Below, one piece after another: positions 1 through 64,000 of a stretch of 64,000 nucleotides of DNA. The stretch is from positions 1 to 64,000 of the forward strand of contig NW_024704742.1 of assembly GCF_018977255.1 (NCBI RefSeq), given 5' to 3'. The notes beneath the pieces were generated by a model, which saw only the letters and a program-made list of their open reading frames with translations, had not been told where the DNA came from and ran no database searches. The DNA comes from Callorhinchus milii (Eukaryota). The position numbers were made by a program, and so were the translations under genes. Position 1 is the stretch's first letter; each line of letters starts with the position of its first letter.

Positions 1-3000
1 TCTCATTTCAATCCTCCTGTCACTATCTTTTACTCGTATTTCTATGTGAAGTCTCAGTCAGAAATAGGAACTACCTATTTGAGCTGTGACACCATGTTGT
101 ATTGGTGTCTCTTGTGGTAAAGTAATGAGTCCTGCAGCTCAGGAGCGGAGTCCTTTAGCTCAGTGGTTAGAGCACTCGCTTTGCAAGCTGGAGACACGAG
201 TTCAATTCCAGGCAGAGGGCGAAACCTTGGGCAAGTTTCCTTACTCCACACAGAGCCTAATAAAATCCCTCCAAAAACCCAAAACAATAACAAATTGGTA
301 ATTTTCAATCTACAACTGTTTGTGGGACATTGCTGTGCACAATTGGCTGCCGCGTTCGCCCACAAATATACAGTCAATTCACTTTACAGTGTGTTCTGTG
401 AAGCGGTTTATGACGTCCTCCCGAAGTGAAAAGCGCTACATCAAAATGCAAGGATTATTATGTAAATCTATCTGTATTTACTGCTTACGGGAGTGAGTTC
501 CGCATAGTGCTGCCCTCTGTCTGAAGAAGTTCCTTCTAAATTCTCATTTCAATCCTCCAGTCACTATCTTATACTCGTATTTCTGAGTGAAGTCTCAGTC
601 AGAAATAGGAACTACCAATTTGAGCTGTGACACCATGTTGTATTGGTGTCACTTGTGCCATTGTTATTGTTCCTGCAGCTCAAGTGGGGAGTACTGTAAC
701 TCAGTGGTTAGAGCACTCGCTTTGCAAGTGGGAGACCTGAGTTCAATTCCTGGCAGGGCGAAACCTTGGGCAAGTTTCCTTACCCCACACGCCTAATAAT
801 AATTCCTCCAAAACCAAAAATAATAATAAATTGGTCATTTTCAATCCACGACTGTTTGTGGGACATAGCTGTGCGCAATTGGCTGCCGCCTTCTCCCACA
901 AATATACAGTTAATTCACTTTGCATTGACGGTTTGAGACGTCCTCCCGATGTGAAAAGCGCTATATCAAAATGCAAGGATTATTATATTATGTAAATCTA
1001 TCTGTATTATCTGCTTCAATTACTACTTATGGGAGTGAGTTCCGCATAGTGCTGCCCTCTGTCTGAAGAAGTTCCTTCTAAATTCTCATTTCATTCCTCC
1101 AGTCACTATCTTATACTCGTATTTCTATGTGAAGTCTCAGTCAGAAATAGGAACTACCTATTTGAGCTGTGACACCATGTTGTATTGGTGTCACTTGTGG
1201 CAATGTAATCAGTCCTGCAGCTCAGGTGGGGAGTCCTGTAGCTCAGTGGTGAGAGCACTCGCTTTGCAAGTGGGAGACCTGAGTTCAATTCCTGGCAGGG
1301 CGAAACCTTGGGCAAGTTTCCTTACCCACAAGCCTAATAATAATTCCTCCAAAACCAAAAATAATAATAAATTGGTCATTTTCAATCCACGACTGTTTGT
1401 GGGACATAGCTGTGCGCAATTGGCTGCCGCGTTCGCCCACAAATATACAGTTAATTCACTTTGCAGTGTGTTCTGTGAAGCGGTTTAGACGTCCTCCCGA
1501 TGTGAAAAGCGCTACATCAAAATGCAAGGATTTATTATGTAAATCTATCTGTATTATCTGCTTCAATTACTACTTACGGGAGTGAGTTCCGCATAGTGCT
1601 GCCCTCTGTCTGAAGAAGTTCCTTCTAAATTCTCATTTCAATTCTCCAGTCACTATCTTATACTCGTATTTCTATGTGAAGTCTCAGTCAGAAATAGGAA
1701 CTACCTATTTGAGCTGTGACACCATGTTGTATTGGTGTCACTTGTGCATGTTATTGTTCCTGCAGCTCAGGTGGGGAGTCCTGTACTCAGTGGTTAGAGC
1801 ACTCGCTTTGCAAGTGGGAGACCTGAGTTCAATTCCTGGCAGGGCGAAACCTTGGGCAAGTTTCCTTACCCCACACGCCTAATAATAATTCCTCCAAAAC
1901 CAAAAATAATAATAAATTGGTCATTTTCAATCCATGACTGTTTGTGGGACATAGCTGTGCGCAATTGGCTGCCGCGTTCGCCCACAAATATACAGTTAAT
2001 TCACTTTGCAGTGTGTTCTGTGAAGCGGTTTGAGACGTCCTCCCGATGTGAAAAGCGCTATATCAAAATGCAAGGATTATTATTATTATGTAAATCTATC
2101 TGTATTATCTGCTTCAATTACTACTTATGGGAGTGAGTTCCGCATAGTGCTGCCCTCTGTCTGAAGAAGTTCCTTCTAAATTCTCATTTCATTCCTCCAG
2201 TCACTATCTTATACTCGTATTTCTATGTGAAGTCTCAGTCAGAAATAGGAACTACCTATTTGAGCTGTGACACCATGTTGTATTGGTGTCACTTGTGGCA
2301 ATGTAATCAGTCCTGCAGCTCAGGTGGGGAGTCCTGTAGCTCAGTGGTTAGAGCACTCGCTTTGCAAATGGGAGACCCGAGTTCAATTCCTGGCAGGGCG
2401 AAACCTTGGGCAAGTTTCCTTACCCCACACGCCTAATAATAATTCCTCCAAAACCAAAAATAATAATAAATTGGTCATTTTCAATCCATGACTGTTTGTG
2501 GGACATAGCTGTGTGCAATTGGCTGCCGCGTTCGCCCACAAATATACAGTCAATTCACTTTACAGTGTGTTCTGTGAAGCGGTTTAAGACGTCCTCCCGA
2601 AGTGAAAAGCGCTACATCAAAATGCAAGGATTATTATGTAAATTTATCTGTATTATCTGCTTCAATTACTGCTTACGGGAGTGAGTTCCGCATAGTGCTG
2701 CCCTCTGTCTGAAGAAGTTCCTTCTAAATTCTCATTTCAATTCTCCAGTCACTATCTTATACTCGTATTTCTATGTGAAGTCTCAGTCAGAAATACGAAC
2801 TACCTATTTGAGCTGTGACACCATGTTGTATTGGTGTCACTTGTGCCATTGTTATTGTTCCTGCAGCTCAAGTGGGGAGTACTGTAACTCAGTGGTTAGA
2901 GCACTCGCTTTGCAAGTGGGAGACCTGAGTTCAATTCCTGGCAGGGCGAAACCTTGGGCAAGTTTCCTTACCCCACACGCCTAATAATAATTCCTCCAAA

Positions 3001-5172
3001 ACCCAAAATAATAATAAATTGGTCATTTTCAATCCATGACTGTTTGTGGGACATAGCTGTGCGCAATTGGCTGCTGCGTTCGCCCACAAATATAGAGTTA
3101 ATTCACTTTGCAGTGTGTTCTGTGAAGCGGTTTGAGACGTCCTCCCGATGTGAAAAGCGCTATATCAAAAGGCAAGGATTATTATTATTATGTAAATCTA
3201 TCTGTATTATCTGCTTAAATTACTACTTATGGGAGTGAGTTCCGCATAGTGCTGCCCTCTGTCTGAAGAAGTTCCTTCTAAATTCTCATTTCAATCCTCC
3301 AGTCACTATCTTATACTCGTATTTCTATGTGAAGTCTCAGTCAGAAATAGGAACTACCAATTTGAGCTGTGACACCATGTTGTATTGGTGTCACTTGTGC
3401 CATTGTTATTATTCCTGCAGCTCAAGTGGGGAGTACTGTAACTCAGTGGTTAGAGCACTCGCTTTGCAAGTGGGAGACCTGAGTTCAATTCCTGGCAGGG
3501 CGAAACCTTGGGCAAGTTTCCTTACCCCACACGCCTAATAATAATTCCTCCAAAACCAAAAATAATAATAAATTGGTCATTTTCAATCCATGACTGTTTG
3601 TGGGACATAGCTGTGCGCAATTGGCTGCCGCGTTCGCCCACAAATATACAGTTAATTCACTTTGCATTGCGGTTTGAGACGTCCTCCCGATGTGAAAAGC
3701 GCTATATCAAAATGCAAGGATTATTATTATTATGTAAATCTATCTGTATTATCTGCTTCAATTACTACTTATGGGAGTGAGCTCCGCATAGTGCTGCCGT
3801 CTGTCTGAAGAAGTTCCTTCTAAATTCTCATTTCATTCCTCCAGTCACTATCTTATACTCGTATTTCTATGTGAAGTCTCAGTCAGAAATAGGAACTACC
3901 TATTTGAGCTGTGACACCATGTTGTATTGGTGTCACTTGTGGAAATGTAATCAGTCCTGCAGCTCAGGTGGGGAGTCCTGTAGCTCAGTGGTGAAAGCAC
4001 TCGCTTTGCAAATGGGAGACCCGAGTTCAATTCCTGGCAGGGCGAAACCTTGGGCAAGTTTCCTTACACCACACGCCTAATAATAATTCCTCCAAAACCA
4101 AAAATAATAATAAATCGGTCATTTTCAATCGACGACTGTTTGTGGGACATAGCTGTGTGCAATTGGCTGCCGCCTTCTCCCACAAATATAGAGTTAATTC
4201 ACTTTGCAGTGTGTTCTGTGAAGCGGTTTATGACGTCCTCCCGATGTGAAAAGTGCTATATCAAAATGCAAGGATTATTATTATTATGTAAATCTATCTG
4301 TATTATCTGCTTCAATTACTACTTACGGGAGTGAGTTCCGCATAGTGCTGCCCTCTGTCTGAAGAAGTTCCTTCTAAATTCTCATTTCAATCCTCCAGTC
4401 ACTATCTTATACTCGTATTTCTGAGTGAAGTCTCAGTCAGAAATAGGAACTACCAATTTGAGCTGTGACACCATGTTGTATTGGTGTCACTTGTGCCATT
4501 GTTATTGTTCCTGCAGCTCAAGTGGGGAGTACTGTAACTCAGTGGTTAGAGCACTCGCTTTGCAAGTGGGAGACCTGAGTTCAATTCCTGGCAGGGCGAA
4601 ACCTTGGGCAAGTTTCCTTACCCCACACGCCTAATAATAATTCCTCCAAAACCAAAAATAATAATAAATTGGTCATTTTCAATCCATGACTGCTTGTGGG
4701 ACATAGCTGTGCGCAATTGGCTGCTGCGTTCGCCCACAAATATAGAGCTAATTCACTTTGCAGTGTGTTCTGTGAAGCGGTTTGAGACGTCCTCCCGATG
4801 TGAAAAGCGCTATATCAAAATGCAAGGATTATTATCATTATGTTAATCTATCTGTATTATCTGCTTAATTTACTACTTATGGGAGTGAATTCCGCATAGT
4901 GCTGCCCTCTGTCTGAAGAAGTTCCTTCTAAATTCTCATTTCAATCCTCCAGTCACTATCTTGTACTCGTATTTCTATGTGAAGTCTCAGTCAGAAATAG
5001 GAACTACCAATTTGAGCTGTGACACCATGTTGTATTGGTGTCACTTGTGCCATTGTTATTGTTCCTGCAGCTCAAGTGGGGAGTACTGTAACTCAGTGGT
5101 TAGAGCACTCGCTTTGCAAGTGGGAGACCTGAGTTCAATTCTGGCAGGGCGAAACCTTGGGCAAGTTTCCTT
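1..5172 (+). repeat. Tandem array of SINE-containing units (9 complete + 1 truncated; period 541-554 bp); may extend left of the window
   Basis: The motif tctcatttca..cc(t)cc recurs at 1, 542, 1084, 1631, 2182, 2730, 3284, 3826, 4380 and 4934. Each unit is ~230 bp of spacer plus a tRNA-headed SINE ending aaatgcaagg(att)n. The last SINE is cut at ~5172. Confidence 0.97.
147..460 (+). mobile_element. tRNA(Ala)-derived Deu-domain SINE in array unit 1 (same element in every unit)
   Basis: A box TAGCTCAGTGG, anticodon loop TTTGCAA, B box GAGTTCAATTCC, central tgtttgtgggacattgctgtg..aattggctgccgcgtt, L2-like tail and (att)n. Confidence 0.93.
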
Positions 5173-5179
5173 TCCTTGC

Positions 5180-8100
5180 GCTAAAGAAGAAATAAGACAG
5201 AAGAGGAAAATTGGGCGAGAGTGCGTGTTAGGAGGATTGGAATAGAGAGGAGAAAGATTCTGATAAAGAGTGATAGAGAGAGAAAGTGTGACAGGAGAAA
5301 TATTCTGATTGAGAGAGTGTGACAGAGACGGAAAAGGTTGTAATAGAGAGGAGAAAGATTGTGATAGAGAGGAGAAAGATTGCACAAGAGAGAAAGTGTG
5401 ATAGAGAGAAAGAACGATTCTGAAAGAGAGAAAGTGTGTTAGAAAGAATGAGAAATATTGTGATAAAGAAGTAATGTGAGAGAGGAGAAAATTGAGCGAG
5501 AGAAGGACAATGATAGAGAGAAAGAGAAAGTATGATAAAGATTGCAATAGAAAGTGATAGAGAGAAAGTGTGATAGAGGGTAAAGATTTTGATAGAGAGA
5601 AAGTGACAGGAGAAAGATTCTGATAGAAAGAACGATAGAGAGGAGAGATTAAAATAGAGGGAAAGTGATAGAGAGGAGAAAGATTGCAATAGAAGAGAAA
5701 GTGTGTTAGAAAGATTGGAATAGAGGGAGAGGGTGCGATAAAGAGGAGAAAGATTGCAATATAAAGTGTGAAAGAGGGAAAAAGATGTAACAGAGAGGAG
5801 AAATATTCTGATAGAAAGGGTGATAGAGAGGGCAAAGATTGCAGTAGAGATAAAGTGTGAGAGAAAGAAAGATTCCGATAGAGGGAGAAATTGTGTTAGA
5901 AAGGAGAAATTTTGTGATAGAGAGAGTAAGTATAATACAGAAGCAGAAAATTTGCAGTAAAGAAGAAATGTGAGAGAGGAGGAAAATTGGGTGACAGGAG
6001 AGCGATAGAGAGAGAGTGTGTGTTAGAAGGAATGGAATAGAGAGAGACAAGGTGTGATAGAGGAGGAAGACTGCAATAGAGAAAAAGTGTAAGAGAGGAG
6101 AAAGATTACAATAGAGAGAAAGTGTGTTAGAAAGATTGGAATAGAGAGAGAAAGAGAGAAAGTATGATAGTGATGAGAAAGATTGTAATAGAGAGGAGAA
6201 GGACGGCAAAAGAGAGAGTGTGATGGAGAGAAGGAGAAAGATTGCGATAGAGAGAAAGTGTGATAAAGAGGAGAAAGATTGTAATATACAGAGGCAAAGT
6301 ACGATTGAGTGAGAAAGTGCGAAAGGGAAAGAAAGTCTTAGAAAGGAGAAAGATTGGAACAGAGAGAGAAAGTGAAAGAGAAGGAGAAAGATTGCCATAG
6401 AGAAAGTGTGATAGAGAGGGAAAAGATTGTAATAGAGAGAAAGAAAGATTGTAACAGAAAAAGTGTGATAGAGAGGGAAAAGATTGTAATAGAGAGAAAG
6501 AAAGATTGTAACAGAAAAAGTGTGATAGAGAGGCAAAGATTGTAATAGAGAGAGAACTGTGATATAGAGAAAGAGATCGATTCTGATAAAGTGTGCTAGA
6601 AAGAAGCAGAAAGATTGTGATGGAGAGAGAGAAAGTATAATAGAGAGGAGGAAAATTGGGCGAGAGAAGGAGAGCAATAGAGAGAAAGTGTTAGAAGGAT
6701 TGGAATAGAGAGATATAAAGTATGATAGGGAGCAAAAAGATTGCAATAGAGAGAAAGTGTAATAGATGGAGAGACATTCTGATAGAGTGAAAGAGGGAAA
6801 AGTTTGTGACAGAGACGGAAAAGGTTTATTAGAGAGGAGAAAGAGTGAAAGAGGAGAGATTAAAATAGAGAGAAAGTGTGGTAGAGAAGAGAAAGGATGC
6901 AAGAGAGAGAACGTGTTAGAAAGATTGGAATAGAGAGAGAGGACTTGTGATAGAGAAGGAGAAAGATTGCAATACAGAAAAAGTGTGACAGAAGGAGAAA
7001 GATTGCGATAGAGTGGAAGTGTGATAAAGAGGAAAAATATTGCAATAGAGAGAGCAAGTGTGACAGAGAGAAAGTGTGTTAGAAAGAAGGAGAAACATTG
7101 CGATGGCGAGAAGGAGAAATATTGTGATACACAGAAAGTGTGACAGAGGCGGAAAAGGTTGTAATAGAGAGAAGGCGAACGATTCAGACAGGAGTGATAG
7201 AGAGAGACAAAGTATGATGGAGAGAAGGTTGCATTAGAGGGAGAAAGATTGTGATTGAGAATAGGGGAAAGGTTGCACAAGAGAGAAGATTGCGATAGAG
7301 GAGAAAAATTCTGATAGAAAGAGTGATAGAGAGGGTAAAGATTGTAATAGAGACAAAGAGAACGATTCTGATAGAGAGAAAGTGTGTTAGAAAGATTGGA
7401 ATAGAGAGAGACAAAGTATGATAGAAAGGAGAAATATTGCAATAGAGAGAAGGAGAAAGATTCTGATAGAAAGGAAAAGGTTGCAATAGTGAGAGAAAAC
7501 GTGATGGAGAAACATTGCAATACACAGAAAGTGCGATAGAGAAGGTGAAAGATTCTGATAGCAGTGAGAGAGAGGGCAATGTTTGTAATAGAGAGACAAA
7601 GTATGATGGAGAGAAGGAGAAAGATTGCATTAGACAATGAAAGTGTGATAGAGAGGAGAAATATTCTGATAGAGAAAGTGACAGATACGGAAAACAACAA
7701 CAAGATTCCATTTAAAAAGTGCCTTTCACGTCAGGAGAACGTCCCAAGGCGCTTGGGTTGTAACAGAGAGGAGAAAGATTGTGATAGAGAGAAAAAGTGT
7801 GGTAGAGAGAAAGAGAACGATTCTGAGAGAGAAAGTGTGTTAGAAAGATTGGAATAGAGAGAGACAAAGTATGATAGAGAGCAGAAAGATTGCAACAGGA
7901 AAACTGATAGAGAGGAGAAAGATTGCAATAGAGACAAAGTGTAATAGAGAAAGATTTTGATAGAAAGGAAAAGGTTGTAATAGAAAGAGAAAGTGTGTTA
8001 GAAAGAAGGAGAAACATTGCGATTGCGAGAAGGAGAAATATTGTGATAGACAGAAAGAGCGATAGAGACGGAACAGGTTGTAATAGAGAGAGACTAAATA

Positions 8101-8670
8101 TGATGGAGAGAAGGTAAGATTGCAATAGAGTGAAAGTGTGATAGGAGAAAGATTGTGATAGAGAAAAGGAGAAAGATTGCAAAAGAGATAGAGAGGAGAA
8201 AGATTAAGATAGAGAGGAAGAAAGATTGTAACAGAAAAAGTGTGATAAAGAGGAGGAAGATTCTGATAGAGAGAAAGTGTGACAGACGAAAAAGGTTGTA
8301 ATAGAGAGGAGAAAGATTCTGATAGAAAGTGTGATAGAGAGGGCAAAGATTGTAATAGAGAGAAAGTGTAATAGAGAAGCAGAAAAATTGCGATAAAGAA
8401 GAAATGTGAGAGGAGGAAAATTAGGCGAGAGAAAGAGAGCGATAGAGAGAGAAAGTGTGTTAGAGAGGAGAAAGTGCAATAGAGAGAAGGAGAAAGATTC
8501 TGATCGAAAGAGTGATAGAGAGGTGAGAGATTAAAATAGAGCGAAAGTGTGATAGAGAAGAGAAAGTTTGGAATATAGAAGGAAATCATGAAAGATTGTG
8601 ATACGGATGAGAAAGATTGCAATAGAGAGAGAGTGATAGAGGAGAAAGATTTCAATAGAGAGAAAGTGTG
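5180..8670. repeat. Purine-rich (GA) scrambled satellite / low-complexity block 1
   Basis: Reshuffled motifs gatagagagaaagtgt, gagaaagattg(c/t)aatag and gtgttagaaagattggaatag. The + strand is almost devoid of C. Confidence 0.93.
7693..7757 (-). mobile_element. Short L2 LINE 3'-tail insertion inside the satellite
   Basis: acaacaacaagattccattt..gcctttcacgtcaggagaacgtcccaaggcgc matches the L2 3' end at 23550-23620. Confidence 0.8.
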
Positions 8671-8671
8671 A

Positions 8672-8976
8672 TAATAATAATCCTTGCATTTGCTATAGCG
8701 CTTTTCACGTCGGGAGGACGTCCCAAAGCACTTCACAGGACACACTGCAAAGTGAATTGACTGTATATTTGTGGGCAAACGCGGCAGCCAATTGTGCAGA
8801 GCAACGTCCCACAAACAGTTTTGGATTGAAAATGACCAATTTGTTTTTTCGAGGGATTATTATTAGGCTCTGTGTGGAGTAAGGAAACTTGCCCAAGGTT
8901 TCACCCTCTGCCTGGAATTGAACTCGGGTCTCTCACTTGCAAAGCGAGTGCTCTAACCACTGAGCTACAGGACTCT
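8672..8976 (-). mobile_element. Full-length tRNA-derived SINE
   Basis: Reverse complement of the SINE consensus, from the (aat)n tail to gagctacaggactc. Confidence 0.93.
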
Positions 8977-9219
8977 AGTAACCAACCCTGACACCAACTG
9001 ACTCAAACTACACTGAATCTGCCCTGACAAGCTAACTCAATCACCCTCTCAACTAAAACCAACTCTCAACAACTGGACTGAACTCACCCTGACAAATACA
9101 ACTCTCAACCAATCTCAGCATAAACTGACTCAACCAGTCTGAACCGAACCTGACTCGTGGCAGCCACACTGACGACACACAAATTCTCTGATCTCAGATC
9201 AAACTCTTGTAATAGAAGT

Positions 9220-10835
9220 TATCAAATCAAACCTTACACCAATTACAGTGTTGGACTTCAACCTCTGCGATTTATACCAATCTGTACCAATTAATTCTAC
9301 CCTCAACCCAAACTATCACCTCACCATGTTAACTCAGCAACATCTCCCCATCTTGTCCCTCTCAAACCCCAGTCTTTGATACTAACAACTTGTAGTCTCA
9401 ACCTCCAGTGTGAACCAGAGTTTAGCTCATATGTGGTTGGATGTCAGACATCCTGCATGAAGTCCACATAATGTTACCAAACCTCTGGAGTGTGGAAGAG
9501 TGCAAGAGAGAAAGATACAATCTTTGCCATCATCACAGGGTTCCCACTAGCACAGACTTGCCTTACCGAGTCTCAAGAAGCTAGAGAAAGAGAAATAGGG
9601 CATGAGCTTCAGTTGTCACCCTAAGCTTTCCAGGAATTTTCACTTTCCATAGAGTCCAATACGTCTAAGTTAGACACAGCTATAAACTAAAAGACCCTTT
9701 ACCTACATTGAACCAGTCTCAACACTAACCAATTCATGATCTACACTGAACCTGCCCAGACACAAAACAACTCAACACTGAACCAATCTCAGGATAAAAT
9801 GCATTAATAATACAATTCTCTGACATGGATTAACTCCACAACTGCCCTGAACCAACCTCAACAGACACTGACTCCACACCTTGTCACAGTATCTTATCTC
9901 TGGGTGAGAATTACACAATGTTTAAGTGCACTCTGAAAGAGCGATCCTTCTCTTCCCAATTTTGCAGGTTGTGAGGTAGTAACCAATAGAGTAACATTAT
10001 CCCAAAACTCTTACAAGTTCCTGAAATTCAGAGTTTGCATAATTAGTAATGTTAGAGTCAAGTGTCAGTGAAAACTCCAAACCTCAACAATTCTGGCTCA
10101 TCTCCACCTCCTCCCTTTTATACCTCAAATGTGCCAAAGACACTTTTTTTACCCAATCAATCCTGAGCACCTGGGACCCCTCTCTATGATCACAAACATT
10201 CACCTTATTTTGATGAGCCTTTGACTACCTCACAACCTGCACTGAACCAACTTGGACACAAACTAATGATCGACAAGTGCTCCAAACCATCTGTTGCATA
10301 AACTGATGCTCAACCAGTAAACTGAACCTACCTGGACAGACACTGGCTCTGGGCAAACAAAACCAACCTTCACACAGCTATTCGAGATTACCCAAAACCA
10401 AGCAAATTCACTGTCTAATCCGAAGATTAAACAGGTACCATCAAATCTGATTTTACACCATCTAACAAAAGTATATCTTCAATCTCTGATATTCCTACAA
10501 TCTGTGTCGATGAATTAAACCCTCAACCCAAACTGTGAGCTTAACACATTAATCCAGCAAGATCTCCTCCATCCTGTCCCTCTCAAACCCCAGTCTCTTT
10601 TATTAACGACTTCTAATCTCAACCTCCAGTGCGAATCAGAGTTAAGACTCGTATGTTTGGTTGTCAGACATCCTGCATGAAGTCCACACAGTGTTGCCAA
10701 ACCTCTGGAGTGTGGAATAGTGCAGGAAAGAATATACAACCTTTGCCATCATTACAGGGTTCCCACTACAGACTTAACTTACGTACCCTCCTTGAATCCC
10801 AAGGTGCTAGAGAGAGAAACAGGGCATTGGTTTCA
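9220..10835. repeat. Diverged local direct duplication (~9220-9615 vs ~10440-10835) within an A/C-rich degenerate region
   Basis: Shared blocks cctcaacccaaact, tgtccctctcaaaccccagtct, tgtcagacatcctgcatgaagtccaca, aacctctggagtgtggaa and cagggttcccacta. Confidence 0.85.
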
Positions 10836-10884
10836 GTCGACAGTTTTTGGTTCTCATTAGTACAGACTTGGCTTCTGGTGACAA

Positions 10885-11191
10885 TAATAATAACCTTGTA
10901 TTTGATATAGCACTTGTCATGTCTGATGTCTCAAAGCACTTCACAGAACGGACCATAAAGCAAATGGTCTATTTATTTGTGGGCAAAACGCAGCAGCCAA
11001 TTGCACATAGCAGCATCCCACAATCAGTCGTGGATTGAAAATAACCAATTTATTATTGTTTTGTTTTTTGGAGCAATTATTATTAGGCTTGTGGAGTAAG
11101 GAAACTTATCCAAGATTTCACCCTGCCTAGAATTGAACCCAGGTGTCTCACTTGCAAGGCGAGCGCTCTAACCACTGAACTACAGGATTCC
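10885..11191 (-). mobile_element. Older diverged tRNA-derived SINE
   Basis: Tail, Deu-like core and tRNA head (ctctaaccactgaactacaggattcc) on the minus strand. Confidence 0.88.
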
Positions 11192-11454
11192 ACCGAGCAA
11201 CTGAGCTCAGCCCATTAATCACTTATATCTCCCACGGTTTTCAGCTGCATCTCATCTCCAAACGATTCCTAGTTGGACATCTTTGACCAAAATCTAGATG
11301 ATGATTTAAAGACTAACACTGCAAAATAATAATTCTACATAACAATTCTGTCATCGCCATCTCTGAGACGAGTTGGACAATAAAAAAAGCCGGACTGTTC
11401 AAGAGTAGTTTACAATCTCCATTAAATAGATGGATGGCAACAAGGTCTTTAAAG

Positions 11455-12450
11455 TTCAAAGGTTAGAAAACAAAGTGATAAATAACTGAGTTTCTCCAGA
11501 AAGATAAACAGTTTAAGAAAATAAACAAAAATATGAACAAAAACACCATTGGGCACATTGGCAAGTGAGGAGAGTTACCCCAATAAGTGTCTGTGACAAA
11601 TACACATAGTATAAAAATAAAACAAGTTAAAAACACAAATTCAGCTTAAAGCATATGATGTAGTAGCCATTATAGAGACCTGGCTACAAGCCAGAAATTA
11701 CTGGAAGCTAAATATTCCAGGCTGTAAGATCTTCAGAAAGGATAAGGAAATTGGGAAAAGCAATATGGATAATACTGAAGTACACTAGTAGATAGAAAAG
11801 ACTTTAGTAAAGGTGATCAGGCTGTAGAAACACTATGGGTAGAATTAAAGAACAGCAAAGGAGGGAAGACTCTGATGGGAGTTGTCTACAGACTCTAGAG
11901 AGAAACATAACCAATTGTTTTTGAGACAAATTACACAATAAAAGGAGAAGCCAAACTGGCCAAGAGTTGCTTACAATTTATATGAAGAGCAGGTGGACAG
12001 TGCAAATGTCTCTGAAGCTCACAGGGCTGACAACATCCAAGGTTTGGACAACTTCCCTTCACAAACATTACTGACAATTTACAGCCCACCAGAAAGTTCC
12101 CACAAATACAGACTTACTTGATATAGTCCATAGAAAGACCAGCCTGAGCCAAGCGCCACCACACACAAACTGACCATTTCACTGCTCTGAACCACAAACC
12201 TCCAGCAACTTATCTGCTCTCTCTGAGTTGATGAGGTGACTCCTTCCTCCAATTGTTTGACTGAGCTCAGCCTTCGAGTTAAATACCCAAAGGTTCAGGT
12301 TTGACATGTGGCCAATGAGCGAATCACATTCCTCACGAGGTCCAGTTGAAGGTCCTCCCTTCACAGCTGGAAACAGTCAGTATCATCACATGGGCTATTG
12401 GCTATTGGATGGTTCAGAGAATTCACAGGTTTTATATTCATTACTTTAAA
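11455..12450 (+). repeat. ~1 kb direct repeat copy A (paralog of 15805-16810), containing a CR1 endonuclease fragment (~11635-11900)
   Basis: Colinear with 15805-16810 (ttagaaaacaaagtgata ... ggttttatatt). Frame reads QIQLKAYDVVAIIETWLQ..LNIPGCKIFRKD, a CR1-type APE endonuclease N-terminus. Confidence 0.85.
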
Positions 12451-12519
12451 GCATTTACCCTTTTCTAGAATTTCCTATTAAATGCTTCATCAAACACAAC
12501 ATCAAATTACGAACACTAA

Positions 12520-15500
12520 AAGGTGTGAGAAAGAAGGAGAACGATTGCAACAGAGAGAAGGTGTAATAGACAGAGGGTGTGATGGACAAAAGGAGAAAGG
12601 TTGTGATAGAGAGATAGTGTGTTAGAAAGATTGGAATAGAGAGAGAAAGTGTGAAAGAGAGAAGCAGAAACTTTGCGATAGAGAGAGAAAGTGTGTTAGA
12701 AAGATTGGAATAGAGAGACAAAATATCATAGAGAGGAGAATGATTGCAATAGAGAGAAAGTGATAGAGAGAAGAACGATTCTGTTAGGAGAAAGTGTAAT
12801 AGAGAGGAGAGAGATGGCAGTAGAGAGAAAGTCTGATAGAGAAAATGTGATTGAGAAGGAGAAAGTTTGTGACAGAGAGAAAGTGTGATAGAGAGGAGAA
12901 AGATTGTAATCAAAAGGAGAAAAATTGAAATAGAGAGAAAGTGCGGTAAGGAGCAAGATTCTGATAGAGAGAAAGAGTGATAGACAGGGAAAAGGTTGTA
13001 ATAGAGAGAGCAAGTGTGATAGAGAGAAAGCGTGTTAGAAAGAAGGAGAAAGATTCGAATAGAGAGAGACAAAGTACGATAGAGAGCAGAAAGATTGCAT
13101 TAGACAGTGCGATAGAAAAAAAATAATTGTGATAGAGGGAGAGAAAGTGTGAAAGGGAAAATGAGAAAGGTTGCAACAGATACAGAGCAATTGTGACAGA
13201 GAGAAGGAAACAGTTTGCAAAAAAAGGAAATGTGAGAGAGGAGGAAAATCGGGATACAGAAGGAGAAAGATTTTGCGATAGAGAGAAAGTGTGAAAGAGA
13301 GAAGGAAAGATTGCAATAGAAAGTGTGACACAGAAGGAGAATGATTGCAATAGAGAGAAAATGTGATAGAGAAATAGAACGAATTCGATTGAGAGAGAAA
13401 TTGTGTCAGAAAGGAGAAAGATTGTGGTAGAGAGAGAGAAAGTATAATGGAGAGAAGCAGAAAAATTGCAATAAAGAAGAAATGTGAGAGAGAGGAGGAA
13501 AATTGGGCAACAGAAGGAGAGCGATAGAGAGAGAAAGTGTGTTAGAAGGATTGGAATAGAGACAGAGTGTGATATAGATAAGATTGCAATAGAGAAGAGA
13601 GTGTGATAGAGAGCAGAAAGATTGCAATAAAGACAAAGTGTGATAAGTAGAGAAAGTGTGTTAGAAAGGAGAAACATTGCAATGCAGAGAGAGAAAGTGT
13701 GAAAGAGGGGAGAAAGATCGCGATAGAGAGAAAGTGTGATAGAGAGGGAAAAGGTTGTAATAGAGAGGACAAAGATTCTGATAGAGAGGACAGTGATCGC
13801 AATAGAGAGGAGAAAGATTGCAATAGACAGGAACAGTGATAGAGGGGAGAAAGTTTGTAATAGAGAGTGTGGTAAGGAGAAAGATTCTGATAGAGGGAAA
13901 AGGTTGTAATAGAGAGAGCAAGTGTGATAGAGAGAAAGTGTGTTAGAAAGAAGGAGAAACATTGCGATGGTGAGAATGAGAAATATTGTGATAGACAGAA
14001 AGTGAGACAGAGACGGAAAAGGTTGTAATAGAGAAGGTGAAAGATTCTGATAGGAGTGAGAGAGGACAACGTTTGTGATACAGAGAGACAAAGTATGATG
14101 GAGAGAAGGAGAAAGATTGCATTAGAGAGTGAAAGTGTGATAGAGAGGAGAAAGATTGTGATAGAGAAAAGGAGAAAGATTGCGATAGAGAGAAAGTGTA
14201 AAAGAGAGATTCTGATAGAAAGAGTGACAGAGAGGGAAAAGTTTGTAATAGAGAGAGCAAGTGTGACAGAGAGGAGAAATGTTCTAATAGAGAGAATGTG
14301 TGACAGAGATGGAAAAGGTTGTAATAGAGAGGAAAAAGATTCTGATAGAAAGAGTGAAAGAGAGGAGAGAGATTAAAGTAGAAAGTGTGATAGAGAAGAG
14401 AAAGTTTGCAATAGAGAGAAAGTGTGACAGAGAGGAGAAAGATTGCAACAGAGACAAAGTGTGATAGAGAGAAGATTGTAATAGATAGAAAGCGTAAAAG
14501 ATTCTGATAGAAAGAGTGATAGATTGGAGAGATTAAAATAGAGAGAAAGTGTGATAGAGAAGAGAAAGTTTGGAATAGAGGGAAAGTGAAAGAAACACGA
14601 AAGATTATGATACACAGAAAGTGCGACAGAGATGGAAAAGGTTGTAATAGAGAGAAGGCGAAAGATTCTGATAGGAGTGAGAGAGAGGGCAACGCTTGGA
14701 ATAGAGAGAGACAAAGTATGATGGAGAGGAGAAAGATTGCACAAGAGAGAAAGTGTGATAGAGAGAGGAAAGATCGCGATAGATAGAAAGTATGAGAGAG
14801 ATTGCAATAGAGAGAAAGTGTGATAGAGAGGACAAAGATTGCAACAGAGAAAAGTGTGATAGAGAGGAGAAAGATTGCGGTAGAGAGAAAGTGTGACAGA
14901 GGAGAAAGATTGCAACAGAGAAAAAGTGTGATAGAGAGGAGAAAGATTCTGATAGAAAGTGACAGAGATGGAAAAGGTTGTAATAGAGAGGAGAAAGATT
15001 CTGATAGAAATAGTCATAGAGAGGGCAAAGATTTAAGAGAGAGAACGTGTGATAGAGAGGAGAAATATTCTAATGGAGAGAGAAAGTGTATCAGAAAGAA
15101 AGATAATTTTAATAGAGAGACAACGTACGATAGAGAGGATAAACTTTGCAATAGAGAGACAGTTTGATAGAGAGATGGAGAGAAATTCTGATAGAGAGAA
15201 AGTGTGTTAGAATGAAGGAAAAAGACAAACTGTGAAAGAGAGGCAGAAAGATTGTGTTAGAGCGAAAGTGTGATAGAGAGGAGAAACATTACAATAGAGG
15301 AGAAAGATGCGATAAAGTGTGTTAGAAAGATTGGAGAAGAGAGAGAAAGTATGATACAGAGAAGGAAAAAGATTGCAATAGAGAGAAAGTGTGATACAGA
15401 GAAGGAAAGATTGCAATAGAAAGTGTGATACAGAGAAGGAGAAAGATTGCAATGGAGAGAAAGTGTAATAGAGGAGAAAGATTCTAATAGAGAGGGAAAA

Positions 15501-15563
15501 GTTTGTAAGAGAAAGTGTGACAGAAAAGAGGAGAATGATTGTAATAGAGAGTGCGATAGAGAG
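12520..15563. repeat. Purine-rich (GA) scrambled satellite block 2
   Basis: Same motif vocabulary and strand polarity as block 1. Confidence 0.93.
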
Positions 15564-15804
15564 AACCCTGGTCCAGACTGGCCAAGAGTGGTCACAATCT
15601 ACAAGGTCTCCAAAGTTCATTGACATATGGAAATCCAGCTCTCATGTGGTACGAACGAACATTAGCCCAGCGTTCAAGATCAACACAAACCTGCACTGGT
15701 TCCAGGACAACAACAAAATTACATTTATAGAATGCCTTTCATGTCAAGGATGTCCACTAACAACCTCTGACTCAAGTGGAAACAGTAAACTAAAGAAAGA
15801 AGAG

Positions 15805-16810
15805 CAAAGATTAGAAAACAAAGTGATATCAATTTCTCCAGAAAGAAATTTTTTTTAGGAAATAAACAAAAAAAACGAGAAAAACACCATTGGGCCATAT
15901 GGGCAAATGAGGATAGTTATCTTAAGTGTCTATCCACAAGTTCATAGCATAAAAAATAAAACATGTTAGAAACACAAATTCAGCTGAAAGGGTCTGATGT
16001 AGTAGCCATTACAGAGACCTGGCTACAAGCCGGGCATTAGTGGGAGCTAAATATTCCAGGCTGTAAGATCTTTAGAAAGGACAGGAAAATTGGGAAAGGA
16101 GGAAGAGCAATATGGATAACACTCAAGTACAGCAGTAGATAGAAAGGACTTTAGTAAAGTGATCAGGCTGTGGAAACACTATGGGTAGAATTAAGGAACA
16201 GCAAAGCAGGCTCTGGTGGGAGTTGTCTCCAGACTCCAGATAGGAACAAAATAATAGCAATTGTTTTTGAGACACATTATACAATAAAAGGAAAAGCCAA
16301 ACTGGCTAAGGGTTAGTCACAATTTACATCAAGGACAGGTGGACAGTGATAATGTCTCTGAAGCTCACAGGAGACAACACCCAAGGTTTGGACACTTTCC
16401 CTTCACCACTTTAAGGAGAATCAACATTACAGGTAGTTTACAGTCCACCTGAAGGTTCTCACAAATACAGACTTACCTTATATAGTCCATAGAGAGACCA
16501 TCCCGAGCCAATCCACCACACACAAACTGACCATTTCACTGCTCTGAACCACAAGCCTCCAGCAACTCATCTGCTTTCTCTGAGCTGATGAGGTGACTCC
16601 TTCCTCCGACGGTTGGGCTGTTACTGCGCTCAGCCTCTGGGTTAAATACCCAAAGGTCAGTTCTATCATGTGGCCAATAAAGGAATCCCATTCCTCACAA
16701 GGTCCAGTTGATCTACTCTTCACAGCTGTAACCAGTATCAGCACATGGGTTTCTTTGCTATTGACTGGTTCACAGACTTCACATGGTTTTATATTGATTA
16801 GTTTACAATA
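15805..16810 (+). repeat. ~1 kb direct repeat copy B (paralog of 11455-12450), with CR1 endonuclease fragment (~15970-16240)
   Basis: gatgtagtagccattacagagacctggctacaagcc..ctaaatattccaggctgtaagatc, followed by colinear similarity to copy A. Confidence 0.85.
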
Positions 16811-18879
16811 ATCACACAATTTTCTATTGATTCGTTTAGCGAATCAGCTGCTGGTTCAGAGATTTACCGATTCAGTTTTCTTGCTTATGTTTTGTTTTGC
16901 CTGCAAAACACAAACAGTCACCACACTTTACAGCATGTCCTCTGAAACGCTTTGAGATATCTCAATGACGTGATCAGGCTCTGGGTCAAACGCCACGATT
17001 ATTATTATGATTTGAACCCCAACCCTTATCACAGCTGTTGGTCAAAGCCACTCGGTTCAGCTTCTGCCTCCGTTTAAATAAACAGCTGGTTTCCAATAAC
17101 ATTCCTGGTTTGGGGCAGAATCATAGAATTATACAGCACAGGAGGCTGCCATTCAAGCCAAATAGGCCAACCCCATTCTCTCCCCATAGCACCCCCAAAA
17201 AGAAACCAACTCTCGGTCCTGAATCAACACAACTGAAGCTTCAAGTATCTACATGTTTATATGTTGAACCAGGTTGGGCAGATGATTTTTTCACCTGTTT
17301 CAGCACATCCGGTAGAAAAGGTACCTTTCTATACCTGCACCATAGCCCAGACTGTCTGGTGGCCAATCATGTCATTGATATTACCTGCTGAGTGCCTGAT
17401 TTACAGGTTAACCCTTTCCTACACTAACAGGATGCTACACCGGGGGTTGTGTGTGTGGCTGTGTGTATGGCTCAGGTCAGCTCCTCCACACCTCAGGCAC
17501 TGACAGCATCACCATTCAGGGATGCACACTCCACCTCACTGAGCCGGTCCAGAACCTTGGCGTCTTGTTTAACCCGCAACTGTCCTTTCGACCCCACATC
17601 CGTGCATGTTCCATGCGTGTGACAAGCCTCCAAACATAGTCTCCCCCCTGGACACAGGTCCCACACACACAGACCCCGAACCACATAAACATGTTCTGAC
17701 TCCAAATCAATGAGTTTAAACTGGTCTGGACAGAAGCAGACAGTCGGTTCGTATCCCACATCTCAATATAATCAATGTTTCACACAGCATTGACGAGCCG
17801 GGCTCAGCTGCAAGAGCTACAACCTAGAAAATAATAATAAACTTTGAAATGTAATGAGTAACAATAATCTGCAATTATATAGCGCCCCTCGCGCAGGGCA
17901 GAGTCCTAGAGCGCTTGGTGGAACAAAATAAAGTGCAGCACCGCCCGCCATCACTGCAGAGTGGATTATTCACTGAGAAGCTGTTTGTAGGATGTGGTGT
18001 GAATCAGCTGCTAAAAAACACAAATAACTGCACCCTAAGTTACAGAAAAGTGTGTGTGTGCGTGGGGGGGTGCTGTGCTCTGCATGTGTGTAACAACCAA
18101 CTATCTTTCTGCCTCAACCCCAGGACCACTGCTTTCCTGACAGAATGATTGTGCTCTGGGCCTCGCTGGTGCACTTGCTGATTGTTTCCTCATGTGTGTG
18201 AGCTGCTGTTAGATGTGTTGCTACAGAAGATGACAATGAAGAATCCTTTGTGAGATTTATTAAGCAAAATGAAGAGTTTTCATGAGAGTAAAGCCACCAG
18301 TAGACAATTGGAAGCGCGTTTGAGCAATAATTAGTGTGAGCTCTGGGCCTGAGGTAAGTCTCACCACTTCAGTCTGATCCCATCACCAATTAAACATTTT
18401 CACTTTCAATACCACCAGGATTAAAATCACACAAGTGCCACTGGAGTCTCGGCAGAATTAGGAAGAGATCCTAGAGAAAAAGTCCACATAGAGGAAAGAA
18501 ATTTAATCTCCTGGATTTACAACTAAAGTAGGCGGTGATGGTATCTGGTTCTGTCTGTTTCAGAAATAGTGTGCTCACTGCTCACTGGTGATTGTTTCTT
18601 CGGACTTTGTGCTTGATGACTCTGGAATTTCTATGCACAAAGTAACAAAAGTATTTAAACCTGCAAAAGATCGAGACAATAGGGTTAAGGGCTTTAATTC
18701 CTAATACTACAATCCTCTTTGCATCTGATCCAGTGACTTTGTCTCAAAGTATTTCACAGGAAATTGCTACCAAGTGTAGTAACAGTGTATTTGGAGAAAA
18801 GCCCGATGTTGCAGAGGAAGCTTTGTGTGGAGAGCAGCCGGATCGGTATGAGTTGAGATGGCACAGGTGGGAGGGGACA

Positions 18880-19620
18880 AGATAGTGCCTCCACACCTCA
18901 GGCATTGGCAGCATCCAGGGATGCACACTCTATCTCGCTGAACCAGTCCGGAACTCTCCCATCTTGTTTGACCCTTGTCAAATTGTCCTTTCTACCCCTC
19001 ATCCATGCCGTGACCCGCTCTGCCTTCCCCATCTCCACAACATCGCACGGTTCCTCCAACATCTCTCCCATCAGGCTGCTGAAACCTTCATCCATCCATT
19101 CACCACATATTTGGGTGTCATCTGCATATATATGGAAGATAACCCCATGTCTGTAGAAGACATCACCGAGCGGGAGCATGTAGATATTAAAGAGGACTGA
19201 GGACAGAGCCCTGAAGTAACTGTGAAAGGGTAGGCAAAGTTGGGATGTGTAAGCGTGAAACCAGGAGAGGACCAAACTGTGAAGGTGGAGTTGAGAGGTG
19301 AGGTGGTGTAAAAGGATAGTGGTTGACAACATTGAAGCCTGGAGAGAGATCAAGGAGTACAAGAAGATACAGAGAGCCCTGGTTACAGATAAGAATGAGG
19401 AGAGAATGTTGTTGGCAGGTTAGAGGTGGGATGGTAATTAAGGAAGGGATTTTTGTGAAGAGGGGGTGACAGCAGATTCAAATGAAGTGGGAACTGCACA
19501 AGTGGACATGGAGAGATTGATAACATCTGTTAGCAGACGGCAAGGCAATAGAGCTGGGAGATCAGGAGAGGAGGCGGGTGGGTATGAGGGAGCAAGCACC
19601 GAGCAGGATTCATGTGGGAA
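18880..19620. mobile_element. Degraded L2 LINE fragments (+ strand ~18880-19105, - strand ~19105-19620)
   Basis: Minus frame LFNIYMLPLGDVFYRHGVIFHIYADDTQI is the RT YADD motif. The plus piece resembles the L2 RT C-terminal region. Confidence 0.8.
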
Positions 19621-19892
19621 GAAAATAGGAACAATACAAGAATCCTTAATTTTGATACAACAGCAAACCACCCGATACTAATCAATGTCTAATATCCAAC
19701 CAGCAGCCATGAGGTCAATTTTTTATGTACTTATGTTTTTATGTCTCCTCCTTCCAGGACACAGTTTTCATTAAGCACCAGCTTCTAATAAGCAACTTTG
19801 ACAGAAATCTGTCCTTTACAGAATGATTTATTGGATTTAAGCCCCTCGCTTTATTGATTTTTTTGCGGCTAACAATTCATTTAACTAATTAC

Positions 19893-19938
19893 CTTCAGTA
19901 GCAGCAGGTTTAGATATGGTCTTTGACGTCTTTGCTTT
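19893..19938 (-). CDS. RTF2: RTF2-like internal exon (KAKTSKTISKPAATE, phase 0->1), orphan fragment
   Basis: cctgttttgcag|AAA GCA AAG ... GAA G|gtaatt, 46 nt. Resembles RTF2 KTKKPKAAESVSKPDVSE (recalled human sequence) and follows the 22173-22286 exon in phase. Confidence 0.7.
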
Positions 19939-20159
19939 CTGCAAAACAGGAAAATAATGAATATGTGAATAATATGCAGCCACAATCTGCAACCTGGGGT
20001 GAGAAATAAGAAAATAAGAATTTGCTAGGCAAAAAAAAACCAAGATCCATCTATGTCGCCTTCCACCATCCTGGCAGTCACTTGACATCTTGTGTCCTAA
20101 ATTATATACGGTATTCTGACAGGTCTTAGATTTCAAAAATTGAAAACATCCGTATGGCT

Positions 20160-21675
20160 GCATCCTCCTTCCACCCCAACAATGTCCCCTTCCACCTCAA
20201 CCAGATCATCCACACCGCCTTCTCCCTCCGCCACGGCTCCTGCCACTCCTAAACCCCCATTTCTCCCTCCTCCCTCTCAACTACAATCACCCACATAAAA
20301 CACTGGAACACATTGTTGCAGTGAACTTTGATCACACCTCTCCCTCCACTTCCTCCTCGAGCCCCTCCAGTCTGATTTTTGTCCTGACTGCCCATAGCAC
20401 AGAGATAGTGCCTATCAAAGTCACAAACGACTTCCCATCCTCTCTATCTGTGATCAGGGTTCCTCTGCCTCCTCGTCCTCCTGGATCTCTCTCTTTGACA
20501 CAGTTGACCACACCATCCTCCTCTACCGCCTCTCCTCCCTCATCCACCTTAGTGTACCATGCTCCCATGGCTTGATTCCTACTTAACCATCCGTCTCCAT
20601 TTCATTTCGGCAAATGGTTTCTCCACCCGGTCACTTGCGGGATACACCAGGGCTCCATTCTTAGCCCCCTTCTTTTCCTAATCTATCTGCTCCCTCTGGG
20701 TGATGTCACCTGCAGACACGGGGTAAACTTCCACATGTATGCGGAGGGCACACAAATCTACTTTTCCTCCTCCAGTATCGACTCCAGATCCGCTGATGTG
20801 CTATCAGCTTGTCTGGCAAACATCAGGGCCTGGATGAGTGCAAACTTCCTGCAGCTGAATGTGGACAAGACGGAAGCCATACTCCTCGGCCCCTGTCAAA
20901 GTCTTTATTCCTACAGATCTAAACTCCTCAACCTCTCTGGACTCTCCCTCAGACTCATCGAACCGTGCGCAATCCATGCCTCTGGTTCGAACCCCAGCTG
21001 TCCTTCCTTGCCCACATCTAGTCCCTGACCAGGACCGCCTTCCTCCACCTCCACCACATTACCCGTCTCCGACCGTACATTACCCCAAATGCAGCCAAAA
21101 CCCTCGTGCATGCGTTTGTCACCTCCGGCCTGGATTACTCCAACGCACTTCTCGCCGGTCTCCCAGCTCCACCATTCACAAGATCAGCTCGTGCAAAACT
21201 CTGCCGCCCGCATACTGACCCTGACCAAACTCCGTCCCCATATCTCACCAGTTCTGGCCCAGGCTCCACTAGCTCCCCATCACCGTACGGATTGACTTCA
21301 AGATCTTCACTCTCGTGTTCAAATTGCTCCACTCTCTGGCACCTCCCTACCTCTACGACCTCTTCACTTCCTAATCCACCACCCGGCGCCTCCGCTTGAC
21401 TGGCACCGGCCTCCTGCTTGTCCCTCGCACCCTCTGCCCCACCATCGGAGGTCACGCTTTCAGCCACTACGCCCCCAAACTTTGGAACATTCTCCCTCAA
21501 TCCATCCGCCTTGCCCCTCTCTCCCCCTTTTCAAGTCCCACCTGAAAACCTTCCTTTTCGACCATGATTACGGTCACCTCCACCACCCCACACCGGAGTT
21601 CAGCTCCGCCATTGTTAAGCGCTGTGAGATGCTGCCCTGTATGGAGGGCGCTATACAAGTACAAGTTGTTGTTGT
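20160..21675 (+). mobile_element. L2-clade LINE, 5'-truncated, degenerate RT and 3' end
   Basis: QGSILSPLLFLIYLLPLGDV..HGVNFHMYAEGTQIYF..WMSANFLQLNVDKTE; HAFVTSGLDYSNALLAG; LVQNSAARILT; ends gcgctatacaagtacaa(gtt)n. Confidence 0.92.
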
Positions 21676-22172
21676 TTGAATTATGGAAGTGCCCCGAGGG
21701 TTTGGGACGATCGTTTTTGGTCTTGTGCATATTATTAGGATTCAGTTGATTTATACTCCTTGAATCTTAACCTTTTGCCCAAGTTCAAAGTGAAGGGACA
21801 ATATATATATATCTCTTCACAAACACACAAACACAGTAAAACTCACACAAGTCTGATCTTTATAAATCGTGTAAACGACCAAAACGTACATTCACTCACC
21901 AGAGTTCCATTCAGTTTCTTATCAAAACCACTTGGTTGTATTAATCACCTCCTAACTTGGAACTCCGTGTCCCTACCCTCTATTCCTTCTACACTTAGCG
22001 GCTGCATTGAATTACTCATGCACAGTATAGATTATTGATTAAATTAGGTTTTATACTATTTATACAGTTTGCCTGGAAATCGGACGTCAGTTAAGTTATC
22101 TAAATGACTTTGGGTCCCAAAATGTTTGGGTCCCAAATTATACACCTTGTGTGAAGTTTACTGCGCAGTTAC

Positions 22173-22286
22173 CCTCTCCAGCTTGGCTTTCAATTTCCGT
22201 TCCTCCACTCTTCTCTTAAGAATTTCCATTTCTTCTTTACTCCCATTCAGGAAAATCACATCATCTCTTTGGAAGGGTTCTCTGCA
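22173..22286 (-). CDS. RTF2: RTF2 (replication termination factor 2)-like internal exon CREPFQRDDVIFLNGSKEEMEILKRRVEERKLKAKLER, orphan fragment
   Basis: tttgtctgcag|TGC ... AGG|gtaact, 114 nt, phase 0-0. Matches recalled human RTF2 CGAAFQEDDVIVLNGTKEDVDVLKTRMEERRLRAKLEK. Confidence 0.88.
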
Positions 22287-22736
22287 CTGCAGACAAAGAG
22301 AAAATAATTAAAATTTACCAAATTAAGACTGACTAATCCAGAAAATTCCACATCATGTGGACTAATAAACAGACATTTTCAACAGTTCACTCTAAGATCT
22401 TCATATTCTACAGAGAAAGCTAATAAATATGACCATTGTTTATCCAACTCAAGTTCTATTAACAATAATCTATGCATTTGATATATCACATTATGATGTC
22501 AGAACATCTCAAAGTGCGTCACGGGGTTTATTATAAAGCGTAGTGACTGACTATTGGGGGCAAACACAGCAGCCAATTTGACCGCAGCAATATCCCACAC
22601 ACAACCAAGAAGTGAGTGACCAATTTTATTTGGGGGATTGTTGGCCAGGACACAATTTCTTCCTTCTTGCTTTTGCTTTCAGTTTGCTTATGAAAGACAG
22701 GTATGTATACCTGTATACAGTATTTTCCAATGAATG

Positions 22737-23100
22737 GAGTCCTGTAGCTCAGTGGTTAGAGCACTCACAAGCGAGAGACCCGGGTTCGATTCCCCCGGCA
22801 GGGCAAAATGTTTGGTAGGTTTCCTTGCTCCACGCTTCTGTTTACCGAGCAGTAAGTTGGAACCTGGTTGTAGTCGAGTAGCGGATCGCTTTTCGGGGGT
22901 TAATAATTCCTTCAAAAATAAATAATAAATTGGTCACTCAATCAACAACTGTTTGTGGTACACTGATGTGTGCAATTAGCTATCGTATTTCGCCCACAAA
23001 ATGTACAATTAATTCACTTTACTGTATATTCTGTGAAACGCTTCGAGATGTCTCGAAGACGTGATAAGGCGCTATATCAAATGCAAGGATTATTATTATA
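22737..23100 (+). mobile_element. tRNA-derived SINE (longer, older subfamily), antisense in the TPX2 3' region
   Basis: ggagtcctgtagctcagtggttagagcactc..gggttcgattccc, Deu core, and aaatgcaaggattattatt tail. Confidence 0.9.
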
Positions 23101-23205
23101 AATATTAAAACAGGTTAAAGTAGAGCTTATGGTACTTGTCAAAGAAATTGTGACAGTTTCAAATACTTGAGTTTCCAGATAAGAACAGAAAGACAAACAG
23201 GCGCG

Positions 23206-23316
23206 TTACAGACGAAACCTATCGGAAACGTTTGGGGTGGTTGGAACGGTAAGCTGTTGCTCGCTGGGCTGAATTTCGACTTTCTTGTAATGACGGACAG
23301 AGTTTGCTTTGTGTAT
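23206..23316 (-). CDS. TPX2: TPX2 terminal exon IHKANSVRHYKKVEIQPSEQQLTVPTTPNVSDRFRL*
   Basis: tctctgcag|ATA..., stop TAA at 23208-23206, 111 nt. Homologous to the TPX2 C-terminus VHKANPIRKY..LTVPVSPKFSTRF. Confidence 0.92.
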   Translation of the reverse strand: MHKANSVRHYKKVEIQPSEQQLTVPTTPNVSDRFRL

Positions 23317-23394
23317 CTGCAGAGACACTAGTGTTAGGATTCTTTAATATTCCCAGCAATGGGAAAATTGCAAAAAGAAAAAAATCCTCACTAA

Positions 23395-24148
23395 TAATAA
23401 GCCCTGTATTCGATATAACGTTGTATGTCAGAGACATCTCAAAACACTTCAAAAAATATACTATAAAGTGAACAAACTATTTTATGGGTGAAAGACAGCA
23501 GCCAATTGCACACAGCAGTATTTTATAAATAACAGTGGATTGAGTAACCACAACAACAACAACAACAAGATTCCATTTATAGAGCGCCTTTCACATCGGG
23601 AGGATGTCCCAAGGCGCTGCACAGTTGGGTCAGGACCCGAGCAGGGGGGAAATGGTCAGGGTGGGGGGAGGGAAGGGAGGGAGCGAGGGAGGGGGTAGAG
23701 AGTCGAGAGGGGAGCTGAAGGTCAAAGAGAAAGGTCTTGAGACCGGCCTTGAAGGAGGAAAGGGAGGAAGCAAGGCGAAGCCACTGGGGGATGGAGTCCC
23801 AGAGCCTCGGGGCTGAGAGGCTGAAGGCCCGGCCACCAATGTTGGGGCGGGGGATGTGGAGCAGACCGGAGCCAGAGGAACAGAGGGTACGGGCAGGGAA
23901 GTAGGGGGATAGTAGGTCAGAGAGGTAGGAGGGAACCAAATTATTTATTAAAATAATGTTTTGAAGGGATTATTATTTACAGAAAAGCAATTCACCAATG
24001 AACTAACAACCAGGTTCCTACTTACTGCTAAGTAAACAGAGACATGTGGAGCAAGGAAACTTGCCTAATGTTTCCGCTGCTCGGGAATCAAACCCAGGTC
24101 CTCTCGCTTGCTAGGCGAGTGCTCTAACCATTAAGTTACAGGACTCCA
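23395..24148 (-). mobile_element. SINE interrupted by an L2 3' fragment (23550-23935)
   Basis: SINE tail/core at 23395-23550 and head at 24060-24148. The insert reads PSYLSDLLSPYFPARTLCSS..GGRAFS..SFKAGLKTFLFD with a (ttg)n tail; aacca flanks both sides. Confidence 0.88.
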
Positions 24149-24439
24149 CTCGTTAATACCAAACAAACCTGCCATTCAGCAAAATCCACACAGCCGCTCA
24201 ATCTCCCAGACCAAAGATTGTTAAAGATAAATTGAGCAACATTCACTTGTGATGTATTCCTCCAGCCGAGTGGAAGACCGTTCCCATTGGGAAGTCTGGG
24301 ATGCACTCAACCCAAACGTTTGTCCTCCAGCCTCAAAAGGTTGGTCCATGGAGATTTGCAGTTGTCACAATAAATTACTGATCTGGGAATTGTTACACCT
24401 ATTACTTTTAATGGGGGGCCTTCACATCCATTAACATTG

Positions 24440-25250
24440 TGGTTAGCCAGTTGCACACAGTAGTGTCCTACAAACAGCCATGAAGAGAGTGAGCAATTTT
24501 ATAATGGGAATTGTTGGTCAGGACACCGCGAGAGAGAAAAACTTCTTTCTCCTTTTTGAATAGTGCCTTGGAATCTTAAACCTGATCAGGGTTTATATCT
24601 CATCAGAAGGACGACACCTCTGACAATGCACTACCCCAGTACTATATTGGAGAATCAGCTTACAATGTGTCATTCTATATCCCAAAGTCGGACCTGAACT
24701 CACAACCTTCTGACTTGGAGGCAAGAGCAACCACTGAGCCGAGTTGATACACTGAGGGAAGATGGTCTGATCTCAGCAGAGCACACGTGAAAGAGAAGAG
24801 GCAGTCTTCAGTCAGGGTTCTGCCCAATTCTTACCCCAATAGCTCTTTCTTGAAAGTGCACGATTGCAGCAACTGTACAAAACAGATCGCTCTTCTAGAA
24901 GGTTAGAAAGCTTAGCCTCCTGCGCTACAACTGCTAATCTAGAGACTTTAAGCTCATGTTCAAATGCTGACACTCCAGTGAATTGGTGGAACGCACTACA
25001 TTGTCCTTCAGATGAGATGTTAAACCAAGGTCCCAATTTGCCTGTTTTTAGATGGATGGTAATGATGGCACGATTCAAAAAGAGAATAGTTTCTCCCAGT
25101 TGATCAATAATCCCCAAATAAAATTGGTTGTTCAGTTCATATCTGTTTGTGAGGCATTGCTGTGCACAAACTGTCTATCAAGTTCACCTGCAAAACTCTA
25201 CAGTAAATCTGTGAAGGATTTGTGATATTTGTGACATAAGCTGCAATATC
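24440..25250. mobile_element. Two old SacSINE1/Deu-like SINE relics (- strand ~24440-24750; + strand ~24950-25250)
   Basis: caggacacc..gaatagtgcc..cacctctgacaatgca..caaccttctgact, and gctgacactccagtg..agatgagatgttaaacc..tttgtgaggcattgctgtgcacaaa. Confidence 0.7.
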
Positions 25251-25353
25251 ATCAGTTGATTCTCAATGGTGAAACAAGTCTATTTGAGTATACAATATTG
25301 GTCCTGGCTTGGTCACCCTCATTCCTCTTTGCCCTTTAAGTCCAACAACTTAC

Positions 25354-25541
25354 CTTGTCATGACGAAGTTGTGCAATTTCTTTTCTCTCTTGCTCCTCTT
25401 TTCGATTCTGCTTTTCCTGTTCTGCCTGCTCTCGCATCACCTCTTTATCAGCTTTGTACTTCTCAAATTCCATACGTTCTTTTGCTCTCTTCTCAGTTGC
25501 CGGCTCAAAGCTTTCCTGAAATACAGAAACAGAAAGCTTCT
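25354..25541 (-). CDS. TPX2: TPX2 exon (E)KLSVSVFQESFEPATEKRAKERMEFEK...EIAQLRHDK
   Basis: ccaacttag|AG ... AAG|gtaagt, 188 nt, phase 1->0. Confidence 0.9.
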
Positions 25542-26019
25542 CTAAGTTGGGAGACAAAGGCTCAAATAACTCAGCAAATTGTGACACAGAAAAAGTGAAC
25601 GTCAAGAAGGAAATATTGTGCAGACTGAAGAGCTGGAATACTATTACATCAGACAATCCTTTGTCCTTCAAATTTCTACCCAAACAGTTATCAGCACCAC
25701 ACGCATAACCAAATTGCCTTTCCTTTGTCACAAAAGGCCCTGTGCCAATAAGAGCTTTTATTAACGAGAAGATTGATCACTGGCACATCAGACAACAAGA
25801 TGCTCCTATGATTACACCCCCCCCCCGCCATTTATAATACTGCATCCAACACACACCAGCCCGAAATCTATGGAAGGGGGCAGGTGGGAGGACTTGCACT
25901 TGTACTGGGATTACTTTGAAGATGAAATACTGTGAATTTTAACAACAATCTGAAAGCTAGTTACCTGACTATAGTTTATAATATCAGACCATTTGGCAAA
26001 ACTTTAAAGCACACAATAC

Positions 26020-26131
26020 CTGTCAGTGATCGCTCTGCTTTCTTTGGCATGAATGGCTCTCGGCAAATAGCAGAGCTGGGGTTGGCTTTAAAACATGCAG
26101 CTTCCTTTTGTTGCCTGAGCTCTTCTTTCAT
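26020..26131 (-). CDS. TPX2: TPX2 exon MKEELRQQKEAACFKANPSSAICREPFMPKKAERSLT
   Basis: ttgaatag|ATG ... ACA G|gtattg, 112 nt, phase 0->1. Confidence 0.93.
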
Positions 26132-26711
26132 CTATTCAAAGAAACCAAACTCTCATTAAACTTCCGCTTAGTTTTCTCATCATGCATTACAGCAGATAGA
26201 AGGTCATTCCACAGCAGCTCTCACTCATCCCACTAATCGATTAGATACAGAGCCAAGATGCTGAATGATTCTTAACTCATTAACTGGGAAGCAGAGGCAG
26301 ACAGTAGCAATAGACACACTCCATTCACTTGGAACAGGGAGGCCACAGAAATCTTACACATCAACGTTCTCAAAGGCACCAAGATTGTTGAATCCGAGGA
26401 TCTACATATGATAATCTGGGTAATAAATAAATAAGCCTTGCATTTGATATAGTGCCAGATCACATCTTTGAGACACCTCAAAGTGCTTCACGGAATATAC
26501 TGTAAAGTGAATTGACTGTACATCTGGAAGCATTGTGGAGAAAAACAAATAGTTTATCGGATTCTTCACTGATGAAAGCTGTACAATCCGGTGCAGTTTT
26601 TAAATTACGCAACATCTACAGAACATACACGTACAGAACAAAGCTCATACAAAGAGTGTAGACCAAGTGGTCAGCAGATATTTAGCCAATCTTTCTCAAG
26701 AGTTTGCTTAC

Positions 26712-26858
26712 CATCTGCGTCCAGCGTTCTGCTTGAACAACCCCTCTCTCTTCTATGCGTAGATGGAAAGGCTGGAGTTTAGTTGGAGACTTCACCACCT
26801 TCTCTGGTAACTGAGCCAAGTCAAAGTCAGGAAGTGGCTGCGCTTTAAATGTAGGGAC
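26712..26858 (-). CDS. TPX2: TPX2 exon VPTFKAQPLPDFDLAQLPEKVVKSPTKLQPFHLRIEERGVVQAERWTQM
   Basis: ttgtatag|GTC ... ATG|gtaagc, 147 nt, phase 0-0. Confidence 0.93.
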
Positions 26859-27269
26859 CTATACAAGGTAATGGAAGGAAGTTTTAGCCATTTCTTGCAG
26901 GTTATAGTCTATTGTCTATTATTTAAAAATATTGAAATACAGTCAGAACATACGACAATGCCCCACATGCTATAACCGTTTATAGTTACCAATTTCATAG
27001 CAACCTTCCACCTCTGACTGCCTGCATCCTGCATAATAAGCAGAAGCATCACAGGCGGTTTCCCTCTGGCAGAGCACACATGAAAAAAGAGATGCCAATG
27101 GCAGCTATTTTCAAAAGACTGGTTATGATAGTAGTGGGTCTGAATCTATAGACCCAAACCTGATATTAGTGGGAGTTTAATTGCACGTTGTTCATTTAAT
27201 AAGACATAAATCCCTCAGAATCTAGCTATGCAATTTGTGTGTTAAAGTGATTGGTAATTAAAACTGACA

Positions 27270-27867
27270 GAATAATCCTTGCATTTGATATAGCAATTTA
27301 TCACGTTTTCAAGACTTCTCATAGTACTTTACAGAATATACTGTAAAGTGAATTGACTGTATAATTGGTGGGCAAAACGCAGAAACCAATCGCGCACAGT
27401 AGTCACATAAACAGTTGTGCATTGAGCGACAATTAAAAAAAATTTCTTGAAGGAATTATTAACTCCAGAAAAGTGATCTACCAATCGGCTAACAACCGGG
27501 TTCTTACTTGCTGCTAGGTAAACAGTTTTGCTAGGATAATAATAATAATAATAATAATAATCTTTGCATTTGATATAGCGCTTTTCACGCCGGGAGGACA
27601 TCCCAAAGCGCTTCACAGAACACACTGTAAAGTGAATTGACTGTATATTTGTGGGCGAACGCGGCAGCCAATTGCGCACAGCAATGTCCCACAAACAGTC
27701 GTAGATTGAAAATGACCAATTTATTATTGTTTTTGGTTTTTTGGAGGGATTATTATTAGGCTCTGTGGAGTAAGGAAACTTGCCCAAGGTTTCGCCCTCT
27801 GCCTGGAATTGAACTCAGGTCTCTCGTTTGCAAAGCGAGTGCTCTAACCACTGAGCTACAGGACTCC
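27270..27867 (-). mobile_element. Young SINE (27537-27867) abutting an older SINE (27270-27530) in a TPX2 intron
   Basis: Two aataatcc/tttgcatttgatatagc tails and Deu cores; full tRNA head at 27800-27867. Confidence 0.9.
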
Positions 27868-27905
27868 AGGATGGCTAAACTGGTGAGAAAGTTGACCACA
27901 CTTAC

Positions 27906-28088
27906 CTCAGCCATCTCTTTACGGATTTCTTGCAGTTTCTTTTCCTTCAGTGTTTGCCTCTCGTTGTCCTGAGCCTCAAATGAGAATGGCTGTATTTCTA
28001 CATTCTTCTCTTCCAGGGGTTTTGGCTTGAATGGGACGGCACAGTGTGGCATAGTGTTTATCTTAATCTGCTTTACTAGCTTTTCTTC
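27906..28088 (-). CDS. TPX2: TPX2 exon EEKLVKQIKINTMPHCAVPFKPK...QPFSFEAQDNERQTLKEKKLQEIRKEMAE
   Basis: acttgtag|GAA ... GAG|gtaagt, 183 nt, phase 0-0. Confidence 0.93.
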
Positions 28089-28264
28089 CTACAAGTTTAA
28101 TAGAAAGAAGCACTTTGATGTTATGGTACATGAAGCAAATTAAATAAGTGAAAGCTGTTTGCTGCACCAGCATGGATTATAATCATAAAAATAGGCTCTT
28201 TCCCAGTCATCCTCTAGTCACAACCTCAGGATTATTTTTCCAGAAGCGTGTCACAGCACCCTAC

Positions 28265-28360
28265 CTGCTCCTCTTTAAGTGGAATTCTTGTACGGCTTTT
28301 CACTGCAAAAACTGGAGAATGAGGCACTGTCAATGGTAGCTTACTCTTTTCTGGAACTCC
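28265..28360 (-). CDS. TPX2: TPX2 exon GVPEKSKLPLTVPHSPVFAVKSRTRIPLKEEQ
   Basis: ttttcttccag|GGA ... CAG|gtaggg, 96 nt, phase 0-0. Confidence 0.93.
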
Positions 28361-28482
28361 CTGGAAGAAAATCTAGTCAATTTTTAGGATATTAAAAAAA
28401 ATTACAACTAAATGCATGTCTCTTGAATAATAGAAACAATAGCTCCTATTCTGCAATGCATCTCAGCTCATAATATCCTCAC

Positions 28483-28694
28483 CACAACATCTTCCAGCAT
28501 CCGGATGGGGCACGGACAGGGATGGAAAAAGTACTGCTCCTGATCCTCGGGCTTGCGATTTTCTTCCCGCTTCCTGATACGATTGTCGGTCTCCAAGCGA
28601 AAGCCAATAAGCTCTGTGGGTTCGTTCACCGGTGGCTTCTCTGGGACCACCTTCCAGGATTCTGGGGTTTAGTTCTTGAGCTTTGAATCTGTAA
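28483..28694 (-). pseudogene. TPX2: TPX2 exon with internal frameshift: YRFKAQELNPRILEGGP/ /EKPPVNEPTELIGFRLETDNRI...PCPIRMLEDVV
   Basis: gcttcag|T TAC AGA ... GGT CCC A GAG AAG ... GTG|gtgagg. The two TPX2-like halves lie in different frames, consistent with a ~8-nt (3n+2) deletion relative to GGPILPKKPP. Confidence 0.88.
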
Positions 28695-29561
28695 CTGAAG
28701 CAGCAGCAATGACCAAAATCAGTGCTTTAGAAAACTACAGAAGTTACTCAAGTGATTGAAACCTCAGGAAGCAAACCTGGAAACCAAACCATTCACTTCT
28801 AACCAAAGAATTGGTATATTAATAAGTAATTTTTAACCTTTCTTTAGCGCTTTTGTATTGGAAAGATAGACATGAGAGCATACAGAAAATTGTATATCTA
28901 TAACTATGTTAAATTTCAATATTCCTAGAGTCCTGCGCACTTGCCTTGCAAAAAAGTCGCTCAATCCATGACTGTTTGTAGGACATTGCGCAATTGGCTG
29001 ATGCATTTCATCCACAAAATATGCAGTCAATCCACTTTACAATTTATTCTGTGAAATGTTTCAAGACATCTCAACAACATGATGGAAGCTGTATATCAAA
29101 TGCAAGGATTATTACTAGCACTTCCTGCCATGGCAAATCATACCCATCCGTATGCGTATATATATTAATAATCGGTTAAGTCAGCTAAAACGTGTCAATT
29201 GAACAATACTGATGTTCAAAACTGAGACTGGGAGCCGCACAGAAAATCAATAACCGATTGAGAATTATGGGTACATTAGCAATTTCTGAAAGCCTTTACA
29301 AATCATCACCATCTGACAGTGGAGCTCATGGCACCACATCGCCAACAGTTGGCATTTAAAAGCAAGAAAATTGACAAACTAAACTTTATGCATGTTCTAG
29401 AATATAGCAATGAACATAAAAAAGGCTTCAATGGTGCACGTTGGAAAAAAAATAAAACTTTATAGTGAAATGTTGAAACCCACTCACAAATTTATGGTCT
29501 TGTCATGGCTATTTTTGTAAACAGACCCCTGCACCAGTAAGTTCCATAAATAGCCACAAGG

Positions 29562-30017
29562 TGGAGCTCAGTGGTTAGAGCACTCGCTTTGCAAGCGAGA
29601 GACCTGAGTTCAATTCCAGGCAGAGGGCGAAACCTCGGGCAAGTTTCCTTACTCCACACAGAGCCTAATAATAATCCCTCCAAAACCCCAAACAATAATA
29701 AATTGGTCATTTTCAATCTACGACTGTTTGTGGGACATTGCTGTGTGCAATTGGCTGCCGCGTTCGCCCACAAATATACAGTCAATTCACTTTACAGTGT
29801 GTTCTGTGAAGCGCTTTGGGACGTCCTCCCGACGTGAAAAGCGCTATATCAAATGCAAGGATTATTATTATTATTATTATTGCTGTGCGCAATTGGCTGC
29901 CGCGTTCGCCCACAAATATACAGTCAATTCACTTTACAGTGTGTTCTGTGAAGCGCTTTGGGACGTCCTCCCGACGTGAAAAGCGCTATATCAAATGCAA
30001 GGATTATTATTATTATT
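29562..30017 (+). mobile_element. Young SINE with tandem duplication of its 3' half
   Basis: tgctgtg(t/c)gcaattggctgcc...gcaagg(att)n occurs twice in a row (~29739-29880 and ~29881-30017). Confidence 0.93.
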
Positions 30018-30576
30018 AAGGTGGATGACAAATGGTTGAGAATTGTTGCCAGCATCCAGGGAAAAGCCCTCTGCTGTTTTCCAATAGTGTCATGGATTAT
30101 AACTATGTTATGATACAGACTCCAGCATTGCATTGGAGTGACAGCACCAAGTAGAAGCTCAATTCCTGACATGGCTGAAGAGGAGAAATGAGACTATCCA
30201 AGTGACAGTACAAGAGTTTCCTGGATGCTAATAAGCTGTCTTTAGAAAGATATCTGAATTGTATAGAGTACATTATAGCCTAAAGGACTCCCACTCTAGA
30301 TTAGAGGAAAGCAATTCCTTCATCATCAAGGAGCCAATTAGTGTCACATTAACAGTGATTCAGCAGTATGAATGGTTCTACTGACATGTCACTTTTGAAC
30401 ATTCAATAAGGTTGGGCCGAGCTAGTCAATGTCACTCGTGACTCTCCCGCGCCCCCTCCCCTCCATTCAGCTGGTGGATCCTGCAATGACAGACTAGCAT
30501 AGTTTTATAACCACAGAGCTGAAGATATGGTGGCAATCATACAAACAACACCGAGTTTGGTTGAAATCCCATTTAC

Positions 30577-30754
30577 CTTCTTCCACAAGTTGCTTGCTTC
30601 TCAAATGATAATGTGATGGTGTGCGACGTTGAAATTCTTCCACCTGCTGTGCAACAGAGACATATGCTTTGCTCTCCATGTCTGTATGTTTTCTTTTACT
30701 CCCACAAGATAGGTGGAAAGGCTTCAGTACAGTACTTCCCTTCAGTGCACACAT
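30577..30754 (-). CDS. TPX2: 5'-most detectable TPX2 exon [59 protein letters not shown]
   Basis: ccattccag|ATG ... GAA G|gtaaat, 178 nt, phase 0->1. Contains the KRKH importin-alpha motif. Confidence 0.92.
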
Positions 30755-30833
30755 CTGGAATGGTAAGCTGTCAACATTACTACAGAAATTGTGCATATTT
30801 GGAAATTAAATGTTTTGGTATATTAGTATTTTT

Positions 30834-31030
30834 GGAGTCCTGTAGCTCAGTGGTCGGAGCACTCGCCTCACAAGCGAGAGACCTGGGTTCGATTCCCGGC
30901 AGGGCAAAATCTTGTGCAAGTCTCCTTATTCCACGTGCCTGATAAGAATCCCGCAAGAAAAAATTAAATAAAAAGTTTGTCACTCAATTCACGACTGTTT
31001 GTGGGACACTGCTATGCACAATTGGAAGAT
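30834..31030 (+). mobile_element. SINE 5' half, truncated by the CR1 insertion
   Basis: tRNA head plus Deu core up to gcacaattgg, then CR1 5' sequence. Confidence 0.87.
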
Positions 31031-33370
31031 GTGGGCCCCTGGAGCTCTTGGAGTCCCTGGAGCTCTTGGAGCCCCTGGAGCTCGAGCCAAGAGCCCAGAG
31101 TGAGCTACGTCCGGAGTGAGGCAAGGCCAGAATGTGAGGGAATTTGGTAAGAGTGGGAATTGCTGCTGTGGGTGTCTTGAGAACTGCTATCGTGAGTACA
31201 TAACCCAATTTGTTGTTGTTATTATTCAAGTCTTGTAGTAGTTGTAGTTGTTTTAAGTCTTGTGTTAGTTAAAATTGCTGATACCATTGGTACATTGGTC
31301 TTGTGTGGTAACTTTACAGGGAGCAGCAGTAGTCAATTAGGCCTAGCCAATAACAAGTAACTTATTGATTAACTTAATTTATTGATTAATCACTTGATTA
31401 GGTGTTAATTCCAAATTACTGCTGAGCAAATCAGAAACGGGTTGAACCCAGAAAGTATAAATAGGAGATAGCTCCGAGAGCCTCACTCGACCTGAGGCCA
31501 GAGTGTGAGGGAATTTGGTGAGAGTGGGAATTAGGTGCAGAGGGGAAAGTGGGGGCAGGCTATATATCTTTGTATCTATATAAAGATAGTGAAGATGGTG
31601 TGGCAGGTAAACTGCGAGGTCTGTCACATGTGGGAGTCGATGGAGGGCGCCTTAAGCCGGGGCGACTTCATCTGCCGCAAGTGTCTGGAAGTTAGGGAGC
31701 TTCAGCTGAGAGTAGCTGAGCTGGAAGCCCAGGTGCAAACACTGCGCTCATTAGGGACAGTGAGAGGTTCCTGGATGGTACGGTGGAGGAGACCCTCATT
31801 CCCCTAGGACTTACTGATAGCAGACCATCACTGTATAGGAACCATGAGAGAGGGGTACTGGAACCATTGGGAGGTCAGAGTTCAGGAACAGGACCACTCC
31901 CAAAGGAGCCCAACACACAGCCACATGCTAAAAGTGATTGGGTGACATTGCGATGGGGAAAGAAGAGGGCTTGTGCAAGGCAGAGCACCCCCAACAGAGT
32001 CCCGGTCTCAAATCAGTACTCAGCCTTAGCAATTAGGAGCGTGGAAACCTCCCGTGAGGACAGCAGTGAACATTCTCTCCAACAGGACAGGGGCATGGAT
32101 CACACGGGCAACACTGTTCTGATAGGGGATTCAACAGTACGAGGCACTGACAGGATCTTCTGTCATAAGAATCGTGAGGCTAGGATGGTTTGCTGCCTTC
32201 CTGGTGTGAGGGTAGTGGACGTACCCAGCGTGTGGACAAGATTCTTCAGGGGGAAGGAGAATGTCCAGAAGTCGTGGTCCATGTGGGGACCCAAGAAGAG
32301 GGCTGAGATACTCTAGGGCGAGTATCAAAAGTTGGGGAACAAACTCAAGGCCAGAACATCCAAGGTGGTGATCTCTGGGTTACTCCTGGTGCCTCAGGCA
32401 ACGGGGCACCATAATGGAAGGATCAGGCGTATGAACGACTAGCTGGAAAAATGGTCCAGAAAAGAAGGTTTCCGTTTTGTGGACAATTGGGACCACTACT
32501 GGGGGAGGTGGGATCATTACCTTGCGGATGGGCGGCACTTAAGCAAGGCAGGGGTTAACTTCCTGGCCAAGAGATTATCGAATGCTGGGGCGGCTAATTT
32601 AAATTGGTGGCGAAGGGGGGTGAGTATCCCAGGATACACAATAGATTAGGGAATAGAGGAAAAAGACAAGTGGGAAATATAGAGCAGGTACATGTGGACA
32701 ATTTCCTCAAATGCATGTACCTAAATGCACGGAGCTTAGGGAATAAGGTTGATGAGCTGCAGGTTCAACTGGCCGTAAGGGGTTACGATGTGGTAGCAGT
32801 AACTCAAGCCAGGACAGGAATGGGAGATAAATATTCCAGGATATAATGTGTTCAGGAAGGATAGAGAAGGTTGGAGGTGTGGCAATATTAGTTAAGGATA
32901 CAATTGTAGCTGTAGAAAGGGACGAGACCAGAATCAATCTGGTTAGAGGTCAGAAATAGGAAAGGAGTGGTTACACTGATAGGGGTTTACTATAGACCAC
33001 CAGATAGCGGGAAGGAGATAGAAGAGCAGATCTGCAACCAGATCACGGACAGATGTAGGGCAAACAGAGTTGTCAAAATGGGAGATTTCATTATCCCAAT
33101 ATAGATTGGCAAAATAGCAGCGTTAAGGGCAAGGCCGGAGAAAGATTCATCAGCTGTGTACAGGAAAATTTTCTGGACCAGTATGTCTCCAGTCCTACAA
33201 GGAAGGAAGCGTTGGATCTTTTCCTAGGGAATTAAGTAGGTCAGGTTGAACAAGTTTTGGAAGGGGAGCATCTAGGTAACAGTGACCATAATATTATTAG
33301 ATTTAGATTACTCATGAACAAGGACAAAGTACAGTCAAGGGTGAAAATGCTTGACTGGAAAAGAGCTAAG
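31030..33370 (+). mobile_element. CR1 LINE 5' part: 5'UTR, ORF1 (C4 zinc finger, coiled coil, SGNH esterase) and ORF2 endonuclease; frameshifted and 3'-truncated
   Basis: QVNCEVCHMWE..FICRKCLEVRELQLRVAELEAQV; VLIGDSTVRGTDRIFC..MVCCLPG..PEVVVHVGT; LKCMYLNARSLGNKVDELQ; LGNSDHNII. Stops and frameshifts present. The 5'UTR has a 9-bp ggagc(t/c)c(t/c)t minisatellite and a repeated gtgagggaatttggt block. Confidence 0.93.
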
Positions 33371-33374
33371 GCAG

Positions 33375-33635
33375 ACCAGGGAGAGAAAAGCTGTCTGGGA
33401 CCAGGATGATGTGGTGATGGTCACAGAAGAGGGGGAGGGGGAAGGTGAACTGTTATGGTCTGGAATTGTTGAAATCAATATTGAGGGAAGAGGCTGTAGG
33501 GTCCTGAGCAGATAACTGCGGTGCTGGTCCTCGAGCTTGCGCTGTGGCTCATTGGAACAGTGTAGAAGCCCATGCATGGAGAGGTCAGAGTGCGGGAGAG
33601 AGAGTTGAAATGGCAAGAAACCGGATGACAGAGAC
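33375..33635 (-). mobile_element. Penelope-like element, GIY-YIG C-terminal fragment
   Basis: PVSCHFNS../HSDLSMHGLLHCSNEPQRKLEDQH..LRTLQP resembles the PVA.HFN..H..L...GL.....RK..EQ.LIF.L..LQP.GLN terminus of fish Penelope elements. Confidence 0.75.
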
Positions 33636-34429
33636 TGATAAACAGGGTTGTGCTTGTGCAGTGCCCTGAGCACACTGAGAGACTGCCTGACACACACACC
33701 CACACACACAGAGACAGCCTGACACACACACACTGAGTCGTGATGTTTCTTACAGCAATCTTTGCAACACTTGTCCCACACTCTATATGTATCTCACACG
33801 CACACTGTTACACACCACTGTAAGTTGCTTTAATGCTGTGAGTAAAGCCACGGCAGGGAGATCTGAGCTGGAACCACAGCCCGGCAAGTGTCGTGGAAAA
33901 GAGAAGTGGGTTCTAACTGGTATCGAATTGGACAGTTCTTCAGATCAATGTGGGTCATTCACCTCATTTCTGTTTTGTGGGACATTGTTATGCTCAAATT
34001 GTATGTGTGTGTGTGTGTTCGCCCACAAATGTAGAGTCACTACACTTTACACTCATTCCTGTGAAACACTAGGAAAGGTTTGGATGGAGCGATGAGGCCT
34101 GGAGTTAAATGTAACAAAATATAGACTGGAGAAACCACAGATTTGCCCTTTAGCCTCTGTGTCTGATCTCCTTCCTCTTTTAAGTTGCTCAAGCTTTGTC
34201 TTTTCTTACTTGTTTCCTTCTTCGCTTCACCACATCCTCCAGAGCTCTGCCTGGCTCATCAGCCGGACATGGAAGGGGCAGGGAATCGTCCCCCTCAGCT
34301 CCTGTTAACTCTGCAGCCAAAGCCTTAACTAATGGGTAGGGTGGACCCGGCTGAATAAGCAGCAGGAAAGCTTGTCAGATAGTGTTCTCAATGACAAGCT
34401 GTGTGGGTTTAGCTAGTTAGACTCCAGCA

Positions 34430-35040
34430 GTTACTACAACCCCGAACCAGCCCCAGCGACCCCGGACCAGCCCCTCCCCCCCCAAACCAAACCAGCCCCC
34501 AACCCAGGACCCCGAACCAGCCCCCCCAGCCCAGGCCCCCACCCCGAACTAGCCCCCAGCCCATGTCCCCGAACCAGCCCCCAGGGGCCCCCACAGCCCA
34601 GGACCCCTTAACCCCCACCGCCCCCCTTAAACCCCGGGCCCCCCCTTAACCACCTCTCCTCCCTCCTCCCCCCCCAATTCCCCCCTTAACTCTCCGGACC
34701 CCCCTTAACCCCTCTCCCCTCCCCGATCCCCTTCCCCCCCTTAACTCCCCGGGCCCCCACCCCGGTCCCTCCTCTTGGCACCTCCCCTCGGCCCCTCGTT
34801 GGTCACTGACTCTTTGCCCCCCGAAGTCTCATCTCTGGCCACTCGGATCTCACTGCCTTGGCTGAGGGCAAAGGTCGGCTCTGCTCGGTCCCGCTCCCCT
34901 TCTTCACGGCCTCCCAGCCCCACAACCACTCGCTATCTCCCGTCCCCATCCTCACCATCTCCCATCCCCACCCACGCAATCTCCTGTCCCCCCACTCACC
35001 ATTTCCCATCTCCACCAACTCAGCCATTCAGTCCACTGCC
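34430..35040. repeat. C-rich/GC-rich low-complexity island with ccccgaaccagcccc and cccccttaac repeats
   Basis: Multiple C4-C9 runs, six ccccttaa motifs and raised CpG density. Confidence 0.75.
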
Positions 35041-35239
35041 CTGTCTGTAACTTGTGTATGACACGCTCTGCCCTGTGTGTAGTGCTCTCCTCGCTTGTGT
35101 AGAAACCTGGAATGTTATACCTCGCTCAGTGTCTCTATGCACTTGGGTTGCCATTTCCTCGGTTGGGGTGTCCGGACTGATAGAGACAGCACGAAGCACA
35201 ACCTCCTGAATTGAATGGCACTTTAAACAGTATTACAAT

Positions 35240-36710
35240 ACAAAATTACATTTATAAAGCACTTTTCACGTAGGGAGGACGTCCCAAGGCGCTGCACAGT
35301 CAGGGATGAGGGATCGGGACCCGAGCGGGGGTATGGGGTGGGAAGGGGGGATGCGTCGAAGAGGACGTTCTTGCTCTTGAAGGAGACAGGGGAGGGAGCG
35401 AGGTGAAGGGAATGTGGGATGGAGTTCCAGAGGGCGTAGGCAGAAACGCTGAAGGTCTGACTGCTGATCGTGGGGCGGGCTGGGTGGGGGACATGGAGCA
35501 GGCCAGAGCTTGCTGAGTGGAGTGAGTGGACAGGTTGATAAGGGGGTTAGCAGATCGGAGCGGTAGGAGGGTCAAGAGCTTGAAGGTGCTGACAAGAATT
35601 TTGAACTCAATCCTCTGAGGGATGGGGAGCCAGTGGAGGCGTATTATTAGGTACCGGCTCTCCCAAGTCCCTTTGCTGCTCTGATCCTTGTCACACACTG
35701 CTCTTCAATATATTCCCTCATCCTCACTCTCTCTAACAGTTGTGAGTCATTAATATACATGGAAAAAGTAGTGGCTCTGGCACAGACTCCATTGCACTGG
35801 AAGAACAGCAACAACTTGCATTATAACAGAGCTCTTCACGCAGGGTAGCATCTCGGGACACTCCCCCACCTAATCACCTTCTGCCTATTATCTGCCTCCC
35901 AACCTAGATAGATATTTGGGAAGGACAACTTTGCAGGGCTATGGTGAGAGAGCGGGAGAATGGGCTTAATTTGGATAAAGTTTGTGAGTTCACAGTCCAG
36001 GGGCTTGAACTTATAACCTTCAAACTCAGAGGTTACTGACTAATAACCTCAAACTCATCGAACTGTAAGCAACTTTGGGGTCAGTTTCAAACCCCAGTTA
36101 TCCTTCCTACCCCACATCTGCTCCCTGACCAGGACTGCCTCCTCCTCCACCTCTGGCACATAGCCTGCCATCTCCCGTCTTACTTCAAACACTGATGAAA
36201 CTCCCACCCTGATCTTTCGATTTATTTAGTTTAGTTTATAAATAAGCTGGGAGCTCCTAACCCGAGCTCCCAGCTTATTTATAAACTAGGTCCAAATGAG
36301 TCAAAACTCTCACCTGTACCAGGCTCCATACATCCATCATCGCCAGGCTCCACTGATTGATTTCAAGTTCCTCATTCTCACTTTCAAATAACTTCATAGC
36401 TTGTCACCTCTCAACCATTTCAATCTGCTCACACCCCACTTGACTCCTCTACACTCAGCTGACTCGGGTCTTCTTCACATCCCTTCTCTCATCTGCTCCA
36501 CAATTGGCTACTGTGCTTTCAGCCACTACACTAGAATCTCTGTCACTCAATGCCTCAGTTCCTTGCCCCCTTTTTAACAGTTTTGAAATCAAACCTGAAG
36601 AGTTTCTTCTTCCACCGTGGCTTCCGTCATCTCCCCAAACCATACTGCGTTAAGTCCTTCAAGATACTACCCGAGTGAAGGGTGCTGAATAAATGCAAGT
36701 TGTTGTTGTA
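35240..36710. mobile_element. L2 3' fragments (- strand 35240-35645; + strand ~36100-36710)
   Basis: RLHWLPIPQRIEFKILVSTFKLL on the minus strand; the + copy ends aaatgcaa(gtt)n. Confidence 0.82.
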
Positions 36711-36844
36711 GAAATTAAGGGAGCAGTTGGTGAGACAGAAGTTGCCCATTTAAGCAAAAATAGAGAACAGTAGCAACAACAACAAGATTACATTTGTATA
36801 GTGCCTTTCACGTCGGGAGGATGTCCCTAGGCGCTGATCTCAAT

Positions 36845-37815
36845 CATAGAATCGTACAGCACAAAAAGAGGCCATTCGGCCCAGCGAGTCTGTGCCGGCT
36901 CTTTGAAAAGAGCAATGTAATGTCAATCCCACTCCCCAGTCCTTTCCCCATAACTCTGCAAACCCGTCCTCCTCAAATACCCATCCACCGCGTCTTTAAA
37001 AGTAATTATCTAATCGGCCTCCGCCGCCTTTTCAGGCAATGCATTCCAGATTCGAGCTACTCACTGTGTGAAAACATTTCTTCTCACCTCCCCTCTGCTT
37101 CTTTTAGAGACTATTTTGAATCTGTGACCTCGAGTCACCGACACATCCACCAGTGGAAACTGTTTTTCCCTTTCTAACCTATCAAATCCCCTCACGATTT
37201 TGAAAACCTCTATTAGGTTTCCTTGTAACCTTCTCTGCTCCAATGAGAATAATCCCGATCTCTCTAGCCTTTCCTCATAATCAAGGTCCCCCATTCCTGA
37301 TCCCATCCTCGTAAATCTCCTCTGCACCCTTTCCAATGCCTTAACATCCTTCCTATAGTGCGGTGCCCAGAACTGGGGCAGTATTCTAACTGAGGCCTAA
37401 CCAGTGTTTTATATAGGTTAATCATAACCTCCTGACTCTTGTACTCTATGCCCCTATTTATAAAGCCAACTATCCTATATGGCCTTTTTACAGCTTTATC
37501 TCCCTGTCCTGCACGTTCAAGGATTCATTTACCTGCACCCCCAGGTCTCTCTGTTCCTTTACTCCCCTTAAGATTGTATTACCAGCCTATATTACCTCCC
37601 TTCATTCTTTCTTCCAAAATGCATTATCCCGCATTTCTCCACATTGAAATTAATCTGCCATGTGTCTGCCCATTTTACCATTCTGTCTATGTCTTCCTGC
37701 AGTTGGCTGCTATCCTTCTCATTGTTTACTACCCTACCTAACTTTGTGTCATCCACAAACTTGGAAATGGTACTTGCTATATCCAAGTCCAGATCATTTA
37801 CATATATTAAGAAGA
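36845..37815 (-). mobile_element. CR1 LINE 3' end (RT C-terminus and 3'UTR)
   Basis: FLIYVNDLD..ISKFVDDTKLG..LQEDIDRMVKWADTWQINFNVEKC; ERVQRRFTRM..YEERL..LFSLEQRRLQGNLIEVFKI; terminal catagaatc-type repeat. Confidence 0.93.
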
Positions 37816-38619
37816 GGATATTAAAGGAGGAAATAGAAAGAAAGACTGAAAACATATAAAACTATAAAGAAAAAAGCAAAAAACTGCAAAAGAAAAGGAT
37901 AACAAACAGTGAACAACACTGCAATAATGACATGAAAGCTTAATAATTAATAGTCATGTTACCTCCGATGGATCATTGGAGAGATTAATAATACTAATTG
38001 CATTTGATAGAGAGCCTTAGACGTCCCAAAATGCTTCACAGGATATCTGTAAGGTGGTTTGACTGTATTTTATGGGTAAAATGTAGCAATGTTCCACAAA
38101 CGTGATTGAATGGGATTTTTTTCAGTGAAGTTCATGGAACTGGAAAATAAACAAGTCCTTGCATGAAGGCAACTGTCCTGCACAATTGTGTAATAAAGTG
38201 GCTTAAAATAAACAGGCACGTGTGTGGAACATCTGGGCACTATTTCAGAAATACGATCCAAAACGAACCATCTTGTGATCAGCTATATCTTATCTGTTTT
38301 GTACATAGCTTTCGAAGGTATACAATATGAGCATTTTCACAGGATTTCACAGCATTTTCATTTTCACAAACTCAATATCTGCTGAAATACAGTATGTAGC
38401 TTTAATTTAATTCTCTCTTAAAGAAAGCAATTAATGCTCCATATGTAGGATAATTTCTTGAGCTACAGAACAAAAACAATAAACAGTTTACAAAACCCCA
38501 TGAGTTTAGTCTTTATGCAGCTTGGAAACTGCATAGCATGCAACTAATATTTATACAAAGTACTGGAAAATGTTTATGATCAACTAACTACACAAGTGAG
38601 AGTGAGAATCTCATTGGGA

Positions 38620-38950
38620 GCCCGTTGCATACAGCAATATCCCACAAACAGCCATGGAGTGAATGACCAATTGTATTTGGGGGATTCGTTGGCCAGGACA
38701 CCAGGAGAAACTCCTTTCTCTCTTTTTGAATAGTGCCATGTTATCTTTAATGTCCACCTGAACCGGCAGTTGAGTCGGGATCTCCATTTAAAGTCCTTTA
38801 TCTGAAGGATTCACCTCTGATAATGCAGCACTTCCAGCACTGTAATGATGCGTCAACTTAGAATGTGTGAGTTCAAGTCCTGACGTGGGGCTGGAACCTA
38901 CAACCTTCTGACTCAAAGGCAAGAATGCTACCACTGTGCCAGGCTGATAC
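38620..38950 (-). mobile_element. SacSINE1/Deu-like SINE
   Basis: cagcaatatcccacaaacagc..ggccaggacaccaggagaaactcc..gaatagtgccatg..cacctctgataatgcagcact..caaccttctgactc. Confidence 0.8.
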
Positions 38951-39259
38951 AGAGAATATGTAGGAGGAATGTTGTGACTGATTATCACAATATTGTAAAT
39001 AAATATTCACAATCTGACTGTCACCAGCACACATATTATCCTGCAGCTGTTCCTGTTTTATTCCAACATCTGTTTCTTATTTAAGAAACTTATTTTATCT
39101 TGCATAAAACAGCAAGCTTTACAAATAAAAAAAGACTGGAAATAAAAATGCAAAATGTGTGCATGTTTACCACACAAGTAACTGTTCCAGTGTTCAGCTA
39201 CACATTGTGTTAATGATCCTGAGGTGATTGCCAAACCTTATAATCCAATACATCATAAT

Positions 39260-39745
39260 GACCATCTTCTTACAAAACTCTACCACCCGTTGCTCAAATG
39301 CACCTAATTCCGCCCACTGGTCATCCTAGGCCTTGCCAGGTTCCATTGGCTCCCTAACCCCAAACAGATCAACTTCAAGACCCTCACTCTAGCATACAAA
39401 TCCCTTCACTCCTCAGCACTTCTCAATCTCTCTGACCTGCTCATGCCCCATTCCACTGCTCACCCATTTCAATCAGCTAAAATAGGTCTCCCAACCCCTC
39501 CTCGTTACCATTGGTGGTTGTGCCTTCAGCCGTATGTACGTCCCTAACCTCTGGAACTCCCTCCATCAATTCCTTTGCCTTAGCCCCGCTTTTGTTTTAA
39601 TCTTCAAATCCCACCTGAAGACCTCTACAACCAAATCTATGGTCACCTTCCCCTCTCCTTTCTCCCTTGCTTGACATCCAACCCCATCTGCATGAAAAAC
39701 ACTATACAGCATGAAGAGAGTTATATAAATGTTAGTTGTTGTAGT
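39260..39745 (+). mobile_element. Degraded L2 3' fragment
   Basis: ccattggctccc..atcaacttcaagaccctc..ggtggttgtgccttcagc..ctctggaactccctcc..ttcaaatcccacctgaagac..(gtt) tail. Confidence 0.75.
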
Positions 39746-40628
39746 TGATATAAAGCCCCCTTCTGTCTGCAGGTTTGTGTCAATGACCAACTTGACATCA
39801 ATTAGTCTTTGTCTTTGGCTGTGTGACTTATCATGTCTGGCTAACAATAACTGCGATTCCTTTGTGCAAAGGACAGAAAATGAAACCTGCAGAGGAGGTC
39901 ACCCTTATGTTAGCAATGTTGCAGTGTTACATTGATAACTGGACTAAGGAGAGGAAACCTGTCAATGAGATAGGTGTGGGGAGAGTTCTACCTCTATTTG
40001 AGCAAAGAAGCACAGTTCAAACTGAGTGTAACTCTCCTCACTGGGTGAGGACATTCCACATTTTTTGTGAACTGTTATGAAATCTCAAACATGTGGCACT
40101 GAGTTTATACAATTACAACATAACTGCAAGACTCATTACAAAAGAACTGCCAAAAAGAACTTGATGTACTCATTAATCAAAAAAATGTGACTAAAGTGTC
40201 CCTTCATAAAGACAAGCTCCCTCACACGTACCTTCTTGAATTATAAACTCATTTTCCTAAGTCCCATGTAGACCTTGTTGCTTAAATTGACCTTCTTGAA
40301 AATTGTCAGATCTCTGGCTTCAGCATCCTTTGTCCCCACTAAATTGCCAAGTATTTCCTACCCTCTATCAGACCCGCAGATAGAACAGCAGCAATCTATG
40401 CAAACTCAAATCTATCAAGTCTATGGTAGACAGCAAATTGGATAAAGCCTATATGCTCTCCATACAGTTTGAGACATTCTCCCAATGTGAAAGGCACTGT
40501 AACATTGTGAATTGTATTTTATTGTACTGTAACGTTTCTCATCAACTACAATCAGATATGGTTTGGCAATATCAAGTTTGCCACTCTTCCTTTCTGCGAC
40601 CAAACCCTTCTTTTAATCTTTTAATAGT

Positions 40629-40940
40629 GGAGTCCTGCAGCTCAATGGTTAGAGCACTCGCTTTGCAAGCGAGAGACCTGAGTTCAATTCCAGGCAGAGG
40701 GCGAAACCTTGGGCAAGTTTCCTTACTCCACACAGAGCCTAATAATAATTCCTCCAAAAAAAAACAATAATAAATTGGTCATTTTCAATGTACGACTGTT
40801 TGTGGGACATTGCTGTGCGCAATTGGCTGCCGCGTTCGCCCACAAATATGCGGTCAATTCACTTTACAGTATATTCTGTGAAGCACTTTGGGACGTCTAG
40901 AAGACGTGAAAAGCGCTATATCAAATGCAAGGATTATTAT
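40629..40940 (+). mobile_element. Full-length young tRNA-derived SINE
   Basis: Near-consensus head, core and tail. Confidence 0.93.
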
Positions 40941-42339
40941 AATTTAGGATCATTCTAGAGAGTAAGGAATATCCCAAATTTATTTTCTCTGCCACCTACT
41001 ATCTATCTCATCAGATCTCCTTCTCTTACCCTTTGCATCTCTTGATTTAAAATGGGACGAGATTATGGAATTCTTTTAGACTAATACTTGTAATAGTTTA
41101 TTAGGTTAAATTTGATATATAATCAATACTTATTATACTTATTTGTTACAGCAAATTTCACATCGGTAGAATGTCTAAATGTGCTTCACAGGATACATTG
41201 TATTTTTCAATATTTATAGAAATGTGCTATTTCATGACAATTTATCTTAATATTTTATATACCTAAACAGCATTGTCACATTATTATTTTTAATGTTTTA
41301 AACTGTTCCAAACTTTGTTTCATTTCTAAATTTTCTATACAAATGTGGCTCTATTTTAATAAAAAGAATCTTAGTTCTATTATAGAGGTTAATGTTTATT
41401 GTTTCTATCTGTAGAGCTTGTCTAATTTGAACATTCAGAGAGTTAATAAAGAAACATTGCATATCTCTATTATATGTGTAATCAATATTTATTATGCAAT
41501 GCATATAACAATGTAGATGAACTGGCTGAAGATTGAGAAGCATCATGGAGCACACTCATAACAACAATATGATAATAATAATAGAATAAGCCAAGAATAA
41601 AACAAAGTGAATGGTTTTAACTCCTCGTCCCTCAGATCACATGAAATTATAATCTCCTCCAATGTTTCAAAGATTTGCAAAAGCAAGTTGTTAAGATCAC
41701 AAAATCACAACGGAGGTTTAGATAAAGAAGGCCATTTGTCCCATTTGATCTCATCCTTCCAGAATTCCCAATCTACCATCTTTCCATCACAGCGATTTTT
41801 TAAAAATAAATCCAGCACCCTGCCCTCAAACTTTTCCTGGTAATCTGTTCCAGTCATCAATTACCTTCTGGGCAATTCCTGGTGTGTGTCCTGAAATTGT
41901 CCTTTGTAATCATAGATCTGTGTCCTCTTGTTCTGCTGTCTGTAAATATTGTTCTAGTTTACTGTCTCAATCCCATTTATTATCTAATATCCCTTCTAGA
42001 TATCCCTTCTCCTAAATTTCAATGGTATTAGTGGCCAAGACTGGAAACCAAGGCATTATGTAAGTCAACTAGATTTTCACTGTGTTACAGTCTCTCGGTA
42101 CTCCAACCTTCTCCTGCTTCCAAAATCCTCCGATAAACACTTTGACCACCTCTAAACTGCTCATACTTCTTGTTCGGTGTCCACAATTCTCATTGTTACG
42201 TGCTTTGAGTTGTGAATGGTGCTATACAAATGTATGTTCTTCATGGGAAGAGGGTCATCTATTAATCTAATAGTGGGAGCATCTTTTGAAATCTCCCTAA
42301 ATGATTTGATATGAGAGGTTGCTACCAGTAACACAAATA

Positions 42340-42755
42340 TTAATAATAATAATACTTGCATTTGATATACTGCCTTATCACATTGTTGAGACATCTCAAA
42401 GCGCTTCGCAAAATATACTGTAAAGTGAATTGACTGCATATTTTGTGGGGAAACACAGCAGCCAATTTTGCACAGCGGTGCACCAGTCGTAGATTGAGTG
42501 ACCACATTTTTTTAAATGATATTATTAAACATCTTACTCTTAAATTCTGAATTCTTTTCATAATATTTGCTTGGAGGCCACTGGCTCTCTGACAAACCAT
42601 TCAACTCTAGGGATTTCAAATGCGAAGTGAATGCCAAATAAATAATAATAATAATAATCCTTGCATTTGATATAGCACTTTTCACATCTTCCAGATGTCT
42701 CAAAGCACTTCACAGAATATTCTGCAAAGTGAATTGACTGTATTTTTGTGGGCGA
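42340..42755 (-). mobile_element. Two SINE 3'-half fragments
   Basis: (aat)n..ttgcatttgatata..aagtgaattgactg at ~42340 and ~42640. Confidence 0.85.
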
Positions 42756-44204
42756 AATAATCACTGTCATCCTGCATTATTTAGTGACAGACATCACTGA
42801 AAAGGCATGTATAAAGTGAGTAAGGAAAACATATCATAACAAATTGAAATAGATAGCTCCGCCCCTCTCTCTCCCTCTTCTCTTCACAACATTTATCTTC
42901 TGCTTTGGGGATTTCAAAAAAAAACTTTTTATTTTTATGAAGGTGATAATCATTACTGAAGGGAGGTTAGCAGATGATTTTGAACTGGTTTACTTGTTGT
43001 TCAAGGCAGGCTAAGATGCTTCCAGTCTTATTTCTATTGAAGGCAAATATAAACCTGAACAATTTACTCCAAGTATGGGAATTGAATAACCTGGTTTCTA
43101 TTTGACTTGACATACATGCTGGATGCTGGATGAATTGGATTCACATTAGATGAGTACTTTGACCTGTATTGTGGCACTGTCTCCAGAATGTTTGCATACA
43201 CTTACAATGGGTTTTCTTTGTCAATGATCTCATTGTGTACACAGAGCAATAGAGTGAAGCCAAACATTAAGAAGCAGTTCCGATATATCTTGGCTGGTTC
43301 CTTTGGTGATTGACGACACGAGGAGGAATTTATATTCTGCCAGAAATTAAATTGGGTGGTTGGAATGTGCAATATTCTGCCAGAAACCGTTTTTAAGCAG
43401 AGTCCATAAATTCTCTGCAAAGTGAATTAACTGGACGTTTGAAAAAGAGGAATGTCTGGGCTATGGGGAGTGAGCAGGAGAAGGTGATTAAACAAAGTGG
43501 CTGATGGGCCGAATAGCATGTTGCTGTTGCATAATACCCTGGGGCACAATTTGTGGTATTTCACAAGCAGTTTCTTGTGTTAATCAGCACAAGGAAACTG
43601 GCAAATTGTTTACTCTTTCTTACTTGTTTATTCAGAACCTACTTTAAATCAGAGCGCTGTTCCAGATTCGCTCTCCCAGGCAGCTGGCTTTTTGCCAGTA
43701 AAAGAAAGACCAGGGAATGAACTTGTATTTATTTAGCGCTCTTCATGCAGGCAGGGTGTCGGCCCGCTTAACTGCGATGTGCTTTGACTGAGCTGCAAAA
43801 GGAGAAGAGGTGGCCAAAGGCCCAGTCGAAGAGGAAAAAGTCTTCAGGTGTGATTTTAATTAACTTTACATGGTAAGCTTCCTGGTGTAGACCAGGATTG
43901 TGGTTGTAAGTCCACATCGGGAATTTTAATTCAGGGAAATCCATGTAAAGTCTCCAGCAACAAAAATGTCTTTACCTGAAATTACAGAATGTTTTCATAA
44001 GAAACAGATGCTAAACATGACATTTGATTTGAAGACCAACTGGCTCTCTGAATGAACCTCCCATTGCATTCAGCTTTTATGACAGTGTCAATACAGTTTC
44101 CTTGGCTTTCTTTCCTGACAAGCAGCCAGCTAACCACGAGAAACTAGCTGTGGTGCAAAAATGGAACAGCTAAAACAGCAGCACCCGGAGTTAAGTTCTT
44201 ACTA

Positions 44205-45375
44205 ATTGGCGCAATTGGCTGCCGCGTTCGCCCACAAATATACAGTCAAATCACTTTACAGTGTGTTCTGTGAAGCGTTTTGGGATATCCTCCCGACATG
44301 AAAAGCGCTATACCAAATGCAAGGATTATTATTATTATTATATTACTAATTAATTAATTGGTGTGCTCTGACTGAGCTGGAAAGTGGAGAGGTATCCAAA
44401 GGCAGGGTCAAAGAGAAAAGATTTCCCACATACGCTCCCCCCCTCCCCCCAGCAACACTTGACTACCCAGTCAACTGCATAAAGTGCTTTGAAATGTGTG
44501 GAAACGTTTGTCAATGAGGGAACAGTATATTAGCCCACAGCGATATTAGAGGGAGCACAAAGAAAGGACAAGGAATCGTGTTTCAAATGCCTAAAACAGG
44601 ACAACTATCTCTAGGGACTTAGAGCTTCACATGCTATTTTGCACATACTGTATGTGGAACCCAATAAACAGTAAAATGGAAGCACATCAACTGAAATTAA
44701 TGATAAAAATGGAAAGGCTGTACGAAAAAGGTGTACAGTATTGTTAGAGTTATAATAATAATAATCCTTGCATTTGATATAGCGCTTTTCACGTCGGGAG
44801 GACGTCCCAAAGCGCTTCACAGAACACACTGTAAAGTGAATTGACTGTATATTTGTGGGCGAACGCGGCAGCCAATTGCGCACAACAATGTCCCACAAAC
44901 AGTCATAGATTGAAAATGGCCAATTTATTATTGTTTTTGGTTTTGGAGGATTATTATTAGGCTCTGTGTGGAGTAAGGAAACTTGCCCAAGGTTTCGCCC
45001 TCTGCCTGGAATTGAACTCACGTCTCTCACTTGCAAAGCGAGTGCTCTAACCACTGAGCTACAGGACTCCACACACAGTTCTGTAGAGTAGTGGTTACAG
45101 CACTCGCCTTGCAAGCGAGAGGACCTGGGTTTGATTCCAAGGCACGGAGAAACCTTAGGCACGTTTCCTTACCTGGCTGTTAGTCGATTGGGGGATTACT
45201 TTCTGGCGGTAATAATCCCTTCAAAACAAAAGATTAATAATAATATGATTATATGACACTGCTATGCACAATTGGCTGCCATATTTCACCCACAACATAT
45301 ATAATCAATTCACTTTACAGTGTATTTTGACGATTTGATAAGGCGCTATATTAAATGCAAGGATTATTATTATTA
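44205..45375. mobile_element. SINE cluster: + 3' half (44205-44345), - full young copy (44752-45070), + older copy (45078-45375) head-to-head
   Basis: Consensus tails and heads; the two tRNA heads diverge from ~45074. Confidence 0.88.
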
Positions 45376-45904
45376 CAGTAACTGCAGATAATGGCCATTA
45401 TTAAATTGATTTATTAATTTGCCAAATTGTATTAACAGTAATGGTTATACTTCATTGCATTGAACCATGACAGTCCTAAAAGATAACCCATTCAGCCTAG
45501 TCATCACTGTTAGTGAAATGCATATGCTGAAAATCATCTGTCACCAGTAGTCAGAAATGAATCATGTGTGGATCATCAGTGTGGAACAGAAACAGGAAAC
45601 ACTGCAATGAAATTGGTGAGGCATTGCACATATCCATCTCAAACACATTTAGTACTTGAGGTAGTAAGCATCACAGACATATTCATTAATTCCAGAATAA
45701 TGGTGAGACATCTTCAACCTGAGTGAGCAGTTTGCAGGTTGCAAGACTGCCATGGATACAGCAGTTAATTAGATCAAAAATAGAAGCACGAAAATCATAC
45801 ATATACTGTACTGCCCTTTTGCATTCCACTAAGCATGCTTTGAAATCTCCAATAAAGAAAGCTAAGTAAATGCATATTTTAATAAAATTACACATTATCG
45901 CAAC

Positions 45905-47045
45905 TTCACAACTTGGATTTATAGTGTGCCCTCCACGCCGGACAGCGTCTCAGAGCACTTCACAGTAACGCTCCCACAGGTGACTGGGTGAGACCGGGAG
46001 GAGAAGCCGTTTGTGCAGATGTACTGCTGGCGGTTTGTGAGGCGAGTGCGGTCCTACTGAAGTGGATGACGGAGGAAAAGCGGTGGAGGAGGATAGTGTG
46101 ATCGACTGTGTCGAACGCGGCGGAGAGGTCCAGGAGGACAAGGAGGCAGAGGGATCCCTGGTCACTGATAGAGAGTATGTCGTTTGTGACTTTCACAAGC
46201 ACAGTCTCTGTACTGTGGGTGGAAACTGGACTGGAGGGGTTCGAAGAGGGAGTGGGAGGAGAGGTGTGGTGAAGTTGGTTGGCAACAACGCATTCTAGGA
46301 CTTTGGCAAGGAAGGGAGTTTGAAATAGGGCGGTAGTGGCTGGGGTTTGAGGGATCTAGGGAGGGTTTTTTCAGGAGGGGGGTGATGACAGCAGTTTTGA
46401 AGGGGGCAGGGATTGATCCAGAGAAGAGGGACTGGTTGATGATGTCAGCTAGTAGTGGGCAGAGGAGGGGGAGCTGGGTGACTAGTAAGTTGGTGGGGAG
46501 GGGGTCGAGGCAGCAGGTGGTGGGTTTCATTGATGTGATGGTGGGTGAGAGGGAGGAGGGAGAGATGGGATGAAGGAATGTAGAATGGGGGTGGTGGTAG
46601 GAGCAGATGATGAAGAAGATGAGGGGGACAGACAGGGCATAGTGGTGGGTGACAAGGGGCAGGTGGATGTGGCTGCCTGGTGGATGTTAAGTATTTTAGA
46701 TGAAAAGAAGTCCATGACCTCCTCGTACTGGGCATTTGATACAAAGATTGAGGAGGCCTGAGGTGGGGGGCACGGAGGTTGTGGTGGGTGGTGTAAAAAA
46801 GGATCTTAGGGTTGTGTTTAGCCTCCAAGATGATGTTGGAGTAGAAGGCCGTTTTTGCGCGTGTCAAAGAACGACGGTAGCCGTGGAGCTGCTCGAGCCA
46901 CAGTTGGCGGTGAACTGTCAGGCCAGTTTTCCGCCATCTGCACATGAGCAGACGAGTTTGGGTTTTTTGGTGGCGGAGATGGTTGTTGTACCAGGTGGAT
47001 CGGGTGGGTTTGGAGATGGTCCTGGATTTTAGGGGGACGAGGGAG
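45905..47045 (-). mobile_element. L2 LINE fragment with internal deletion
   Basis: [68 protein letters not shown], then a jump to the 3' tail. Confidence 0.9.
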
Positions 47046-47744
47046 AAACAACTTCCTTTCTTAGTCTTTGTGGTTCAGTTTCACACAGAGCAGAGGCTTC
47101 ACCAACTGAGCCACTCGAGGAGCTCATTATGATTTGGTCAGCTGATTCCAATATGTGGAAATGTGTGGAAATATTTTTCAGTTGTTAACTCACTGCTTCT
47201 TTCACTTCCTACTTATTGCACAATGTGTAGGAAGCATTGCTATCACTTCCATTAGGAAATTACATCAATGGGGTTTCCTGCACATGGAGCCCCTGCACGA
47301 CATGTAGGAAGTGATGCTAGTGGCAACCTGATGAAATGAAAGGTGGTCATGTTTTACTACAGATTTATCAGCGCAGGAAGCTGGGTGTAACATGATTGGA
47401 GTTAGTGTGGGTTCACATATTACATTGAGGGGCTCTATAACTGGATTTCCCTATAATGTAGTGCTCAGAATAGAAGGTGTCTTAATTATTCTAGGCTTTA
47501 ATGGAGTAAAATCTGCAAATGTCACAATAGATTCAATGATATAACATTGACAATCATCTCAAGTATGTTATCACACTGAATTTGCAATAAAATGCATCTC
47601 TCTCATTTTTGATCGTCTCAATCAACTCTGAATCTGTGCTTTCTAAGGCAGTAAATATTCCATATTCTCATGACTCATTTGTAACTATTTTTACTAGGAT
47701 GTGGCATTCCGCAAATAGCACACACTGTAGTCAAAGTGAATTAC

Positions 47745-47980
47745 AACAACAACAAAATTACATTTGAAAAGTGCCTTTCATGTCGGGAGGACGTCCCAAG
47801 GTGTTGAACAGTCGGGGATCAGGACCCGTGGGGGCAGGGTTGGGATGAGGGAGGACAGAGAGGTAGGAGGGCGGCTGAAGGAATGGTCGAAAAGTCATAC
47901 CTTGAAGGAGGCAAGTGGAGTGAGGCGAAGGGATTGTAGAATGGAGCTCCAAACAGAAGGGCCTCGGTCTTGCTGACATT
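47745..47980 (-). mobile_element. L2 3' fragment
   Basis: (caa)n..gcctttcatgtcgggaggacgtcccaagg tail. Confidence 0.82.
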
Positions 47981-48619
47981 CAGCTATAGAAAGTTAGCTC
48001 TCATCCAGGACTTGATGTTTCACAGACAGTCTGTCAGGTGATAGTTGTCCTGGAATTGAATTAGTGAGAGAAGGAGGGTGTTTTTGGTCAGCTGGGTGGC
48101 TGACACATAGCAGCAACCCATGCTCAAGAGAATGTGAGTTCCTCAAATGTGAGCCTCATATGGAAATATTTCAACATGGAAATTTCACTGTGTCTGGAAA
48201 GAATTGTGCACAGCCTCTCTGGAGCGACGCACCCTGCTTATCTAATTCCAGAATGTATGAGGCTAAGGTTGGCAAGAATCAAAGCTTTGGAATCCCAGAA
48301 TGTGTGCTAGAGTAACTGCAGGAGTTTAACCAGATAAACCTGTACAGCTTGCCATTGAAAGCATTGCCTGGGAATCTTCCCATTGTTTGTTTAGTTAGTA
48401 CCACCTGTCCATTTGGGTGTTGGCTTACAGGAGCTGAGTGGGAGGAATCTCTGCCTCAGGGATTGGTCCATCCCTTCAAATCCTGCTGATGAGCCAAGCT
48501 GGCTGTGCTGTCATCAGTGGCGATCTGGTAAATTACAGACCCTCCTCGCTGAGGAACAAACTACTGAGATCGCCACTGAAGATCGACTCATTTCCAAACT
48601 TTGCATTGCCAAGCATATG

Positions 48620-49160
48620 TCAGTCTGGCTCAGATGGTAGCGTTCTCACTTCAGAGTCAGAAGTTTGTGGGTTCAAGCCCTTGGAATTCATATAGTCTAG
48701 TGCAGGATGATCCAATCTTTTGGTTGCTGAGGGCTGGATGCCGGTTTGAGAAATGTCCGCGAGCCACATAAGGAATATTTTAATTCTGGTTGGCCAGACC
48801 CATTTGTCAGGCAGAGCCTAAGCCTCCAGTGACCATCTCCTGCTTGGCTCGGTGCCTGCTTGTCACCTGTATTTCCTCTTAGGAAATAAAATTTTAAATG
48901 GTTTGTGATAATGAAATCATACCCTGGACCACATGCGGCCCATGTGCCACCAGTTGGATCATCCTGGTCTACACTGACACTGCAAACCGCGTTAGGTGAG
49001 CGTGCGGTGTTGGAGATGCAGTCCTTTGGATGAGCAGTTAAATCGAGGTCCCGTCTGCCTGTTCAACTGGACGTTATAGATCCCATGGCACTATTTGAAA
49101 AGAGCAGGGAATTTCACCGAGTGTCCTGGCCAACAATCCCACAAATTAAATTGGTCATTT
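48620..49160 (+). mobile_element. SacSINE1-like SINE 5' part (host of the hAT MITE; its 3' remnant lies at ~51715-51820)
   Basis: tggctcagatggtagc..cagagtcagaag..gtgggttcaagccc ... ctgacact..gtcctttggatgag..gatcccatggcactatttgaa..gtgtcctggccaaca. Confidence 0.78.
48703..48966. mobile_element. hAT/Charlie-type MITE (264 bp)
   Basis: Perfect 13-bp TIRs CAGGATGATCCAA / TTGGATCATCCTG, 8-bp flanks gtctagtg / gtctacac (degenerate TSD with TCTA core), subterminal gcggccc. Confidence 0.8.
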
Positions 49161-49164
49161 GCTT

Positions 49165-51712
49165 CATGGATTCGGAGGCCAAAGCGGGGACAGCGCGGCA
49201 AGGAGCCGAGGTCTCGCCGAGTGTTTAAAGCCTGACCGGGGATAAGCAGCCTCCGCCGTGACGTCACACCCTAAAGACCAACAACTAACCACAATAAGCG
49301 CCCTCTCCACTCTGCACCACCCCGAGCCCTCACAGCCTCCTGCAAGCTGACAATGTCCCACCAACCCGCCGCCTCCTATCTCGGCGTGCTCATCTTGGCT
49401 GCTGCCCCTGACACGAGATAGCCCTTCCTCAAAATGCCCCCCTCCCTGCAACTCTCCCGCTCTGTCTTGCTCTCTCTCCGCCCTCCCTGCCTCCTATCTC
49501 TCTTTGACTCCCCCACTGCCTCCCTCTGTTCCAGCCTGGGAATCTTTCGCCGGCCTCATCGGAGCACTCGGCCCTGGCTGTCCAGCAGCAGCCACACCGA
49601 CTGCCCCATTTCCCACTACCGTCGCAAGTCACCCCAGACCCCGGGGGCTAACCTCTCCTCCCTCATCTTCATCCCCACCCTCCTTGCCAACCAATCCACC
49701 ATCCCCTCCCATCTCACACATCCCCTTGCCAACTATCCACCCCACATTGGCCTTCAAAACATCCACTCTATCTGCAACAAGATCTTGGCCGTCAATGAAC
49801 TCATCCTCGATGAGAACATTGACATTATGGCCCTCACTGAAATCTAGATCACTCCAGGTGACACCTTCCCCCTTGCTGAGGCCACAGACTACACCTACCA
49901 CCATGCTCCCACATCTCAACCGTTGTGGCAGTTGTGTGGCCCTCATATCCAGGGCGTCATTTGCCCTATCCCCCTACTCCACCGGTTCATTCCCCTCTTT
50001 CAAAAACCTTATCCTCTGCCATCCCTCCCACCTTGCTCTAAAAATCCTCCTAGTTTACTCCCCCCCAAAATCCTCCCCCACCTTCATCTCTGACATCTCC
50101 ACCCTCCTAGCTTCCCTTTGCCTCTGCTCTGAATTCCTCATCATCCAACGCACCTTCAACCTCCACTTCAACCCTTCCTGCTCTACCTCCTCAGACTTCT
50201 CTCCCCTCTCAACATCTCCCTCCACATCCACTCTGCTACCCACACCCACGGCCACCCGGTCGACCTGTTGATCACCCGGGGCCTCAGCGTCTCGGATGTC
50301 ACCATCACTGACAAGATCATCTCTGACCACCATTTCATCTCCCTAACTCCCATATCCCTTTCCCCACTGCCTCCAAACCTACCACCATCTTCCAGCACCC
50401 ATGGAAGAAGATCTCCCCACAAACCCTCTCCACTGCCCTAGAGTCCTCTGAACTCCTCCCCTCTGGCTCACCTCTCGCACCAACTTACTCTTCTCCACAG
50501 CACCCTCTCCACCACACTCGACACCCTTGCCCCCCCCCCACCTCCCGAACTGCTCCCTATTCCTGATCCTCACCCTGGGTCATCAGCCACCTCCGCTCGC
50601 TTAAGGGCCAGAAGCGGGCTGCTGAACACACTTGGCTCGAATCTGGCCTAACTGTCCACCGCCACATCTGACTGGACCTCATCAAAACTTCAACTCCGCT
50701 TTCGCCTCGGCCAAATCGTCCTTCTATTCCAGATTAATTCTAGAGGTGAAGGGCAACCCCAGGCTCCTGTTCCCCCCCCCCACCAACCGGTTCTTCCGCC
50801 CTCCCGGCCGCACCTAGCAGATTCTTTTCTCTGAGTCCCATTGCAAGAAAATGCTGAACTTCCTCGAGTCCAAAATTGAGGGAATCCGCTCAGTTGCCAC
50901 TGCCCCCTCCAACTTCCATCCCCTCCCTTCTCCCTGCCCACACTCCGACAATTACCCATCCCTCCTTCCACACCTTTGAATCTGTCATCTCCTCTTCTGT
51001 CTTCACCACCATATCCTCCATGAAGCTCACCACCTGCTCCGTGGACCCCTCTCCTAAAATCCCAGCTCCAACTCCTTGCCCCACTACTCGCTGATATCAC
51101 CAACCTCTCCCTGTCATCTGGCACTGTTTCTACACCACTCAAAACAGCCACTATCACCCCCCACCTTGAAGAAACATTTGCTTGACCCATCACAGCTATT
51201 TAGCCACCGGCCCATCTCAAACCTCCCTTTTCTGTCCAAGGTCCTTGAGAGAGCCGTTGCCTCCTAGCTTTGCTCTTTCCTCTCCTTCCACTCCCTCTAC
51301 GAATCCTCCAATTGGGTTTCCGTGCTGCCCACAGCATGAAAACTGCTCTGGTCAAGGTCACAAACGACATCCTGACAATATGTGACCAGGGCTCCCTCTG
51401 TTTCCTCGTCCTCCTCAACCTCTCCGCTGTCTTTGACACTGTGGACCATTCAATCCTGCTCCACCACCTCTCCTCCCACCTCAACCTTCAAGATTCTGTT
51501 CATCCCATGTTCCCTTCGCCTCGCTTCCTCCCTTGCCTCCTTCAAGACCGGTCTCAAGACCCTTCTCTTCGACCGTGCCTTTGGTCTCCCTCCCACCTCT
51601 CTGCCTTCCATCACCCCTACACCACCCCTCCCCCATGCTCAGGTCCCGACTCCTGACTGTTTGGCGCTTTGGGACGTCCTGCCGACGTAAAAGGCGCTCT
51701 ATAAAGGTAACT
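49165..51712 (+). mobile_element. L2 LINE with 5' region, endonuclease and RT N-terminus, internally deleted, 3' tail intact
   Basis: [82 protein letters not shown], then a jump to SFKTGLKTLLFD and gcgctttgggacgtcc..aaggcgctctataaa. Confidence 0.9.
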
Positions 51713-51970
51713 TTGTTTTTGTTGTGGGCAACTACTGTGTGCTGCAAAGCATGCATAAAATACACAATAAATTCTCTTTGAGATATCATCATGATCTGAA
51801 AATGCTATATCAAGTGTTAAGATTTTTATCATGATGTCACCTTGGGCCCAGCTCAGCTTCAAGCAGATTCCGCTTACCACCCCATCCCCATGAAGTTTAG
51901 TCATTGAGAAAGGAAGTGAATCTTGACATGAGTGGCTGGGGCCCCAATCAAGTGAACTGGAGAACTTCGT

Positions 51971-52296
51971 GGAGTCCTGTTGCTCAGTGGTTAGAGCACT
52001 CGCTTTGCAAGTGAGAGACCTGAGTTCAATTCCAGGCAGAGGGCGAAACCTTGGGCAAGTTTCCTTACTCCACACAGAGCCTAATAATAATCACTCCAAA
52101 AAACAAAACAATAATAAATTGGTCATTTTCAATCACGACTGTTTGTGGGACACTGCTGTGCGCAATTGGCCGCCGCTTTCGCCCACAAATATACAGTCAA
52201 TTCACTTTCCACTGTGTTCTGTGAAGCGCTTTGGGACGTCCTCCCGACGTGAAAAGCGCTATATCAAATGCAAGGATTATTATTATTATTATTATA
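51971..52296 (+). mobile_element. Full-length young tRNA-derived SINE
   Basis: Consensus head, core and (att)n tail. Confidence 0.93.
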
Positions 52297-52339
52297 ACTG
52301 CTTTCTATCGGAAGATGTCAAATTTTGCATGTGGTGAGT

Positions 52340-52735
52340 ATTCCATCATCCTCCTGACTGGAGCCTTGTAGATGGAGGAGAGTTTTTGGTGAGTGAGTTG
52401 ATGAGCCAGCCTTCATAGTATACATAGCCACTGCCTTGCTCTTATAGTCACACTGTTGATGTGGGCCAGTTAAGTCTCTTATCGATGGTGACATCAGGAT
52501 GTTGACGGTTAGAGATTTAGCAATGGATGTGCCTTCGAAATTTAGGGAGAGATTGCTTGGTCATTTACTGTTGTTTCTCTTTCATTGCAGATAGTCATTT
52601 CGGCACTTATGTGGTACAAATGTTATCTACCTCTTGTTAGCCCAAGCCTGAATGTTATCCATGTATTGCTGCAGATATGACATGGACTGCTTCATTATCA
52701 GAGGTTTTGGGAATGGAGCTAAACACTGTGGAATG
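52340..52735 (-). mobile_element. Old LINE RT C-terminal fragment (CR1-group)
   Basis: Minus frame LQQYMDNIQAWANKR*ITFVPHKC..VNILMSPS. Confidence 0.6.
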
Positions 52736-52751
52736 ATGTTTAGCTCCATGT

Positions 52752-53175
52752 GGCATCCTGTAGCTCAGTGGTTAGAGTGCTCGCTTCGCAAGTAAGAAAC
52801 CTGGTTTTGACTCTCGGCAGGGTGACATGTTGGACAAGTTTCCTTACTCCACATGCCTAATTAATAATCCTTCAAGAAAAAAAATAAACAATAACTTTGT
52901 CACTCAATCCACGACTGTTTGTGGGACACTGCTGTGCGCAATTGGCGGATCACTTTCCGGGATAATAATACCTTAAAAAAGTAATTTGGTCACTCAATCC
53001 ACGACTGTTTGTGGGACACTGTAGCACACGGTTTTGCGCAATTGACTGCTACATTTCGTCCAGAATATACACAGTCAATTTACTTTACAGCATATTCTGT
53101 GAAGTGCTTTTAGATGTCTCAATGACATGATAAGGCGCTATATCAAATGCAAGAATTATTATTATTGATATTATT
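52752..53175 (+). mobile_element. Older SINE with duplicated core segment
   Basis: tRNA head; gtcactcaatccacgactgtttgtgggacact occurs twice; att tail. Confidence 0.85.
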
Positions 53176-53349
53176 ATTTTCTCAACCAACCTATTGAACT
53201 CTAAAACTGAACTCCCGTGTACTCAGCTTCTCGTTATAATTAATTAATTTGCACAATATTTTCGTAAATTTTTATGATTACTTTGTACATCCACATTTAC
53301 ACGCAGTAATTCAATAAGTTTTATCAGTGACACACACATTTACTTATCA

Positions 53350-53605
53350 ATGGGAATTCACAGCTGATTTGGAGCTGGACAGGAAATTAATTTCCTAAGC
53401 ACAATATGACTGAGCAAAGTGTGTTAATCTCAAGAGGAATTAAATTTCAAACAAGATTAATCATAGATTCTTTGCAATTTGTAAGCAACGTGAATAATTT
53501 AGAAGAAGTTCGTTAAAAATGTTTACAACTGTGAAAACTTCCTGAAAAATTCCACTTGCATCATCTCCTCCTGATTGACTCAGTGTTCAGTTAATAAATA
53601 AAGCT
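53350..53605 (+). promoter_or_regulatory. Putative inflammatory-gene promoter of the CXCL8-like gene
   Basis: GGGAATTCAC (53352) and GAAAAATTCC (~53544) kB-like; TTGCAAT (~53472) and TTGCATCA (53556) C/EBP-like; exact AP-1 site TGACTCA (53576-53582); TAATAAATAAA TATA-like (~53592), ~90 bp before the ATG. Confidence 0.6.
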
Positions 53606-53688
53606 GCTAAGCAGTGAGGAATTAGAAGCAGAGTGCAACAGCACAGCAACAGGAAGAAGATAAAGTAGTATTGTATCAGTACAACACA

Positions 53689-53743
53689 ATGAACAGCAAA
53701 GTCACCATCTCCCTCCTTGTCCTTTATTTGGCTTCTCCACAAG
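53689..53743 (+). CDS. CXCL8: CXC chemokine (CXCL8/IL-8-like) exon 1, signal peptide MNSKVTISLLVLYLASPQ; rest of the gene lost in the gap
   Basis: acacaATG AAC AGC AAA GTC ... CAA G|gtacag, 55 nt, phase 1 as in chemokine genes. Resembles the shark IL-8 leader as recalled (MNSKV...LYLASTQ). Confidence 0.68.
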
Positions 53744-53896
53744 GTACAGAAATATTTGTGTTTATAAGACTACAATATTACACAGACTAACCTAGAGTGT
53801 ATTGGTTAGTTTGTCAACTCAACATATTGTGTTGGCAGAAATACTGTACTTCATTCAACAATGTGTCAATATACTATATTTTGGTATAATTCACAC

Positions 53897-53926
53897 NNNN
53901 NNNNNNNNNNNNNNNNNNNNNNNNNN
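53897..53926. other. Assembly gap (30 N)
   Basis: Run of n characters. Confidence 1.
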
Positions 53927-54284
53927 AACTTAAAGGGATGCTACGTATATTACTAACGATTTAAGGTTCAGATAATATGGTAACGAGCCGTTCCTCACAC
54001 ACTGTAAAGTGAATTGACTGTATATTTGTGGGCGAACGCGGCAGCCAATTGCGCACAGCAATGTCCCACAAACAGTCGTAGATTGAAAATGACCAATTTA
54101 TTATTGTTTTTGGTTTTTTGGAGGGATTATTATTAGGCTCTGTGTGGAGTAAGGAAACTTGCCCAAGGTTTCGCCCTCTGCCTGGAATTGAACTCAGGTC
54201 TCTCGTTTGCAAAGCGAGTGCTCTAACCACTGAGCTACAGGACTCCAGGATGGCTAAACTGGTGAGAAAGTTGACCACACTTAC

Positions 54285-57169
54285 CTCAGCCATCTCTTTA
54301 CGGATTTCTTGCAGTTTCTTTTCCTTCAGTGTTTGCCTCTCGTTGTCCTGAGCCTCAAATGAGAATGGCTGTATTTCTACATTCTTCTCTTCCAGGGGTT
54401 TTGGCTTGAATGGGACGGCACAGTGTGGCATAGTGTTTATCTTAATCTGCTTTACTAGCTTTCTTCCTACAAGTTTAATAGAAAGAAGCACTTTGATGTT
54501 ATGGTACATGAAGCAAATTAAATAAGTGAAAGCTGTTTGCTGCACCAGCATGGATTATAATCATAAAAATAGGCTCTTTCCCAGTCATCCTCTAGTCACA
54601 ACCTCAGGATTATTTTTCCAGAAGCGTGTCACAGCACCCTACCTGCTCCTCTTTAAGTGGAATTCTTGTACGGCTTTTCACTGCAAAAACTGGAGAATGA
54701 GGCACTGTCAATGGTAGCTTACTCTTTTCTGGAACTCCCTGGAAGAAAATCTAGTCAATTTTTAGGATATTAAAAAAAATTACAACTAAATGCATGTCTC
54801 TTGAATAATAGAAACAATAGCTCCTATTCTGCAATGCATCTCAGCTCATAATATCCTCACCACAACATCTTCCAGCATCCGGATGGGGCACGGACAGGGA
54901 TGGAAAAAGTACTGCTCCTGATCCTCGGGCTTGCGATTTTCTTCCCGCTTCCTGATACGATTGTCGGTCTCCAAGCGAAAGCCAATAAGCTCTGTGGGTT
55001 CGTTCACCGGTGGCTTCTCTGGGACCACCTTCCAGGATTCTGGGGTTTAGTTCTTGAGCTTTGAATCTGTAACTGAAGCAGCAGCAATGACCAAAATCAG
55101 TGCTTTAGAAAACTACAGAAGTTACTCAAGTGATTGAAACCTCAGGAAGCAAACCTGGAAACCAAACCATTCACTTCTAACCAAAGAATTGGTATATTAA
55201 TAAGTAATTTTTAACCTTTCTTTAGCGCTTTTGTATTGGAAAGATAGACATGAGAGCATACAGAAAATTGTATATCTATAACTATGTTAAATTTCAATAT
55301 TCCTAGAGTCCTGCGCACTTGCCTTGCAAAAAAGTCGCTCAATCCATGACTGTTTGTAGGACATTGCGCAATTGGCTGATGCATTTCATCCACAAAATAT
55401 GCAGTCAATCCACTTTACAATTTATTCTGTGAAATGTTTCAAGACATCTCAACAACATGATGGAAGCTGTATATCAAATGCAAGGATTATTACTAGCACT
55501 TCCTGCCATGGCAAATCATACCCATCCTACAAGTTGTGAACCACATGTGAGAATCTCACTCTAGCTATCTAGTGTGTATGCGTATATATATTAATAATCG
55601 GTTAAGTTAGCTAAAACGTGTCAATTGAACAATACTGATGTTCAAAACTGAGACTGGGAGCCGCACAGAAAATCAATAACCGATTGAGAATTATGGGTAC
55701 ATTAGCAATTTCTGAAAGCCTTTACAAATCATCACCATCTGACAGTGGAGCTCATGGCACCACATCGCCAACAGTTGGCATTTAAAAGCAAGAAAATTGA
55801 CAAACTAAACTTTATGCATGTTCTAGAATATAGCAATGAACATAAAAAAGGCTTCAATGGTGCACGTTGGAAAAAAAATAAAACTTTATAGTGAAATGTT
55901 GAAACCCACTCACAAATTTATGGTCTTGTCATGGCTATTTTTGTAAACAGACCCCTGCACCAGTAAGTTCCATAAATAGCCACAAGGTGGAGCTCAGTGG
56001 TTAGAGCACTCGCTTTGCAAGCGAGAGACCTGAGTTCAATTCCAGGCAGAGGGCGAAACCTTGGGCAAGTTTCCTTACTCCACACAGAGCCTAATAATAA
56101 TCCCTCCAAAACCCCAAACAATAATAAATTGGTCATTTTCAATCTACGACTGTTTGTGGGACATTGCTGTGTGCAATTGGCTGCCACGTTCGCCCACAAA
56201 TATACAGTCAATTCACTTTACAGTATATTCTGTGAAGCGCTTTGGGACGTCCTCCCGACGTGAAAAGCGCTATATCAAATGCAAGGATTATTATTATTAT
56301 TATTATTGCTGTGCGCAATTGGCTGCCGCGTTCGCCCACAAATATACAGTCAATTCACTTTACAGTGTGTTCTGTGAAGCGCTTTGGGACGTCCTCCCGA
56401 CGTGAAAAGCGCTATATCAAATGCAAGGATTATTATTATTATTAAGGTGGATGACAAATGGTTGAGAATTGTTGCCAGCATCCAGGGAAAAGCCCTCTGC
56501 TGTTTTCCAATAGTGTCATGGATTATAACTATGTTATGATACAGACTCCAGCATTGCATTGGAGTGACAGCACCAAGTAGAAGCTCAATTCCTGACATGG
56601 CTGAAGAGGAGAAATGAGACTATCCAAGTGACAGTACAAGAGTTTCCTGGATGCTAATAAGCTGTCTTTAGAAAGATATCTGAATTGTATAGAGTACATT
56701 ATAGCCTAAAGGACTTCCACTCTAGATTAGAGGAAAGCAATTCCTTCATCATCAAGGAGCCAGTTAGTGTCACATTAGCAGTATGAATGGTTCTACTGAC
56801 ATGTCACTTTTGAACATTCAATAAGGTTGGGCCGAGCTAGTCAATGTCACTCGTGACTCTCCCGCGCCCACTCCCCTCCATTCAGCTGGTGGATCCTGCA
56901 ATGACAGACTAGCATAGTTTTATAACCACAGAGCTGAAGATATGGTGGCAATCATACAAACAACACCGAGTTTGGTTGAAATCCCATTTACCTTCTTCCA
57001 CAAGTTGCTTGCTTCTCAAATGATAATGTGATGGTGTGCGACGTTGAAATTCTTCCACCTGCTGTGCAACAGAGACATATGCTTTGCTCTCCATGTCTGT
57101 ATGTTTTCTTTTACTCCCACAAGATAGGTGGAAAGGCTTCAGTACAGTACTTCCCTTCAGTGCACACAT
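54285..57169 (-). pseudogene. TPX2: Second copy of four TPX2 exons (56992-57169, 54861-55072, 54643-54738, 54285-54466)
   Basis: Same splice sites and the same GGP frameshift. An extra 1-nt loss in a T-run at ~54460 gives GAA GAA AGC TAG. Confidence 0.85.
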
Positions 57170-57444
57170 CTGGAATGGTAAGCTGTCAACATTACTACAG
57201 AAATTGTGCATATTTGGAAATTAAATGTTTTGGTATATTAGTATTTTTGGAGTCCTGTAGCTCAGTGGTCGGAGCACTCGCCTCACAAGCGAGAGACCTG
57301 GGTTCGATTCCCGGCAGGGCAAAATCTTGTGCAAGTCTCCTTATTCCACGTGCCTGATAAGAATCCCGCAAGAAAAAATTAAATAAAAAGTTTGTCACTC
57401 AATTCACGACTGTTTGTGGGACACTGCTATGCACAATTGGAAGA

Positions 57445-59830
57445 TGTGAGCCCCTGGAGCTCTTGGAGATCCTGGAGCTCTTGGAGTCCCTGGAGCTCTT
57501 GGAGCCCCTGGAGTTCCTGGAGCACTTGGAGCCCCTGGAGCTCGAGCCAAGAGCCCAGAGTGAGCTACGTCCGGAGTGAGGCAAGGCCAGAATGTGAGGG
57601 AATTTGGTAAGAGTGGGAATTGCTGCTGTGGGTGTCTTGAGAACTGCTATCGTGAGTACATAACCCAATTTGTTGTTGTTATTATTCAAGTCTTGTAGTA
57701 GTTGTAGTTGTTTTAAGTCTTGTGTTAGTTAAAATTGCTGATACCATTGGTACATTGGTCTTGTGTGGTAACTTTACAGGGAGCAGCAGTAGCCAATTAG
57801 GCCTAGCCAATAACAAGTAACTTATTGATTAACTTAATTTATTGATTAATCACTTGATTAGGTGTTAATTCCAAATTACTGCTGAGCAAATCAGAAACGG
57901 GTTGAACCCAGAAAGTATAAGTAGGAGATAGCTCCGAGAGCCTCACTCGACCTGAGGCCAGAGTGTGAGGGAATTTGGTGAGAGTGGGAATTAGGTGCAG
58001 AGGGGAAAGTGGGGCAGGCTATATATCTTTGTATCTATATAAAGATAGTGAAGATGGTGTGGCAGGTAAACTGCGAGGTCTGTCACATGTGGGAGTCGAT
58101 GGAGGGCGCCTTAAGCCGGGGCGACTTCATCTGCCGCAAGTGTCTGGAAGTTAGGGAGCTTCAGCTGAGAGTAGCTGAGCTGGAAGCCCAGGTGCAAACA
58201 CTGCGCTCATTAGGGACAGTGAGAGGTTCCTGGATGGTACGGTGGAGGAGACCCTCATTCCCCTAGGACTCACTGATAGCAGACCATCACTGTATAGGAA
58301 CCATGAGAGAGGGGTACTGGAACCATTGGGAGGTCAGAGTTCAGGAACAGGACCACTCCCAAAGGAGCCCAACACACAGCCACATGCTAAAAGTGATTGG
58401 GTGACATTGCGATGGGGAAAGAAGAGGGCTTGTGCAAGGCAGAGCACCCCCAACAGAGTCCCGGTCTCAAATCAGTACTCAGCCTTAGCAATTAGGAGCG
58501 TGGAAACCTCCCGTGAGGACAGCAGTGAACATTCTCTCCAACAGGACAGGGGCATGGATCACACGGGCAACACTGTTCTGATAGGGGATTCAACAGTGCG
58601 AGGCACTGACAGGATCTTCTGTCATAAGAATCGTGAGGCTAGGATGGTTTGCTGCCTTCCTGGTGTGAGGGTAGTGGACTGTACCCAGCGTGTGGACAAG
58701 ATTCTTCAGGGGGAAGGAGAATGTCCAGAAGTCGTGGTCCATGTGGGGACCCAAGAAGAGGGCTGAGATACTCTAGGGCGAGTATCAAAAGTTGGGGAAC
58801 AAACTCAAGGCCAGAACATCCAAGGTGGTGATCTCTGGGTTACTCCCGGTGCCTCAGGCAACGGGGCACCATAATGGAAGGATCAGGCGTATGAACGACT
58901 AGCTGGAAAAATGGTCCAGAAAAGAAGGTTTCCGTTTTGTGGACAATTGGGACCACTACTGGGGGAGGTGGGATCATTACCTTGCGGATGGGCGGCACTT
59001 AAGCAAGGCAGGGGTTAGCTTCCTGGCCAAGAGATTATCGAATGCTGGGGGGCTAATTTAAATTGGTGGCGAAGGGGGTGAGTATCCCAGGATACACAAT
59101 AGATTAGGGAATAGAGGAAAAAGACAAGTGGGAAATATAGAGCAGGTACATGTGGACAATTTCCTCAAATGCATGTACCTAAATGCACGGAGCTTAGGGA
59201 ATAAGGTTGATGAGCTGCAGGTTCAACTGGCCGTAAGGGGTTACGATGTGGTAGCAGTAACTCAAGCCAGGACAGGAATGGGAGATAAATATTCCAGGAT
59301 ATAATGTGTTCAGGAAGGATAGAGAAGGTTGGAGGTGTGGCAATATTAGTTAAGGATACAATTGTAGCTGTAGAAAGGGACGAGACCAGAATCAATCTGG
59401 TTAGAGGTCAGAAATAGGAAAGGAGTGGTTACACTGATAGGGGTTTACTATAGATACTTCCAGATAGCGGGAAGGAGATAGAAGAGCAGATCTGCAACCA
59501 GATCACGGACAGATGTAGGGCAAACAGAGTTGTCAAAATGGGAGATTTCATTATCCCAATATAGATTGGCAAAATAGCAGCGTTAAGGGCAAGGCCGGAG
59601 AAAGATTCATCAGCTGTGTACAGGAAAATTTTCTGGACCAGTATGTCTCCAGTCCTACAAGGAAGGAAGCGTTGGATCTTTTCCTAGGGAATTAAGTAGG
59701 TCAGGTTGAAAAAGTTTCGGAAGGGGAGCATCTAGGTAACAGTGACCATAATATTATTAGATTTAGATTACTCATGAACAAGGACAAAGTACAGTCAAGG
59801 GTGAAAATGCTTGACTGGAAAAGAGCTAAG
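57445..59830 (+). mobile_element. Second copy of the CR1 5' part
   Basis: Duplicate of 31030-33370 with a longer 9-bp minisatellite. Confidence 0.92.
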
Positions 59831-62800
59831 GCAGACCAGGGAGAGAAAAGCTGTCTGGGACCAGGATGATGTGGTGATGGTCACAGAAGAGGGGGAGGGG
59901 GAAGGTGAACTGTTATGGTCTGGAATTGTTGAAATCAATATTGAGGGAAGAGGCTGTAGGGTCCTGAGCAGATAACTGCGGTGCTGGTCCTCGAGCTTGC
60001 GCTGTGGCTCATTGGAACAGTGTAGAAGCCCATGCATGGAGAGGTCAGAGTGCGGGAGAGAGAGTTGAAATGGCAAGAAACCGGATGACAGAGACTGATA
60101 AACAGGGTTGTGCTTGTGCAGTGCCCTGAGCACACTGAGAGACTGCCTGACACACACACCCACACACACAGAGACAGCCTGACACACACACACTGAGTCG
60201 TGATGTTTCTTACAGCAATCTTTGCAACACTTGTCCCACACTCTATATGTATCTCACACGCACACTGTTACACACCACTGTAAGTTGCTTTAATGCTGTG
60301 AGTAAAGCCACGGCAGGGAGATCTGAGCTGGAACCACAGCCCGGCAAGTGTCGTGGAAAAGAGAAGTGGGTTCTAACTGGTATCGAATTGGACAGTTCTT
60401 CAGATCAATGTGGGTCATTCACCTCATTTCTGTTTTGTGGGACATTGTTATGCTCAAATTGTATGTGTGTGTGTGTGTTCGCCCACAAATGTAGAGTCAC
60501 TACACTTTACACTCATTCCTGTGAAACACTAGGAAAGGTTTGGATGGAGCGATGAGGCCTGGAGTTAAATGTAACAAAATATAGACTGGAGAAACCACAG
60601 ATTTGCCCTTTAGCCTCTGTGTCTGATCTCCTTCCTCTTTTAAGTTGCTCAAGCTTTGTCTTTTCTTACTTGTTTCCTTCTTCGCTTCACCACATCCTCC
60701 AGAGCTCTGCCTGGCTCATCAGCCGGACATGGAAGGGGCAGGGAATCGTCCCCCTCAGCTCCTGTTAACTCTGCAGCCAAAGCCTTAACTAATGGGTAGG
60801 GTGGACCCAGCTGAATAAGCAGCAGGAAAGCTTGTCAGATAGTGTTCTCAATGACAAGCTGTGTGGGTTTAGCTAGTTAGACTCCAGCAGTTACTACAAC
60901 CCCGAACCAGCCCCAGCGACCCCGGACCAGCCCCTCCCCCCCCAAACCAACCAGCCCCCAACCCAGGACCCCGAACCAGCCCCCCCAGCCCAGGCCCCCA
61001 CCCCGAACTAGCCCCCAGCCCATGTCCCCGAACCAGCCCCCAGGGGCCCCCACAGCCCAGGACCCCTTAACCCCCACCGCCCCCCTTAAACCCCGGGCCC
61101 CCCCTTAACCACCTCTCCTCCCTCCTCCCCCCCCAATTCCCCCCTTAACTCTCCGGACCCCCCTTAACCCCTCTCCCCTCCCCGATCCCCTTCCCCCCCT
61201 TAACTCCCCGGGCCCCCACCCCGGTCCCTCCTCTTGGCACCTCCCCTCGGCCCCTCGTTGGTCACTGACTCTTTGCCCCCCGAAGTCTCATCTCTGGCCA
61301 CTCGGATCTCACTGCCTTGGCTGAGGGCAAAGGTCGGCTCTGCTCGGTCCCGCTCCCCTTCTTCACGGCCTCCCAGCCCCACAACCACTCGCTATCTCCC
61401 GTCCCCATCCTCACCATCTCCCATCCCCACCCACGCAATCTCCTGTCCCCCCACTCACCATTTCCCATCTCCACCAACTCAGCCATTCAGTCCACTGCCC
61501 TGTCTGTAACTTGTGTATGACACGCTCTGCCCTGTGTGTAGTGCTCTCCTCGCTTGTGTAGAAACCTGGAATGTTATACCTCGCTCAGTGTCTCTATGCA
61601 CTTGGGTTGCCATTTCCTCGGTTGGGGTGTCCGGACTGATAGAGACAGCACGAAGCACAACCTCCTGAATTGAATGGCACTTTAAACAGTATTACAATAC
61701 AAAATTACATTTATAAAGCACTTTTCACGTAGGGAGGACGTCCCAAGGCGCTGCACAGTCAGGGATTAGGGATCGGGACCCGAGCGGGGGTATGGGGTGG
61801 GAAGGGGGGGATGCGTCGAAGAGGACGTTCTTGCTCTTGAAGGAGACAGGGGAGGGAGCGAGGTGAAGGGAATGTGGGATGGAGTTCCAGAGGGCGTAGG
61901 CAGAAACGCTGAAGGTCTGACTGCTGATCGTGGGGCGGGCTGGGTGGGGGACATGGAGCAGGCCAGAGCTTGCTGAGTGGAGTGAGTGGACAGGTTGATA
62001 AGGGGGTTAGCAGATCGGAGCGGTAGGAGGGTCAAGAGCTTGAAGGTGCTGACAAGAATTTTGAACTCAATCCTCTGAGGGATGGGGAGCCAGTGGAGGC
62101 GTATTATTAGGTACCGGCTCTCCCAAGTCCCTTTGCTGCTCTGATCCTTGTCACACACTGCTCTTCAATATATTCCCTCATCCTCACTCTCTCTAACAGT
62201 TGTGAGTCATTAATATACATGGAAAAAGTAGTGGCTCTGGCACAGACTCCATTGCACTGGAAGAACAGCAACAACTTGCATTATAACAGAGCTCTTCACG
62301 CAGGGTAGCATCTCGGGACACTCCCCCACCTAATCACCTTCTGCCTATTATCTGCCTCCCAACCTAGATAGATATTTGGGAAGGACAACTTTGCAGGGCT
62401 ATGGTGAGAGAGCGGGAGAATGGGCTTAATTTGGATAAAGTTTGTGAGTTCACAGTCCAGGGGCTTGAACTTATAACCTTCAAACTCAGAGGTTACTGAC
62501 TAATAACCTCAAACTCATCGAACTGTAAGCAACTTTGGGGTCAGTTTCAAACCCCAGTTATCCTTCCTACCCCACATCTGCTCCCTGACCAGGACTGCCT
62601 CCTCCTCCACCTCTGGCACATAGCCTGCCATCTCCCGTCTTACTTCAAACACTGATGAAACTCCCACCCTGATCTTTCGATTTATTTAGTTTAGTTTATA
62701 AATAAGCTGGGAGCTCCTAACCCGAGCTCCCAGCTTATTTATAAACTAGGTCCAAATGAGTCAAAACTCTCACCTGTACCAGGCTCCATACATCCATCAT

Positions 62801-63304
62801 CGCCAGGCTCCACTGATTGATTTCAAGTTCCTCATTCTCACTTTCAAATAACTTCATAGCTTGTCACCTCTCAACCATTTCAATCTGCTCACACCCCACT
62901 TGACTCCTCTACACTCAGCTGACTCGGGTCTTCTTCACATCCCTTCTCTCATCTGCTCCACAATTGGCTACTGTGCTTTCAGCCACTACACTAGAATCTC
63001 TGTCACTCATTGCCTCAGTTCCTTGCCCCCTTTTTAACAGTTTTGAAATCAAACCTGAAGAGTTTCTTCTTCCACCGTGGCTTCCGTCATCTCCCCAAAC
63101 CATACTGCGTTAAGTCCTTCAAGATGCTACCCGAGTGAAGGGTGCTGAATAAATGCAAGTTGTTGTTGTAGAAATTAAGGGAGCAGTTGGTGAGACAGAA
63201 GTTGCCCATTTAAGCAAAAATAGAGAACAGTAGCAACAACAACAAGATTACATTTGTATAGTGCCTTTCACGTCGGGAGGATGTCCCTAGGCGCTGATCT
63301 CAAT

Positions 63305-64000
63305 CATAGAATCGTACAGCACAAAAAGAGGCCATTCGGCCCAGCGAGTCTGTGCCGGCTCTTTGAAAAGAGCAATGTAATGTCAATCCCACTCCCCAGT
63401 CCTTTCCCCATAACTCTGCAAACCCGTCCTCCTCAAATACCCATCCACCGCGTCTTTAAAAGTAATTATCTAATCGGCCTCCGCCGCCTTTTCAGGCAAT
63501 GCATTCCAGATTCGAGCTACTCACTGTGTGAAAACATTTCTTCTCACCTCCCCTCTGCTTCTTTTAGAGACTATTTTGAATCTGTGACCTCGAGTCACCG
63601 ACACATCCACCAGTGGAAACTGTTTTTCCCTTTCTAACCTATCAAATCCCCTCACGATTTTGAAAACCTCTATTAGGTTTCCTTGTAACCTTCTCTGCTC
63701 CAATGAGAATAATCCTATCCTCTCCAGCCTTTCCTCATAATCAAGGTCCCCCATTCCTGATCCCATCCTCGTAAATCTCCTCTACACCCTTTCCAATGCC
63801 TTAACATCCTTCCTATAGTGCGGTGCCCAGAACTGGGGCAGTATTCTAACTGAGGCCTAACCAGTGTTTATATGGGTTAATCATAACCTCCTGACTCTTG
63901 TACTCTATGCCCCTATTTATAAAGCCAACTATCCTATATGGCCTTTTTACAGCTTTATCTCCCTGTCCTGCACGTTCAAGGATTCATTTACCTGCACCCC
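63305..64000 (-). mobile_element. Second copy of the CR1 3' end
   Basis: Duplicate of 36845-37541. Confidence 0.92.

Follow-up and report, generated by a model that had tools for sequence, protein, structure and literature searches.

Partial segmental duplication yields unprocessed pseudogenes, for example in the chromosome-end duplicons of human and yeast. A frame broken by one lesion may also be restored by a second, and human IRGM is an example of such a 'resurrected' gene. The start of scaffold C1 of Callorhinchus milii (NW_024704742.1, positions 1 to 64,000; this whole 64,000-nt stretch is referred to as the window) carries a partial copy of TPX2 which, like the IRGM-type cases, contains two frame-breaking events that sum to a multiple of three. 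We assign a probability of about 0.9 to the reading that window positions 23100-31033 (minus strand) are an unprocessed, truncated TPX2 pseudogene at the inner edge of a chromosome-end duplicated block.

Extent of the TPX2 copy and of the duplicated block

The intact parent gene, TPX2 (targeting protein for Xklp2), is located at C18:15090632-15108413 and comprises 16 coding exons, which translate exactly to the C. milii TPX2 of 743 aa (P0001, isoform X1). According to blastn, the partial, intron-containing copy is colinear with C18:15101398-15108519 in eight blocks of 93-97% identity, introns included, and exon-by-exon protein matches together with blastn placed exons 8 and 10-16 of TPX2 within it (Table 1). 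Homology on the 5' side begins in parental intron 7. In a protein search, residues 1-278 and 343-393 of P0001 had no match anywhere on C1; the N-terminal Aurora-A-binding region (parental exons 1-2; PF09041) is missing, and the KRKH motif is retained in exon 8, as the first-pass annotation had stated on both counts. Exon lengths are parental with the exception of exon 10, and AG/GT is kept at all eight exons (exon 16 ends at the stop), with 14 of 14 splice dinucleotides intact. The parental residue is encoded by 368 of the 391 codons compared. Exon 12 shares 97% identity with C. milii TPX2 isoform X1, and the exon 8 homolog differs from the parent by 6 substitutions. The C-terminal TPX2 domain (PF06886) matched the translation of exon 15 with 32.6 bits (cut-off 25), and the translations of exons 8 and 12 taken alone gave no Pfam match. 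Homology to the parental 3'UTR stops at 23100, approximately 30 nt short of the parental AATAAA. The SINE-like insert in former intron 8 is 96-97% identical to a repeat copy at C18:15097792-15098103. Among C. milii protein models of 408-1301 aa, only P0001 and P0002 matched TPX2, and models of 30-407 aa included no close match to the copy (best 58% identical); the collection searched therefore holds no model of it. A literature search on TPX2 in Callorhinchus returned nothing relevant, as judged from titles and the opening of abstracts.

Table 1. Coordinates of the TPX2 copy, its lesions and neighboring features in the window.
Feature	Positions	Strand	Details
Exon 8 homolog	30577..30754	-	178 nt; AG/GT flanks; starts with ATG (parental Met288) in phase 0; ends in phase 1
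SINE-like repeat insertion, two partial tandem copies	29562..30014	-	former intron 8; not in parent there
Exon-9 deletion junction	29418..29420	-	lost: exon 9 (136 nt), 30 nt upstream, 217 nt downstream
Exon 10 homolog	28483..28694	-	212 nt vs 220 nt in parent; normal acceptor intact
Premature TAA	28669..28671	-	shifted frame after direct exon 8-exon 10 splicing; codon 68; reads ...VEEVTDSKLKN-stop
Internal CAG, proposed cryptic acceptor	28662..28664	-	AG at 28663-28662; exon start 28661
Exon 11 homolog	28265..28360	-	96 nt
Exon 12 homolog	27906..28088	-	183 nt
SINE-like insertion	27550..27868	-	former intron 12; 26-kb repeated unit begins inside, at 27620
Exon 13 homolog	26712..26858	-	147 nt
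Exon 14 homolog	26020..26131	-	112 nt
Exon 15 homolog	25354..25541	-	188 nt; Pfam PF06886 match, E 7.5e-8
Exon 16 homolog	23206..23316	-	111 nt; normal stop
Distal part of duplicated block: flank, purine-rich repeats, 548-bp satellite	1..23107	.	colinear with C18:15119161-15143443 and C3:99053100-99081571
Second TPX2 copy, exons 8 and 10-12	53997..57498	-	98.8-99.8% identical; exon 8 at 56992-57169, exon 10 at 54861-55072

Window positions 1-31033 are colinear, in inverted orientation, with C18:15101398-15143443 and with C3:99048634-99081571. The shared block spans at least 40 kb and occurs at three scaffold ends, at the start of C1 and at the ends of C3 and C18, with the intact TPX2 on C18; the TPX2 copy forms its inner edge. 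All three ends share the order TPX2 3' part, flank, purine-rich repeats and 548-bp satellite, oriented toward the end, and the distances of the three TPX2 sequences from the scaffold ends are 23-31, 36 and 53 kb. Neither the window nor the last 72 kb of C18 nor the last 51 kb of C3 contained runs of at least four TTAGGG/CCCTAA units. The term 'subtelomeric' is thus inferred from scaffold position only, as the scaffolds may stop short of the telomere and a pericentromeric end is possible. The colinearity suggests that copying began inside TPX2, so that the copies would have lacked the promoter and the first exons from the outset. Among 11 flanking ORFs scanned against Pfam, the sole match was a reverse-transcriptase fragment at 20576-21025.

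A second TPX2 copy begins just past an N gap at 53897-53926 and contains the same two lesions as the first, plus a 1-nt deletion in exon 12. Copy-type contigs of sequencing run X11 showed depths of ~12-16 inside the 26-kb repeat and ~11-15 outside it, where depth is not a measure of copy number. The 26-kb repeat across the gap at the start of this largest scaffold is probably an overlap or a false duplication. The first copy might likewise be taken for a mis-assembly or haplotypic variant of the real TPX2 with no separate locus, given the position of the window at a scaffold end next to satellite and its partial repetition across the gap. However, the copy differs from C18 by ~3% substitutions, several repeat insertions and two private deletions, tens of kb of its distal flank align colinearly with C3 and C18, and contigs of other runs show the 8-nt deletion described below and bridge the exon-9 junction, all of which makes an assembly artefact extremely improbable.

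Order of the two lesions and consequences for the reading frame

The first-pass annotation had reported that the exon ending at 30577 closes in phase 1, that the next acceptor lies at 28694 and that an intervening 3n+1 exon could not be found. All three statements hold, and the missing exon is parental exon 9 (136 nt, 3n+1; residues 347-392), which was removed by a 383-bp deletion corresponding to C18:15102622-15103004. The junction sequence was detected only at C1:29330-29500 and C1:55756-55926, and its two halves are 383 bp apart on C18 and 403 bp apart on C3. Furthermore, exon 10 of the copy contains the 3n+2 deletion that had been noted directly after the GGP codons, at about 28644; it measures 8 nt and is reproduced in an X11 contig over 28550-29000, which is without the 8 letters. 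The C3 copy shares this deletion and its flanking substitutions exactly, keeps exon 9 (with 7 extra nt) and has further lesions of its own, GTG in place of ATG in exon 8 and the loss of 10 nt from exon 10. Because the C3 copy has the 8-nt deletion yet retains exon 9, the frameshift is older than the loss of exon 9.

Since the C1 and C3 copies share the exon 10 mutation, it was present in their ancestor, in which a small complex change, the 8-nt deletion plus four nearby substitutions, put the copy out of frame. The C1 copy alone later lost exon 9, whereby the downstream frame returned by chance, with a TAA left in the stretch of 24 shifted codons that separates the lesions; drift since then appears to have been neutral. 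The two events together remove 136 + 8 = 144 nt, a multiple of three. Internal parental exons of 3n+1 length number 5 of 14, such that about one exon loss in three would cancel the 8-nt deletion, and the frame match is unremarkable. A coincidental match had been suggested beforehand, with odds of about 1 in 2 for a frameshifting indel, and is upheld.

Direct splicing of exon 8 to exon 10 leads into VTDSKLKN and the TAA, in agreement with the first-pass reading. No protein would be expected from the copy, as parent-like splicing would end the frame at codon 68, within the second exon of eight. Under the 50-nt rule, an mRNA with such an early stop is a substrate of nonsense-mediated decay, and an mRNA of the copy would presumably be one. 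The uninterrupted frame and conserved splice pattern of the TPX2 family (Pfam PF06886, PF12214, PF09041) are not found here, with exon 9 deleted, exon 10 shorter by 8 nt and the stop at codon 68. No further stop or frameshift occurs within the 1176 nt compared. In simulations with 20-34 random substitutions, the probability of no stop was 0.25-0.43; the absence of stops is therefore weak evidence for function.

A different outcome would follow if exon 10 began at 28661, just past the internal CAG. The join of 178+179+96+183+147+112+188+111 = 1194 nt contains an open frame of 397 codons followed by the normal stop, exactly as previously calculated, and an example of a peptide unique to the copy would run from ...LVEE into SWKVVPEKPPVNEP. 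The locus could on this basis be a salvaged paralog with a new upstream start and an exon 8 to 28661 splice, encoding a 397-aa TPX2 that lacks the Aurora-A-binding N-terminus and retains the importin-binding and microtubule/kinesin-5 parts, a reading compatible with the other intact splice sites, the parental exon lengths and KRKH. However, the frameshift preceded the exon loss, so the reading frame had already been lost in this lineage. The normal acceptor is strong and remains intact, whereas the internal CAG is weak and identical in sequence in the parent: its pyrimidine tract (8/20), rightly described as poor in the first-pass annotation, is below those of all 15 parental acceptors (10 to 16), compared with 14/20 at 28694. 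Parental mRNA uses the upstream acceptor, as shown by record 17 of X2 and record 19 of X3, spliced contigs in which the exon-10 segment ends at 28694. In addition, the second, nearly identical copy has the 1-nt frameshift in exon 12. The arithmetic behind the proposed intact protein is thus correct, and the salvage that it was taken to permit is unsupported, with the frameshift having come first and the CAG being unchanged.

Constraint and evidence bearing on expression

Comparison of the copy with full-length TPX2, which had been recommended in the first-pass annotation, yielded 24 nonsynonymous and 10 synonymous differences over 391 codons (Nei-Gojobori). The resulting dN/dS of 0.64 does not differ from neutral (binomial p 0.29; small numbers), and a pairwise value below 1 is expected because the parent, one of the two lineages compared, is constrained. 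Among the 23 replacements, 21 are derived in the copy, the parent having the majority residue of 18 outgroup TPX2 proteins; the copy matches the outgroups in none, and 2 are ambiguous. Positions invariant in the 18 outgroups (110 of the 391) received 8 of the 23 replacements, with 6.5 expected. In these alignments the copy's replacements do not avoid invariant sites, as purifying selection on conserved residues would have them do. Substitution divergence was similar in exons (34/1227, 2.77%) and non-exon sequence (192/5338, 3.60%; Fisher p 0.16). Overall, the substitutions in the copy look neutral, and both the chance-rate replacement of invariant residues and the similar divergence argue against a salvaged paralog. 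In favor of salvage, there was 1 indel event in exons versus 26 in aligned non-exon sequence, where 6.0 exonic indels would be expected at an equal rate (P of at most 1 = 0.018) and 3.0 if only the copy's lineage were free to change (P = 0.20). This shortage could hint at some constraint, or may simply reflect indel-prone intron sequence.

Signals for expression are likewise missing. No CpG island was found upstream of the copy (CpG observed/expected at most 0.58 across 30.5-38 kb), and the parental AATAAA, exons 1-7 and any promoter are absent, which with the lack of an upstream exon also counts against salvage. Contigs from sequencing runs were compared with the window; none of the 14 runs listed is recorded as RNA, which is only a guess for X1-X10, and X1 may include DNA, whereas X11 is DNA-like. 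These are not raw RNA reads but assembled contigs, in which rare variants are dropped and depth is not an expression level. The joints 30577 to 28694 and 30577 to 28661 were absent from the 15 joints listed, beyond which the contigs of X1, X2, X3 and X11 have 1753 more, a result silent on expression; X1 has almost no cover over exon 10. Where contigs over the copy carried other letters, these were the C18 letters at 39 of the 40 places listed. The spliced contigs listed have parental letters. At 28641 they contain 8 letters more than the window, and 134 further letters, corresponding to exon 9, separate exon 8 from exon 10.

Copy-type sequence was nonetheless present in X1. Record 6 (29150-29475) crosses the exon-9 junction without a gap at a depth of 10.6, and record 5 (28061-28289), over intron sequence, has window letters at 28211 and 28243. 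Furthermore, window-type letters occur at five sites in exons 14-15 (25488, 25502, 26050, 26060 and 26064) at a depth of ~44 versus 52 parental, in a total of 96.5. They sit inside otherwise parental spliced TPX2 contigs, and among them are changes predicted to produce Y630C and L658P. These letters also count in favor of a salvaged paralog. Over exons 8, 12 and 16, however, X1 contigs have parental letters only, and with this and the evidence above, salvage is judged very improbable. Both the exon 14-15 letters and the intron-sequence contigs could instead reflect a transcribed pseudogene with no protein, in which read-through from neighboring repeats and parent-like splicing would give a substrate of nonsense-mediated decay or a non-coding RNA, and which may act as donor or recipient in gene conversion. 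Parental-letter clusters in copy-type contigs of X11 (23203-23229, 29272-29303 and 30393-30436) do resemble conversion tracts. On the other hand, DNA may be present in X1, whose RNA origin is only a guess, and depth in these contigs does not measure expression. The two variants in exons 14-15 together also reach the depth of neighboring exons with parental letters only (99.6 and 107.6), a pattern better matched by a heterozygous parent allele than by a second transcript. A transcribed pseudogene therefore appears improbable. The broader proposition that the TPX2 fragment is not inert, through either interlocus gene conversion with the functional gene or transcription of its own, is somewhat less so, although still unlikely. 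A pseudogene with a coincidental frame match, one of the two interpretations offered in the first-pass annotation, is supported by the order of the lesions, the neutral-looking substitutions and the missing signals.

Significance and comparison with known systems

The locus matters little beyond annotation, where the open join of 397 codons could be mistaken for a truncated TPX2 paralog. The comparison of three copies identifies the TPX2 copy as a by-product of a chromosome-end duplication that cut through TPX2, and provides a worked example of how a lesion common to a sister copy orders two "compensating" defects. Wider interest is confined to the possible exchange of sequence between pseudogene and working TPX2; if conversion is real, a dead copy would be a source of damaging variants for a spindle gene that is essential, and this in living animals.

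The copy resembles its C. milii parent in exons 8 and 10-16, introns, KRKH and the C-terminal PF06886 domain. Unlike the parent, it is without exons 1-7 (PF09041), exon 9 and the parental poly(A) signal, and contains the 8-nt frameshift and the premature TAA. In contrast to the IRGM-type cases, it has a stop between the two lesions, no sign of renewed constraint and, among the protein models searched, no copy-specific product. It differs from the chromosome-end duplicons of human and yeast in that the three scaffold ends gave no (TTAGGG)n. In other respects it is consistent with them, being a DNA-level copy with introns that is cut at the duplicon boundary and found on several ends with satellites, and, as in such duplicon pseudogenes, it accumulates indels and repeat insertions.

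Structure of the TPX2 copy and its parent gene

A protein search of the whole genome (a vertebrate genome of ~991 Mb, with the window covering the initial 64 kb of contig C1, which is 139 Mb long) recovered TPX2 complete on contig C18 and as partial exon sets on C1 (twice) and C3. The 743-aa C. milii TPX2 protein P0001 shared 97% identity with the translation of window 27906-28088 (-). Exon lengths in the first-pass annotation agree with those of the parent gene on C18, where exon 8 (178 nt) opens on a phase-0 ATG and closes in phase 1, exons 9 and 10 measure 136 and 220 nt, and exons 11-16 measure 96, 183, 147, 112, 188, and 111 nt.

Exons and introns of the window copy alike align colinearly with the parent, in eight blocks (93-97% identity) broken up by three SINE-like insertions. 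A 383-bp segment with exon 9 (C18:15102622-15103004) is gone, leaving a clean junction at window 29420/29418 that is present only in the two C1 copies, and exon 10 lacks 8 nt directly past the GGP codons. AG/GT and parental lengths are kept in all remaining exons. When exon 8 is spliced directly to 28694, the normal acceptor, the product reads ...VEEVTDSKLKN* and stops at codon 68; a join at 28661 produces a frame of 1194 nt (397 codons followed by the normal stop). The frame match after exon loss is unremarkable, since a length of 3n+1 is found in 5 of 14 internal exons of the parent. The join at 28661 had been taken as a cryptic acceptor that could salvage a paralog; it is not a new feature, as the parent carries the same ...AACCCCAG|AATCC. 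Its pyrimidine tract is indeed poor (8/20, compared with 14/20 at the intact normal acceptor and 10-16 at 15 parental acceptors).

Homology to the parent starts in intron 7, and residues 1-278 of P0001 had no match on C1 in the protein search. The 7 kb upstream of the copy carries repeat-derived frames, and no CpG island was found there; in-frame stops lie directly upstream of the exon-8 ATG. Homology at the 3' side ends ~30 nt short of the parental AATAAA, with a SINE-like repeat instead. No protein model of the copy came up in either search of the protein collection, and a literature search, judged by titles and abstract openings, turned up nothing on TPX2 duplicates in C. milii.

Locations of the TPX2 sequences, the repeated unit, and the chromosome-end features
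Feature	Location	Strand	Remarks
Parent TPX2	C18:15090632-15108413		16 coding exons, solved exactly against P0001
Window copy	window 31033-23100	-	exons 8 and 10-16; colinear with C18:15101398-15108519
C3 copy	C3:99046822-99051574		exons 6, 8, 9, 10, 11; loci L010, L023, L030, L034
26.3-kb unit	window 27620-53896; C1:53997-80710		~99.5% identity between units
LINE-type remnant	20576-21025	+	flanks window copy
LINE-type remnant	31720-33235	+	flanks window copy
LINE-type remnant	37064-37861	-	flanks window copy
Chromosome-end block	window 1-23107; C18:15119161-15143443; C3:99053100-99081571		window colinear with the others, inverted
Satellite	window 1-5172; C18:15136655-15143736; C3:99071131-99081571		tandem, ~548 bp; 92-94% identity
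Repetitive region	window 5200-15500		common to C18 and C3 ends
Open frame	5709-7730	-	674 codons

Order of lesions and constraint on the copy

The C3 fragment is more decayed than the window copy. It carries the 8-nt deletion and nearby substitutions identical to those of the window copy, and exon 9 is still present, with 7 additional nt. Its own lesions comprise a change of the exon 8 ATG to GTG, a 10-nt deletion in exon 10, loss of the donor at exon 11, deletion of exon 7, and a short tandem repeat, resembling one at C18:15109359-15109908, in place of exons 12-16. Two shared substitutions alter lysine sites (K413E, K418N); with lysine found at each site in the outgroups, the altered states are derived. 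Since the 8-nt lesion is common to C1 and C3 and exon 9 is kept in C3, the frameshift arose in a common ancestor that still had exon 9; the window-copy lineage was already out of frame when exon 9 was lost on C1. At the 2490 sites where all three sequences could be aligned, private changes amounted to 1.49% in the window copy, 2.93% in C3, and 1.41% in C18 plus the shared stem.

Across 391 comparable codons, the window copy differs from the parent by 24 nonsynonymous and 10 synonymous changes (dN/dS 0.64; p 0.29, binomial test against neutral expectation). From among 120 matches listed, 19 TPX2 sequences were picked, 18 of them serving as outgroups (sharks, rays, coelacanth, sturgeon, turtle, and chicken). 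Of the 23 replaced positions, 21 have the outgroup-majority residue in the parent and none has it in the copy (2 ambiguous), so the replacements arose on the copy's lineage. Eight of the 23 (R335H, K413E, K418N, I460M, R537Q, L658P, P713S, F737V) fall at positions invariant in 18/18 outgroups, with 6.5 expected (110/391 invariant); by this comparison the copy does not avoid replacements at conserved sites. Substitution divergence was 34/1227 (2.77%) in exons and 192/5338 (3.60%) elsewhere (p 0.16). One indel event fell in exons versus 26 outside; the probability of at most one exonic indel is 0.018 at equal rates and 0.20 with the parent's own constraint allowed for, and the chance of no further stops is 0.25-0.43. 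The few exonic indels and lack of further stops offer weak evidence for constraint.

The second copy lies in a 26.3-kb unit repeated directly across the only N gap (53897-53926). It comprises exons 8 and 10-12, shares both lesions with the first copy, and differs from it at 24 positions over 27620-31083. Its exon 12 has a further frameshift, a 1-nt deletion in the A4 run at the exon start (54457-54460), not in the first copy. Overlaps that were left uncollapsed commonly look like this, with the two halves of a repeat abutting a gap; a contig overlap of that kind or a haplotype copy is the probable explanation, with a true tandem duplication possible.

The window copy is an ordinary unprocessed pseudogene of TPX2. 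The first-pass annotation's observation stands, and its pseudogene reading with a coincidental frame match is supported; its alternative of a salvaged paralog is not supported.

Chromosome-end context

All three TPX2 sequences are oriented toward their scaffold ends. Distances to these ends are 53 kb for the parent (measured from its end; C18, 15,161,263 bp), 36 kb for the C3 copy (C3, 99,087,298 bp), and 23-31 kb for the window copy, which is near the C1 start. The three ends share the order flank, purine-rich repeat region, 548-bp satellite. No telomere repeats were found, so "subtelomeric" here denotes scaffold position only. Most economically, a chromosome-end block would have been copied from a C18-type end to other ends, with its inner breakpoint within TPX2, such that the copies would be truncated from birth.

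Approximately 10.6 kb just 3' of the parental gene (~C18:15108519-15119161) has no counterpart in the copies on C1 and C3; it was either inserted in C18 or deleted from the ancestral copy. Each satellite unit contains a ~319-bp SINE-like element. The adjoining repetitive region is strongly strand-skewed (G- and A-rich), and its long frames, which had no Pfam match, are probably open by composition. One of the LINE-type remnants matches the reverse-transcriptase Pfam RVT_1 (E 1.3e-8).

Read contigs and possible exchange with the parent

Read evidence came from Logan contigs, with no run on record as RNA; X1-X3 are guessed to be RNA and X11 is DNA-like. Long spliced contigs (X2 record 17, 1276 nt; X3 record 19, 2352 nt) show 8 additional letters at 28641, and X3 record 19 has 134 letters between exons 8 and 10, corresponding to exon 9. 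The differing letters are those of C18 at 39 of 40 listed places, identifying these contigs as parental transcripts; their exon-10 piece stops at 28694, hence the parent splices at the upstream acceptor. The 8 letters are absent from an X11 contig spanning 28550-29000, and the exon-9 junction is bridged by X1 record 6, indicating that the lesions are not errors of this assembly, with the caveat that X11 might be its source.

In X1, within spliced TPX2 contigs that are otherwise parental, ~44 of a total depth of 96.5 comes from window letters at 25488, 25502, 26050, 26060, and 26064 (exons 14-15), and the two variants together match the depth of neighbouring exons (99.6, 107.6). Exons 8, 12, and 16 show parental letters only. 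A heterozygous mosaic parent allele may fit these letters better than a transcript of the copy. Copy-type contigs of X11 read parental letters in small clusters (23203-23229, 29272-29303, 30393-30436), which suggests either that the copy is polymorphic or that the parent has converted it. Gene conversion involving both loci would fit the X1 letters and the X11 clusters alike. The interest of the window copy is mainly one of annotation, together with possible sequence exchange with the working TPX2 gene.
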